NCBI GenBank assembly: GCA_030704615.1 | Contig: CM060731.1 | Span: 3,038,001-3,102,000 of the forward strand | DNA from: Takakia lepidozioides | Lineage: Eukaryota > Plantae > Bryophyta | Length of the DNA stretch: 64,000 bases | Direction: 5' to 3' | Shown here: positions 1 through 64,000 of the stretch, piece after piece | How the letters are laid out: the number at the start of each line of letters is the position of its first letter | Numbering within the stretch: the first letter of the stretch is position 1 | Notes under the pieces: model-generated | What the model was told of the DNA's origin: nothing | Seen by the model: the letters and a program-made list of their open reading frames with translations, nothing else | The model's database searches: none | Translations under genes and position numbers: made by a program

Positions 1-229
1 ACGGGGCTGCAAGTGCAAACTTAGATAAAAACATCATCATTAAGAGCGAAGATCCTGATGTACCTACACCAGATAATACCTGCACCAGAAAACACCTACA
101 CTAAAAATACCCAAATTTGATGTACCTATACCTAAATTTGGACCTCCACCTTAATACAATATGTGTCATCCAATGATTTTGGGGTCAAATCTACATTTGC
201 ATAAATAAACATTAGTTTTCTTAAAAAAC

Positions 230-850
230 AAATAGTACTGGAACAATAGTTATGATATATGGATTCTCGTATTCAATTATGCTTAATAATTGGCATGGAC
301 TTGATGTTTGGGATCGAACCTATACTTTTTGCTAAATTTAAGCTTTAGTTTCATGAAAAGAAAAATAGTGGAACAAAAGTTATAATATGTAGATTGTAGT
401 ATTCAGCAAAATTCAATAATTGTATGGTATAGAGCATTGATCTTGGATGACCAAAGTTTTCAAATCGAACCTTTGCAAAGGGGGATGAAATATAACAGGG
501 TGGCAGAAATGATCCACAACAAAAGTTTTTCATTTAGGTCATATATATTCGTTTTTGTAGGAATTAGTGTGTTTGATGAAAAAGTTCACAGGGTGACAGA
601 AATGATCTAAAACAAAAAATCTTTCATTTTAGGTCTTTCCTTTTCAGGTATTTTATTTTTTAGATCTTTCATAACTACTCCCTATGAAAAGACGTAAAGA
701 GCACGTTCATTTAGGTCTTTTATTTGTAGGTCTTTCATGTAGGTCATTCATAACTAACCCCTATGGAAGGACGTTAGAGAAAGCACGTTCATTTAGGTCT
801 TTATTTGTAGGTCTTTCATTTAGGTCATTGATAACTACTCCTATGAAAGG
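230..850. repeat. AT-rich degenerate direct repeats, probable DNA-transposon remnant
   Basis: Repeated blocks: AAATAGT..GGAACAA..TCGAACCT (~230, ~362); CAGGGTG(G/A)CAGAAATGATC (~496, ~588); several TTCATTTAGGTCTTT(T)ATTTGTAGG and ATAACTACTCCCTATG units. Confidence 0.5.
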
Positions 851-1254
851 ATGTCACAAGAAGAGCACCATTCCAGAGTATAAAGGCGACCTTCTGTTTA
901 TCTCAACCTCCTTTGTTTTCTTCTTGTTATGCCTCTTCTTTCTCTAGTTGCAAATCATTTTCTCTCTTTAAGTTTGAAGTTAAGTTAAAAATTAATTGAG
1001 ATGTCTGAAGGACTCCCTAAAACTTGGTGTAAACTGAAACCCGAAGTCTGTAAAACTGAAATTGAAGTATGAAGCAAAACAAAATAGCCTATAGATGTAG
1101 AAAGTCAAATTAAATCCGAGCAACAGCAAGTCCTAGCATATACTAAATGATTGCAAAGCTGAAGCAGAATAGACATGAAAACATCATATAGTTTAGTATG
1201 TTGTATGATCTAGGTCATCTACACATAGCAGAGCGTACTCTCGCTTGACTGCTC

Positions 1255-1965
1255 CTGCCAATTTTCATTTTATAGACCTTAGTTTTCAGTTTACAGCAAA
1301 ATTTTCAGCCAGTCTTTCAGACATCACAGTTCATTTTAACACTACCATTGATTTCAGTTTTTATGACTTCAGTTTTCAGTTTACAGCAAGATTTTCGACC
1401 AGTCCTTCAGATATCTCAGTTAATTTTTATTACCAATATATTTAGTTTTCAGTTTTATATACCTCACTTTTCAGTTTAAGCAAGATTTTCCAGCCAGACC
1501 TTCAGTCAATTTTTTAACTATCGTTTATTTCAGTTTTATAGACTTTAGTTTGCAGTTTTACAGACCTCAGTTTTCAGTTTATAGCAGACATCTCAGTTAA
1601 TTTTTTTAATTACCATTGATTTCAGTTTTAAGTTTTACAGTTTTAATTTTCAGTTATATAGACTTCAGCTTTGAGTTTTACATACCTCAGTTTTCAGTTT
1701 TCAGTTTTCAGCAAGATTTTCAGCCAGATAGACTTCAATTTTCAGTTTTACAGACCTCAGTTTCCAAGATTTTCAGCCAGTCCTTCAAACATCTCAGTTA
1801 ATTTTTTAGCTACTATTGATTTCAGTTTTACAGACTTCAATTTTCTGTTTACAGTAAGATTTTTCAGCCAGTTTTTCAGACATCTCAGTTAATTTTTACT
1901 ACCATTGATTTCAGTTTTACAGACTTCAGTTTTCAGTTTTGCAAACTTCAGAATTTTAGTTTACA
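1255..1965. repeat. Degenerate TTTCAGTTTT(A/C)CAGAC minisatellite
   Basis: Dozens of TTCAGTTT units nested in longer repeats (CAAGATTTTCAGCCAG...ATCTCAGTTAATTTTT...CCATTGATTTCAG). An inverted copy of the motif lies at ~1030-1068. Confidence 0.75.
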
Positions 1966-4900
1966 CCTACCAACAATGTATATAAGGAGTTATGGAGGCA
2001 TATTGGACATATCACAAACATATATATAGCTTTCAAACTACCAAACCATGTTGTTTAATATCCCTTCAGATCTATATATTTTCTCTAATTTATCATAAAT
2101 GACTTCCACATTCAATTTTATCTTTTCGTATTTGTTTCTTGCATTTAATTTATTATTATCAGGACTGCCAGCAGCACCATTTCAATTTTGTGATTAGGGT
2201 GGAGCCATTACGCACTAGCTGCTTTTTAGTAAAAGATTATGTTTAATTTTCAAACAAGTTCAATTGATTGTATGATAAATTAATCATACTACTTACTTTA
2301 TGATTTTTATTTTTAGTTTGTCCAAGAAAACACCAGCCCTAGCGACTAGGGCTTGAGGGGCAGAACAAACCCCTTGGTGAAGCCATGGAGGCACTACAAG
2401 GCAATGCCCCGGCCCGAAGGCAGAGTGGCCCGAAGGCAGAGTGACAGATGACAGGGGTTTGAACCCAGACCCACAGCCCATAGCCCTGTTGTATTTATGT
2501 TTATTTTTATTTTCTTACAAGGGACACACCTGTAATAATTATCCCCTTATCAATAAAGTTTTACTGAGGGCTACTTCCCCTCTTAAGAAGAAACAAACAC
2601 CTGGGGACAACTGCTTACAAATCAGGCCCCATAATTATAATGAGAGGAAAAAATAACCTCTTTGACAGTAACCTCGCCCGTGAAGGCTTTCGTATGGGAC
2701 ACCGCCCAATGATATATATCATTTTCACAATATCATGATTCGGATCACATTTTTAAAATATGATATCGTCGATTTCCACAATATCATTGATTCGCACTAT
2801 TAGTAACGACTTTTGAGAACAATGTTTAAGTTTTAAAAGGTTTTTAAGGCCATTAGAAGGTTTTTATCTTCCAAACAGAGGCAATAGTCCTTCACTATAA
2901 ATTTAATTTAAAGATGTTATTAATTTTTAAATCAAACGTATTTAGTCAATTAATGGTATTGTATTTATTCTAGAAAGAAAAGTCTTCCACTATAGCTGAC
3001 ATAACTAAGAGCCGCTTCATTTTATGCCTATTGTTCCTCGTCAAGAGTGGATTCTATAAAGGTTTTATAAAATATTTAAACATAGAGACTATATAGATGA
3101 ACATACATCTACATAACATTCTAGACTAACATAAGAGACTCTCAAATTAGTATGTGTTAGTGTAATATAAATGAGGGTTAGACTTGGGCTTCGTTATTGG
3201 TGTTGGACCACATTAAACAGGTTTTCGACACATTAAGTATGATGATAAATGTTAAGTGATGGCTTTTAAATATGATGAAACAAAGCAGGCATATACGTGT
3301 ATTTTAACCCTACATATTTATGGATCTTTGACTACATTGATAATCGGCTCTAACCGGTCATCCCATTATGAATGACAGACTCTAGATGATCCACCCAGTA
3401 TTTTGAAAAAATATATTAGAAAATAGATATGGATAATAGCATCTATTGTACCAAGATACATTTTTTGACTAGGCTATTTAGGGAGTCTTGTAAAGTTGAG
3501 TCATAATGTATGTGGTATATGTCATAAATTTTGTTCATGTGTATTTATAATATATTAATAGATCTATATTTTAAATTGTCCATATATATATAAAGGACAT
3601 TCTCCTATTTACAAAAAAAAGAAGAAAAGAAGAAGAAAAAGGACAAAATTCCAATATTAAGAAATTTGATTGTCATTAGTTAATATAATTATCATATTTA
3701 TAATATATGTATTTGTACTATCGTAATATTTTAGTAAATTGAAATGTTCTCACCACAAAACCAAAGGGTTGAACTTTTGAGGGTTTCAAAAATAAACCAT
3801 TGATTTCTGTTTGGTGGTTTTATCATCATTAAAATTTAGAAGTGCTACCACATTTACATTGGAATATGTGAAGAACAAAAAGAAAAAAAGAAAACAATAG
3901 GCCATATGGCACAGTCACAGTGGGCAACCAGATCCCAGTCCACCTACATCACCAAAATCTGCCACCTGACCTAACCTCATCCTAAACTAGCTGTTACAGT
4001 AACACAGAGCATCCACTTAGAGTCACATCTCATTCCCTTCCAACTACCCATCATCCATTAAGGGAGAACAATATCGAGGGGGGAATCCCGGCCAGATAGG
4101 CCCCTGAGTCTTAATACTTAATAGAGGATGGGATAGTGACCCTTAAGGAAAAAGAATTTATAACATTTGATAGACAATTTAATCACATGTCAAAAATGAA
4201 TCTCGGCAAACGTCAAACTTAATTGGCAATTTGCCACCCATAATCACGGCCCTCACAGAGCTGCTAACGAATTTTTGAAGATTTTGGGCATACTTCTGTT
4301 GGCTTCTTCCTACTATCAACGAGAACAGTATTAATCTATGTAAAGTCCTCATTTTGATCAAAATTTTCATTAAAAAGAGAAGACATTGAGTGCATGTGGT
4401 ATTATTCCCCCACCCTTCCATTGAGCCTTGAGCAACCAAGACTGCTTCAAATGCCCAAATGGAGCCGCTCTTTGAGATAGTGCTCCCATCTTTTTATCCA
4501 ACAAAACAAAGTGGTTCCGCACCGGTTCCCAAGATACTCAAAAGTAACACAGAAAGCAGCTCAACTAGAGACAACGCCTGCATCCCTGGGACTTCTTAAA
4601 CTGATTGTCTGAGATGGCAAACTCTCAACCACCCAGGATCAACAGCCATTATAGAACTGATTGACCCTTTTGATCTGAGGACGAGAATTTTCCAAAAGGA
4701 ATTTGTAACCCCCCCTTCAAAATTACATATCATCATGAGAGGAACAGTAAACCTCAAGGGCTCGATCCAAAGGCTTGCCTAGCACCTCACCCCTGCAGGT
4801 CAGAACAGCACACAGTTGCAGTGGTTCAAAACCACAACACTGTAAATGCCTGTCAATTGAGCAACCCATTTAGCGTTTTGTTCTGTGGATGTGATTCTAA

Positions 4901-4970
4901 GAAGTGCATACAAATCCCAATAGAACAGGTCTGTTTTGCTGCATGGAATATCTGTCAAGCATGGTTGCAG

Positions 4971-7900
4971 CTATGCCTGAAAATGTTGTTCATGCGGATG
5001 TCATTTTTCAGAGTCTATACTAATAATTCAGTTCCTACTAAATACATCAATCTGTTATCACACATGGACTTTTTTGGTTCAAATATTCCCATGTAGTAGT
5101 GCATATGCCTGCATTAAGTAGCTTATGCTCTTCATAAGAATGTTGGCCATAGGCAAGGCCCCGCCATCAAGATGGGCTTGTATGGGTGTACATTGAGTTG
5201 TTTATCTGGCACACCATGCATTGCAGGCTGGTATGTGCTTTACTGCACAAAAAGACGATCATGGAATGGCAAATGCCCATACCTGAGCACTAAGTATTTC
5301 AACAGCCAACACGATGTCCCCATTCGCAGCAACCAATGCATGGGTTGCTGTAGTCTGCGTGCACATTAGCAACCAGTAACTTAGTGCTTGCTAGGATGCT
5401 CGAACTGTGATGACCCCCTAGTGAAAATTCGAACCACACCACAAATCCATCCTGATGTTTGTATTTGACAACTGGGTCCTAGTTCAACACACCTAGGCAG
5501 AGCAAAAAGGGTTGGTTTAAAAATACCAAACTTTCGTTCAGATGGCTATAGGAACAAGTACAGCGTCCAGGAAGAAACGAAATCTTTTGTCTGGACAATT
5601 CAACACAAAATGTTGGCGCACAAGATTACCTGGTCAAAGCCCATAGAGACAAGGCTTGAAATGGCAAGGTTACCATTCTCCCCTTGCATCTCCTGAACCC
5701 AAAGTATGCCCATTACTCTCTAAACCCAGTTGTCTTCCATTCATCTTCCCTCACAAATCCTGAGATCCAACAATGACAGGGTGACTATGGAGCCCTTAAT
5801 GAAACATATGGGGAGAGAATGTACTCATAAGAAGTCGTTTTGCCGTACACCAAGACCCCTCCCCAGTTTGGGTGGAACAAAAGGGAACAGATACTACCTT
5901 TGTGAGGGGCTCACTCTGGTAGTGTGATACCTTGTTAGAGACAATTAGTTTGGGTTTTCCAGATATCCCCTAGAAGCCCTTCACACAAGCATCAATCTGC
6001 CGTGTGTGAGTTGCCCAGCAATTAGACCCCAACAGGGCAAGGGCTTTAGGGGAGAGAATGTACTCATAAGACGTCGTTTGCCGCAGCCTTGTGGCCATTG
6101 ACCCCATGCCCAGTTTGAGCGGAACCAAAGGGACAGAAACTACCTTTGTCAGGGTTGTCGCCAGTAGTATGACTTACCTTGAAATAGACATTTGATCCTA
6201 GTTTCTCCAGATATCCCTCTAGAAATCATCAATCTGCTGTGTGTGATGTGCCCAATAACTATACCCCAAAAGGGCCTGGGCATTTGGCTCAGGCCTCGAG
6301 ATTTTCAAACTTGGTAACTAGAGGTACAGGAACAATTCCCTTGATGGATTTGAAGAGCGTATCTCTCTGGTGAGAGTACCCAGGACAATGAATCAGAAAG
6401 TGGATATTGTCTTCAGGTTTGCCCACATAACGGGCATTTGCAATCCCACTTTCCTCTCTGTGTCTGATTGCTGTTCAAAGGGCCCTGAGTTCACTTTAAT
6501 TCTAGTGCCAAAAGTGGGTAAGCCCTTGAGGTCATCCAGCCTCACCCATGTCAAAGACTGGAAACAAGTTCAGGGAAGTTTTCTGCCTAACTTCATTTTC
6601 ATCAGACAATTTCCTGGCAACAGACGTGGCTCAGGGAAGAGAATGTACTCATAAGAAGTTGTTTTGCCGTAGCCTTGTGGCCATTGACCCCGCGCTCAGT
6701 TTGGGCGAACACAAAGGGACAGAAACTATCTTTTCAGGGGCTGATGCCAGTAGTATGACAACAGACAATTAATCCGAGTTTTCCAGATCTCGAGAATCTA
6801 GAGATTCTCGGATTAATTGTCTCTAGGAGAACCTCTAGAAATCTCTTCACACAAGCATCAATCTGCTGTGTGCTCAGGGGAGAGATTGTACTCATAAGAC
6901 ATTGTTTGCCGTAGCCTGTGGCCATTGACCCCGCGCCCAGTTTGAACTGAACATATAGGGACAGAAACTACCTTTGTCAGGGGCTTACGCCGTAGTATGA
7001 TTTACCTTGGAATAAACAGTTGATCCGAGATTTCCAGATATCCTCCAGAAATCCCTTCACACAAGCAGCAATCTAATGTGTGTGATTTGCCCAATAGCTA
7101 GACCCCAAAGGCCTGGCTTTTGGCTCAGCCTCAAGATTTTCAAAGTTGTTAAACAGAGGTCAGGCACAATTTCCTTGATGGAATTGAAGAGGGTGTCCCG
7201 TTGGTGAGAGTACCCAGGACAATGAATCAGGAAGTGATATTGTCTTCAGGTTGCCCACACAACGGGCACTTACAATCCCCCTTTCCTCTCTGCGACTGTT
7301 TGTTTGTTCAAAGGTAGGCTACCCGCCCTGAGTTTGAATTTCAGTCTAGTGCCGAGGGTGGGTAGACCCTTGAGGTCATCCGTGATGGCCTCACCCATGT
7401 CACAGACTGGAAAGAGGTTCAGGGAGTTTTCTGCCTAACTTCATTTTCTTCAGACAATTTCCTGGCAATAGACATGGCTTCGGAAACTTCAGCTTCTACC
7501 AAATTTATCCAGCAGGGTCATGGCTAGTGGACTAAGATTCAGATCCTTGAAAAATCCTTCTACCCTTTTCCGCCAGGATTTTAGCCTGTTTGACAGGGCG
7601 GTCCTGCTTCCAAGATAAGAGTCGCTTAACTTAGGATATCTGGTATTAGCCATACGTTGCAGCTGACCCCACCTCTGATTTTGAATTCATTGCGTCGGGA
7701 GCTTAAGGGAGGAATGCCAAACACACTGAAGTTAGAAGCAACTTGTTTGGAAATATCTGAGTCTCACTCTTACATGAGATGCAACCACACCCCACAAAGA
7801 ACACCATCCACAAGTAACAGGATATGGCACACCATGTCAGATCATCTCAACTTACCTGATCCTCAGCAGTGTTGCTTGGTTCCTGAAGGTGCCCTGTTTT

Positions 7901-10900
7901 GTCCCAGAGCCCCTGACCTGCAACCACTCTCAATCAACCCCCTCTAAGTTCCAAATGATGTTTGGTGCTGCAGCATGCAAAATCATATGTGGATCTCGAA
8001 CATGAAAACTTTGACCTAGCCCCTCTCCCCTCTCTCCCTCTCTCTCCCCTATACCCATTAAGGAAATAGCCACCAAGCACGGGGGCCCATTGCAATATTA
8101 CCTGACAGGTGATGATGTCACGGCAGAGGCCCCCTGTTGCATTTCAGTGTCGATCCTTGACTAGTATGGTCCAAGAGCCTTGTTTGCAACTCAGACTGGT
8201 TACCACCAGTCTTCAGCCGCCGGCTTCCTGCATTGAATGTAGGTAGTTGTCTGACTGGTGGTGGTGGGATTGCACTAGGAGGTCCTAGCACCTGCCCTCG
8301 TCCAGGGAACCTCTGTAGACATCCAAGTTGTTGTAGGTCAATACACGAACAAGGCCTTACAACCAGGAGGAATGATTGCGTACTTGTCAACTATCTGCCA
8401 TTTGTGACTGGTGACCTACAAATCAACGTTCGTGTGCGATACATAACGTCTTTGAGAAAACACAATAAAAGGCCAAAGAAATAAAAGCTGCTGAGACTCC
8501 AGGACTCTCAGGTCATTCTTCTATAGCCCCAATTCATTCTGTCCATATTAAAGCTCTCAATTTCAACGGTGCCTGTGTGACTTGACAGCTTCAATCTCAA
8601 AATAGCACAAATAAAATAACAAAACAGCCATTTATAGCTATGTTCACATGAGCCACTGAAGAAGTTGTTTTATGTGGTGCCAAAAGGAGCTTCAATTAAA
8701 AAATGAAGCTGATGTAAACCTCATCTGTTGGAGGCTGCTGTGCCTGCGGCATCCACGATTGCATGCTGCTCATCACCCTTCTGTACACTCGCCACCAGCA
8801 CTGCACCCCATGCAACCACAAGTGGATTAACCAAGATCTCATACTCCAGAGAGCATTTTCTGCACCTTCAAAGCAAAACCCTTTCAAATGTGAGGGAAGC
8901 ACCAGAATCCATCATAAAGAAGTAACCTTGGTGACAGCTTGAGGGACGAGAACCAAGTCTGACAACGTGAAAACTAAATGAGCGAAGCTGGCTTCAAATA
9001 TTTTGTATCCACCTGCATTACTAGTCAGGCATGCCTGGGAAGAGGGCACTAGGGCTGACAGTCTTATGGAAGCTCTGCTCCTAGGGCACACAATTAGGAC
9101 CCACGTATGATCAGCACCACCAACAACCAATACTCACCTGGGCATTGAATAGGAGGGGAGAGAAAGCGAGGGAGTGCCAGCACTCCCCCCGACAATGAAG
9201 CCAGACCTCCTGATAAGTGGTGCCTGCTTTCACAATCCCAACCTTTATTATAAGTTTAAAAACATCTCACCACCCATTTTGCCCTCCCGCACACTCCAAG
9301 CATGTCTTTGCAAATAGATATTTATGTGTTTGGTAGTGCAACCAACATCGATCACAAAACCAAAGTTAGTTGCATGAGAGTAAGAAAAGCCCAAATCCTT
9401 CAGAATTGCACAATATGGACTGAGCATATGGACAAGAACATTTGAATTACTTTCCATTACTTTCCCCTTCCCTAATGAGTTACATGGTGAAGATGACATT
9501 TGCAACAAATTCTCCTTAACAATGGAAAACACAACGGCAAGTTTCAAGCAAGTTGTATGTGGCCACATTGACAAGTCTTTCAACTCTTGAGGTGTTCCAA
9601 ATGTACATCATATGTGTGGGCGAGAACTTACGAGGAGGTGTGACCCTTCAATGTTAGCATACTTTGCAGGGCTGAGCAACAATACGTTAAGAGGCCAAAG
9701 TATCTGCATCACAGTTTCTATGAATGCATTACAACAAGACCCAACTTCCATATGTCATATAAAGAAGGGTCCTATCTAGCTCGCCCCCTGGGCCACCTAG
9801 GGACATTATAAGTTCTTTTGTTCCTCTCTCTTTCACTTTCTCTCTCTCTCTCTCTCCTATTCCCTGGGTCAATGGCCACAAGGCTACGGCAAACAACGTC
9901 TTATGAGTACAATCTCTCCTATTCCCTGTCTATGGCCACAAGGCTACGGCAAATAACGTCTCATGGGTACATTCTCTCCTATTCCTTTTTGTTCAACCCA
10001 AACTGGGCACAGGTCTATGGTCACAAGGCTACAGCAAACAATGTCTCATGAGTATATTCTCTGTCCTATAGGACAGCCTTATAACCAACGCTCCATTACA
10101 TCGTATGTTGCCAGTCACATGCTGCAGTCTTGATGAGACTCAACCTCAATTCTCCCTCTCTTTTGTCCTACGAGAAATAATTTAAAAGGTATAAGAGGGA
10201 ACGAACAAGCAAAGCCAGATAAGATGCCACTAAGATGCCCCAGCAGTGACACCCTTGGCATCAAAAACTGAAATAGTATGAGAAGCGCCCATGGATACCT
10301 GCCCACCATATCCCAGCTCACGGCATGTTAGAGAGGTTGTAACCCATGGCCTTGATGAGCTACTACAAGTATTTGTAACCTCCTTGGATTAGATCCCCCA
10401 AACTTGAAGAAACCGGCCGAGGGACATGCATGCTGCTGAATTGCTATATTACCTCAATCAAGTAGAATTGATAGGGTCGTTTGTAGAATTTCCAAGCCTC
10501 CAACTAATGTCTTACTCATCCTCAAAAATGCATCATAAGCCACAATCCCCATGTGCAAAGCAATGCTGCCTAACCTATGCAGAAAAATGGATGTGTACCT
10601 AACATGTACGAACTTTGCTCTCAATCAAGTGCAATTTTCCTTTGATTGCTTATTGGAGCTGAAATCTGCCCTTTGTAACTACAGCTGAAACTTAATGACA
10701 ATACTTACCATTTTGCCGGCACATTGAAGAATCCAAAGATGCTGCACAACAGCACCACACGGCTCAGATTACCCAGCCCTTGACAGGTTTCTGAAGCAAA
10801 GGGCAAACAGAACAGTAAGATTCAGAAAACTCTCTTCAATGCCCATTATGCACCTCACCCACAGTGAAGGCAGCAAACATCACTTCTCCTGTTGTTGGGT

Positions 10901-13156
10901 CGCCAACAAAGGAGGGAAGGCTCATTCAAAATAGCTACTGACCTAGAGCATAATGGTATAAGCCTATCTGACCACAAGACTTACCTGTCAACAAAGACAA
11001 AAGTCTTCTTCAAGCTGCCTAAGTAAGTCAACACGTGTTTTAATGGATAAGAACGTAAGCAGCTACTCAACAAAACTGGCGCACCTGCGTGTTTGGGCAG
11101 TACTTAGGCTGGTCTCCATAACAATCAGTGCAAAAATCACCCCAGAGAAGCCAATCCCGCACTCATACAGTAGGCTCAGATACCCGTGTACAGGATTGTA
11201 GGCTGCCACATAAGCTATCACGACCTGGATAAGAGCATTGCTGGTCGCCAATAGAAAGAGGACATGGAGATAGCGAAAAGATCCTAGCATGCGCTCCAAG
11301 GCACTGCCGATGGGGACCAATGCCAGCATGTTGAACACCACATGCAAGATAGAGGCGTGGAACACCGCCGATGTATATGCCCGGTACACTGCGCCCTTTG
11401 TCCAAGGTGATGAATGAGTAGAGCCAACTAGGATTCACTTTCCAGTAGACTTTCTAACTGTAACTCTAGTAGATGGACTGAAATTGCATCTAATCAAGTT
11501 AGCACCCTACATCTGGGCTCGATGCCAATTTCAACAAGACCATTTTCTCCAGCATCCAAGTAAATACAGACAATACAGACAACACTTGTTTTTGAGGCAA
11601 TTTGACTTGAGATGATAGGAGACAGAACATAACTACATTAAAACACCTTACTTTCAGACATTAATCCAGAAAGATGAACATGGGCTAAGCGTGGGCAATG
11701 ACAGATTCTTCCACTTACCTCCAATTTATAGGGAAGGGAAGAGCAGATGATGCACTGCACCTTATGGCAAGCCAGGTAATTGACAGCACCAAATGGTTCT
11801 AATGCAATCTACCATTTCCCACAGAGGATAGTACACTTCTCAATAAGTTGAAACATGCGATCAGACCTCAGAAACAGCTTGTAAGTTGGCTTCATTTATG
11901 TAACATTTCCAGTCATGGAGCAAAGCAAACACTGACATATTGTGTCCAAAAGGGTAGAATATGGCACACCTTGCCATCTGTGGACAATGCTTGATGGCGA
12001 TAGACAGACTTCATCAAAGGAATCGTATCCCAGAAGGAGAGTTGTGACATAGATAGCCCCACACAAAACCACCACTGCTGCGGTTACACTTGGCACTGAT
12101 GCCCACCACTGGCTCGCTCGAGTGCTCAGGCTCGCCTGCCACCCACACACGCTGGCTTGCTTGCATGTCCAGACTACATATGGGCACACAACCATGTAGC
12201 CTCTTAGGCCTAGAGTTCCTACAACTGCTAAGGCCGCATATCGTGAATTTTCTAGCAGGAAAGAGTTGATAAGACTGCAATTCGCCATCTGAGGCCCAGT
12301 TTGGCCTGCACGGCATTTTACTCGTAAGGAATCCCTGTTTTGACATTGAGTGATATGTCTTCAATTTGTATTCATGGTTGCAGGACAATCGGAAGGGGAG
12401 TCGAACAAGCGCAGCCTCCCAGTTGCTACCAACAAAACCCCATAAGCAAGCAGGAACGGGCATGTTCCTTAAACCCTACTAGTACCGTTTGTAACACCTT
12501 ACTACATAATTACGGGGTACTACATGCTGATTGGAAAGAGCATCCCCACTTGAGAATGTGCTAAACTCATGTCTGTTTGAAGCCTTCAAAGATCTTATCA
12601 CACAAGTGGAAATTATTTCTGAACATCATGCACCATCATTCTATCTTCACGCTGTTGAGGAAATTTTCAACAACAACTCTTGCCAAGCACGAAATTTGGA
12701 ATTCAGTGCACATGCCTGGCATTGGCCTCGAGCAGGATCTCCTGGAACAGAGAAGAGAATATAGAACCCCGCGGTAACTCCTGAGGGTTCTACCCGTTAC
12801 GTTTACTGGTGACCATAATTTAGAAGTCTGTGTGCAACCCCGGTTTATATCATACATGGATGCCTTTCCAACCACTTTTTCAGACAAGTTCCTTGGTTCT
12901 ACTGCAACCCATGAGATCCCTGCCTACGATGCGACGGATCGGATTTTCCAAAATCCATGAATTTCTGGGTCCCCTCTCGGGTACAGACCTCTACGCGGCA
13001 CTGGCAGATCATTCACAACTCCTTGGATATTCCGCGATCCAGAAAGGTTAAATAGCTCACCCGCACTACTTCTTCCTGGGTTTCATCTGGCATACCACTC
13101 TAAGCATATCGATGGTGGGAGGATGATGAGCCCACCTCTGTGACCACGTTCCTCAT
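4971..13156 (-). CDS. RBL15: Rhomboid-like protein with C-terminal UBA domain (RBL15 type), ~13 exons
   Basis: GT-AG exons reconstructed: MRNVVTE (13156-13136); ASLSTRASQWW...RWQ (12135-11970); YRAYTSAVFHASILHVVFNMLAL...GFSGVIF (~11389-11085); small exon ~10742-10708; YPWALL...LLGHLSGILSGFA (~10298-10208); 9703-9632; APLIRRSGFIVGG (~9223-9138); SWMPQ (8781-8720); RFPGRG..LQTRLLD (8312-8102); 7917-7856; ISSLVSMGFDQ (5692-5630); ALVAANGDIVLAVEILSAQ (5354-5283); A-stop (4976-4971). Rhomboid GFSG serine and GH histidine are present. Apparent frameshifts in three exons. Confidence 0.9.
5809..7770 (-). mobile_element. Four head-to-tail 5'-truncated copies of an RTE/RTEX-like non-LTR retrotransposon 3' end (intronic)
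   Basis: Minus strand encodes WGQLQRMANTRYPK (RTE-type W.GH..RM...R.PK), the CCHC finger CPLCGQ.EDNIHFLIHC (twice), then FLEDIWKSR..SP-stop and a shared 3' end ...CTTATGAGTACA(T/A)TCT(C/T)(T/C)CCC. Copies at ~7770-6877, 6876-6634, 6633-6049, 6048-5809. Confidence 0.8.
9865..10061 (+). mobile_element. Three ~50-65 bp copies of the same LINE 3' terminus next to a (TC)n tract
   Basis: GGCCACAAGGCTACGGCAAACAACGTCTTATGAGTACAATCTCTCC is the reverse complement of the 3' end seen at 5809-7000. It occurs three times after the TC microsatellite at ~9822-9858. Confidence 0.75.
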
Positions 13157-15759
13157 GACCTCACCCCCTTCCTGAGGGGCCAGCTTTGCCCCTGCCCTTG
13201 CCCCTTCCTCCCTCTCTAAGATCGTTAGATCGTTTATTGACCTTAGATCGTTTATTGAAGGTGCCGAAATTCTTCCGAACCACGTCTCCCCCTTCACCTC
13301 TGGCTCTGGAGCCTGCATCAAGTTTGCACCACCTCCGTGATGCTACAGAACAAGATCTGTCACTAGATCCCGCTTGACTACAGGTCTTCCTCGCATACCC
13401 ACGAAGAGATCTCTCTCTCTCTCCCACAAAGGACCTAAACTGGTACGCGCAGTCAGCATCATAACTACGTCACTAATCAACCCACACTAATTAGGATTAG
13501 TGTGAGAATCGACATGATCCTTGAATAATACTTGGACCGTTGCGGTCAACACATGGGTCAATTCATCCTTTGTCGCTACATACGAGTAAAAGAGAGATAG
13601 GTATCAAGTTCGGAATGGTGAGCTCTCCGAGTACGAGATCCCAAGTGCTTGGATGCTTCGACAGAGCGAATGTAATAGCGTCAGTTTCCAGCCTCGCCAA
13701 AAACATTCAGGAGTACAGTCCCTTGGAGAGCAAGAGTGGAATCCAAGAGTAAATTACTTAGTATATCCTTCCTTGTACAATTTCATCGGCCAGTCTTCCC
13801 ATTTGTGTTGGTGTGGATCCTCGCCTGTTGTGGTTTTGGCAGCAGCATGATTTTATTTATGCATGTGATTCTGCCTTCTTTTCTTCCATGAAATCACACT
13901 CTGCTTGTGAGCAAACACTGGTGGTGCTATTGTCTGTTGTAGACAGAGTAGTCTTCAACCAAGGCGCCGCATTCTCGATCCATTTTGGGAAGTTTATGTG
14001 GGTGCTTTGGCCCTCCTTGTTGCATGATCACTTTGGGCTTCCCCTTGTTTTGAAGTCAGATTTGTTTCGTTTTGTTTCTTTCTTCCCAGAGTCCTCAATT
14101 TTTTGCCGTGGTTAACTTGTATTGTTCACACTTCAGGCCCTGGTGCTTTATCAGGCTGTGGAAGCATTGGGGCCTAGGCCCTGAGGGTAGCTCATAGCCA
14201 TTCACACCAGCACCCATAGGAGATGTGAGGAAAGATATGCTGTGGTCGTATCACAGGCTACCAGATTCTGAGAGATTTACACTTCGTGTAAGAGAGACCA
14301 GCTCCCCCTATACACGCAAAGATGCTAGCTCACAGCTAATCACTGCTCCACATGCCAATCGCAGACTGGCACAAACTGCCATATGTATGTAACTTGAAGC
14401 AAGGCCAGAATCCAAACGAAATCTGTTTACATTGCAAAACTCATGGGGGAAGCAGAAGACAGGAAATTCTATGCCATGAGAATGCAACGAGTGGAGGAGA
14501 ATTAAGTCAGATAAGTCTAAAAAAGTTTGCTGCCACCAAACCAAGTGCTCCAATATAGACCAATTCACAGCATGTATGCTAAACACCTTTGTGCAGGACT
14601 AAAGAATTGAGGGATGCAAGGACAAACAGAAAGTAATGAGAGATATAATTCCAGGCGTGAACTAAACAACTTCAGAGTTGTGAGCACCATACCTTACACA
14701 GGAGGCAGGCCTGCTATTTAGGGTTTGAGCTCACAGATCCTCCTTTAAAAGAGGCTTGGTAGTGGAGGTTGAAAGAGCGGGAGTTACAGAGCTTCCTCCT
14801 CTCTGGTGGGAGACCTACTCCCCAAGAGTTCATTCAGCCTCTCTGCTTTCTGCCCCTTGCATTGCCCTGTCAGGAGAGGCCATGCCTCACAGCCAAATAC
14901 ACTGAGTAGAATTCATAAGCCAATAATTAAGGGCGAGCTGCTGCTTTGAATTTGTAGATGGTGGGCCATAAGTCTCCCTACAGTTTCCTTTAAATTGTGA
15001 GAAAGAGAGCATGTATGGACGCTCCTTTTGGTTTTGAATGATGATGCAGGATCCGTCCTCTTCCTCTTGAGGAGAGATGACAGAGGAAGCTGCGATTTCA
15101 AGCTGCGATTTCAACAACAGTAATTCACAAGAAGATCACTACCTTTGAGACTTCCCGAGTCACATGAACTATGATCAACTTAAATAATAGATGATCCACA
15201 TGCATCAGATCCAAAATCAGGAACAAGACCAGGGATATATATGGAGTGGACAAACCTGTACAAGTGATTGAAGAAAAGAGAGAAGGTGGTTAGCGAAGCA
15301 GACCAACTTCCAAGTCATTAAGTTTAAATACATTGCTTTAGACCCCTCAGCCAACGTGGTCCCCAAGGATTCGAATACTTCTTAGCACTTCAAAATTTGG
15401 TCTCATCTCGAATTCAATATAATTCCCACAGATTGACCGGCATTGAAGATTAGATCCGGAGAATTGAAGTTGTACACCTGGCTAGTCCATGTTCAACTTA
15501 AAACTGAAGCCTTCTCCGTCACCTCCATCTGCAGAGGCGTAACTTCCTTCCAAGTAAAGGTCTGCCGTGCTTGTGGTCTTTTCTTTGTGTGTTCAGTCTG
15601 CTGTGATTGACCTCTACCTCCAGACCTAGATCATAATTGGTCCGGTTCCCGGACGCTTGCAGTCTCTATCCAGATGTTCCCGATGAATCACGGCCGCTGG
15701 TACTTCGAAGGAAGCTGCCTTTGTCTACCTATTACCTCCCTCTCTCTGTCTTCTCAAGC

Positions 15760-16152
15760 TCAAGAAGTGCGAACTTTCATCTGCCCTTGCGAGGAAACAT
15801 TAGGCGGCTTCATGCCCCCGCTAAGACCACCACTAGTGCTGCTTTCCACAGGCTTCGATGTTGCTTGCGCCGCGGAATCACCCTCAGTATGATTCTCAAA
15901 CGCTTTCACAAAGTTGGAAGACAGATTCGCATAGAGGTCCACCACTTTGTTGATGTTGCCGTTAAGTTCCCGGATCAGCATCACATTGCGGGTAAGGCTC
16001 TCGGGAATCTTCGACTCGTGGTTCTGGTTGATTTCTTTGATCAGCAGCCGATTGTGATCAAGCAGAAACTGCACTTGGGAGAAGCTGTGGTGAAATGATG
16101 CCCAAACCTTACTGTCCATTGTAGGTTTACTCACTGGTTTGTCGGCCGCCAT
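15760..16152 (-). CDS. ELF4-like protein (DUF1313), single coding exon, 130 aa from ATG 16152
   Basis: Contains FSQVQFLLDHNRLLIKEINQNHESKIPESLTRNVMLIRELNGNINKVVDLYANLS, the ELF4/EFL family signature. Confidence 0.93.
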   Translation of the reverse strand: MAADKPVSKPTMDSKVWASFHHSFSQVQFLLDHNRLLIKEINQNHESKIPESLTRNVMLIRELNGNINKVVDLYANLSSNFVKAFENHTEGDSAAQATSKPVESSTSGGLSGGMKPPNVSSQGQMKVRTS

Positions 16153-17009
16153 ATCGCCTCTCCTCGACCCCACCTACCCGGACACTCACCTCTTACCAAC
16201 TCTCCAGTTGAGAAATCTCTGCTATCCAGTCCTCAAGCTCTACCTAAGCAATGACCACAGGGCCTAAGAGACTCCGCAAGCCAGAAACTAAGAGTTCGAA
16301 CGAAATGGAAACTCCCTTCATGCATACGCACTCCCGTCTCTCTCTCTCTCTCTTTCTCTATCTCTACCTCAGTAGGCTCTGTAAATTCACTGGACGTTAA
16401 AGAAACTTTATCTTATCTATCTCTACCTCACACACGAGAGTTCACGGAGACTGCCAGGCTGCCTCATGCCCCATGGAAGCAACACCACCTCCATGCGGCT
16501 AAAACACACCTCCCCCAAAACATAACCTACCGACAACAGAAACAACAGAGCAGATCAGGATCAAAGCACAGGAATCAATCGTAATGCAACGCTGCATCGC
16601 CTGTTTCCACGAGGAAGAAGAAGAAGAAGAGCAAGCAAGTAGGTGAGTAGAGCAAATCTTGTCCGCGAGGAGCGCAGTGTACCAGCGCAGGCCTCCACTC
16701 CAGGCCCGCGCAAAGATTTGTGCTCTATTGTCGTTGTTTCATTGGCCCACAGCTCGGCTCTCTTGGTTTGTCCGTTTGTGTGTGATCCCTTGATTGGCCG
16801 TCTACTATCTCTCTCGCGCATTCCGTGATTGGTCACAACTCGGTTAGTGCCACCCAACCCGCGATAGCCACGCTTCCTTCTCCATGGGATGCATGTGGCA
16901 TCGCTTCATTGCTCACAGGAGCCTCTCTGTCTCATGGGGTCGTACGCAGTGCCAAACAAGTTGCCGACTTCCAGGTTGGAAGTTGCAATAGCCATTGGAA
17001 TTTGGATAA

Positions 17010-17625
17010 GTTCCAACCAGTGTTGGACTGGTATCGTATTTTGAACATCTCCAGGCTGGTACTGGTATATAGGCCTCCGGCCAATTGTGATACCAGGGAG
17101 GTACTGGTATTGGCAAAAATCTGAGATTTGGGTACCATGGTGGTATCAATAATACCTGATAGGTGTGATGTTTTACGGGTATCAATAGCAAGAGTTTTTT
17201 GAAATTGATACCATGGTATTATCAATACTGGTCTGGTATCAAAAAGACTCATGATATGTTAAATTTTGAAGGCCAACTTCGCATATAAATGTGTACAAGC
17301 ATGCTTCTCATTGATTGTATTCCTCAAGGTATTCCTCAAGTTCCTCAAAGTATTGATACCAGGTTTACCTCACCAAAATGGATCTGGTATTGGTATCAGG
17401 TACCCAATACCCAATTTTCAACCACCTACCAGACTGGTAGGGTATCGTCCATAATATTATGAAGCAGATACATACGGGTATATGCTAGGTAGTGGCCTGA
17501 GGTGATACCAGACTGGTCTAGTACTTCATACCAGTATACATTCCAGTATTGATACCAGTTTCTTATCAGTATACCAGTCCAACACCGGTTCCAAAGGCTA
17601 TTGCATATTAACAAATTCCAGTATC
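17010..17625. repeat. ATACCA/TGGTAT-rich repeat, probable non-autonomous DNA transposon with subterminal motifs
   Basis: Dense ATACCAG/CTGGTAT motifs in both orientations. A related fragment lies at ~19046-19093 (TGATACCAGTCCAACAC). Confidence 0.55.
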
Positions 17626-18146
17626 ACTCCGAGCGTCCTGCATGCAGCCCAATCGTGTACTCAGAGCAAAACCTATGGGTACTGCAGTCTGGTGTACTAA
17701 AAGTCCCTGATCTGCCCCCTCGTTGAAGCTCATCGTGGAGCGTGCTGAGTTTGTGCTGAGCTTAGGAGTCAAGGACCAACGTTGCTAGAGCTCACAGGAA
17801 CATATAGACACCGTGGACAGAAAAGGCCCTCCAGCGCAAAGGCAAACGAAAAACTAGGTGAACCCACTGTGGCAATTTTATATACAAAAAATTAGGGTTG
17901 GTTGAAGTTGATACAATTCTGCTACAGATGTCTCAATCTCACTCAATCTCACCGTTGGGCCACATCGTCACGTCAAACAAATGAGGCTGGATATTTTGTT
18001 TTCAGGGTCTGCGTCTTCAAGTGGTGGTCCCATGGAAGATTTTCAAGGGATCCATAAGAATACAACGAATTTGAGACCCTCTACTCCTAGGGAAGAGGAC
18101 TCTGGCTCTAGTACTCAAGGAGAAAAGGAAGAGGTTGAAATTGATG

Positions 18147-18388
18147 TTGCACAAGAGGGTAGGCCGTTGTCAAAAGAAAATTCAGGAGGGCATGGAAGAT
18201 AGGACGTCCTTGCTTGTATTACATGTGTCCACGAGATGGTCCTGAATTTGGTATCATGAAATGTCGGGCATGCGAGGAGGCTAGCATAGGTGGGGGGAAG
18301 GGGCATAAGTTGCTCCACGATAGAAAGATAGGTTATTGTTACTCATGAAAAGAGTGGAGATCATAAAACAGCCCATTTACGTTGGCAA
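18147..18388 (+). mobile_element. hAT (ZNF862-like) transposase N-terminal zinc-finger fragment, copy 1
   Basis: Frameshifted MKCRAC...HEKSGDHKTAHLRWQ, a TTF-type C2H2 pattern. Near-identical copy at 34172-34386. Confidence 0.5.
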
Positions 18389-19917
18389 TAAAAATAAATA
18401 AAATAAAGTTCCTTTAAGGTTCCTTTAAGGAGCCTCCCATCAAGAACCAAACCCGGAACTTTGCCACCTGCAATGCTATCACCTTACCATCACGCTCCCC
18501 ACCACTACTTGAAACCCACTTGGATTCTTTAGTGTTTAATAGTTTAACCTAGGTAAGAGGGGGTGGGAGGATTCGCCAGGCCCCGCGGGAGGAGCCCAGG
18601 CCGCTGGAATCCGGTGAATGTACCGTCAGATCGCACGCGTCCATTAAGTTCTTACAGTATTTCATAAAGTATAAAAATAAAAATAAAAATAAAAAACTGA
18701 GCCCTAGCGAACTGCCCTGCCTAGCGTCAACACCAGCCCCTGTTGGCAAATGGGAATTCCCCAAAAATAAAAATAAATAAAAAACTGAGCCCAAGCGAAC
18801 TGTCATGTTCGTGGAGGGTAACAGGCAAGGAATTAAGTTTGCGTTGGGTGCGTTAACGCACTTATAACCAAAACCTATATATATATAGGTATATGGGTAT
18901 ATATAGGTTTTATATATATATTTGTGCCCTGAGTGCATCCACGCACCCAATTTTTGGGTTGACGATGATGAACAATAGTGTCATATTTCCCTTCATACAA
19001 GGAGATGTAGTCTGTTATCTCATTGCTGAAGAGGCATATATATCAGGACTAGACTGGTATGTAATATATTTGATACCAGTCCAACACTGGTGGTGGTTGG
19101 TATGTGCCCATTACCGCCTTATGGAAGGTTCCATCACCGCTGGACGGTATGGGGCCGCCGCCTCTGTGAGGGTATGTATATATATGTGCTCCTGATTACT
19201 TCTTATAAACGTCACTAACTAGTAGTTAATGGGCTTTGTCCAAGGCCCCCAAAACATAGCTATACTACTTAATAGAGTAAATAGAAATGAGCCAGTACAC
19301 AGTAACAGATTATGATTAGAATTGGAGAATAAGCACCTACATGTTTATATATATCAAATACGCAATCACTTTCAAAACTAATCCTCAGGGCGGTGTCCCC
19401 TTTCTCATTGGAGGTTATTTTTTCCTCATACTAATCTATTGGGGCCTCTCTCGGTTAACCAAAAAAAGAAAAAAGAAAAAAGAAAAAATCTAATCCTCAT
19501 ATCCGCAAAGGAAGAAGAGCTGACCCTCTCTGCATTTAGGCTGGCTTGGTCTAAATGAAAGTCTTTGCAAACACAATAATCTACACATCCTAGTGGGGTT
19601 TTTCTTTCATATAAAAACAATGTGGGTTGAAGGAATACTACCTGGAAGCAGGGTTTCATCAAGACACTGGAGATCAGAGGTCAGTGACCTCTGGTCAGGA
19701 CTGGGAACAGAAAGGGGATGAACCAATTTTTCTGGGGCAGGAGAAAGACACTGAAAATTGAGTATTTGAGGGCTGTTAGGGAAAAACAAAGGGGGTGGAT
19801 AGTCTGCTTTCGTCTGCAATTGTTCATCCTGGAGCCCTGGTGCATCTGTGTGGAGGAGCGGATTTGAAGGTGACGACAAGTTTAGGTCAAATCTGAGGCA
19901 GATCTGCAATTATAGGG

Positions 19918-22900
19918 ATGCCACGTTGCGAGCTTCAGAGCCATAGCTTGGGCTATATGCTCGATGAAGTAGCAAACGAAACTCAGACGAAGAATTTGGA
20001 CATTCCTCTGGTTCCTGTCGCAATGGCTCGAACTCAGGAGTTTGTTGGAGAATCGCGTACCATGGAGGACGAAGACGACGATGTGGATGATGTGCTGCCT
20101 GTAAGTAGATCCCTGCGGTCTACCTTGATGCCAACTTCTCAGAACTTTGAATGTCATGTTTTGATCAAGAGGGGTAGGAAGTTGGGTTTGGGAGTGTTGC
20201 CGAAGGCAGAGTGAATGAATTGTCTTTGTTCGGTCAGACTTGCAGTGCGGCCACGGGAGATGATGCGCTTAAGGTGGAGCAGGCAGCTGCCTTGCTGAAA
20301 CAAGGCAATCAGGCATTTCGCAAAGCCAAATTTGAAGAGGTTTGTCCCCATTTCAGCGTCCCGTAGAGAAGGGGAGGGGTATGTGTTTCACAATTCACAT
20401 AATTAGCAAATGAGAAGGTGGAGGGAGCGGGAAAGGCCGAAAGATGGGAAGATGGCATTGTAATAAGATAATTCTGTAGCACCATTGCAGCAATTGAGAG
20501 TTGCGACTTGTGATTATCACGCCTTCTCTCCCCTGACAAGTCAAGCTCTGTGGTAGCTCATCTGAGCTGGAATTGGAGGTGTGGCGTTGAGGCAATTGTC
20601 CAGTATGAAGGCTTTGATGAGGTCTTAATATAGCTTCAAAGGAAACCAGTGCTTCAAGCAGCAAAGTTGTCATATTGCATAAGTGGTTGCATTCACTCCT
20701 TGAAACGAAAAAAGTGCCCTTGTTCCTCATCCTGCAGCAATTATTCGCTGAGAGAGAGAGAGAGGGAGTTGGGGAGGGTGGGAGGGGCAGTGTTGATTTG
20801 AGTGTCCTTGCTAAACACTTGTGTTATGATACAAATGGTTATGCTAAATGCTAAACATATATCTTATGACACATGGAGGCAGTTGTGGACTTCCAATCCA
20901 CTTGGTTGCAGCATCACCACTGTGGTATTCCGCCACATGCTGGGCCAGAGGTATCATTCAGCCCTCATAGGGATATCAATGAACCAAGGATCACTGCATC
21001 CAGCTTTGACTGAATGCAGTTGTCATACCCATGGCAGTAGCTGCCCATGTGTAACCCAGCTGCCAGACATGCTAAGAGATGGAGAGAGGGAGAGGTATTG
21101 AAAGGACAAGATAAGTCTGTGCAGGCAATAATAGCTTATTCCAAGGTCCTGCAAGGGCACGTGGTGGATGCAGCTGTGTTGCTCAGCAATCGATGTGCAG
21201 CCTTTTGCAGGTACCGTTTTTTTGGGGAGCAAACCTGATTACTTGTGTCCATGTTTGTGGTGGTTAACTGTGTATCGTTGATGATGCGCTGCATTGGAGT
21301 TCTGATCTGCATGAAGACTCAGTGCGCATTGTACAAAAGGCACCGTTAATTTCCCAAGTCTTCCTTGTAACATGCAACTGGAATCAATTATCCACATAGA
21401 ACCTGGTCAAAGGCTGCCATTGCACTTTGCAATGCAACCGAGTACCTAAAGTCAAGGAGAGAGGAATGGAAGGCTAAATCACATGCCTATCCTCACATAT
21501 AGGTATAAATAAGTGCCTCTGTAGATTTTCCTCCTGTCTAGGGTTTGTTCTGCATACAATTGGGCACACAAACTGGAAGGCAGGAGCCCTTCGGGGTCGC
21601 CCTAAGTTATGCTTGCTTTGGCATTGTGTTCACATTCATTCTTGGGCACACAAAATATCTATACGATTTTTAATGGTCAGTGAGGTTGGTTTGAGGGACT
21701 CTAAAACCTTTGGTGGTTCTAAGCTGAGAGGTGTAAGATGGTCAAATTTGTTGGAGGCATTCCCTGGCAGTATGATAGCAATACCATGCTTCACGTGGCT
21801 TTGGCAGGTTAAGTCAGCGGCTGCGGAAGATTCCAGCAGCAACGTCAGAGGCACCAGGTTCGGCCCTCTATGGTCTGGACCCCATGTCACTGGTGCAGGT
21901 AACACACCATTTCTTCACATCGCTCTCACCTTCATGCCTCATGTGCCGGTGGAGATCACAGATATGCTGGGGTTGGGGATGGGGGTGCTAGCTTGCTTTG
22001 AGGGACGCTGAGAAGGTGGTAAAGCTGCGGAGTGCTTGGCCAAGAGCGTATCTGCGTAAAGCTACTGCCCTGGCTCTGGTATGGATGTGCCTAGCTCTGT
22101 ACTTGTGACTGTCAATGTTGCTGGCAACATGTCAGTGTTGAGAAAGAGTTCTAGGTCAAGTTGGATTGGAAGAAAGGTGCATGGAACAAGATGCAGGTTG
22201 TGATTTGTGTTCAGGTCTGATTGCAGTCAGAACAATATGAGGAGGCACGAGAGACTTTCCTTGCGGGACTCGGGGTGGACCCTACCAAGTAAACTTCTCC
22301 TGCTTTGCTTCAGCTGGCTCTGTGTTGTGTTTTTCATGGCGTAGTTGACATGTCAAAGAGTACAAGCCTATGGCTAGAAAGGAGAGAGGCAGGCAGCTGA
22401 CCAGGACAATGGGTGATGCATTTTAATGCAGCCCACGCCTGCAGGCGGGATTGCAAGAGGTTGCATTACACATACAGGGGGGAGAACCAAATGGCAGGGA
22501 GAGGCGCAAGCTGGAGCGGTCTGATGATCTGGACTGCACGCTTTGTTTGAAGCTTTTGTATCATCCAATCACTACCCCATGTGGCCACTCCTTCTGCCGC
22601 TGTTGCCTGCTCCAGGCCCTTGACCATGGTGTGTGTGCATGTGTGTGTCTCTGAAAGCTGATTTGAGTCCTAATTGTTGACAGCTAAGATTTGGGCCTGG
22701 ATTTGGCCTAAAGGGTTCTGTGGCAGCTTGTGGCAGCGAGTCGTCACTTGGTCTTCTTTTTGCTGAAGGGAAAGTGAGGATGCCCAGATGGTACTTCGTA
22801 ATTTACATTCACAGTCGCAAATACCTCCATCCAAAGTGGGACCAAACTGGGCTACAACCAGAGAAAGTATCCTTGAAGTATCGAGATATCTCCATACTTC

Positions 22901-25900
22901 ACACCCTTTTCCTTGCATTCTGGAAGTGAGAAAACTTTACTCTTCAAACAGCTTAGTCTAGCGCCTGCTATTTCGTAATCTGTCTGCAGGGGAAATAAGT
23001 AAACTTATATTGGGGACGGTGCTGCAGGCAATAGATGTCCGATGTGCAGGACAGTGCTGTTTGTAAGCCCCAAGACATACCCTGTAAGGTATTCCCAGTA
23101 TTCTTGTCTACTCAGCAAATCCTTTCTTGTCTCTCCAGTAGTATGAGGATAATAATTGGATGGACATAAGGATTACTGTATCCGGATACCTTAATGATTG
23201 TACCCACATTCACTCGCATGGCTTTGAGGCCGTCCTGTGTTAGCTGAAATAATCTCCACATCAACATAGGCAAATGGCCTGACATAACCGTGGTGATAGG
23301 ATTTTCCCTTCTGGCACCATGCAAGCATTGAAGACTGAATGTCATTTATCCTCAGACACCTAGTTTCCTATATTGAATTGTAATTAACTGTGAATGAGTG
23401 CCACATCTATTTTGGGTTATCTCATCCCTTTCTTTCACCTTCCCTCTCCCGCCCCTTCTATTCACACGTGTGGGTGTGTCCAGAAGGCTCAAGCCAAGTT
23501 CAATGATACAAAAGTGAAAAGAAAAGATAAAGAAAAAGTGTGGACTCCTGCCAAAGCAAAGCACTAATTATGGTGCGGAGGTTCTTCCATTTGGAAGGTT
23601 GACACTTTATAGTACGTATTCATTATGGAGAGTGGAATGAAATCTTTTTGCTATATGCTTGTAAGTAATCAACAAAGCCAAGACCAGTCAGCAAATCAAC
23701 TAGCGCGAATGGGTAAATGCCAGAAGTCATCAATAGGTAAGGAGCTGTCTTGGGGCATCTCAACTCAGCAACATGTGCACATAGGCCAGGTGTGACACAT
23801 GGCTTGAGAAGCCCATGCAAGGAGTTCTGGAGATTTCTGCTGAGGTTATAGGTATGGAGATGGATTTTACAGGTTGCGGAATAGAGTAATTTGGACTCGA
23901 ATTTCAAAATGAAAGATGCATGGGTAACCTTCTTTTCCTTGTGAGGTAGCAGAGAGGGACGTTGTGACCTATATCCAAGTTTCAGAGAAGGAAATGAGGG
24001 TACAGTTTAGAACTTGTCCACCTGTCAGCAATCACAGGATGGATTGACTTGTGGTTCTGCTATGGTCTGTCAGTGTGACACTCAACAATTTGATACAGCG
24101 CAACTTTCCAGAGGAGTATGAAGAAAGGAAAGCCGAGATGGACGCGATCACCCTTGCTGGTGAAGAGGTGTTGCCACTATTTGTCATGGATGTGGTTCTT
24201 CCTCTGCAGCATATGACATTGAACATATTTGAACCACGCTACAGGCTAATGGTATGCCTTTTGTACTTTCTCTTGAGGTTCAATCGTCAAGGGGCACAGC
24301 TACTGCTTGAAGCTACCCGTACACTTAGTCTGATGCGGCTTGGAACAGGTTGTTCTGTATGGATAGATTTAATTATGATATAAAGTTCTTGTTTTGGTTG
24401 ACATAGAGGGTTTGTGGATCGGCTAAGGGGTCTTATTGGATTTACAGGTGCGACGTCTAATGGAAGGAAACCACCGCATGGGCATGGTAGCTGACATCCC
24501 ACTCGCTTGTAATGTATGGCATTGGTGTAGTCTCATTTTCATCTACAAGTGAATTGTGAGCTGAGCTTGAAAAGCAGGAGGGTTGGTGGGCAGGTGGGCA
24601 CAGATGGGGAAACTGGCGCACTGGCTGACGTGGCATGTGAAGTGGAGATATTTGAGTAAGTGCTACAGCATCGTAGGATCATTTCCTCAGGACAGCAAGC
24701 ATGATCATGCCACATGGACAGTCAAAATGGGGTTTAATATCTACCACCTTACTATGGAAGGAAGCTTAATGAATATGGTTTATGCAGGTGTGAACCTTTA
24801 CCAGATGGACGCTTCTATTTGGAGGTCAGTTCCTCTGACCTAGGTTTATCTCCACTGAGTTTTTCCAGCTGTTGTGCCGAGGATTACCTGTGTGCTGGCT
24901 GAAAGTGACCAGGGCTTGCAGTAACAATGCATGATGAGGGAAGAAGTCATGGGCACTGAATGGGAGTGCAAAGTTGGACTATGCTTAGATCACATGGGTT
25001 CCCATAAATGAATCTTTGGGCACGATGAGTCTGTTCAGATTCAAAGTCACAAGCACTTGGTGAATGAATTGTCCTTGTCTGTTGGATATTTCTGGTGGGC
25101 TAGCTGTATATATTGAATAGATGGAGTGTTTGATGAAATCAGGTTGTCGGGAAACGAAGATGCCGGATCACCAGGACTTGGGAACAAGATGGGTGAGGTT
25201 CACAACTTTTCCCTAGTTGAAGTCATTGTATCAGTCTTTGATGGAGATTTGCCCAAGGAGATAGATCCCCTTGAGAGAAACAACTATTCTCTGGTACACA
25301 GTAGGAAGGATACTCTCAATCTCAAGAATAATTAGAAGTGCTCCAGCTCGAAAAGTGTGTCAATGGGTCCTCAATTACAGTTTTGCACAATTTTCTGTAG
25401 TTGGGAATCAGGATGTCAACAGTTCACACGGTTTACTGTGATTTTTGAGGATTGTGCATGTGTGGAAGTAAGTTGCAGTGTTGGTTGGCAGGTATCGTGT
25501 AGCAGAAGTACAGTGGCTGCATGATGTTGTCCCTCCTGCTGGCTCTACGGAACTAGGGCAGGTTTGTGGCTTGCAGCTCCTCCACCACTTTCAACCGTGC
25601 TCCATTTAACCATGTAATCATCAAAGAAAGGCTACAGGTTTTGTTGTGTACACAACTTGGTACTTTGGTCCGATAGCTCTTTAGATAACTAAGCTTGGTA
25701 TTAACTTGGTACTTTGGTCCGATAGCTCTTTAGATAACTAAGCTTGGTATTAACTAGTCTAGCAGCAGACATTTGTCCACTGCAGTGACGAAATAGGCAG
25801 TGAGATGGATAGTATGGTCTGGACAGATGCAAACAGTGGCGAGAACATTGGGAGAAATGGTCAACTCGTTCATCAGTCGTGCTCATGATGCTGCCCGCAC

Positions 25901-26693
25901 AGGTCCTCCTCCTCACATCCTGGGACTGAAGTTGAGTGCTAGCAACTGGCCATGATTCTTAACTGCCTTATTTGGGGTTGACTGGAAGGATGATGACTTG
26001 GGCACCTGCAGATCATCGCACAAGGTTTGTAGAACTTCTTAGTGGTGCAGAAGGCATGCCCAATATCTCCGATGCTGAGCGCTTCAGCTTCTGGGTATGG
26101 CCTCACTTCTCCTTTCATATGTCCTGGGATGCCAAAATATATGTTCAGTTTCCCAGCATTCAAAGTTCTTGCTTAAGAGTCGATCCAGTAATTAGATCAC
26201 TAGTTTGTAAAAAACATGTCTGGTTTGGCTACTTTGTATCAAGAAGACAACCAGTTCTTCACCATTAAGTCATCCTTCCATATGAATTCAAAAACTCTTT
26301 AAACAGTGCCAAGATTTGACAGTTATTGATGGATCAATTTGTGGGGTGCAGGTTGCAAATCTTCTACCCATCAGATCAGCAGAAAAACTGCAATATTTGC
26401 GGCTCACGGATACTCATGAGGTTTGAATCTGGTCTCATAAGGACTGTAATCTTTTATCTAGCTATGCTGTTGCATCACATCTCTGGTATTTACAATGGAG
26501 TTTGGAGAAGTGCAGGATTGTCTCTGTTTATCGGTACTTGTCGTTTGAAGCTTGTCTTTCAAGAGTGAGACTGGTAACTAAAGACTTATGTCTGGGTTGT
26601 ATTCTTTGTTTGCGGTGCTGAGAACAGCGCTTGAGCCAGGAGTTGCTTCGACTGCGTGCTGCGTCTGCTGACCAAGGCTGCCGTGTGCAATAA
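19918..26693 (+). CDS. TPR + C3HC4 RING + LON substrate-binding domain protein (LONRF-like), multi-exon; start codon uncertain (19918, 20023 or 20062)
   Basis: TPR exons LLKQGNQAFRKAKFEE and AIIAYSK...LLSNRCAAF; RING CTLCLKLLYHPITTPCGHSFCRCCL|NRCPMCR; LON domain VLPLFVMDVVLPLQHMTLNIFEPRYRLM; AERFSFW; terminal exon RLSQELLRLRAASADQGCRVQ-stop (TAA 26691-26693). Confidence 0.9.
25654..25754. repeat. Perfect ~49-bp tandem duplication in an intron
   Basis: AACTTGGTACTTTGGTCCGATAGCTCTTTAGATAACTAAGCTTGGTATT occurs twice in tandem. Confidence 0.9.
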
Positions 26694-27752
26694 TCGCCTG
26701 CAATAATCCAGTGTACATATTATTGCTTCAGCCACTCTGGTTTTGTTGTTGGTCCTGATTGTATATGCTGCAGATCAGGGTGGCAGTAGTTGGTGAAATT
26801 GGGCATCAGGAGTTCCCTATAGGTTTCTAAATGTTTTGGGCAAGTAGTTCTTTCCACTACATGAGTTTCTGCCCTGCCCTTAGTTATCTAACTGATAATT
26901 GCTCGTTGATACTACATCTTGCTTGAAAAAAGATGGTTTGACCTATCTAGTGCTGGATATACATTCTCAACACATTTTAAACTCATTGTTCTGACTGTAT
27001 ATATGATTTTGAAGAGTACATAACATTTAATGATTGTCCCAATTTGCTACATGTCACTATCTGTTGCCACACAAACTCTACAAAAATTAATGCATCTGGA
27101 TATGTAAAACATCTGTCATCATCTCCACTCAAGTGAAACATATCTCATAAGCCAAAAACCTCTAACATTTCAAACCAATGTAAGCTTCGTTTCACACGAA
27201 TCGTGCACAATAACCCAAAAGAAGGTAGCTTCAAACCTTTCTCATTCCAATTTCCCACTTTGTAATCTGAAGTTAACTGTCCTGCATGCTAAATAGCTGC
27301 CAACCATTTGCACTCCCAGGAGAGAACTATGTTAAATTCGTTCAGATACTTTTTGAATTACAACCTCAGCCTCATTTTCCCTAAAACTTTCTATGGCATT
27401 CTAACCATACTCACTACTTTCACTTTTCATAAATCAATCACCAATGACACCAGATCAGAACCTTCCAGCTCAGGTCAAACACAGAAAGAGCTGCGCATGA
27501 TTTATGTACGCTGTACTCCATAGGCAGAACCAACAGGACCTTAAGAAGGCAGGCCATGGTTTGTTCGTCAATATCAGTTGATGACCGGATTCAAAAATCC
27601 AACCTGCAAAATGCAGTTTTGTCTTGTACTAGACTCTCCAGTGAAACGCATGCTTTGGAGAGTCACACACCCTTTACACACTTCAAAGCTGTTTCCTACC
27701 TTAACAACTTCAAAGAGGTACCTCCAACTGCCACCACAGTCCCTACCGACAT

Positions 27753-30700
27753 CTAAACAGCTCCTGGCCCAGCTGATTCTGGCATTGGTCCATCTGCGCG
27801 GAAACCTCTACCTCTTCCCCGACCCCTTCCTCTGCCTCTGCCACGGCCTGACCCGTTACCAGCCCAAGCCACCAACATGAGAGCAAAATCATACAGGTGG
27901 ACAAAAAGCACTGTGTTGACAGCATTTTAAAACTCACAGCACAAGTACATACTTCTCAACATAAAGTATGCGACTGTTAGAAAACATGACAGGCATGCAT
28001 TCTGGCATTTATAGAAGTGATAAGCTCATATATAAAATTTTGTCAGCCCAACCAGGATTCCTCAATACAAGTTCTCCCAACCCTATGTAATGTGCAGATC
28101 GTATGTGTGCATAACTAAGGCAACTGGGATACCTTCTAAGATCTACAACCTACGGAAAACTAAGGAAAAACCTGCATTTGTCCATGAACAGTTTACACAG
28201 TCCATAGGACAGAGAGAACCCCTAGAAAGGCTGAATGATGGAGGAGCCGCAGTCCTAATCACTTAGGAGATCAAACATTTGAGCTACATAATCTTTGGAC
28301 AGGAGATGTTCCAAGAGCTATAAAAACTCAACATCCATTCCCAAAAGTGGCTATTCATTGACACACAATATCTTGACCTGAAGGACAATGAAGCCTACAG
28401 TACTTGGCAACTCGGCAATCTTAGAAACGGAGTGACAAGAATGAGAAAAAGGGGCCAATGTCATACTTCTAATTGATTTGCACACCTAATCACAAGGATT
28501 TCCTATTTCTGCATCGGAATGATGTATCTTCTGACAAGTGCCCCAAGGAATTGTCAAAGCTTTGCACAAATTCAACAAAGGCACCTGGAGGAAACACAAT
28601 ACCTCGCCCTCGAGGAGCCAGATCACTAGCAAGGTCATCAAAGCCACCCATATCTTGCTCTCTACCGCGACCACCCAAGCCACGGCCTCGTCCACCTCTT
28701 CCTCGTCCTCGCCCACGGCCACGACCTCGCGCCCAGCCACCATCAAGCCCTGTGTACTCAGCACCTGGCATGCCATTGCCTGTAATCACAATAGCACAGA
28801 TGGTAAGATGAAACTGCTTTCTTGAATAGCTACGGTTCCAGAATAAAGCAAATTAGCTCCCAAGTCTTAAGGAACCATAATGGATCAGCACCTCCTCTTC
28901 CTCCGCTCCTGCCACGACCCCGGTCTCGGCCCCTTCCACCACGTGGTGAACCCTCTGAAAACAAAGCAACAAAAATGCCTCAATAAGCTCCAGTTTGTGC
29001 AGCACACATCACCCATAACTATACCCTCTCCCAGCCTTCAGCCTATGGTAACTACCAAAACCTGGTACACACAGCAGTCCCAACAACAACCACCCCATAC
29101 AGTCTTCATACTGCAGGATAAAGAGTTCAACGAGAGAAGCAATACCTCCATCATACTCAAATTCAGCCAATGGCTTGATCTGGTCTGCAGGCAAAGGAGG
29201 TTGATACCTGCATTTCAAATTTATTCCAATAGACACACCTACCAGCGTCAGAAATATTCCTGATATGTGAGCTGAATGCATTCCTGGAATTCTCTGTTAC
29301 AACACTACAATTTGTGTTACCAGGACCTGGTTAAGCCCAGAAGGCTTCACGTTCTCTAGATATTTTAAGTGGAACAACCCAGCACAGGTAATGTCAAGTA
29401 ACATAAACAGGTATGGCATCATCCTGCAATTCGTCATAGTAATGAACGTGGAGTAGAACATACCCAGTGGATGTCTTCTCCAACTCCTTGGTTGATAACG
29501 TAATGGTGATCATAGACACATGTCGTGTTGTTTCCAAGCTGCCAAAGCATCCAGTATCACAGTTAAACAACAGGACAAACAAACATACCCCACGAATAGC
29601 ACACACCTACACACAGGCATCAACCATTTGGTGTTAAGACCACAATTGCCATGGAAGGAACATGAATACAACATTAAGGTTCGAATAAAATATGCTTACG
29701 GAAGAAGGCCCTCTTCAAGTGGTTCCCAGAGGTCAGTGATGTCAGTAGATCCAATAGCTGTATTTTGGTGCAGGCCAGCAATCCTTCTCTACACAAAACC
29801 GAAATTTTCTCGATTACTTCAAAATCTTCCCTGACTGTTTCAGCAAACTTTAAATCTGTTAAATACTGTGACTATACAATGACATCAATCCCAATATACA
29901 AGAACTTTTGGCTTCATGCATTTCATTGGTGTCCAATCTACGGTATCCTTACGTGCGACATAAAACCCTTCCAGGAGTCATGCGAGCTAAACTGTGATGC
30001 AAAAATCAGCCTTGAACAGAATCTCCTGCATCTCACAGGTACTTCAACCGAGTGGACGCTCCCAATAAACTTGTCACTTATCAAATTGGGCGGGCAGGAC
30101 CTTAATAATCTCAGCGATTGTGACTGTCTTGTTGATGGCACGCCCCATGGCCTTCAGCACAATTTCAGATGCTCCCTTATCCTGCATATCCCCACATCGC
30201 CAAAAGCCACAGCAAACAATGTACAAAACATTTTCAGATTTTATGAATCAACAAGGACAGTTTCACAACAAGTCACTGTCACAAACCATAAACAGTCTTC
30301 TCAGATTTCTCTACGCCGGGCTGGAGTAAAAAGGACTGATGATTGCAAAATGGAAGGGGTTCATGATTTCACGAATATTAAGCAACAAGCAGGTCTTGAC
30401 CAAGAAAGAACCCTAACAATACCTAGTTGAATCACAAAATATATAAAGACTACTCGCTTTATACTGAGTGTAAAAGAAGAAGGCAATTCAGGACAAAAGG
30501 TGGAGAGATGATTTCTGAGACACAAATAGAATCTATTTAAACCTAGAGGGAAAGAATACCAAACTTTGCCATGAGATCCTACAACTCCAAGCAACCACCG
30601 ACACAAAGTACAGGAGGCAACAAAACCCTAAAGTGACCAAAGACAAACCCTGTGCCCTACATTGAAAAAGAAAAAAGACATCCAACAATCAAATGGAGGA

Positions 30701-30961
30701 AACTGATATCAGACAACCTGATATGACTAGAGAGTCGTGGGAGTTAACCAAGAACCAAGAACCAAGAACCACAGGGACACTACGTAAATGTCACATGGTC
30801 TGACGAACCACAGAACTTGGAAGGAAGATAAGACTGACCTGTAGAAGTGTGGTGGCATAGGTGATGTAGTTGCGCATCTTCCCTTGCGTGGTAATGCGGA
30901 TTTCATTCTCACTGATTGGAGTCTCAGGCCGTGGCTTCTCCACCCTTTGATACCGATCCAT
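27753..30961 (-). CDS. Alba/RPP25-like DNA/RNA-binding protein with RGG tail, paralog 1 (8 coding exons)
   Basis: [41 protein letters not shown] | [27 protein letters not shown] | AGLHQNT..WEPLEEGL | [15 protein letters not shown] | YQPPLPADQ | RG-rich exons | GFRADGPMPESAGPGAV-stop. One G appears missing in the last exon. Confidence 0.92.
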
Positions 30962-31828
30962 GGTTGTCCCACCGGTTCGCTCAGGTATTTCAGCTTTTGG
31001 ATTCTTGAATGAGTACCGCACAGTAAGTTCCACACAGTTCTACAATTTCTAAGGCCTAATGTCGATGACGCAAGATGAAGTCTCCAATTCTTATACGGGC
31101 GAATATGAAACAAATGAGGGTACAAAAACCTACAGACCTTTTTGCCTTTTAACTACTTAAGGTCAAACAAAGAACCGCTGTTAGCTTGATTAAATGGCAC
31201 AATGACTGCAAATCGCCAAACTCGGGCAATAGCCACCAACACACCGAGAGGGACGATGTGATTCTGATGATCCACACGCGGACGCTGAAGAAATGCGATC
31301 TTTAAGAAAAAAGGACAATCGATAAAAGGCACCAGGAAGATAAAACGTGAAGGAACAGGTGCAAAGCAAGGACAGCGTAAATATCACGCACTACTTCAAG
31401 AAACAGGCATACAATCGACGAGGCAGAGAAAACTACAGGGCCAGAATCAAAGGAACACGCGCACTATCTCATGTGCCAGCAAAACCGCAGGAATTATCAC
31501 TTCACTCCAAATCACACAGATGCAGAGACCACCGGATAAGAAGTGCGGAAAATTTGCAGAAACCGATATATTTTTTGTAAAGCAGACAGGGAAGATTGTT
31601 TTTGGTTACAAGCACTCAACAGCTTGCTGCCTCTCAATTGTTGTATGACGTCGCTGCTCACTCTCCCCCGCCCGCCTTCCCTCCCTCTTCATCCCGCTCT
31701 GCCCTAGCCAACTACCTCCATGCCCCCCATCCCCATCCCATCCCCATCCCATCCCATCCCCATATATGGGGGATGGGATCGAATATATGACGCTGGCCCG
31801 TCTCTTTGCCTTTTCTTTTTTCTTTTAA

Positions 31829-33032
31829 CCCTCAAGTGCCCAGACTCATTTTCACCCTCTCGTGGAAAAACATGACCCTGGCCCACAAAAACATTTTTAT
31901 CTGGAAAATCTGTATGTCCCTGTAAAACTGACCGTTGGAATTACTTCCCACCTACCCCACCTCCTGCAACAAAAAGTAACAAATTCCAACCACCAGATCT
32001 GAAGATTATAAAGTGTAGAGTGGGGACAAGAAAAAACTCTTCACTAAGAAGTAGGTGCCAAAAAAAGCAGGATTTTGCTCGTATTTGGGCAGTTTTAATT
32101 TCTCTTTTTTTGAGAGTCTCAAGAATGTTGTACCATACCTGATAACACACATCCTCATAATTTTTCCGTTTTTTCTGAAATGTTCTCAAGTGGGCTCCTT
32201 TGTAGTGACAAATTGGGGGGTCAAAATATGCCATTTTCTTTGGGCAGGCCAAAATATCTCTTCCTAAAATTATACAAACACATTCAGCCGTTCAATTCCT
32301 AATCCTCCGGTTGAAGTGTCATGAACATCCATATGAGATCCCAGAAAAAGCTTGGGACCAATCGGTAACTGGCCTCACATCTTTAGGTTCCCTGCCCAAG
32401 GCTTCAAATGGCACACCTATGTTATAGCCTGCAGGCCTAGGATATTTGGAGCCATAGCCCAGAAAGGCATGGGGCTTGGGAGCTCCTCTGGCTTACCCGG
32501 CCCTGCTTTCATGGGGGGCCACTCCACTCTCAACCCTCTCAAACCCCCTCCCTAGGTTTGGCCCACCCCTCGTTTTTCTCCAGCCCCGAGCTCTGCCGCC
32601 ATCGCGGCTGCACTCCCTCCAGCCCGCCCTGCATGGCGTTGGCTGGAGCTGCCATCGCCGTCGATTCAGGCTAGGGCCCAGGCTTGGGAATGCCCAGACC
32701 TGCGCCGGGCAATCAAGGGGCTTGGGGGAGCGTGCCGCCCTAACCTTTATGGGGTATCTTTCAGTCACCCTAACCTGACCGCAGTTGCCATGTCAGCAAC
32801 TTGGGCAGGTTAGATGGGCCAAATTGGCCTCAAAAAACTGAGTGTGCCTCCTTCCAATTGGTCCAGACCCATACCCCTTCAGGCATTGACCAATTGGCCA
32901 ATGCCATATGAAGGGGGACCCGATTTTCTATCGATTGAGCCCAAAAAATGCCCAATCAGCCTTAACCACAGGAAGTTATGGCTGGTTAAGCAAACCAACC
33001 TACCGAGAATGGGTCGCTTGGGCACTTAAGGG
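31829..33032. mobile_element. piggyBac-like non-autonomous element (TTAA TSD, CCCT..AGGG TIRs)
   Basis: TTAA (31825-31828) + CCCTCAAGTGCCCA ... TGGGCACTTAAGGG + TTAA (33033-33036). TIRs match 13/14 and extend further with a 3-nt gap (GACTCATTTTC vs GACCCATTCTC). Confidence 0.7.
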
Positions 33033-33094
33033 TTAAACGAAAAGGAATCTCCTTGAAAGCCACTTTTCCGAAGTGGTGATGGGCACACACCTGT

Positions 33095-33990
33095 TCTGAT
33101 GGATAAATCTGGGTAAGGGCAGATGACTTAACCGGATTGGCCCATTTCATTACACTTACCCTTCAGACGGGTAAATAATCTGAGATACCCTTACCCGTCT
33201 TAAGGCTAAATAATTTCCCTTTATCCACGGATAAATATAAAATTTTGGAGGGTAAATAGCAAAAGGATAAATAAAAAATTCTTCTTCATCCCTTAGTACG
33301 GGGCCTTCACTCAAGGGTCCCTTGTGCAAGCATCCTCCCACTATCTCCAAGGGTGTACCATTGTCCTATGCACCATATAGGGGCTTCATCTCTATGAAAA
33401 ACTTTGGGTTTGTGTCAAGAGTCACTTTGCTTCGAGCGCAGGGGCGGGCACTTTCCAATGCTATCAACTCAACCTGGATCTCTCGGAGGCACTAGTTCCG
33501 TCGACAAGGCACTCGTACATGTCTTATTTGGCTTTGTTTGATTATTATGTTTGGTGTGAAGAAAACACGCTCGTGATCATCCCTCATAGCATTTGCAGCA
33601 TATGATACAATCAGCCTCATACTAAACCAAAAAATAGACCAAAAATTGATTACCTTATCAATTAGTTAGATTTTTTGAGTTGAGCACAAAAAACAAAAAT
33701 AAACTATATATCACATATATCCTTTATTTATCTGGCGGGTATAGAAGGGTAAAATCATTTATCCTTATCCAGTCAAAAAATTTCACATTTATCCTTTATC
33801 AGCAGGATAAAGAAACGGACATATAAACTATTTACTCTTACCTGGAGGATAAATAAATGGACATATAAATAATTTATCCTTCCCTGGAGGATAAATAAAT
33901 GGACATATAAATAATTTATCCTTCCCTGGAGGATAAATAATCCTCTGATTTATATTTACCCTTACCCGGAGGATAAGCAAAAATCTATTT
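33095..33990. repeat. GGATAA/TTATCC-rich element containing 42-bp tandem repeats (~33800-33940); probable non-autonomous DNA transposon
   Basis: CCTGGAGGATAAATAAATGGACATATAAATAATTTATCCTTC repeated about 2.5-3 times. GGGTAA/TTACCC/GGATAA motifs cluster at both ends. Confidence 0.55.
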
Positions 33991-34171
33991 AACCGCACAA
34001 CAATTGCACATACGACCTCGGAAGTGAGTGTGGGTTCAATCCACCGATTGATGTCACAAAGGTCTTCACCTTCTTGCTGGAAGGCAGTAGCCCTTTGACG
34101 TAAGAGACACCATAATTTATGCTTCATAATTTACGCTTTCTTCAGGAGGCGTCATATATTATATATTATTA

Positions 34172-34386
34172 TTGCACAAGAGGGTGGGCCACATATCAAA
34201 AGAAAATTCAGGAGATTATATGTGTCCACGAGATGGTCCTGAATTTGGTATCATGAAATGTCGGGCATGCGAGGAGGCTAGCATAGGTGGGGGGAAGGGG
34301 CATAAGTTGCTCCACGATAGAAAGATAGGTTATTGTTACTCATGAAAAGAGTGGAGATCATAAAACAGCCCATTTACGTTGGCAAT
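34172..34386 (+). mobile_element. hAT transposase fragment, copy 2
   Basis: About 165 bp essentially identical to ~18223-18388, with a short internal deletion upstream. Confidence 0.55.
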
Positions 34387-36360
34387 GAAGGGCTGTCAAA
34401 ATTACAACTCTTCAAAATGAATGGCGAAAAATTTACGAAACTTGTAAATGAAAGTCTAAGGTAACCTTCAAAACTGAACACTGGTCGTATGCATGAACGT
34501 GGCTGACCTCTTTTCTTGGGATGTGTTTTTTCTTCAACTTCTGACATCTTCCAGAAACCAAAATCATTTCTTTTTTAATGCTAAATAATATGTACCATGT
34601 ATATTTGTATATAAACGGTTTATGTACATATAGATATAGTGTTGATGGTGGGGCTTGCAAGTCATAATCTGCCCAGCTAGGCAGCCCGTCCTCTAGTACA
34701 TCAAAGGCATTCCAAGGGCGAGCTCACCTTCCAGAAGGGCACAGGGAGGGCGGAGCTCCGCCTTCCCGCTTGGTTTTCGCTACATTTAGCTATGACTAAC
34801 CATCTAGGGTTCCGCCATCTTTTCCCCCTGATGCATGATTCTGCCTCCTTTCTCTAGCGTCTCCGCTATCGGGCCGCTATCTTAGTCCGCTCTAATTTTG
34901 GCTATGGCCACCGCCATAGCCCGGCTCTTTGCTCGCTGCGCAGCGGGGCTGCAGCGCCATGGTCTGCCGCCCTCTATACAACTACTGCCTCATGATGATG
35001 ATTTTTCAAGCTACTTCATGCCCGATTTAACGAAGTATGCCATCATCGAGCCCAAGATCGCCTCTACTCTTTTCTACCAAGTGTTTCTGTCTGGCATCAC
35101 CAAGTGCAGCATGCTCGCGTCCTCTCACAGTTTCCCCGACTCCAAGGTGACCTCTCTCTCACCTCATATTTGCTACCCCTATGTTGGATCTTCATCTACC
35201 TTACCCGAGCTCTGGCCCGCTACTTCCCCTCCTTCGCATCATGGACAGTCGTGCCTCAAGGCACAGGGTACGAATGCACCTCCGCGCACAGCCAAGGATA
35301 GCCATACGTCCAAGGATGCGCGGGTCGTAGGACCACTGTGTACGCAGCGCTGGCGCGCTATTGGATATTGGTTCCCTACACCAGACACCAGGTTCATGCG
35401 TCTGACTCAAGTCTGCCTCCCAACTGCTGACCCTACAAGGCCTCAAGAGCTATTGTAACGACTATTAATTCCTTTAGCTGGCACTGGCTTAATTGCCCTC
35501 CCAAGAAAGATATCAACATGACGTTGTCCTTTCTTGTGAGGTCGAATGGTCCCGCGGTGGTTGTATTGATGATGCGGTTGCGTACACCCATATTCATTGA
35601 AGTACGATTGCAATATCGCACGTGCACAAGCTGTATGCGTATGCTGTTGTTGTTCCCATGACGCACAACAAATCGCCCCGCCAATCGAACGTCATTTTTT
35701 AATTTTTTAATCCATCGGTCAGACGAGCCAAAAATCATCTGCCTTTCCACATGATTAAGTCTTATCTATGACACCAATGGTATGAGTCCCAGAGTGCTTG
35801 AGAGGGGACCCACAGAAGTCAGGCCCAAAACACAAAATCTGACCTATTCCAAGAGTTTCCAGGACACAAGAACGAGTCCCAGAGCTGCACAATCTTTGGT
35901 GCGTAGAGCCACATACATGTCGACGCTTAGAAACACAAGTATAGCCATCGCGTGAGAGATGGTGTATTGCAGGGCCACCCAACCCAGCGAGTTCTGAACA
36001 AGCTTCATTGATTTCACTTTAGTACAAAGACTACCTTTACAATGTCGTTATTCAAACCAAAGAACCATAAGCTTCCGACCTCATGTACAACACAAAAATG
36101 ACTATGCAGATTTTCACAAGACTCTGCAGGCAGAATGAAACAAGAAGATTGAGAGAGTAGGCCATGGCGTGTTTGTCAACATCAGTTGATGATGACTAGA
36201 TTCAAAAACTCAACCAGTAACAGCAGCTTTGTCTCAAACTACACCCTCAACTGTAACATGTATGCTTTGGAAAACGCCATGCACCATACACTTACTTGAA
36301 AACTTCAAAGTGCTACCTCCAACGAATCAGAATACACTGCCAGCCCTGTCCCTAAGCACA

Positions 36361-39300
36361 TCATACAGCTCCTGGCCCAGACGACCCTGGCATGGGACCA
36401 TCTGTTCGAAAACCTCGACCTCTTCTCCGACTCCTTCCTCTGCCCCAACCACGACCTGCATAACCACTATTAAGTCCCAGCTCTCTTTGCACAAAGCGGC
36501 AAGTTTGCATGTTCATCAAAAAGCACCATGTCACTGACCACTTCATCCACAAAACACTTCAACCATGTCAGCAGAGTAGCTCCACATAGCTATATCCTAC
36601 AATCTTCCCTAATAAGTATGCTTTGAAACATACACTGCGAGCTCAAGGGTGTAAAACATCAAGAATCACCAAGTGCCTACTCTCAGACACAAGATTTATC
36701 AACCTACCACGTATAAGTCATCCTAAATTCACATTATTCACACACTAGTGGGGACAGGTTGAAAGTTCTCTGGAGGAAAAATCAAGGTAACTGGTGAGTA
36801 ACTAGTCAGCTTTCTAAGGACTTCCTCGATATTTTTCTAGCGTAGACAAAAATAAAGGTGTTAGCTTCAAAGCATTCCAACTTATTCTTAGGGAAGAAAA
36901 CCTGGTGAACAGAACTTCCTGTGCCTTTACTTTTTCCTGATCATTGATTTTGCAGACGTAACCACAAGAAGGGTCCCCCCTTTGCCCATCCAAATGATCA
37001 AATCTTCCAACAAAAGAGTGTCCAAGTTCTCAAGTCCCTTTGTGAAGGATATTGGGGAAAAATGATACCTCGCCCTCGAGAAGCCAAATCACCAGCAAGA
37101 TCCTCAAAGCCACCCACATCTTGCTCTTTGTCGCGCCCATACAAGCCACGACCACGTCCACCTCGTCCTCGCATAAAACCGCGACCTCGCCCCCAACCAC
37201 CATCAAGACCATTGTATTCAACACCTGGGATGCCATTGCCTGTACTCACAACAAGCAAATTGTGTAAGAGAAATCTGTTTTCTACCTTTGCTACTGTTCC
37301 ACCACAACAACAAATCAGCAGGATAGGGTTGTCCACATGAAATGAATCCATTCGAAATAATAGTGTACCACTTTCTCTTCCACCTCGACCACGACCACGA
37401 TCTCGGCCCCTTCCACCGCATGGTGACCCCTCTGTATACCAAGATGTACAAATGCTTCAGTTCACTGTGCTCCAGAAGTCATACACAGTTAATAGCCCTA
37501 GAAATACTCTTACAACCTGATATGTACTGTACCATAAAGCTCTAAAGTTTTGAGCAGGATAATCAGAAATTCATAATTGAAAATGCCTATTGGAATTGAG
37601 AGTTCAGGTAGCGAGTAATACCAGCTCCCTCGTAGTCAAATTCAGCCAATGGTTTGACCTGGTCTGTACGCAAAGGGGGTTGATACCTGCATTCCAAATT
37701 CACCACAAGAAACTTGTAACTGTCAGAAACAAACAGCTCTTATATGTGGTAGCACCCTCCATATCTTTCCTCTTGAAAATCACTACTTGCACATGTTCAA
37801 CTTGCAGCAAATCTGAGATGTTTTGTGCAATAGCAGGTTGTGGTTGCACCAAGGAAAATAAAACGATAAGAACATACCCAGTTGATTCATTATCCAATTC
37901 CTTGGTTGATAACATTATGGTGATCATTGACACATGTCGAGTGGTTTCCAAGCTGCCAAAGGAAAACATCTGGTCAGGTAGGCCTACATCATTCAACATG
38001 CACTCACAGTTAGTACTGGGAAACGAAAAAGGCACATAATGTATGTCGTGAGAGCTTGGCCACCATGCCAAGTAAACCCACCTACAAGCGAGTCAACCTT
38101 TCACTCTCTCCAAATCACATATATGAGAAAGCCTTCCACTGTAACAGTAAATGTCACGCAATTCCCAGAGATCTGTGATGTCAATAGATCCAATAGTTGT
38201 ATTTTGATGCAGGCCAGCAATCCTCCTCTGGGCAGTTGCAGGATAGGGTGTCTCAGTTTGGACGTCATCGGGCAGTTTTTCAGTGATTGTGCTTCATGTT
38301 ATTTTTTTCTTTGTTCACAATAGTTCATGTTTATTATAAAGGACATCGGTTCTTGTATACCACCTATGAGACCTATATAATGTAACAAATTTTTCGCAAA
38401 TTGGATGAACTATAAGAATGCTATGGACTTTTGAATCTCAAAAAACACGTTTTGTCATCGGCACAGTTTTTTGTGCTATGGATTCTAAAAAACATATCTA
38501 AATGTAACAAATTGTGATAAGGACAAAAAACCATGTGTAGAAATTGTGCAATGTTTCAATAGGTGAAAGTTGTTTGGAAATCTATCTCATTTTTACCGAG
38601 CCAGACTTTTTTATACACCAAAAAACATGTATTTTTCATTAGTCCATAGCATATTGTCTTTTGGATTTTTGGGATATCATCTTTCATTAATAAATATACA
38701 AACATATATAATCTAGGATGGCCGGGTGATATATGGACAAATGGTCATACACTCTAAGATTAATTGACTCCTAAGAATTTTTTTCTAATTAAAGATTAAT
38801 TTTTTAAATAAATAATATCTATAATATTTAGAGTTAGACCCTTTACTAAAGATGTTAAGTATATTATTGTCTATCTTTCTAAGAATCAAATTGAAAACAT
38901 ATGCTATTAAAGTTTTTTTTTTTTTTTTTTTTTTTTTTTGTAAACTTTCATGGACGTCACCATCTGCCAAAAGTGAGACATTACATTCTGCAACTATCCC
39001 TCTGCATTAATTCCAAGCAAGTGTTTCAACCTTTTACAAATATTCATCACTAACGATGTCCAAAAGGTTACCATATGGGCAGACACGGGACCCTAACCTC
39101 TAAATCGTAGCAGTCATCACCTTCGGCTAAGATATCTTTCAAGTACCTGATGTCTAAGCCATGAGCCCAATGACAACATCAGTTAAATGACAACACAAAC
39201 AACTAGCCTTACAGAGGATCCTACTTTCACGGACATAGTCCAGAAGAACTTACCATGAGTAAATACCAGAAGTTATCAAGTTACCATATTACCGGAAGTT

Positions 39301-42300
39301 ACTATGACTTACCGTGATTTATCATGATCTACCATGTTACCGGGAGTTTACCAACTTACCAAAAGTAACTTGAAAACTGCTCAGGAAGCTTCATTTGGAA
39401 GAAACTTCTCCATCAAGATACCTCATTTGTTTAATGAAGCTTCTCTATCAAGAAACATTTGTTTAATCTTGGAAACTTCTCCAACAAACAACCTCTATAG
39501 GGGAAGCTTCTTAGTTAAGCTTCTTAGTAGTCAGTATATATAGGAGGCGAGACTGGACACTCTTCAGTCTCGCCAACACCAGTTCAAGCTACTCTTGTTT
39601 CCAGTATCTGCGCCTTTGTTAAGAACCTCTTGAGCTGTCTAGGATATGCGATGTTGAGTTGAAAGGAACTCCGACTCGCAACATCCTCTGGACATATTCC
39701 ACCATATCAGCTATAGGCAAAACATTAGGCTCATCCATACCTTCTTGGTGGAACCTGCAGCTCCTATAGTCTACAAAACGGCGACACAACAGACCACATT
39801 CAGACTTCATCACCCTTGAACGTGATGCAACTAGACCAATAGATTGCTCAACAGTGCATTAGGGGATTGTATCTTTCAGATCAGACATTTTGGAAGAGGA
39901 AACATCTGAAGTAGATGGTGTTTGAGACAAAGGAATGTAAGGATTTAGAGCTTCATCACAGTTATTCAGTATAACAATTATTGAAAGTGAGACATTGATG
40001 TATGAACGCAATGTATGTGCAAAGGAAGAGAAATCAAAGTGCAATGTTAAAGTTAACATATCACCGTGACCCCCTCTCTTCTCCATGCAACCTTATGGCC
40101 CCAACAAAAGGGTACTTCAGTCTAGTTTCCAGCATTCTAGTATTCAAGTCATGTTCCAATATCTTGTACTCTTGTTCATTGTTATAAAGATCGTCTTGAT
40201 TCTTATTTACTCATCGTGCATTCGGCCACGCCGACCTTGACTTCTTGTCTAGCCTTGTACCTCTAGTCTTATCTCTTGTTTGTGTTCAGTCATGTTCTCG
40301 TCCTTGACAGTTTGGCGTGCTGACCTTTGGTTCCGCACGCATGCCCAAGAAATTTGATGGAACGAGATCAAGATTTCGCGGTTTTGTTCAACAAGTACGA
40401 TTATTCATACGACTACATCCACAACGCTACTCTGATGAAGGTATTCAAGTGGGATTCGTGGTCACTTTTCTATCAGGCACTGCCCTATCTTGGTTTGCAC
40501 TGCTATTAGAGAAAATTCGCATTTACTATACAATTTTGAAGCGTTCATGTCCGAGTTCACTGCAACGTTTGGAGAGAATGATAGAGAGAGAGTTGCAGAG
40601 ACAAAGATGCGAAATCTTCGACAAGGAGCACGTCCAGCTTCCGTTTATACTGCCGAATTTCGACAACTTGCGTGCAACCTTGACTGGAATGAGAAGAGCA
40701 TCATTAGTCAGTTTCGATGTGGCTTAAAAGATGATGTTAAAAATTTGTTGCTGACAATGCCAAACGTGAGTGCATTGAACGAATTCATCACCCAAGTCAT
40801 TGCATGCGATAATCGTTTGTTCGAAAGACGTCAAGAGAAGCGATCTGGATGGTCGACGATGCACCATGCCGCTGCTACTACGGCACCAAATACAACGATC
40901 CATCAGACATCCGGTAATGATCATATGCAGATTAATGCTGTCCGATTCAAGCCATTGATGCCACAAGAAAAACAAAGACGGCGCTCAAATGAATTATGTC
41001 TTTATTGTAAAGAAGAGGATCACATGACATTAAACTGCCCCAACAAGAGAAGATTCAACACTCGGGGCATCACTCAAGTGTTCGGTACGAGGAGGTCGGA
41101 AAACGAAGATGTACAGTCACAGTAGGGACCATGCGGCTGGACATCCCAAGTCTCTTTCTACCTCCAGACCCTGTACCTTGTTTTACAGTTCTAGTAAAGA
41201 TCAGGATGCAAAATTGAGATATCTCCGTAGAAACACTTTTGGACTCGGGCGCTTCAGCGTATTTTATTGACAAAGACTTTGCGAAGCAACACAATTTAAC
41301 GCTCGTAAGAAAGAAATTCTCGGCCCCTGTTGAAGTCATCAATAGACGACCGTTAGCATCAGAAAATGTTGACCATGAAACTCGACCCCTTGAAGTGAAG
41401 CTTAAAAATCAAACATCATAGATTGTTTTCAATATCATCCAGTCTCCAACAAATCTTGTGATCATTGGACTTCCCTGGTTTATACTTCATAATCCTGACA
41501 TCGACTGGCGATCACAAAAAATTTCGGCAAGACAAAAATGCAAAAGTACCAAAGGTATTCAACCCCTGTTTATTGGAGCTAGAGCCTTCATGAGAGCTAC
41601 GAAAAAAGACGCGACATTTGTACTTTATGCGACTCTGATCAAAACCACAACAGACCATGGAGCTCAACCACCATTCGGCCCGATCTACAATTTATCTCAG
41701 ACGGAACTGGCTCTTTACGCAAATACATTGATGAAAATTTGTCAAAGAATTTCATTCAACATTCGAAATCACCCGCGGGAGCACCTATCTTATTTGTGAA
41801 GAAGAATGACGGATCGTTACGCATGTGTGTGGACTATCGTGGGCTCAACAAAGTCACTATAAAAAATCGTTACCCACTACCGCTGATTTTCAGACGCCTC
41901 GAACAACTTGGACGAGCAAATTTTTTCACAAAGATCGACTTGAGATGAGCTTACAACCTTGTACGAATAAAAGAAGGAGACGAATGGAAGACTGCTTTTC
42001 GCACAAGGTATGGACACTTCGAATACAGTGTTATGTCTTTCGGTCTTACAAATGCTCCAGCAATTTTTCAACACATGATGAATGACATCTTTCAAGAATT
42101 TTTAGATGACTTTGTAGTCATCTATTTGGACGACATTTTGATATTTTAACAGAATGAAGAAGAACATGGTCGTCATGTACGCCTTGTCCTTGATAAATTG
42201 AGGGAAAAAAGACTATATGCCAATTTGGAAAAATGTCTTTTCCACCAATCTGAAGTCGAAATTTTGGGCTACATTATTTCCGACAAAGGAGTCTTTATGG

Positions 42301-45300
42301 ATCAGAAGAAAATATAAACCATCATCAAGTGGGTTAAACCAACTTCGGTCCGAGATGTACAATGTTTTCTAGGATTTGCAAATTTCTATAGAATCTTCAT
42401 TCAGGACTACTCCAAAATTGCTGCACCAATGACACGACTCACAGGGAAGGACAAATTTGTATGGGACGAGAAGGCTCCAAGCATTTCAAAGGCTGAAGCA
42501 GGCATTTACAACGGCTCCAATACTGGTACATGCAGACCCATCTAAACCATTCTTTTTGGAAGCAGATGCATCGGACTTTACACTTGGCGCGATACTCTCT
42601 CAATACGGTACAGATGGCCGACTTCACCCTGGTGGTTTTCGTTCTCGCAAATTTTCCGCTGCGGAGATCAATTATGAAATCCATGACAAAGAACTTCTAG
42701 CGATTATCGATGCTTTTGAGGAGTGGCATCATCTATTGGAGGGAGCTCAACATCAGGTCACTGTCTATACCGATCACAAAAATTTCGAGTATTTTATGAG
42801 TGTTCGTGTTTCGAATCGACGTCAAGTAAGATGGAGTATGTCACTAGCAAGGTTTGATTTTGTTATTACCTACCGTCCCGAACATCTTCAAGGAAAACTA
42901 GCTGCTCTTTCTCGACGATCATATCTTGCGCCAAAGGAAGGGGATGCAACTTTTGACCAACAGAAATCCATCATCTTGAAACCAGCAAATCTCCAATTGA
43001 ATATGCTATCCATGTCCACCTAAGACAATGCAGAGATCATCAAGGAGATTCGGGAAGCACTGAAGAGCACCAATTTGCTACGACACTACGAAGTCAACTA
43101 AATCGACCTCGAGACAACCCACATGTTACAAACGACTTCGAGTTCAAAGATGACTTACTTTATTTCAAGGGACTTCTCTATGTACCTCCAGGACCTACAC
43201 GACTTCGAATTCTTCAAACATGTCATGATCTTCCGGCTGCAGGACATTTCGGTTTCAACAAAACAATGGAATTGATATGCAGGGACTATTGGTGGCCGCA
43301 GATGTGGAAACTCGTGAAAGAATTTATAAAATCTTGCGACACGTGTGCTAGAGCGAAGGGACCACGACATCGACCTTACGGCCTTCTTCAACCATTACCC
43401 ATTCCCAAGGGTCCATGGTCGTCCGTGTCTATGGACTTTATTACGGACCTTCCAATCTCCAAGACCACCGATTCAATCCTTGTTATTGTAGATCGTTTTA
43501 CGAAGATGACACATTTCATTCCATGTAATAAGACGGTTACCGGCAAGGAAACTGCAAGACTCTTCCTCAATAATATCTACTGCATTCATGGACTCCCGAA
43601 GGACATCGTATCTGATCAAAGACCACAATTCATATCAAATTTCTGGAGGGGATTATTTCATATATTGGATACTAAGATCAACCTTTCTACAGCTAATCAT
43701 CCATAGACTGATGGTCAAACCGAACGTGTAAATCAGATTTTGGAGCAGTATCTTCGCTGTACGATAAATTATCATCAAGATAATTGGACGGACCTTTTGT
43801 CATTGGCTGAGTTTGCCTACAACAACACTATACATTCTTCAACCCAACAAACTCCATTTTTCTCCAATTATGGTCATCATCCTCGAGCAAACCTTTTCCA
43901 CATGAAGACTGTTGGAAGCCCTACTACAGAAAACCTTGCTACTCATCTTGCTACGATTCACAAAAAGCTTACATTCCACCTCGCAGAAGCTCAAAAACAA
44001 TACAAGGAGTATGCAGATCAACGTCGTCAACTCCAACCCCAGTTCAAGGTCGGAGATCGTGTATGGCTTCTTCGACAAGACATACAAACCTCGCGACCAT
44101 CAAGGAAGTTGGATTATCAACGCCTGGGCCCATTCAAAATTATTCGACAAATAAATCCGGTCAGTTTTCGGCTTGAACTCCTACGAAGTATGCGCATCCA
44201 TCCAGTCTTTCATGTTTTATTATTGGAGTTATATCATCCATCGAATATTCCAGGAAGAGTCTCCGTACCACCTTCACCAATCGAAGTCAATCAGGAAATT
44301 AAGTATGAAGTCGACGAAGTCCTAGATTCTCGCATCAAGTATAAACGTCTTGAGTATTTCGTACATTGGAAAGGCTACGACATCAGCGAATGAACGTGGG
44401 AACCTTCATCCAACCTCGCCAATGCATCTGACAAAGTCCAAGAGTTTCATCAACGATATCCAGCTAACCCCCGAGCTACACGTCAATAAGACGTCACAAC
44501 GATGATGTCAGCCAAGTTAGCTTCAAGGTGAAGACTCCACATTCAATGTACCTGATCCACGCTAAGGAGGGAGGAGCACCACACATCAGTATATATAGCT
44601 ACACTTCCAGCACTCTTGCATCTTGTATTGGCAGTATGGAGTCACATGAACCAGATGCATTGGAGTTGTCGCTTACCCAGCTACCAGATCAGCCGTTCCG
44701 ACTCTCACGACCTTCAACATCACGCCGACGCTCTCGAGACAATGGGCCACGAATGCGACACGTACTTCCTCATCTGAACCCCGTACGACGGCAAGTGGAG
44801 CCTACTCGAAGTCTGATAATTCTGTTGGAGGTTGAGGCTTCGGACCCAGAGGACAACGAAATCATGTTTGAAGGCAGCTTCGAAAATCAGAATGCTCAAA
44901 TCACTGCGTGGTCCCAAATTCGTTGGACACTATCGATGGTTGCAGGGACCTATAAATCATTTGAGTCAAGAACGAAGAGCCGAATACTTGGCATGTACCA
45001 TTCGCCGGATTTTGGATTTTCTTCAACTCTAAGCAAGTCCAAGATTTTACCGCTCCTCGATGAACTCGGCGCTAGAGGAGGGGGTGATGTCACGGACATA
45101 GTCCAGAAGAACTTACCAGGAGTAAATACCAGAAGTTATCAAGTTATCATGTTACCGGAAGTTACCATGACTTACCGTAATTTACCATGATCTACCATGA
45201 TTTACCATTACTTACCAAGTTTCCGAGAGTTTACCAAATTACCAAAAGTAACTTGGGAAACTGCTCAGGAAGCTTCATTTGGAGGAAACTTCTCCATCAA

Positions 45301-46582
45301 GATACCTCATTTGTTTAAGGAAGCTTCTCCATCAAGAAACCTTTGTTTAATCTTAGAAACTTCTCCAACAAGCAACCTCCATAGGGGAAGCTTCTTAGTT
45401 AAGCTTCTTAGTAGTCAGTATATATAGGAGGCGAGACTGGACACTCTTCAGTCTCGCCAACACCAGTTCAAGCTACTCTTGTTTCCAATATCTGGTACTC
45501 CAGTCCAGTTTCCAGCATTCCAGTATTCAAGTCGTGTTCCAATATCTTGTACTCTTGTTTATTGTCATAAAGATCGTCTTGATTTATATTTACTCATCGT
45601 GCATTTGGCCACGCCGACCTTGACTTCTTGTCTAGCCTTGTACCTCTAGTCTTATCTCTTGTTTGTGTTCAGTCATGTTCTCGTCCTTGACACCTACTGC
45701 ATGTCACCATACAACCAACTTGACAAGGGACCTCTCCATGAGGGTACAATACAACCTTCTAGTTACAAATTGGTATATGCATTACCTTAATAATCTCTGC
45801 AATCGTGACAGTCTTGTTAATAGCACGGCCCATGGCCTTGAGAACAATCTCAGATGTTCTTTTATCCTGCATGTCCAGAAGAAACTAAAAAATAACATAA
45901 GAAAGAATGATACAGTATAAGCTACCACTCCTATCAGCATTGACCAATTTTAATTGCAATAACAAGCCATAAAACAACTTATTGGATTACGTTAGGGCCG
46001 TTTCTAGTAACATGGTTTGTTCATTGCAGTGATAAAAAAAGGTTCAATGCTTTCAAGAAACGCGGAAGACCCTGAAATGTACAATACTATTATAACAACA
46101 AAGGACATGTTGACACCCGACAATCAAAGAAAGAGACAAGTCAGACAAAAGAAAGGGCATTGAAGTGATATAAGACAACCTGAAATTATGAGAAGAATCT
46201 ACAGAACACCGCACAAACTTTATAACCACCTATACAAAACCTAGTAGTGGAACTAAACGTGGTAGTGTTACTCTGATGCAAAGCTAAAAGGATGAACAGG
46301 TCTTGCACCAGAAGATGAGACTGGAAAGTTTTCTGGAAAGCCAGCATATAACTGAACTTTAAATGGAAGCAGATAATTATGAGGGAACAAAAACCGCTAG
46401 GATAGATTCAAGAGGAGCTATCTTCAACATCAAATAACACAAACAACAATTATAGTAACCTGTAGAAGCGTTGTGGCGTAGGTGATGTAGTTACGCATCT
46501 TCCTTTGCGTGGTGATACGGATCTTATTTTCGTCGATTTGCGTTTCGGGCCGTGGCTTCTCCATCCTTTGGTACCGATCCAT
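36361..46582 (-). CDS. Alba/RPP25-like paralog 2, TE-expanded intron 2, possibly pseudogenising
   Basis: Same exon series as paralog 1: [15 protein letters not shown] at 46582; exon 2 ~45868-45785; [10 protein letters not shown] ~38228; LETTRHVSM; YQPPL; RG exons; [17 protein letters not shown]-stop at 36361. The end of exon 3 is altered. Confidence 0.8.
38244..39095. mobile_element. AT-rich intronic insertion absent from Alba paralog 1; probable non-autonomous DNA element
   Basis: Sharp AT-rich block with a long poly-T. TGGACGTCA is repeated at 38259 and 38951. TAGGG...CCCTA are possible termini. No convincing TSD. Confidence 0.35.
39225..40309 (+). repeat. 5' LTR (begins TT instead of TG; contains a ~500-bp insertion)
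   Basis: Aligns with 45088-45692 except for ~39611-40111. Ends ...CCTTGACA. TATATATA at ~39535. Confidence 0.9.
45088..45692 (+). repeat. 3' LTR (TG...CA, ~605 bp)
   Basis: TGTCACGG...CCTTGACA, preceded by the PPT and followed by TSD CCTAC. Confidence 0.93.
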
Positions 46583-47689
46583 GCTCGATCCACAGGCTTC
46601 TCTCAGGTCTTTCAGATTTCTTACGCTCAAGAGAGTACCAAGTGCCGGACAAAGACGCTCCAGGTACTAATTTCAATGACACAAGATGCACTCTCTACCG
46701 AGTTTCTCATATAGACAAGTATATGAAACGAATGAGAAAAAATATCTAAAATGTTTCTTATTGAAACTACTCACAAAAGATAATGGTCAACCAAGAACCA
46801 AGATAGTCTTGTTAAAATGAGCAGTTTAAGTTGAATGCTTCAGAAGTTCAATGGCACAATGCTTGCAACTTGTCGAACACATGAATAGCCACCAACACAC
46901 AGGGGCAAATGTACACTCGGACAATCCACACAGACCAAATGCTAGAAAAACGTTGTCTAAAAAATATAACTCGATCAGAAAAAGGCACCAGAAGGATAAG
47001 GCGTGGAAGAACGGGTTCAAAGCAAGGGTACGGGAGAGCTGTAAAGCAAAAATCCCGATCACGAGAAACGTTACAAAATCTGATAAAAACCAAAGCCACC
47101 AACAAGAAGACAGATGTTGCACAATCTCACGTGCTCGGAAAAATTGGAGGGGAATTATCAACTGACAACAAAGAGACTCGCTGTGGAACTTGCAAAAAGA
47201 TTGGAGTAGCGCAAAACTAGAACCTGAAGATTTGGAGAAAGAGATAGAGAGCAAGAAAATGGTAACGGCAACAAAACAGATTGCAAGCGTGAATTGGTGA
47301 ATAAAATGTTAGTTGTTGCACGCTCGCTCTCCCAAGCTCTGCCCCGCCTGCCTTTGTCACAGGAAAGGAACATCACGCTCGCACTCCCGCACCCGCAGCC
47401 CTAGGCAACCACCTGCATGCATCCCCTCCCATCCCATCCCATACATGCACCCATCTTCTCGTACCATCCACTTATTCGTACCCGTTTTGGATGGATTATG
47501 CTTTATCCATCATTTTTTATGAGCGGGACTATCGGACAAGCAGACAAACACATTTGGAACACTTGGAAACAAGCTTCCCATGTCTAAAACACATCTTTGC
47601 ACTGTCATGGTTTTAGTCATGGTTAACTAGAATTACCTACTTCTAGTTAACTAGGACATTTTGGATATTTATATTTGTATTTTGTGTGT

Positions 47690-49396
47690 TGGGACTTCAT
47701 TTGGTCTCACATGCCAAGTGAGGTATCAAACCTCACTTGGGACATGGGGATGGGTTTTCCCCTTGTGAGTGTTGAGGAGGGCCAATCTTCTTGTAGTTGA
47801 GCCTCCATGAGCCTCTCCCACCTCCATAGCTCTAGGTATTGAGAAGGAGTGTGGTGAGGGCTTTGTAGGGTGGATTCCTTTAGCAAAGGTGCCCTTGGCT
47901 TGACTTAGTTTATGTGATTGAGTGGATTCATGAGTGGAGTGTTTCCATTGTGTGTTCACTTCCATTATCACTACAAGAAGATCACCTTATGCTTGTGAGT
48001 GCGGAGTGTAAGGATTAGTTTTAGCACTTGTGTTGGTGTACACCAAGGAGTGAGAGAGCTAGGAAAGCTCAAGTATCTCACAAGGCTTGCAAGATGTTGC
48101 ACAGAGGAGTGTTTTTGCATTGCATCAAAGAGGTGGAGAGCTCAAGGAGAGAGCTCTTGAGTTACAAGACTTTGCAGAGGTGGAGAGCTTAATGAGAGAG
48201 CTCTTGTATCACAAAGCTTGCATGGTTTTGCAAGGTAAGTGCTTGTTTGTGCACTAAGGGTTTGAGAGCTTGGAAAAGAGCTCTTGCATCACAAGAGAAG
48301 CGTCTTGTGTGTGGAGAAGATAAACACTAGGGTTTCAAGAGCAAGCTCTAGTACTTATTCATGGTGTGAAAGAGAAGCCAAAGAGCGGCACATGCTTGGG
48401 TTGGAAACACCATAGAAGGAGTACAACAAGGGTAGCTTGAGGAGCATTGAGTAGCTCAAGAGAAGCTAAGAAGTGGTTGTTCTATCCATGGTGAAATGAA
48501 GCCAAGTGGGGTTTCATTTGGTTGACAAACAAGCAAGCGAAGGCGGCGCTAGAAGGGAGTGCTTTTTGCTAGTTCTATGAGTTCTTTGATTGCTCTCGGT
48601 GAAGCAAGTGATTGACCAAGCAAGTGGCGCATGTGTGGAGCATGCTTTCCAAGTGTGGCTTCCAATTCAAGCTTGAGGAGAGCTAGAAGGTGAAGTGAGC
48701 AAGTTCATTCCTTGTGTATGAGGTGGTGTATGTTGTGGAAGAAAAACCAAGGAGCTACATAGGCTAGGGCTTGAAGACAACAAAAGCAACCACTTGTAGA
48801 GCATCAAGAAGCTCAAGATGACTCCAAAGGGAAGCATGTGGGTGAGAATTCTGTCCATGATGATGTGAAACCAAGCCTAGAGTATTGAAGAGCTTGGAGC
48901 ACATGTGGGAGATCATTGGAGGTGGTCTTCATGAAGAAAGAAGATTGTGGCTCACGGCATGCATAGCAACTTCAACCATACATTAGCATGTGACAAGACA
49001 AGGAAGAGGAAGGTCAAGCTCATGTATTCATTCCCTTTTTGCTTAAGTTTTGTGGTGGATGGTTGATCAAGCAAGTGATGCTTATGTGAAACATGCTCTT
49101 TAGGGCTTGTGACTTCAAGTTTGAGAAGATGAGCTCTTGAATAGAGGTGTGGATACACATTATGACGAATGAAGACAACACCTAGGTCAAGAGGTGGAAG
49201 TGTGTGTGACTAGCCCATGCAAGGGAAAGCACATGGAAGATGGCATACAAAAATTCAAATTCAAACAAGGCTTGGCGCTTGTCATTGGGCACATTAGCGT
49301 GCTATAAGTTCCAAGGAGATCAAGATGAACTTGTCAATTTGGGATGAATGCATTGCAAAGTAAGATAATGCAATCTTGCATGCATGTTAGGGGGGA
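47690..49396 (+). mobile_element. Strongly degenerate retroelement-like segment ending in a PPT-like run
   Basis: Purine-rich, CpG-poor, with GAGAGCTC repeats. TTAGGGGGGA at ~49387-49396. No recognisable protein domain. Confidence 0.3.
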
Positions 49397-49454
49397 AGAT
49401 ACCATGAAGAAGGTGTTTCTTACTATACTCTACAAACCCTAGTCTCCATACTCT

Positions 49455-49690
49455 TCAAGAAACTGAGTATGGGCTCCCTCTGCCCATCATACACTTTTAA
49501 GAACAGTGTATGGAACCCTCTGCCCAACATACACTTTTGTGAACAGTGTATGGGCCCCCTCTGCCCAACATACGTTTGTCTGAACAGTGTATGGGCTCCC
49601 TCTGCCCCACCATACTCTTTTGTGAACAGTGTATGGATACAAGTGGAGAGACTTTGCCTACCATACGTTTTCATTAAAAGAGTATGACAT
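49455..49690. repeat. ~41-bp tandem repeat (5-6 units), followed by TTTGGAGGAC(T) repeats to ~49940
   Basis: Units of the type GAACAGTGTATGGGCCCCCTCTGCCCAACATACACTTTTGT. Confidence 0.85.
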
Positions 49691-52624
49691 CTAGGGTGTA
49701 TCTGGAGGAGTATTGCCTTTGGAGGATCTTTGGGGGGTCCCTTTGAGGAGCTTTTGTAAGACACTTGAAGAGCTCTTGAAGGGGTGTTTGGAGGACTGTT
49801 TGGAGGACTATTGGAGGTCTTTGAAGACCAATATTTGGCAAACATTTGGAGCCTTTGGAGGGCTATTTGGAGGACTATTTTGGGGTCCTTGGAGGCTAAT
49901 ATTTGGCGAGAGCCTTAGTGAGATTATTTGAGAGACCTTGGAAGGTAGTTCTGTTTGTTGGTCATGAGCAAGAGCGTTTAGAGATAGGGGGGGACTAGTG
50001 GGATGAGAGCATTCTGGGATTAGGAATTGCTTTAGTCTCTCTTCCCCGTAGTCTTCCACCCTTTATGTACGCCAAAACCTTTCCATAGGTGGAGGCAAGA
50101 GTCAGTCCGGGGTTGGGCTGGGGTGTCCTTGCAGGAGCGACACAATTGTGGAGTGTTTTTTTTGGTGTGGGGGAGTTACTGTCTTGATTTTCTTGTGTTT
50201 GGATCCCCCCCACACCTGCATGCTTGACTGTGCGCCATGTCAGTTTTGTGTGTTCGCCTGTTTTCATAGGAGGTTGGTCCAGATTTGATCACCGGCCAAT
50301 CCTAGAGCATGTTGTCGGTGGTGAGGCTGGGGTGATGACCAATCAGACCACCATTGTTTCTCTTATGGTGAGGCTGGGTTGATGACCAGCAGACCGTATG
50401 AGTGCTTGCGGTGGATGCATGTGCAGGTTTATGTTACGAACCTAGTAGTCTAAGCCATAAGCCGCAACAGGTTCTCTACCCGGTTACCTTGTGGAAAGGG
50501 GGGTTAGAGACAGGTTTACAACATGTGTGGTTGTGAGTTTTCATCACGGAGGTGCCACCAGTTGCTGAGGAGAGTGCCGGTACGAGCACCAGCGATACTA
50601 GTGGGTATACAAGACGAGGTGTGCGGTTTAGGCCACCTTCACCTTCAGTGCCTTCTGAGGAGGTTCAGACTCAGAGTTATGAGGATTCTCGCTGAGGGTG
50701 CAAGCCGTTTCCGTGCCATTGTTATGGGATACAATGGAGAAAATGTATGGAGCTACCAAGGGGCCACGTCGGTACTCCAGAGCTGTGGGCACCATCGAGC
50801 TTGATGATTTCATACAGGAGTTTGATAGTTGGTGTGATTTGCAGCAGATGCACAATCCACAACTGTTTACGCCTTTTATGGCATGGAAGGGGCTGTTTCA
50901 GCACCTTGAGGGGCCGCCCATGGATGACTACCATGAGTTTAGGCGGGGATATGAGGTGGAGATTGAGGAATGGCGGGTGTATTGGTCACCTGACTATGTC
51001 TCTATCACTAGAGGCACAAGGGTAGTGGTGACACCGGCAGCTACACTGGCAACTACTGCAAGCAGCAGTGGGACGTCAAGTGGAACAGGAGCTGGGAAGT
51101 CCACCCAAGCTCCTACTGCAGCACCAACACCCATGCCTGCCTTTAACCCAGTTGTGGAGTTCTTCGAGGAGTTGAGAAGAAACTACCAAGGGATAAGGAC
51201 AGAGAAGTTGCGGAGCTTGCAAGAGTTCCAACGAAGGTCTACTGAGAGTTTGAGGGAGGCTTACACTCGCATGAGACGCTTGATAAACGTAACCCAAAGG
51301 GTTACAAAAGCTCAAGCAATCCAGTTCTGGTATGGGATCCTGGACAAGGAGCTGAGGAGAAGGGTGCGGGATGCAACTCTCCTACAAGTGGACCAACCCA
51401 CCTTAGCAAATGTGTTTTTGCTAGCAGAGCGGATAGAGCTCAATATGGTGGAGGAGCAAGTGGTCATGGTGGGGTTTGGTAAGGAGACACAACGAAGTGG
51501 GGCTCCTGGCCAACAACAACCACTACCCCAACGTGCTCAAGGCAACAAGGGGGCTCAGACGAAGCCCAGGGAAGGGCCAAGATGATCTCAATTGCAGAGG
51601 TCACTTCCTTCATTCTCAGGCCAACAACAGTCGGGTGTGACATGTTGGGATTGTGGAGGACCCCATGTTAAGAGAGATTGCCCGGAGAGAGGCAAAGGGC
51701 CGGCACAGGCACAACCTACACAACTACAATGTGGGCATTTGTGGCAAGTATGGGCATGAAGAGGCCCATTGTTATGACTTGCATCCTGAGCTACGGCTAG
51801 GCAGCTCCAAGGGAACAATGGTGGGCGAGGATGAGGCAATGTAGTCCAGAGAGGTAGAGGAGGCAGAGGTCGTAACCAAAACCAAGGAGCACAGGGTCAA
51901 GGTCAAGGTCATGACCAAGGCATGGTGGATAGGCTTGCCCAGCTAGAGCAACGTCTTGCTACCATGGCCACTACTCATGTTGCGCCAGCTCCAAGGCCTG
52001 AGGTTCAAGCCCCATCTGCACAACCTCCTATGCCTAGGGAAGACCAGATTGGTATGGGCTTTATGTGTGGAGCCGCACTTACAGGACCATTGCATGTGGA
52101 CTCTGCAGCTGCTGGTCATCGAGCCGCAACGCGTGCTCTGAGCCAAGAGGAGCGAAGCAGATGTGGATTTTGATCCACAAAGAGGGGAAGCAAGTCGACG
52201 ACAAGGCTTCCACAGTCTTTTACATTGGCTGAGACAATGCCAACTACGCCATCGATGGTACCCGCTCGCCCAAGTGTGTCAGAGGTAGAGCCACGAGTGC
52301 AGAGTTGGTGTAGCCCGAGAAAAGCCAGTGGGTGGTGCTGCAAAGCAAGGTGCAACCAGTACATTGTTGGGGGCGGGTACGGCAATTTGCCAAGCTCCAT
52401 TGTTTTCTGCCACGATAATTGCAATGTCGGGATGCGGCCAGCTGCAGTGTTTAGACTGGCAGCTAGACTCTGTGAGAGTGGTGATGATCGGCACTATCTG
52501 CGGGGATAGCGGATCAGGTGCAGTGCATGGATGCCCTAGATTCAAGGGTGAAGACAGCCACAGCTGCGCCATGGCAAGCGGCGGCAGCTGCAAGGTTGCA
52601 AGAGTTGCCAGCTAGACCAGCATT

Positions 52625-53180
52625 GAGCGTAGTATGGGACTCCTGGGGTAGTCCTGGTGGACAATAGGATGGTGTGTTTCAGTTGGGTGGCACGGCCGGG
52701 AGGAGGTATAGGCCACTGCAGGCTTGGGTCTTACAGAGGCGGATTTGGAGCCTTGCCCTTTCCAAATTCAAACATCTTTGGGCGGTTCAGAGAAGGCACG
52801 AGGGATTACACGCCATGAGCTCTTCATGCGATTGCAGCCAGATCATCCTACAGATGGTCTGTAATGAGAGCTAAAGCCATTGTTACGGACGCGATGTCTT
52901 ATGATGAGCGTAGTATGGTGACTCCTGGGGTAGTCCTGGTGGACAATCAGATGTGTGTTTCAGTTGGTGCCCGGCCGAGGAGGTATAGGCCACTGCAGGC
53001 TTGGGTCTTACGAGGCGGATTTGGAGCCTTGCCCTTTCCAAATTCAAAACATCTTTGGGCGGTTCAGAGAAGCACGAGGGATTCACGCCATGAGCTCTTC
53101 ATTCGATTGCAGCCAGATCATCCTACAGAGGCTCTGTCATGAGAGCTAAAGCCATTGTTACGGACGCGATGTCTTATGAT
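52625..53180 (+). repeat. ~280-bp tandem duplication of the protease region
   Basis: GAGCGTAGTATGG...GTTACGGACGCGATGTCTTATGAT at ~52625-52905 and ~52906-53180. Confidence 0.9.
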
Positions 53181-53534
53181 GTACTTGTTGTGGGGCAGTG
53201 TTATACCCGATGGGCTTTACTTTGGACTTTGGGAGGAAACGGCATCCTATAGGCCGGAATGGCAGTCAAGGGATGGGCCGGCGTGCACTGCTCTCAGTGC
53301 GGTTTATTGGGAATGTAGCGTGGATCATATGAACATGATGCCCACATTGGCTGCATTCTCAGGGGTAGTGGCTGGGGTGGTGAGCTCTTGGAGGGAAATG
53401 CCATGTCAAATGATAGGCCACCACTGATGAGGATGAACAATTGCATACAAGGGGGGAGTTCAGTGACATCACCTGGACCTCCTCAGTTAGCTCCTTTGGA
53501 TACAGTGCCCATTACCTGGCAACCACCTGCCTCA

Positions 53535-54500
53535 GGGATTTGTTTGCTAGACCTGTTTGGAGGTATGAGCATTGGGCTTGCAGGAGTGTTGCAAGCTAGG
53601 ATTAAAGTACGCAAGTACTTGTATGTGGAGAAGGATGAGATAGCTTGGCGTATTTCTATGCGCCACATCGCCTTGCTCACACACCGGTATCCTGGATTGT
53701 TGCCTCTCTCAGCAATTCAAGGGTATCAAAAGGCCTTGCCATCAGACATTACCTTGCTGGGGGCGGATGATTTGGACCGGCATGGTGCCATTGACTTGGT
53801 GATAGCTGGATGGCCTTGCCAAAGACACTCTCCCGCAAGTCATGGGAACGGCTTGCATGATGCACGATCGCATTTGTGTTTTGGGAGATGTTGAGAGTGT
53901 TGCGTGACTTGCAGACGAGGCAAGTGCAACCTCTAGCCTATATCTTGGAGAATGTTCCTCTTATGAGGCACTCTCGGGCTAGGGTTATGGCCAGTGTGCA
54001 TCAGGTGTGGTCTTGGATTGGATCGGCGATGCTATTGGATGCAGCAACGGTGGGATCACGAACGTATCGACCTCGATTGTGGTGAACCAATCTTGCACCA
54101 CCAGAGCTGCTCAAGAGAGCATACGATTCCATTCAACGGCCACCCAATCTCACAGTTGAGGGCATTTTGGACCAAGGGAGGCAACCACAGAGGGTGCGAC
54201 ATGATGACCGTCCACCTCTAGCAGTGGTAAATCGAGTGGGGCAGCCACGTGCGGCGGCCTTGCCTACGCTCATGAGCTTTCCCTCGTCTCATGCTTTTCG
54301 AGACAATAGTCCTGGGTGATTTGGGACAGTGTGCTACAGCAATTGGTGGAGCCCAATGCAGATGAACGAGAGTGGGCAATGGGATTTGCCACGGGCACTA
54401 CAGCTGTGCCAGCTTTGTCAGAGGCATCACGCCGACATGTGTTGGGTCAAGCAATGGATCTAAATTGCTTGACATGGGTCATTGGCTTGTGCATGGCTGA
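53535..54500 (+). pseudogene. DNMT3-like C5 cytosine methyltransferase domain within pol (frameshifted)
   Basis: Motif I LDLFGG (53547); II VEKD; III SDI; IV GWPCQ (53808); LFWEMLRVL; VI ENV (53948); VIII RPRLW(stop)TN; ERE.AMGF..T; X RRHVLGQAMD. Confidence 0.9.
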
Positions 54501-57109
54501 GCAACGGAGGTTGCAGACAGTGGTGGCTACTTCTGCACTCCCATTGGTATTGTATCCCCTCTGCCAACCGGGGACGGTCGAGGCAGTGAGTGGGGGCGAA
54601 CACAGGATCATGGGGTGCCAACAACACCATGGCAGATGTGGGATGAGATGCGGAAAGAGAGAGTCCTTGGATCTCTCAAGCAGCAATATGAGGAGTGGGG
54701 GAGAGCCATACACTGAGGATCAGTTGGAGGCCAAGGTGGCCAATGTTTTTAAGAGGTTGAGAATGTTTCTTCCCCAGAGGATGTTCTCAAGTGGGTTATG
54801 GCAGAGCAAGTGGAGGCTACACCACAGTCAGATTGGGCGGACAAGGCCCAAGAGGTTGCTATCTAGCAACCAAAGGATTCGTCTCCTACCCCCAAGCCTA
54901 ATGTACCCAAGGTTGCAGTCACTGAGGACAATTGGGAACCAGATGTTGGACCTACAGTCACCGGAGGAGAGAGACGGAGTATTGATTTGTAAGTTGATTT
55001 GGCAAGTGACACGCCATCTTTCGAAGGCCCTAACGTTATAGTGACATGGAAGTCATTGATCCAGTACGGAATATGAGTTGCAAAGCTGATGTGGAGTTGT
55101 CAGGCGGGAGTAGCCTCGGCAACGCTGATACCAGCTAAGAAGGATATCTATGGCAATTGGACATAAAGAAGGATGTGTGCGGACTATCGTCCTGTGAACC
55201 GTCAGGGGGGGACTAAGTCCGAGATATGCCATGCCAACTCCAGAGGAAATCTTTGATGCCATTGGGCATGCAAAGGTGTTTAACACATTGTGACTTGCGA
55301 TACGGTTACCAACCAGTTGCCAATAAAAAGAGGCTGACAAGCAAAAGACGACATTCTGGGGGATTGACCAACATGGAAAAGATTGCTTGTACCAATGGCG
55401 CTTCCTACCGTTTGGGTTGAAGAATGCTCCTGCAAAGTTTCAGAGGGTTATGGATAGGATTCTAGTGGGGCTGACTTTGCCCGGTGTACATTGATGACAT
55501 CATCGTCTTAGTGCTACGGTTGAGGAGCATGAGAGACACCTTCAGGTGTGTTTGAGCGCTTGAGAGCGCATGGGTGAAATTGCAACCCTGGGAAGTGCAA
55601 GTTCTTCCACAACCAGATTGAGTATCTGGGCCACATGATATACCCTGGAGAATTGGGTGTTCAAAAGACGAAGTGGAGGCCATTGCACGCAGTCCACGCC
55701 CCATAGATGTTAGCAGAGTTCGTGCTTTCATGGGGTGGCAAACTACTATCGACGGTTTGTCAAGGGATTTAGCAGCATTGCAAAGGCTCTTCTAAGTGAC
55801 CAAGGTGGGTCAGGAGTGGCAGTGGAGGAGGAGCAGGAGGAGCCTTTGAGGAACTCAAGGCTCACTGACTTCTGCACCTAATCTGAGGCGGCCTATTCGG
55901 GGGGCGGCCTTTCCAGCTACATACGGATTGGAGTATACTGGGGATGGAGTAGTGCTCACACAGGTGGATGATGAGGGAGAGAGTCGTAGTGGCATTTGCT
56001 AGCCGCTCAAACAATGAGGCCGAGGCAAAGTATAGTTCTATGAAGGGGAGTGTCTAGCTGCGGTATGGGCAGTGGCACATTTCAGATGCTACCTCTATAA
56101 CAATCTCTTCACCTTGTCACGGATCACCGCCCCAGAAGTGGTTGATGGAGTCAGACAAGCTACATGGAAGCTTGCACGGTGGGCACTATGCTTCAAGAAT
56201 ACGACTTTCAGGTGGTGCATCGAGCCGGTATTGTCAATCGGGATGCAGATGGATTGAGTCGTAATCCATGCACGAGCGAGATGATGATACTGGAGCTCGT
56301 GGCATGGTGAGATGGATGAGGAGATGGTGCAGGATGCGCAGCATTGTCTTTTTGAGCATCCTAGCAATGGGAGCTCAAGCTGGTCCATCCATAACATTGG
56401 TCATGTAGATGGTGGGCATGACGATCCGGAGATCAGTGAGGGCTTGGTGGTGGAAGGATGTGCATGAAGATGCAGCAGTGTGGCCTACTTCGTACTAGAG
56501 AGACAACAGCCAGTGTGACTGCTAAGGAGAGAGATCGGATCCACAACGAGCCAAGAGGTTCAAGTGGGAGGGGACTCAGACTCCGAGTATATGAGGAGGA
56601 CGAGTGAGGATTGTGCCTCATCCAACACAACGAGACGATTGGTACGCCATGCCCATGAGGAGTTGGGACATTTGGGTGCGGCGCACTCATAGTTTGCTGC
56701 AAGGACAGTACTGGTGGCGGGGCATGCACACAGATGTGCAACAGTTAGTGGCAAGATGCGTGGTGTGTGATAGAGTGTGAGCTTCTTTCAATGCACCTAC
56801 TCAACCATTGCATCCTTTACCTATTATGGGTTTGGGCTATCATTGGAGTCTTGACTTCGCAGCGCATTGCCACTAACGATTCGCCCATAACAAGTATGTG
56901 CTGGTGATGGTGGAACATTTCTCCAAGTGGATTGAACTAGTGGCATTGCCTGACAAGACAAGTGAGGGGGCTGCGTATGCATTCTTAGATCGAGTACTTA
57001 GCCAATTTGGTGCTTCCGCCGAAGTACTCACAGACCAGGGGAGAGAGTTCTTGGGGGAGTTTCAGGCTTTGTGTAAGCAAGCCTTGATAGATCACCGCAC
57101 TACTTCTTG

Positions 57110-60100
57110 CACTACAAGAGATGAGCGTTTTTAGGACTACAGCTTTGGCGGAGTCATAAAAACTGCACTAGGTAGATGACTACAGAGCGCTAAAATGCAT
57201 TGCAGTCATAGTTTTATGACTTTGTAGTAATGGATATCACTACATGACTCCGGAAAGTTAGGGAGCATTGGTCAAACATTGTTGACCATGATGACATGGA
57301 TGGTTTATATGACTAGTGTGATATGTTTGACTACACGTGGACGACGTTTCATGGAATCTTATGACTCCATGACTGAAGATGGTTTCACAGCTCTATTTAT
57401 ACGACTACATCACTACACGTGTCATTTTGAAAGCACATATAATGCAAATAAGGTTGTCCATTAGGTTTAAAAAAGTTAAAAAAAGGCTAATAGGTTGCCC
57501 ATTAGGGTAATCGTGAACAGAAAAGAGGGGCTGGGACTTGCGTTTTTTTGTCTCCTGCGCCACACCACATAGCCAAGGGATGGAACGCGATGATAGAGGA
57601 TATGCAGGGGCGTGGGATGGAGGCGTTGAGCAAATGATGCACGAAGGAGAAGATGAGAAGGAGAGACGAGACGAGGAGAAGTGAGCTCGCCGTTCTTGGG
57701 AGGGTCAGCTTGGTCTTAGCATGCGTGTTCAATCTCCGACTACTCAGCTACGCCGTAGTGGTTCGATCTCACAGACCAATCCGACATTACCTGACTACAG
57801 ACACAAGCAGCCAACACAAGAGGTCCTTTAGGTGATGGTCAGTCAAATCCTCCATGGGTCAGGACAGGTCAAGGACAATGTGGTAGGGTACCTTCTTCTT
57901 CAACCTATTTCAGCCTTGTTGCCCTCTCATCAGACTCGGCCGCAAGATGCATATTGAATTTTGTAAGTTAGGTCGTTGGGTAGATCTGTGGTGGTTTGGA
58001 GTGACTTTGGCAAGTTACTGCCAGTGTGTGGCAGCATGAAGTATCCAAAAATATATAATAGAGGTGAGGAGAAGCTTTGGGGTGAACACTTTCCGACCCC
58101 AGTCAATGGTGGGACAATGGAGACAAAAAGGCGAATGCCTGTTGGACTACAGAGAGAAGCAGATGCATTTCAGATTGTGATAAGTAGGGTTGGGGTGTTT
58201 TGGGGAGAGAACTCCACACCAGTATGGTTGGGGTGTTTGCTGGTAGAATTCTAGGTTGTCACAGGCATGGATAGCTGAAGGAGCAGGGATAGTGTGGGTC
58301 CAGATTCATGAGGGCTGGATACAAGCTCCACATTAAATGATTCCCTGTGGAAGGATAGCTACAAGAAACCTACATGGGTAGATGGTCAACTGGAAGCGGC
58401 AGCAGCAGCGGCACAATTGATAAGGTCAGGCACGTCTACTGAAGGCACCTCCTTCAGCACATTTCACCCTGTTTTTCCCTCTTATCCATTTCTTACGAAC
58501 TGTCTTCTCTTATCTGTTTGTCTGCCCAGTCTTCAGTGAATGCGTCAAGGCTTTTGTGTTTTGGCTTCTTCCTCGTTTTTGTCACCCTCTCCCATGAATA
58601 TCTCTGGTTGGCGCTCAAACCCTGTTGAGCTGTAGATGTTGTCCATGCCAATGCATTCTTCTTCACCAAATCCATGTTTTTGCCCTAAATCCTTGATGTC
58701 TTGGCTGGATTTCTGCAGAATAGGCATCCCATCCCATCCCCTATTTTGGCCTTCTTTGCACTTTCCCGTGTCAACATGTTGATGTGGGGTGTTGTTGTAG
58801 TCTTATTGGAGTGTGATCACTTATATGGTATATCTCGTCCAACTCATCCAGTGCCTCCAGCTCATTATGAGTGAACTGACATGATACTTGTGCTATTGGT
58901 TGCATCATGTACTCCGTGCTTGGCAATGGGTAAGCTTCTCCTCCTTCCACGTACTCATTGATCACTGCAAAAGGTACTCCATACATCTTCCCTTGAGGTC
59001 CTGCCCATTTTTTGCTTCTGTGATTGTTTCAGCTTTGTTGAAAGTTTGCCAAGACCCATGTTGGGTTAGTGTGTGACGACTGTGTCTCATGTTATTACAG
59101 ATTTTAGACAGTGTTCTTTGTTTGGGCCTTCTAATGCCTTGTCTGATGGACTCAGGTTTATCAAAATCAACTTGTATCCACTCTGCTTCCATGTTGTTGT
59201 TGTCAGCAGCTTGTTCTTTTGCCAGCTGAACCCCGACAGGGCCTGGGTCTTCCCTTCTGCCCACATCAGAGCATTTCGCAATGTCTGTAGTTGCTTCATC
59301 CTTCCTCAACTCCGCCCTCTCTTTGGCAGGTTGTGCACCTTCACCACCTTTGTTGTTTTTTTATTTGCACATGGTATCTACTGCTTGCGTATCCTCATTG
59401 TAGTATTGAATATGCCCTGTAGGCATTGGCCTTACAAAGCCATTGTGCTCACTCTGGGTTTGGGTCATAGAACTTGGATGTCATTGTCAGCTGCTAGCAG
59501 CAAGGCGAGGATGTATGCATGATTTGTGCAGGGGCATGGATAGCTAAAGGAGCAGGGATAGATGTGTGGGTCCACATTCATCCAAGAGGGCCGGATTTCA
59601 AGCTCCATATTACCTATGATTCCCTGTGGAAGGATAGGTACAAGAAACCCGCATGGGTAGATGGTCAACTGGAAGCCACAGTAGCAGCGGCACAATTGAT
59701 CAAATCAGGCACTGTTAATCAAGGCACCTTCTTCAACACATTTCACCCTGTTTTTCCCTCTTGTCAAATCGGCCGTAAGTATTGCACTGTTTAACAGGGT
59801 CCTTGATTCTAGTAGCACCAGAACAAACTACTATTACAACAATTCAGCCCATGTGTGGGCTTGCTTATTTTTTGCTTACTGGACCTTTTCAGGCATGGAT
59901 TTTTGGACCTTGTGGCCTTGAGGTGTCCATTGGGACATTGGTCTCATTTGGATTTTTGTAATATAATTTACAGGGCGTGTATTTCCGTGTACTTGTTGTC
60001 GTGCGCATACATATCGCTACACAACTACATCGCTGTCCAAAACCACACAACATATGTGCACGCCACACACTAGTATATCACTAGTCTACCACTAGTCCAA

Positions 60101-60215
60101 CCACTAGTCCAACCACTAGGCTACAACTAGTCAGTCACTAGGCTGCCACTGTGCTGCCCACTATGGCAGTCACTAGTCCACACAATGATAAAGAAGAAGA
60201 ATACAAGCATAAGCT
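57110..60215. mobile_element. CACTA (En/Spm)-like element, left end only
   Basis: Integrase codons stop abruptly at CACTACAAGAG (57110), followed by repeated (T)GACTAC subterminal motifs to ~57420. Internal ~220-bp duplication (58263-58482 and 59533-59762); CACTAGT repeats at 60065-60180. No matching right TIR seen, so the extent is uncertain. Confidence 0.6.
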
Positions 60216-63200
60216 CACAAAGCTCCGAACCCTAGGACGATATCCTCCACCACGTATAGTGGCATACCTCAACGTATCACGGTGCTGTGCAATGGCAAGG
60301 TTCTCAAAAGCCATGGGCATGACTTTCTTGAACAACTCTACACGCTGATCACATGCACGTACCCACATGTCTGGATCGTCAAGGTTAAGGACTTGAGCAG
60401 TGTCCCTACGAATGGCTGCAGGCAAATCCGGCTCTCGGCCAAAGAGAATGAAATATGGTGAGAAGGAGGCAAGTGATGCTTGTTTGCTGAACCTGTAGCC
60501 CATGGCTAACCAATGAACCTGAAGATCCCAATCTCCTAGGTGTCCCTTCTGCAAGCCATACTTGCGCAAACCCCTCTTCACCGTCTGAACAACTCTCTCT
60601 GCTAAGCCATCGGCCTCAGGATGATCACGAGAAGTGGTGCGGTGGTCTATCAAGGCTTTATCACACAAAGCCTGAAACTCCCCCAAGAACTCTCTCCCTT
60701 GGTCCGTGAGTACCTCAGCTGGAGCACCAAATCGGCTAAGCACACGATCCAAGAATGCATACGCAGCCCCCTCACTAGCCTTGTCAGGCAATGGAACCAA
60801 CTCAATCCACTTGGAGAAGTGCTCCACCATCACCAACACATATCTGTGGTGGCGCATAGTAAGTGGCAACGGTCCTGCGAAGTCAAGACTCCACCTGTAG
60901 CCCAATCCCATGATTGGTAAAGGATGCAACTGTGGTGTAGGGGCGTTGAATGAAGCACGCACCCTGTCACACACCATGCACCTAGCCACGAACTATTGCA
61001 CCTCTGTATGCATACCACGCCACCAATACTGCCCCTGCAGTAAACTGTGAGTGCGTCGCACTCCAAAATGCCCCAACTCCTCATGGGCATGCCGCACTAA
61101 CCGTGCACGCTGTGTGGGGTGAGGCACAATCCTCACCCGACCATCCTCCCACACTCGAAGTAGGTGTATCCCCTCCCACTTGAACCTCTTGGCTCGTTGC
61201 AGGATCCGATCCCTCTCCTTGGCAGTCACAGTGGCTGCCGTGTCTCCCGTGCGGAGGTAGTCCAACACAGCCGAATCCTCATGTATATCTCTGGCACCAC
61301 CTGGCTCATCACTAGCCTCATGGTCCTCAGACACTCCGTCTACAGTCATCCCTGTTGTAGGTCCAACCTGACCTCCCAATGCCAAGATACACAAAAATGC
61401 AGATGCGTGCCATCCCGACACCATCTCCTCGTCCGTCTCACCATGCCACCGAGCTCCAGTGTCATCCTGCTGGCTCATGCATGGATTGCGACTCAATCCA
61501 CCACATCCCGATTGACCAAACCCGGTCGATGCACAACCTGAAAGTCATACTCCTCGAGTATGAGTGCCCACCGTGCAAGCTTCCCCGTAAGCTTGTCTGA
61601 CTCCATCAACCACTTGTTGGTGATCCGTGACAAGGGTGAAAAGATTGCCGTATAGATAGCACCTGAAGTGTGCCACGGCCCACACTGTAGCTAAGCACTC
61701 TCCCTCATATGAGCTGTACTTAGCCTCTGCGGCGTTGTTCGAGCGGCTAGCATAAGCCACTACGAACTCTCTTCCCTCATCATCCACTTGTGTGAGCACC
61801 GCTCCAAGCCCCAGCAAGCTCCAATCCGTATGCAGCTGAAAGGGACGCCCCCTGATAGGTCGTCTCAGGATAGGCGCCGAGGTCAACCTCGCCTTGAGCT
61901 CTTGAAAAGCTTGTTCCTGCTCATCTTCCCACTGCCACTCCTGGTCCACCTTGGTCAGCTTGGTTAGAGCCTTTGCAATGGTACTAAATCCCTTGACAAA
62001 CCGTCTATAATAGTTTGCCAACCCCATGAAAGCTCGAACTTGGCTCACATCCGTGGGGCGTGGAATTTGTGCAATGGCCTCTACCTTAGTCTGCTGTACC
62101 CCCAATCCTCCAGGATATATCATGTGACCCAGATACTCAATCTGGTGTGGAAAACTTGCACTTCCCGGATGCAACTTCAATCCGTGCGCTCTCAAGCGCT
62201 CCAATACCACTTGAAGGTGTCTCTCATGCTCCTCCATTGTAACACTAAAGATGATGATGTCATCTATGTAGCACCAAGCAAAGTCCACCCCTGCTAGAAT
62301 CCTATCCATGACTCTCTGAAACTCTGCCGCCACTAATATATGCAATCCTTGCCGTGCTCATTGATCCCCCAGAATGCCGTCTTCTGCTTGTCCGCCTCCT
62401 TGATTGGCAACTGGTGATATCCGGATCGTAAATCCAAAGTGCTAAAGGCCTTAGCATGCCCGATGGCATCAAAGATCTCCTCTGGTGTTGGCATGGCATA
62501 CTTATCGGACTTGGTCTGACGATTTACAGGCCGGTAATCACCGCACATACGTCTCTCCGTCCAATTGCCATAGACATCCTTCTTGGCTGGCATCACTGTG
62601 GCTGAAGCATACTCTCCACCAGAGAGCTCCACCAAACCTGCCTCCCAGAGATCTTGAGTCCTCATCTGAATCAAAGACCTCTCCATGTCACTGTATCTAT
62701 AGGGTCTCCGAAAGATTGGCGTGTCAGTGGCCAACTCAATACAGATCTCTTGACCCTTCAGTGCTCCCAAGTCCTTCAAACTGAAGGCAAAGCAATTCTT
62801 GTAAGCCCTCAGGAACCGCCATATACGTCGTCTCTCTCCTCCGGTGACAATGGGTCCAATGTCAGGCTCCCAATTGTCCTCCGTAACTGCAACCTTAAGT
62901 CCAGTGGGCTTAGAGGTAGAGGACGCGTCCAGTGGTTGCTATGTTGCAACCTCTTGAGCAGTACTCCCTGCCTGCTCAATCAATGACAAAGCCTCATCCT
63001 GCCCTATCATCTCATCCTTGAGGACCTCCTCAACCCGAGAAGAATCCCCAACCTCATCCATCACAGCCGCCTTGGCGGCCAACTCCCTCTGAACCTCGAG
63101 CACCTCCCACGTGTGCCATGGATGCATGCACCCCGTGGTCCTCACATGCTCGCCCCCACTCACTGCCTGTACCGTCTTGGTAGGCAGAGAGACCATCGAG

Positions 63201-64000
63201 GGAAGTGTACTCCGCACTCTGCGTTGCTTAGCCAGAGCCAAGCTGATAATCCAGGTCAAGCAATTGAGATCCATTGCTTGCCCCAACACTTGACGACGTG
63301 ATGCCTCAGAAAGAGACGACACCGCCGTGGTACCAGTGGCAAAACCCATTGCCTGCTCACGCTCGTCAGCATTAGGCTCCACTAACTGCTGCAACTGAGC
63401 ATCCCACAGGAGGCCAGGTCCACTATCCCGGAAAGCATGCGATCCTGGGAAGCTGAGCAGTGTAGGTAATGCTGCTCGTGGTTCACCCACCTTGTTGACC
63501 ACTGCCAAAGGCGAATGGTCATCGTGTCTCACACATTGAGACTGCCTCCCTGTGTCCAGAATGCTATCCACTGTGAGATGTGCTGGCCGCTGCACCCCAC
63601 CAAATGCACGCTTGAGCAGTGTGGGTGGCATCAAGTTAGTCCACCATAGCCGTGGACAATGAGCCCGTGACCCCACTGTAGCGGCATCTAGCAACACTGC
63701 TGACCCAAGCTACGACCGGACTTGATGCACACTGGCCATCACCCTGGCCCGAGAATCGCCCATCAGTGGCACATTCTCCAAGATGTATGCTGGAGATACA
63801 GCTTGATGAAGCTGCAAGTGGCGCAAAACCCGCACCATCTCCCAAAACAGACCCAACCTCGAGTCTCGCAATCCATTGCCATGCCCGGCTGATGAATGCC
63901 CTTGGCAGGGCCAACCTGCCACTACCAGATCAATGGAGCCAACCCGCGCCAAATCCTGCGCCCCCAGCAACGAAATGTCTGCTGGCAAGGCCTGCTGATA
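60216..64000 (-). mobile_element. Ty3/gypsy retrotransposon carrying a DNMT3-like methyltransferase, copy 2 (better preserved; 5' part beyond the window)
   Basis: ORFs 63710-63988 and 62939-63697 (DNMT: DI, GWPCQGHS, ENV, LWWTN, LGQAMD); 62333-62779 and 61545-62345 (RT YIDD, RH LHTDWS..YEGECLA); 60993-61496 and 60138-60989 (IN HHCC, WSLDFAGP, TDQGREF, GLAER). Confidence 0.95.

What the first reader, a model, noticed from the sequence alone, without database searches (positions are those of the whole stretch)
50520..64000. Ty3/gypsy family encoding its own DNMT3-like cytosine methyltransferase inside pol, in an apparent land-plant genome
Seen: two diverged copies both have a C5-MTase domain directly upstream of RT-RNaseH-IN. 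Copy 1 shows the full order gag-PR-DNMT-RT-RH-IN, with motifs I, II, III, IV (GWPCQ), VI (ENV), VIII and X in unpermuted order. Wording resembles DNMT3 (DLVIAGWPC, LFWE..R.L, ENV, LDA..V..AHR.R.WW.NL, E.E..MGF...T, R..LG), not the circularly permuted plant DRM. Presence at the same position in two diverged copies indicates a fixed part of a family that transposed, not a one-off capture. Known: DNMT-bearing retrotransposons have been reported in Symbiodinium and charophyte algae (de Mendoza et al. 2018). I do not know of a description in land plants, but cannot search. Inference: the enzyme could be released from the polyprotein and methylate the element's own cDNA or integration site, as self-silencing or camouflage.
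Basis: partly seen in the sequence, partly recalled or inferred. Interest (0 to 1): 0.92.

Follow-up and report, generated by a model that had tools for sequence, protein, structure and literature searches.

The report
Moss retrotransposon carrying its own methyltransferase
Two broken copies of a jumping gene of mosses and liverworts carry a DNMT3-like DNA methyltransferase at the end of the capsid-protease reading frame, before a conserved stop codon that is likely read through to make reverse transcriptase, so the enzyme would be made in bulk and likely marks the element's own new DNA copies; such elements were described in an alga but not in land plants in the papers searched.

Summary
Two dead, diverged Ty3/gypsy copies carry an unpermuted DNMT3-like C5-methyltransferase between protease and RT. 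The host is a bryophyte (nearest named gene: Sphagnum, 74-75%). The same family has named gene models in Marchantia, Calypogeia and Sphagnum.

One correction: the DNMT is not in the RT reading frame. It ends a Gag-PR-DNMT ORF1, followed by an in-frame stop and then RT-RH-INT-PHD. Both window copies read TAG-CAA-CCA there, 49 of 51 Sphagnum-like loci have a stop, and an intact relative only 46% identical reads TAG-CAA-TCA. This is the CAR-YYA readthrough context, so the DNMT would be made at capsid level (inferred).

Sphagnum-like copies have split ends (A-internal-B or A-internal-B-A-B), 4-bp target duplications and a palindromic B|A junction.

The closest known element is KnitGypsy-Dnmt3 of Klebsormidium (split repeats, DNMT reported in the RT ORF, no activity in yeast). 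Enzyme activity, readthrough and self-methylation are untested. This scan noted the bryophyte occurrence twice before on other DNA; its look-ups showed no note of the stop or the ends. Verdict: new variant of a known kind, testable in Marchantia.

The parts
50668..51738 (+). copy 1 gag (Retrotrans_gag, zinc-knuckle region), broken
   Evidence: tblastn of natural ORF P0193, 55% identity; Pfam PF03732 E 9e-5
52712..53308 (+). copy 1 aspartic protease remnants, with a ~280-bp tandem duplication (52624-52906 / 52905-53181)
   Evidence: the homologous region of intact relatives hits Asp_protease_2
53538..54510 (+). copy 1 DNMT3-like C5-methyltransferase, unpermuted, in three frame pieces
54864..54872 (+). 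copy 1 in-frame TAG followed by CAA CCA (CAR-YYA context) at the ORF1/ORF2 boundary
54900..57107 (+). copy 1 RT-RNaseH-integrase, many frameshifts, cut at 57110 inside the integrase core
60219..62878 (-). copy 2 RT-RNaseH-integrase, ends before the PHD finger
62933..62941 (-). copy 2 in-frame TAG followed by CAA CCA at the ORF1/ORF2 boundary
   Evidence: no majority variant listed at these places in four runs
63218..64000 (-). copy 2 DNMT3-like C5-methyltransferase (runs off the window); one internal stop at 63712-63710 that is private to this copy
50279..50307 (+). non-coding leader motif shared with the distant intact element L082 (26 of 29 letters)

Best explanation
This is a Ty3/gypsy-type retrotransposon family of bryophytes whose first reading frame is Gag-protease-DNMT3-like methyltransferase, closed by a conserved in-frame stop that ribosomes likely read through now and then to make RT-RNaseH-integrase-PHD, so the methyltransferase would be made at capsid level, would be cut free in the particle and likely methylates the element's own new cDNA. 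SHOWN: domain order, DNMT3-like fold, the stop and its CAR-YYA context, purifying selection between families, split ends and 4-bp target duplications in the Sphagnum-like relatives. INFERRED: readthrough (about 0.75), catalytic activity (about 0.7), cDNA as substrate (about 0.5), and integration by the DDE integrase at the palindromic B|A junction, perhaps of a circular cDNA (about 0.4). The likely benefit is that new insertions arrive already marked, which limits self-expression or damage to the host.
For: Order gag-PR-DNMT-RT-RH-INT recurs across fetched loci; 47 of 83 hold the DNMT end and the RT start within 700 nt on one strand. Junction codon: 49 of 51 aligned Sphagnum-like loci are stops (30 TAG, 19 TAA; 1 GAG, 1 TAC; none CAG or CAA), and 45 of 51 are followed by CAACCC. 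At two conserved Gln codons in the DNMT only 11 of 81 and 15 of 60 rows are stops among the variants shown, so deamination does not explain it. Both window copies read TAG CAA CCA although their dS is about 1.9. L082 (46% identical, intact 1162-aa ORF1 and 1047-aa ORF2 with PHD) reads TAG CAA TCA. Marchantia, Calypogeia-cluster and many unnamed ORFs of 1230-1450 aa stop 48-166 aa after the DNMT. CAR-YYA alone directs readthrough in TMV, and Gag:Pol is about 20:1 (PMC2194720, passages). DNMT3-like: best PDB sequence hits are DNMT3A/B/C (E 2e-8); a model of the L082 domain (pLDDT 89) hits DNMT3A at E 7e-19. dN/dS copy 1 vs copy 2: DNMT 0.09 over 238 codons, RT 0.19. Ends TGTCATG...CACGACA with 4-bp duplications, 9 exact and 3 one-off of 12 (two are the same site). 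The junction CACGACA-GC-TGTCAYG lies about 115 nt after a polypurine tract in Sphagnum-like loci and in L082.
Against: No activity, readthrough or particle data exist. The Klebsormidium enzyme gave no methylation in yeast, which the authors call inconclusive. Among the closely related Sphagnum-like copies the DNMT is the least constrained domain (median dN/dS 0.63; PR 0.58, INT 0.49, gag 0.40, RT 0.37, RH 0.36). The Sphagnum-like context CAA CCC misses the last A of CAR-YYA and is followed by an ATG. CpG observed/expected of the window copies (0.48, 0.53) equals host gene regions (0.52-0.53), and Sphagnum-like copies (0.54) are less depleted than neighbouring retroelements (0.18-0.33). More distant relatives have DNMT and RT in one ORF (P0236, P0237, P0253) or DNMT between RH and INT, so the stop is not needed in the whole group. 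Many of the 51 loci are the same insertion seen in several metagenomes. The termini were not found in the window itself.
Confidence: 0.6

Rival explanations
1. Same anatomy, but RT-RH-INT is made from a spliced or separately started RNA, or by re-initiation, not by readthrough. The DNMT would still be made with Gag.
For: Sphagnum-like copies have an ATG two codons after the stop. Several Marchantia and Sphagnum gene models join DNMT to RT by predicted introns (P0006, P0007, P0013, P0015). For Candida Tca2 an in-frame stop gave no detectable readthrough in baker's yeast and the junction acted as a promoter (PMC2194720, passages).
Against: The ATG is absent from both window copies and from L082. 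The GT..AG pair around the stop in the window copies spans 64 nt, which breaks the frame (read). The full CAR-YYA is kept across saturated synonymous distance.
Confidence: 0.2
2. The DNMT domain acts on host or invading DNA, or as a DNA-binding or structural part, and not on the element's cDNA. In some lineages it may be decaying.
For: No yeast activity for the Klebsormidium enzyme; relaxed dN/dS within the Sphagnum-like set and no CpG signature. An anti-viral role for transposon methylases was proposed in PMC6338049 (passages).
Against: Catalytic PC and ENV motifs are kept in most copies and in relatives under 50% identical; dN/dS 0.09 between the window copies.
Confidence: 0.17
3. The split ends arise without a circular intermediate. 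The cDNA is linear with two extra terminal bases, and the A-internal-B form is a deletion by recombination between the two B repeats.
For: The A|B joint is nearly constant in 8 of 8 B-A-B copies, which suggests templating rather than fresh end-joining; 15 of 23 outer 3' ends have a single B.
Against: The polypurine tract lies before B1, not before A2, and the integrated ends are the two halves of one conserved palindrome. No tRNA-type or self-priming site was found after A1.
Confidence: 0.45
4. A one-off capture, a nested insertion or an assembly artefact.
For: Copy 1 is full of indels.
Against: Same position in dozens of loci and several named species; a single 5-kb contig of another study spans RT start to DNMT (record 11).
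Confidence: 0.01

Closest known systems
KnitGypsy-Dnmt3 of Klebsormidium nitens (de Mendoza et al. 2018, PMC5890265; abstract, passages, one 10,000-character part of the main text and passages of the peer-review file read; Fig. 4c and the main supplement not seen)
   Same: Gypsy domains with an unpermuted, intronless Dnmt3-like domain under purifying selection; DIRS-like split repeats (A-coding-B-A-B).
   Different: Host is a land plant. The DNMT is reported in the same ORF as RT and RNase H, whereas here a conserved stop separates them. Readthrough context, 4-bp duplication, palindromic junction and PHD finger are not mentioned in the text read. No K. nitens sequence was available to align.
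SymbioDIRS-Dnmt3, SymbioLINE-Dnmt (PMC5890265) and EpiLTRs (10.64898/2026.05.21.726589, passages)
   Same: Retrotransposon-borne C5-methyltransferase; SymbioDIRS-Dnmt3 methylates CG de novo in yeast.
   Different: Tyrosine recombinase or LINE machinery, or a DNMT4-related domain with DAM and chromodomain; other hosts.
Stop-separated retroelements and viruses: MuLV gag-pol, soybean SIRE1, Candida Tca2, TMV CAR-YYA signal (PMC2194720 and PMC3441728, passages)
   Same: In-frame stop that sets the ratio of two products; CAR-YYA context.
   Different: None has a DNA methyltransferase on the abundant side of the stop in the passages read.
Host plant DNMT3 (PpDNMT3a/b; Yaari et al. 2019, PMC6453930, passages)
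   Same: Unpermuted DNMT3-type catalytic domain.
   Different: Host genes carry DUF3444, which no Pfam scan here found, and are not within Gag-PR ORFs.

Membership tests
Ty3/gypsy LTR retrotransposons | Order gag-PR-RT-RH-INT with a DDE integrase | tested here: met
Ty3/gypsy LTR retrotransposons | Two full direct LTRs flanking the coding region | tested here: not met
   Sphagnum-like relatives are A-internal-B or A-internal-B-A-B; ends not found in the window copies
Ty3/gypsy LTR retrotransposons | TG...CA ends, target duplication, polypurine tract | tested here: met
   4-bp duplication in 12 of 12 (9 exact), tract before B1; shown in relatives, not in the window
Ty3/gypsy LTR retrotransposons | tRNA primer-binding site after the 5' repeat | tested here: not met
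   no TGG next to the A1 end in 4 of 4 loci checked; no self-priming complement in the one locus checked
DNMT3-type C5-methyltransferase | Unpermuted motif order with catalytic PC and ENV; DNMT3 fold | tested here: met
   (fold tested on relative L082)
DNMT3-type C5-methyltransferase | De novo cytosine methylation activity | not testable with these tools
   needs an assay
KnitGypsy-Dnmt3 | Gypsy domains plus Dnmt3-like domain under purifying selection | tested here: met
   (0.09 between window copies; weaker, 0.63, within the Sphagnum-like set)
KnitGypsy-Dnmt3 | DIRS-like split repeats A-coding-B-A-B | tested here: met
   8 of 23 outer 3' ends in relatives; paper legend
KnitGypsy-Dnmt3 | DNMT in the same ORF as RT and RNase H | tested here: not met
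   in-frame stop against the authors' statement
KnitGypsy-Dnmt3 | Same clade by DNMT and RT phylogeny | not testable with these tools
   no named Klebsormidium sequence; the tree has no such row
Plant DRM | Circularly permuted motif order | tested here: not met
DIRS/Ngaro tyrosine-recombinase retrotransposons | Tyrosine recombinase in place of a DDE integrase | tested here: not met
   rve integrase and target duplications

The most novel reading that the evidence does not exclude
A bryophyte retrotransposon loads its particles with a DNMT3 at capsid stoichiometry through a leaky stop, methylates its cDNA before integration and inserts through a palindromic circle junction with a DDE integrase. 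When derepressed in Marchantia, these element-borne enzymes add to the strong non-CG hypermethylation of transposons reported in Mpmet mutants (10.1101/363937, passages).
Probability: 0.2. Interest if true: 0.92.

Novelty: new variant of a known kind. Interest (0 to 1): 0.72.

Why it matters
What retrotransposon-borne DNA methyltransferases do has been open since 2018, and the known hosts are hard to work with. One opinion paper states that such elements are absent from land plants such as tracheophytes (PMC6338049). Full-length Gag-PR-DNMT ORFs are annotated as hypothetical genes in Marchantia polymorpha, a genetic model with methylation mutants, so the question becomes directly testable. The stop places the enzyme on the abundant side of the Gag:Pol switch, which predicts a particle-borne enzyme. 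The split ends mean that standard two-LTR finders would miss the family, which may explain why it is absent from the plant LTR survey read here (PMC6317226: no occurrence of methyltransferase, PHD, Marchantia or Sphagnum).

Tried and rejected
No whole genome is held for the window, so family size and DNMT-less siblings in the host could not be counted. All locus searches used the DNMT as bait and cannot show members that lack it.

The short read lay across the junction listed no variants at all, not even those seen, so it is uninformative. No RNA holder was listed; run X12 is only guessed to be RNA.

RNA folding 3' of the stop gave no shared structure (z -0.9, 1.0, -2.5, -0.2, 0.0). CpG and CHG depletion were inconclusive.

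IMG/VR gave 1 weak DNMT hit. The 19 exact matches to the junction palindrome there encode none of the element's domains (0 of 19) and are taken as chance.

No Pfam domain was found in six frames of 47600-50600 or 57100-60250. A possible 5' end of copy 1 at 47603 is unconfirmed. The careful tree did not finish; the quick tree has no host DNMT3 or DRM rows and leaves out intron-joined gene models.

Literature searches found no paper describing the family in bryophytes, its stop or its ends; six Marchantia gene ids gave 0 papers. Subscription journals, Repbase and the main supplement of PMC5890265 were not visible. Later papers from the same lab say 'streptophytes' while citing the 2018 work.
Full report
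Observation. The region holds two tail-to-tail copies of one Gypsy-type element (inverted similarity 70-88%). Copy 1 (+) runs gag, protease, C5-methyltransferase, RT, RNase H, integrase from 50668 to 57107. Copy 2 (-) enters at the window edge inside the methyltransferase and runs to 60219. Pfam DNA_methylase scores E 6e-13 in copy 2 and 3e-4 in a piece of copy 1. Both copies are dead. In a DNA run that may be the window's source, 16,704 contigs lay on 1.3 kb of copy 2, two thirds of them 95% alike or more, which points to a very abundant family but is no copy number; the internal stop of copy 2 is private to it.

Host. An ELF4-like gene in the window is closest to two clusters whose named members are Sphagnum (74-75%), then to Riccia and Marchantia (63-65%). 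The host is a bryophyte, likely a moss, and not a charophyte alga.

Range. The DNMT region finds named proteins of Marchantia polymorpha, Calypogeia fissa and Sphagnum (18 hits; 62), and more distant ones in Closterium, Cymbomonas and Monoraphidium. Marchantia has several 1280-1281-aa gene models that read Gag-PR-DNMT and end there. No vascular plant, Physcomitrium or Klebsormidium name appeared, but these searches are length-limited and most hits are unnamed. A metagenome scan kept the best 80 of 110 relatives; 79 resemble the named Sphagnum proteins (compare). A genome scan gave L082, an intact element in a contig labelled as a cyanobacterium and probably mis-binned. The order gag-PR-DNMT-RT-RH-INT recurs throughout. 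The bait was the DNMT, so members without it were not sought.

The enzyme. The motifs are unpermuted. The L082 domain's best PDB sequence hits are DNMT3A/B/C (E 2e-8), ahead of HaeIII and HhaI, with no DRM among 42 hits. Its model (pLDDT 89) matches DNMT3A at E 7e-19, TM 0.83 by target length. In a quick tree the window copies fall in a clade with Marchantia, the Calypogeia cluster and the Sphagnum-like copies (SH-aLRT 99), inside a 34-row clade of stop-type ORFs (96) (no host DNMT3 rows, careful search unfinished). dN/dS between the two window copies is 0.09 for the DNMT (238 codons, dS 1.86, near saturation), 0.19 for RT and 0.18 for INT. Against this, within the Sphagnum-like set the DNMT has the highest median (0.63, against 0.37 for RT), which mixes decay after insertion with possible relaxation.

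The stop. Both window copies have TAG CAA CCA in frame between DNMT and RT. The motif occurs 8 times in the window against 9.5 expected, so it is its position that counts. Of 51 Sphagnum-like loci aligned across the junction, 49 have a stop and none has CAG or CAA; 45 continue CAACCC (several are the same insertion seen twice). Conserved Gln codons nearby are stops in only 11 of 81 and 15 of 60 rows. L082 has a 1162-aa ORF1, TAG CAA TCA, and a 1047-aa RT-RH-INT-PHD ORF2; L074 reads TAG TAG CCA. In one search no variant at the stop was among the 40 best-supported rows, although neighbours at 62931 and 62944 were, so most copies laid keep it; 90 rows were not shown. CAR-YYA alone directs readthrough in TMV, and retroelements need about 20 Gag per Pol (PMC2194720, passages; PMC3441728, passages). 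I infer readthrough, which puts the protease and the DNMT on the abundant side. More distant relatives fuse DNMT to RT or place it between RH and INT (22 and 52 proteins, the first count including intron-joined gene models), so the stop is clade-specific.

The ends. Sphagnum-like copies begin TGTCATG and end CACGACA, with 4-bp duplications in 12 of 12 loci that hold both ends (9 exact; other lengths 0 exact). In the plant survey read, 93.4% of elements have 5 bp and 6.2% have 4 bp (PMC6317226, passages). Eight of 23 outer 3' ends are B-A-B (A about 337 bp, B about 115 bp) and 15 have a single B. The inner B|A junction is a palindrome with a 2-nt spacer that integrated ends lack, and the same palindrome stands about 115 nt after a polypurine tract in L082. 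This fits a B+A LTR whose integration site has moved to the inner junction, perhaps on a circle; a linear route plus B-B recombination is about as likely. None of this was seen in the window, where both 3' ends are cut.

Mechanism. Most likely the Gag-PR-DNMT polyprotein builds the particle, the protease frees the DNMT, rare readthrough supplies RT and integrase, and the DNMT methylates the new cDNA so that insertions arrive marked; the PHD finger may steer the integrase to chromatin. The anatomy is shown; each functional step is inferred. CpG depletion does not support or exclude self-methylation, and the Klebsormidium enzyme was inactive in yeast.

Known systems. KnitGypsy-Dnmt3 shares the Dnmt3-like domain and the split repeats, so common descent is probable, but its DNMT is reported in the RT ORF and no sequence could be compared. 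I therefore say this works like KnitGypsy-Dnmt3 and do not file it as a member. Ten literature searches found no description in bryophytes. PMC6338049 (first part and passages) says such elements are absent from land plants such as tracheophytes. PMC12344493 and 10.64898/2026.05.21.726589 (passages) say 'streptophytes'. PMC11982613, PMC7466625 and 10.64898/2026.09.17.752431 (passages) held nothing relevant. The main supplement of PMC5890265 could not be read and may bear on domain order and host range.

Earlier notes. Two findings of this scan on other genomes report the same bryophyte element; a look-up for split repeats and a leaky stop returned nothing. These are not independent evidence.

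Verdict. Real, and a new variant of a known kind; interest 0.72.

Noticed in passing
window 57110: Copy 1 is cut by a sequence that begins CACTACAAGA with short subterminal repeats, like a CACTA transposon end (motif recalled). No matching other end was found beyond 44000 and no Pfam hit in 57100-60250.
   Followed up: partly
window 39227-45692: A separate Gypsy element with ordinary direct repeats 95-97% alike (39374/45258, 40111/45494) and a chromodomain-like integrase end (recalled motif). Its CpG observed/expected is 0.99, far above the DNMT copies and host regions.
   Followed up: partly
window 27700-38300 and 45779-46600: Duplicated Alba-like genes with RGG-rich ends, two copies about 8.4 kb apart plus a 5' fragment of a third (family name recalled).
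   Followed up: no
window 50279-50307; L082:8502-8530: Leader motif shared by copy 1 and L082, a possible hairpin with a palindromic loop that could be a dimerisation or packaging signal. The exact pattern occurs in 1 of 102 loci.
   Followed up: partly
L082 (9285 nt, GTDB contig CADCWO010000201.1): An intact eukaryotic DNMT3-Gypsy element with a 127-nt terminal overlap sits in a genome labelled as an uncultured cyanobacterium, probably a mis-binned collapsed repeat.
   Followed up: partly
proteins P0018, P0238-P0255: A second architecture, RT-RH-DNMT-INT-PHD, forms its own group (14 rows, SH-aLRT 82) that includes Monoraphidium and Cymbomonas proteins, so DNMT3-like Gypsy elements probably reach chlorophytes too; 244 clusters at E <= 1e-30.
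   Followed up: partly
proteins P0179-P0181, P0184 (Marchantia Mp_Vg gene models): Several family copies, two of them with full-length ORF1, lie on the Marchantia male V chromosome.
   Followed up: no
window 58337-58486 and 59616-59765: A 150-nt direct repeat (89%) flanks about 1.1 kb between the two copies, with a short acidic ORF on the minus strand.
   Followed up: no
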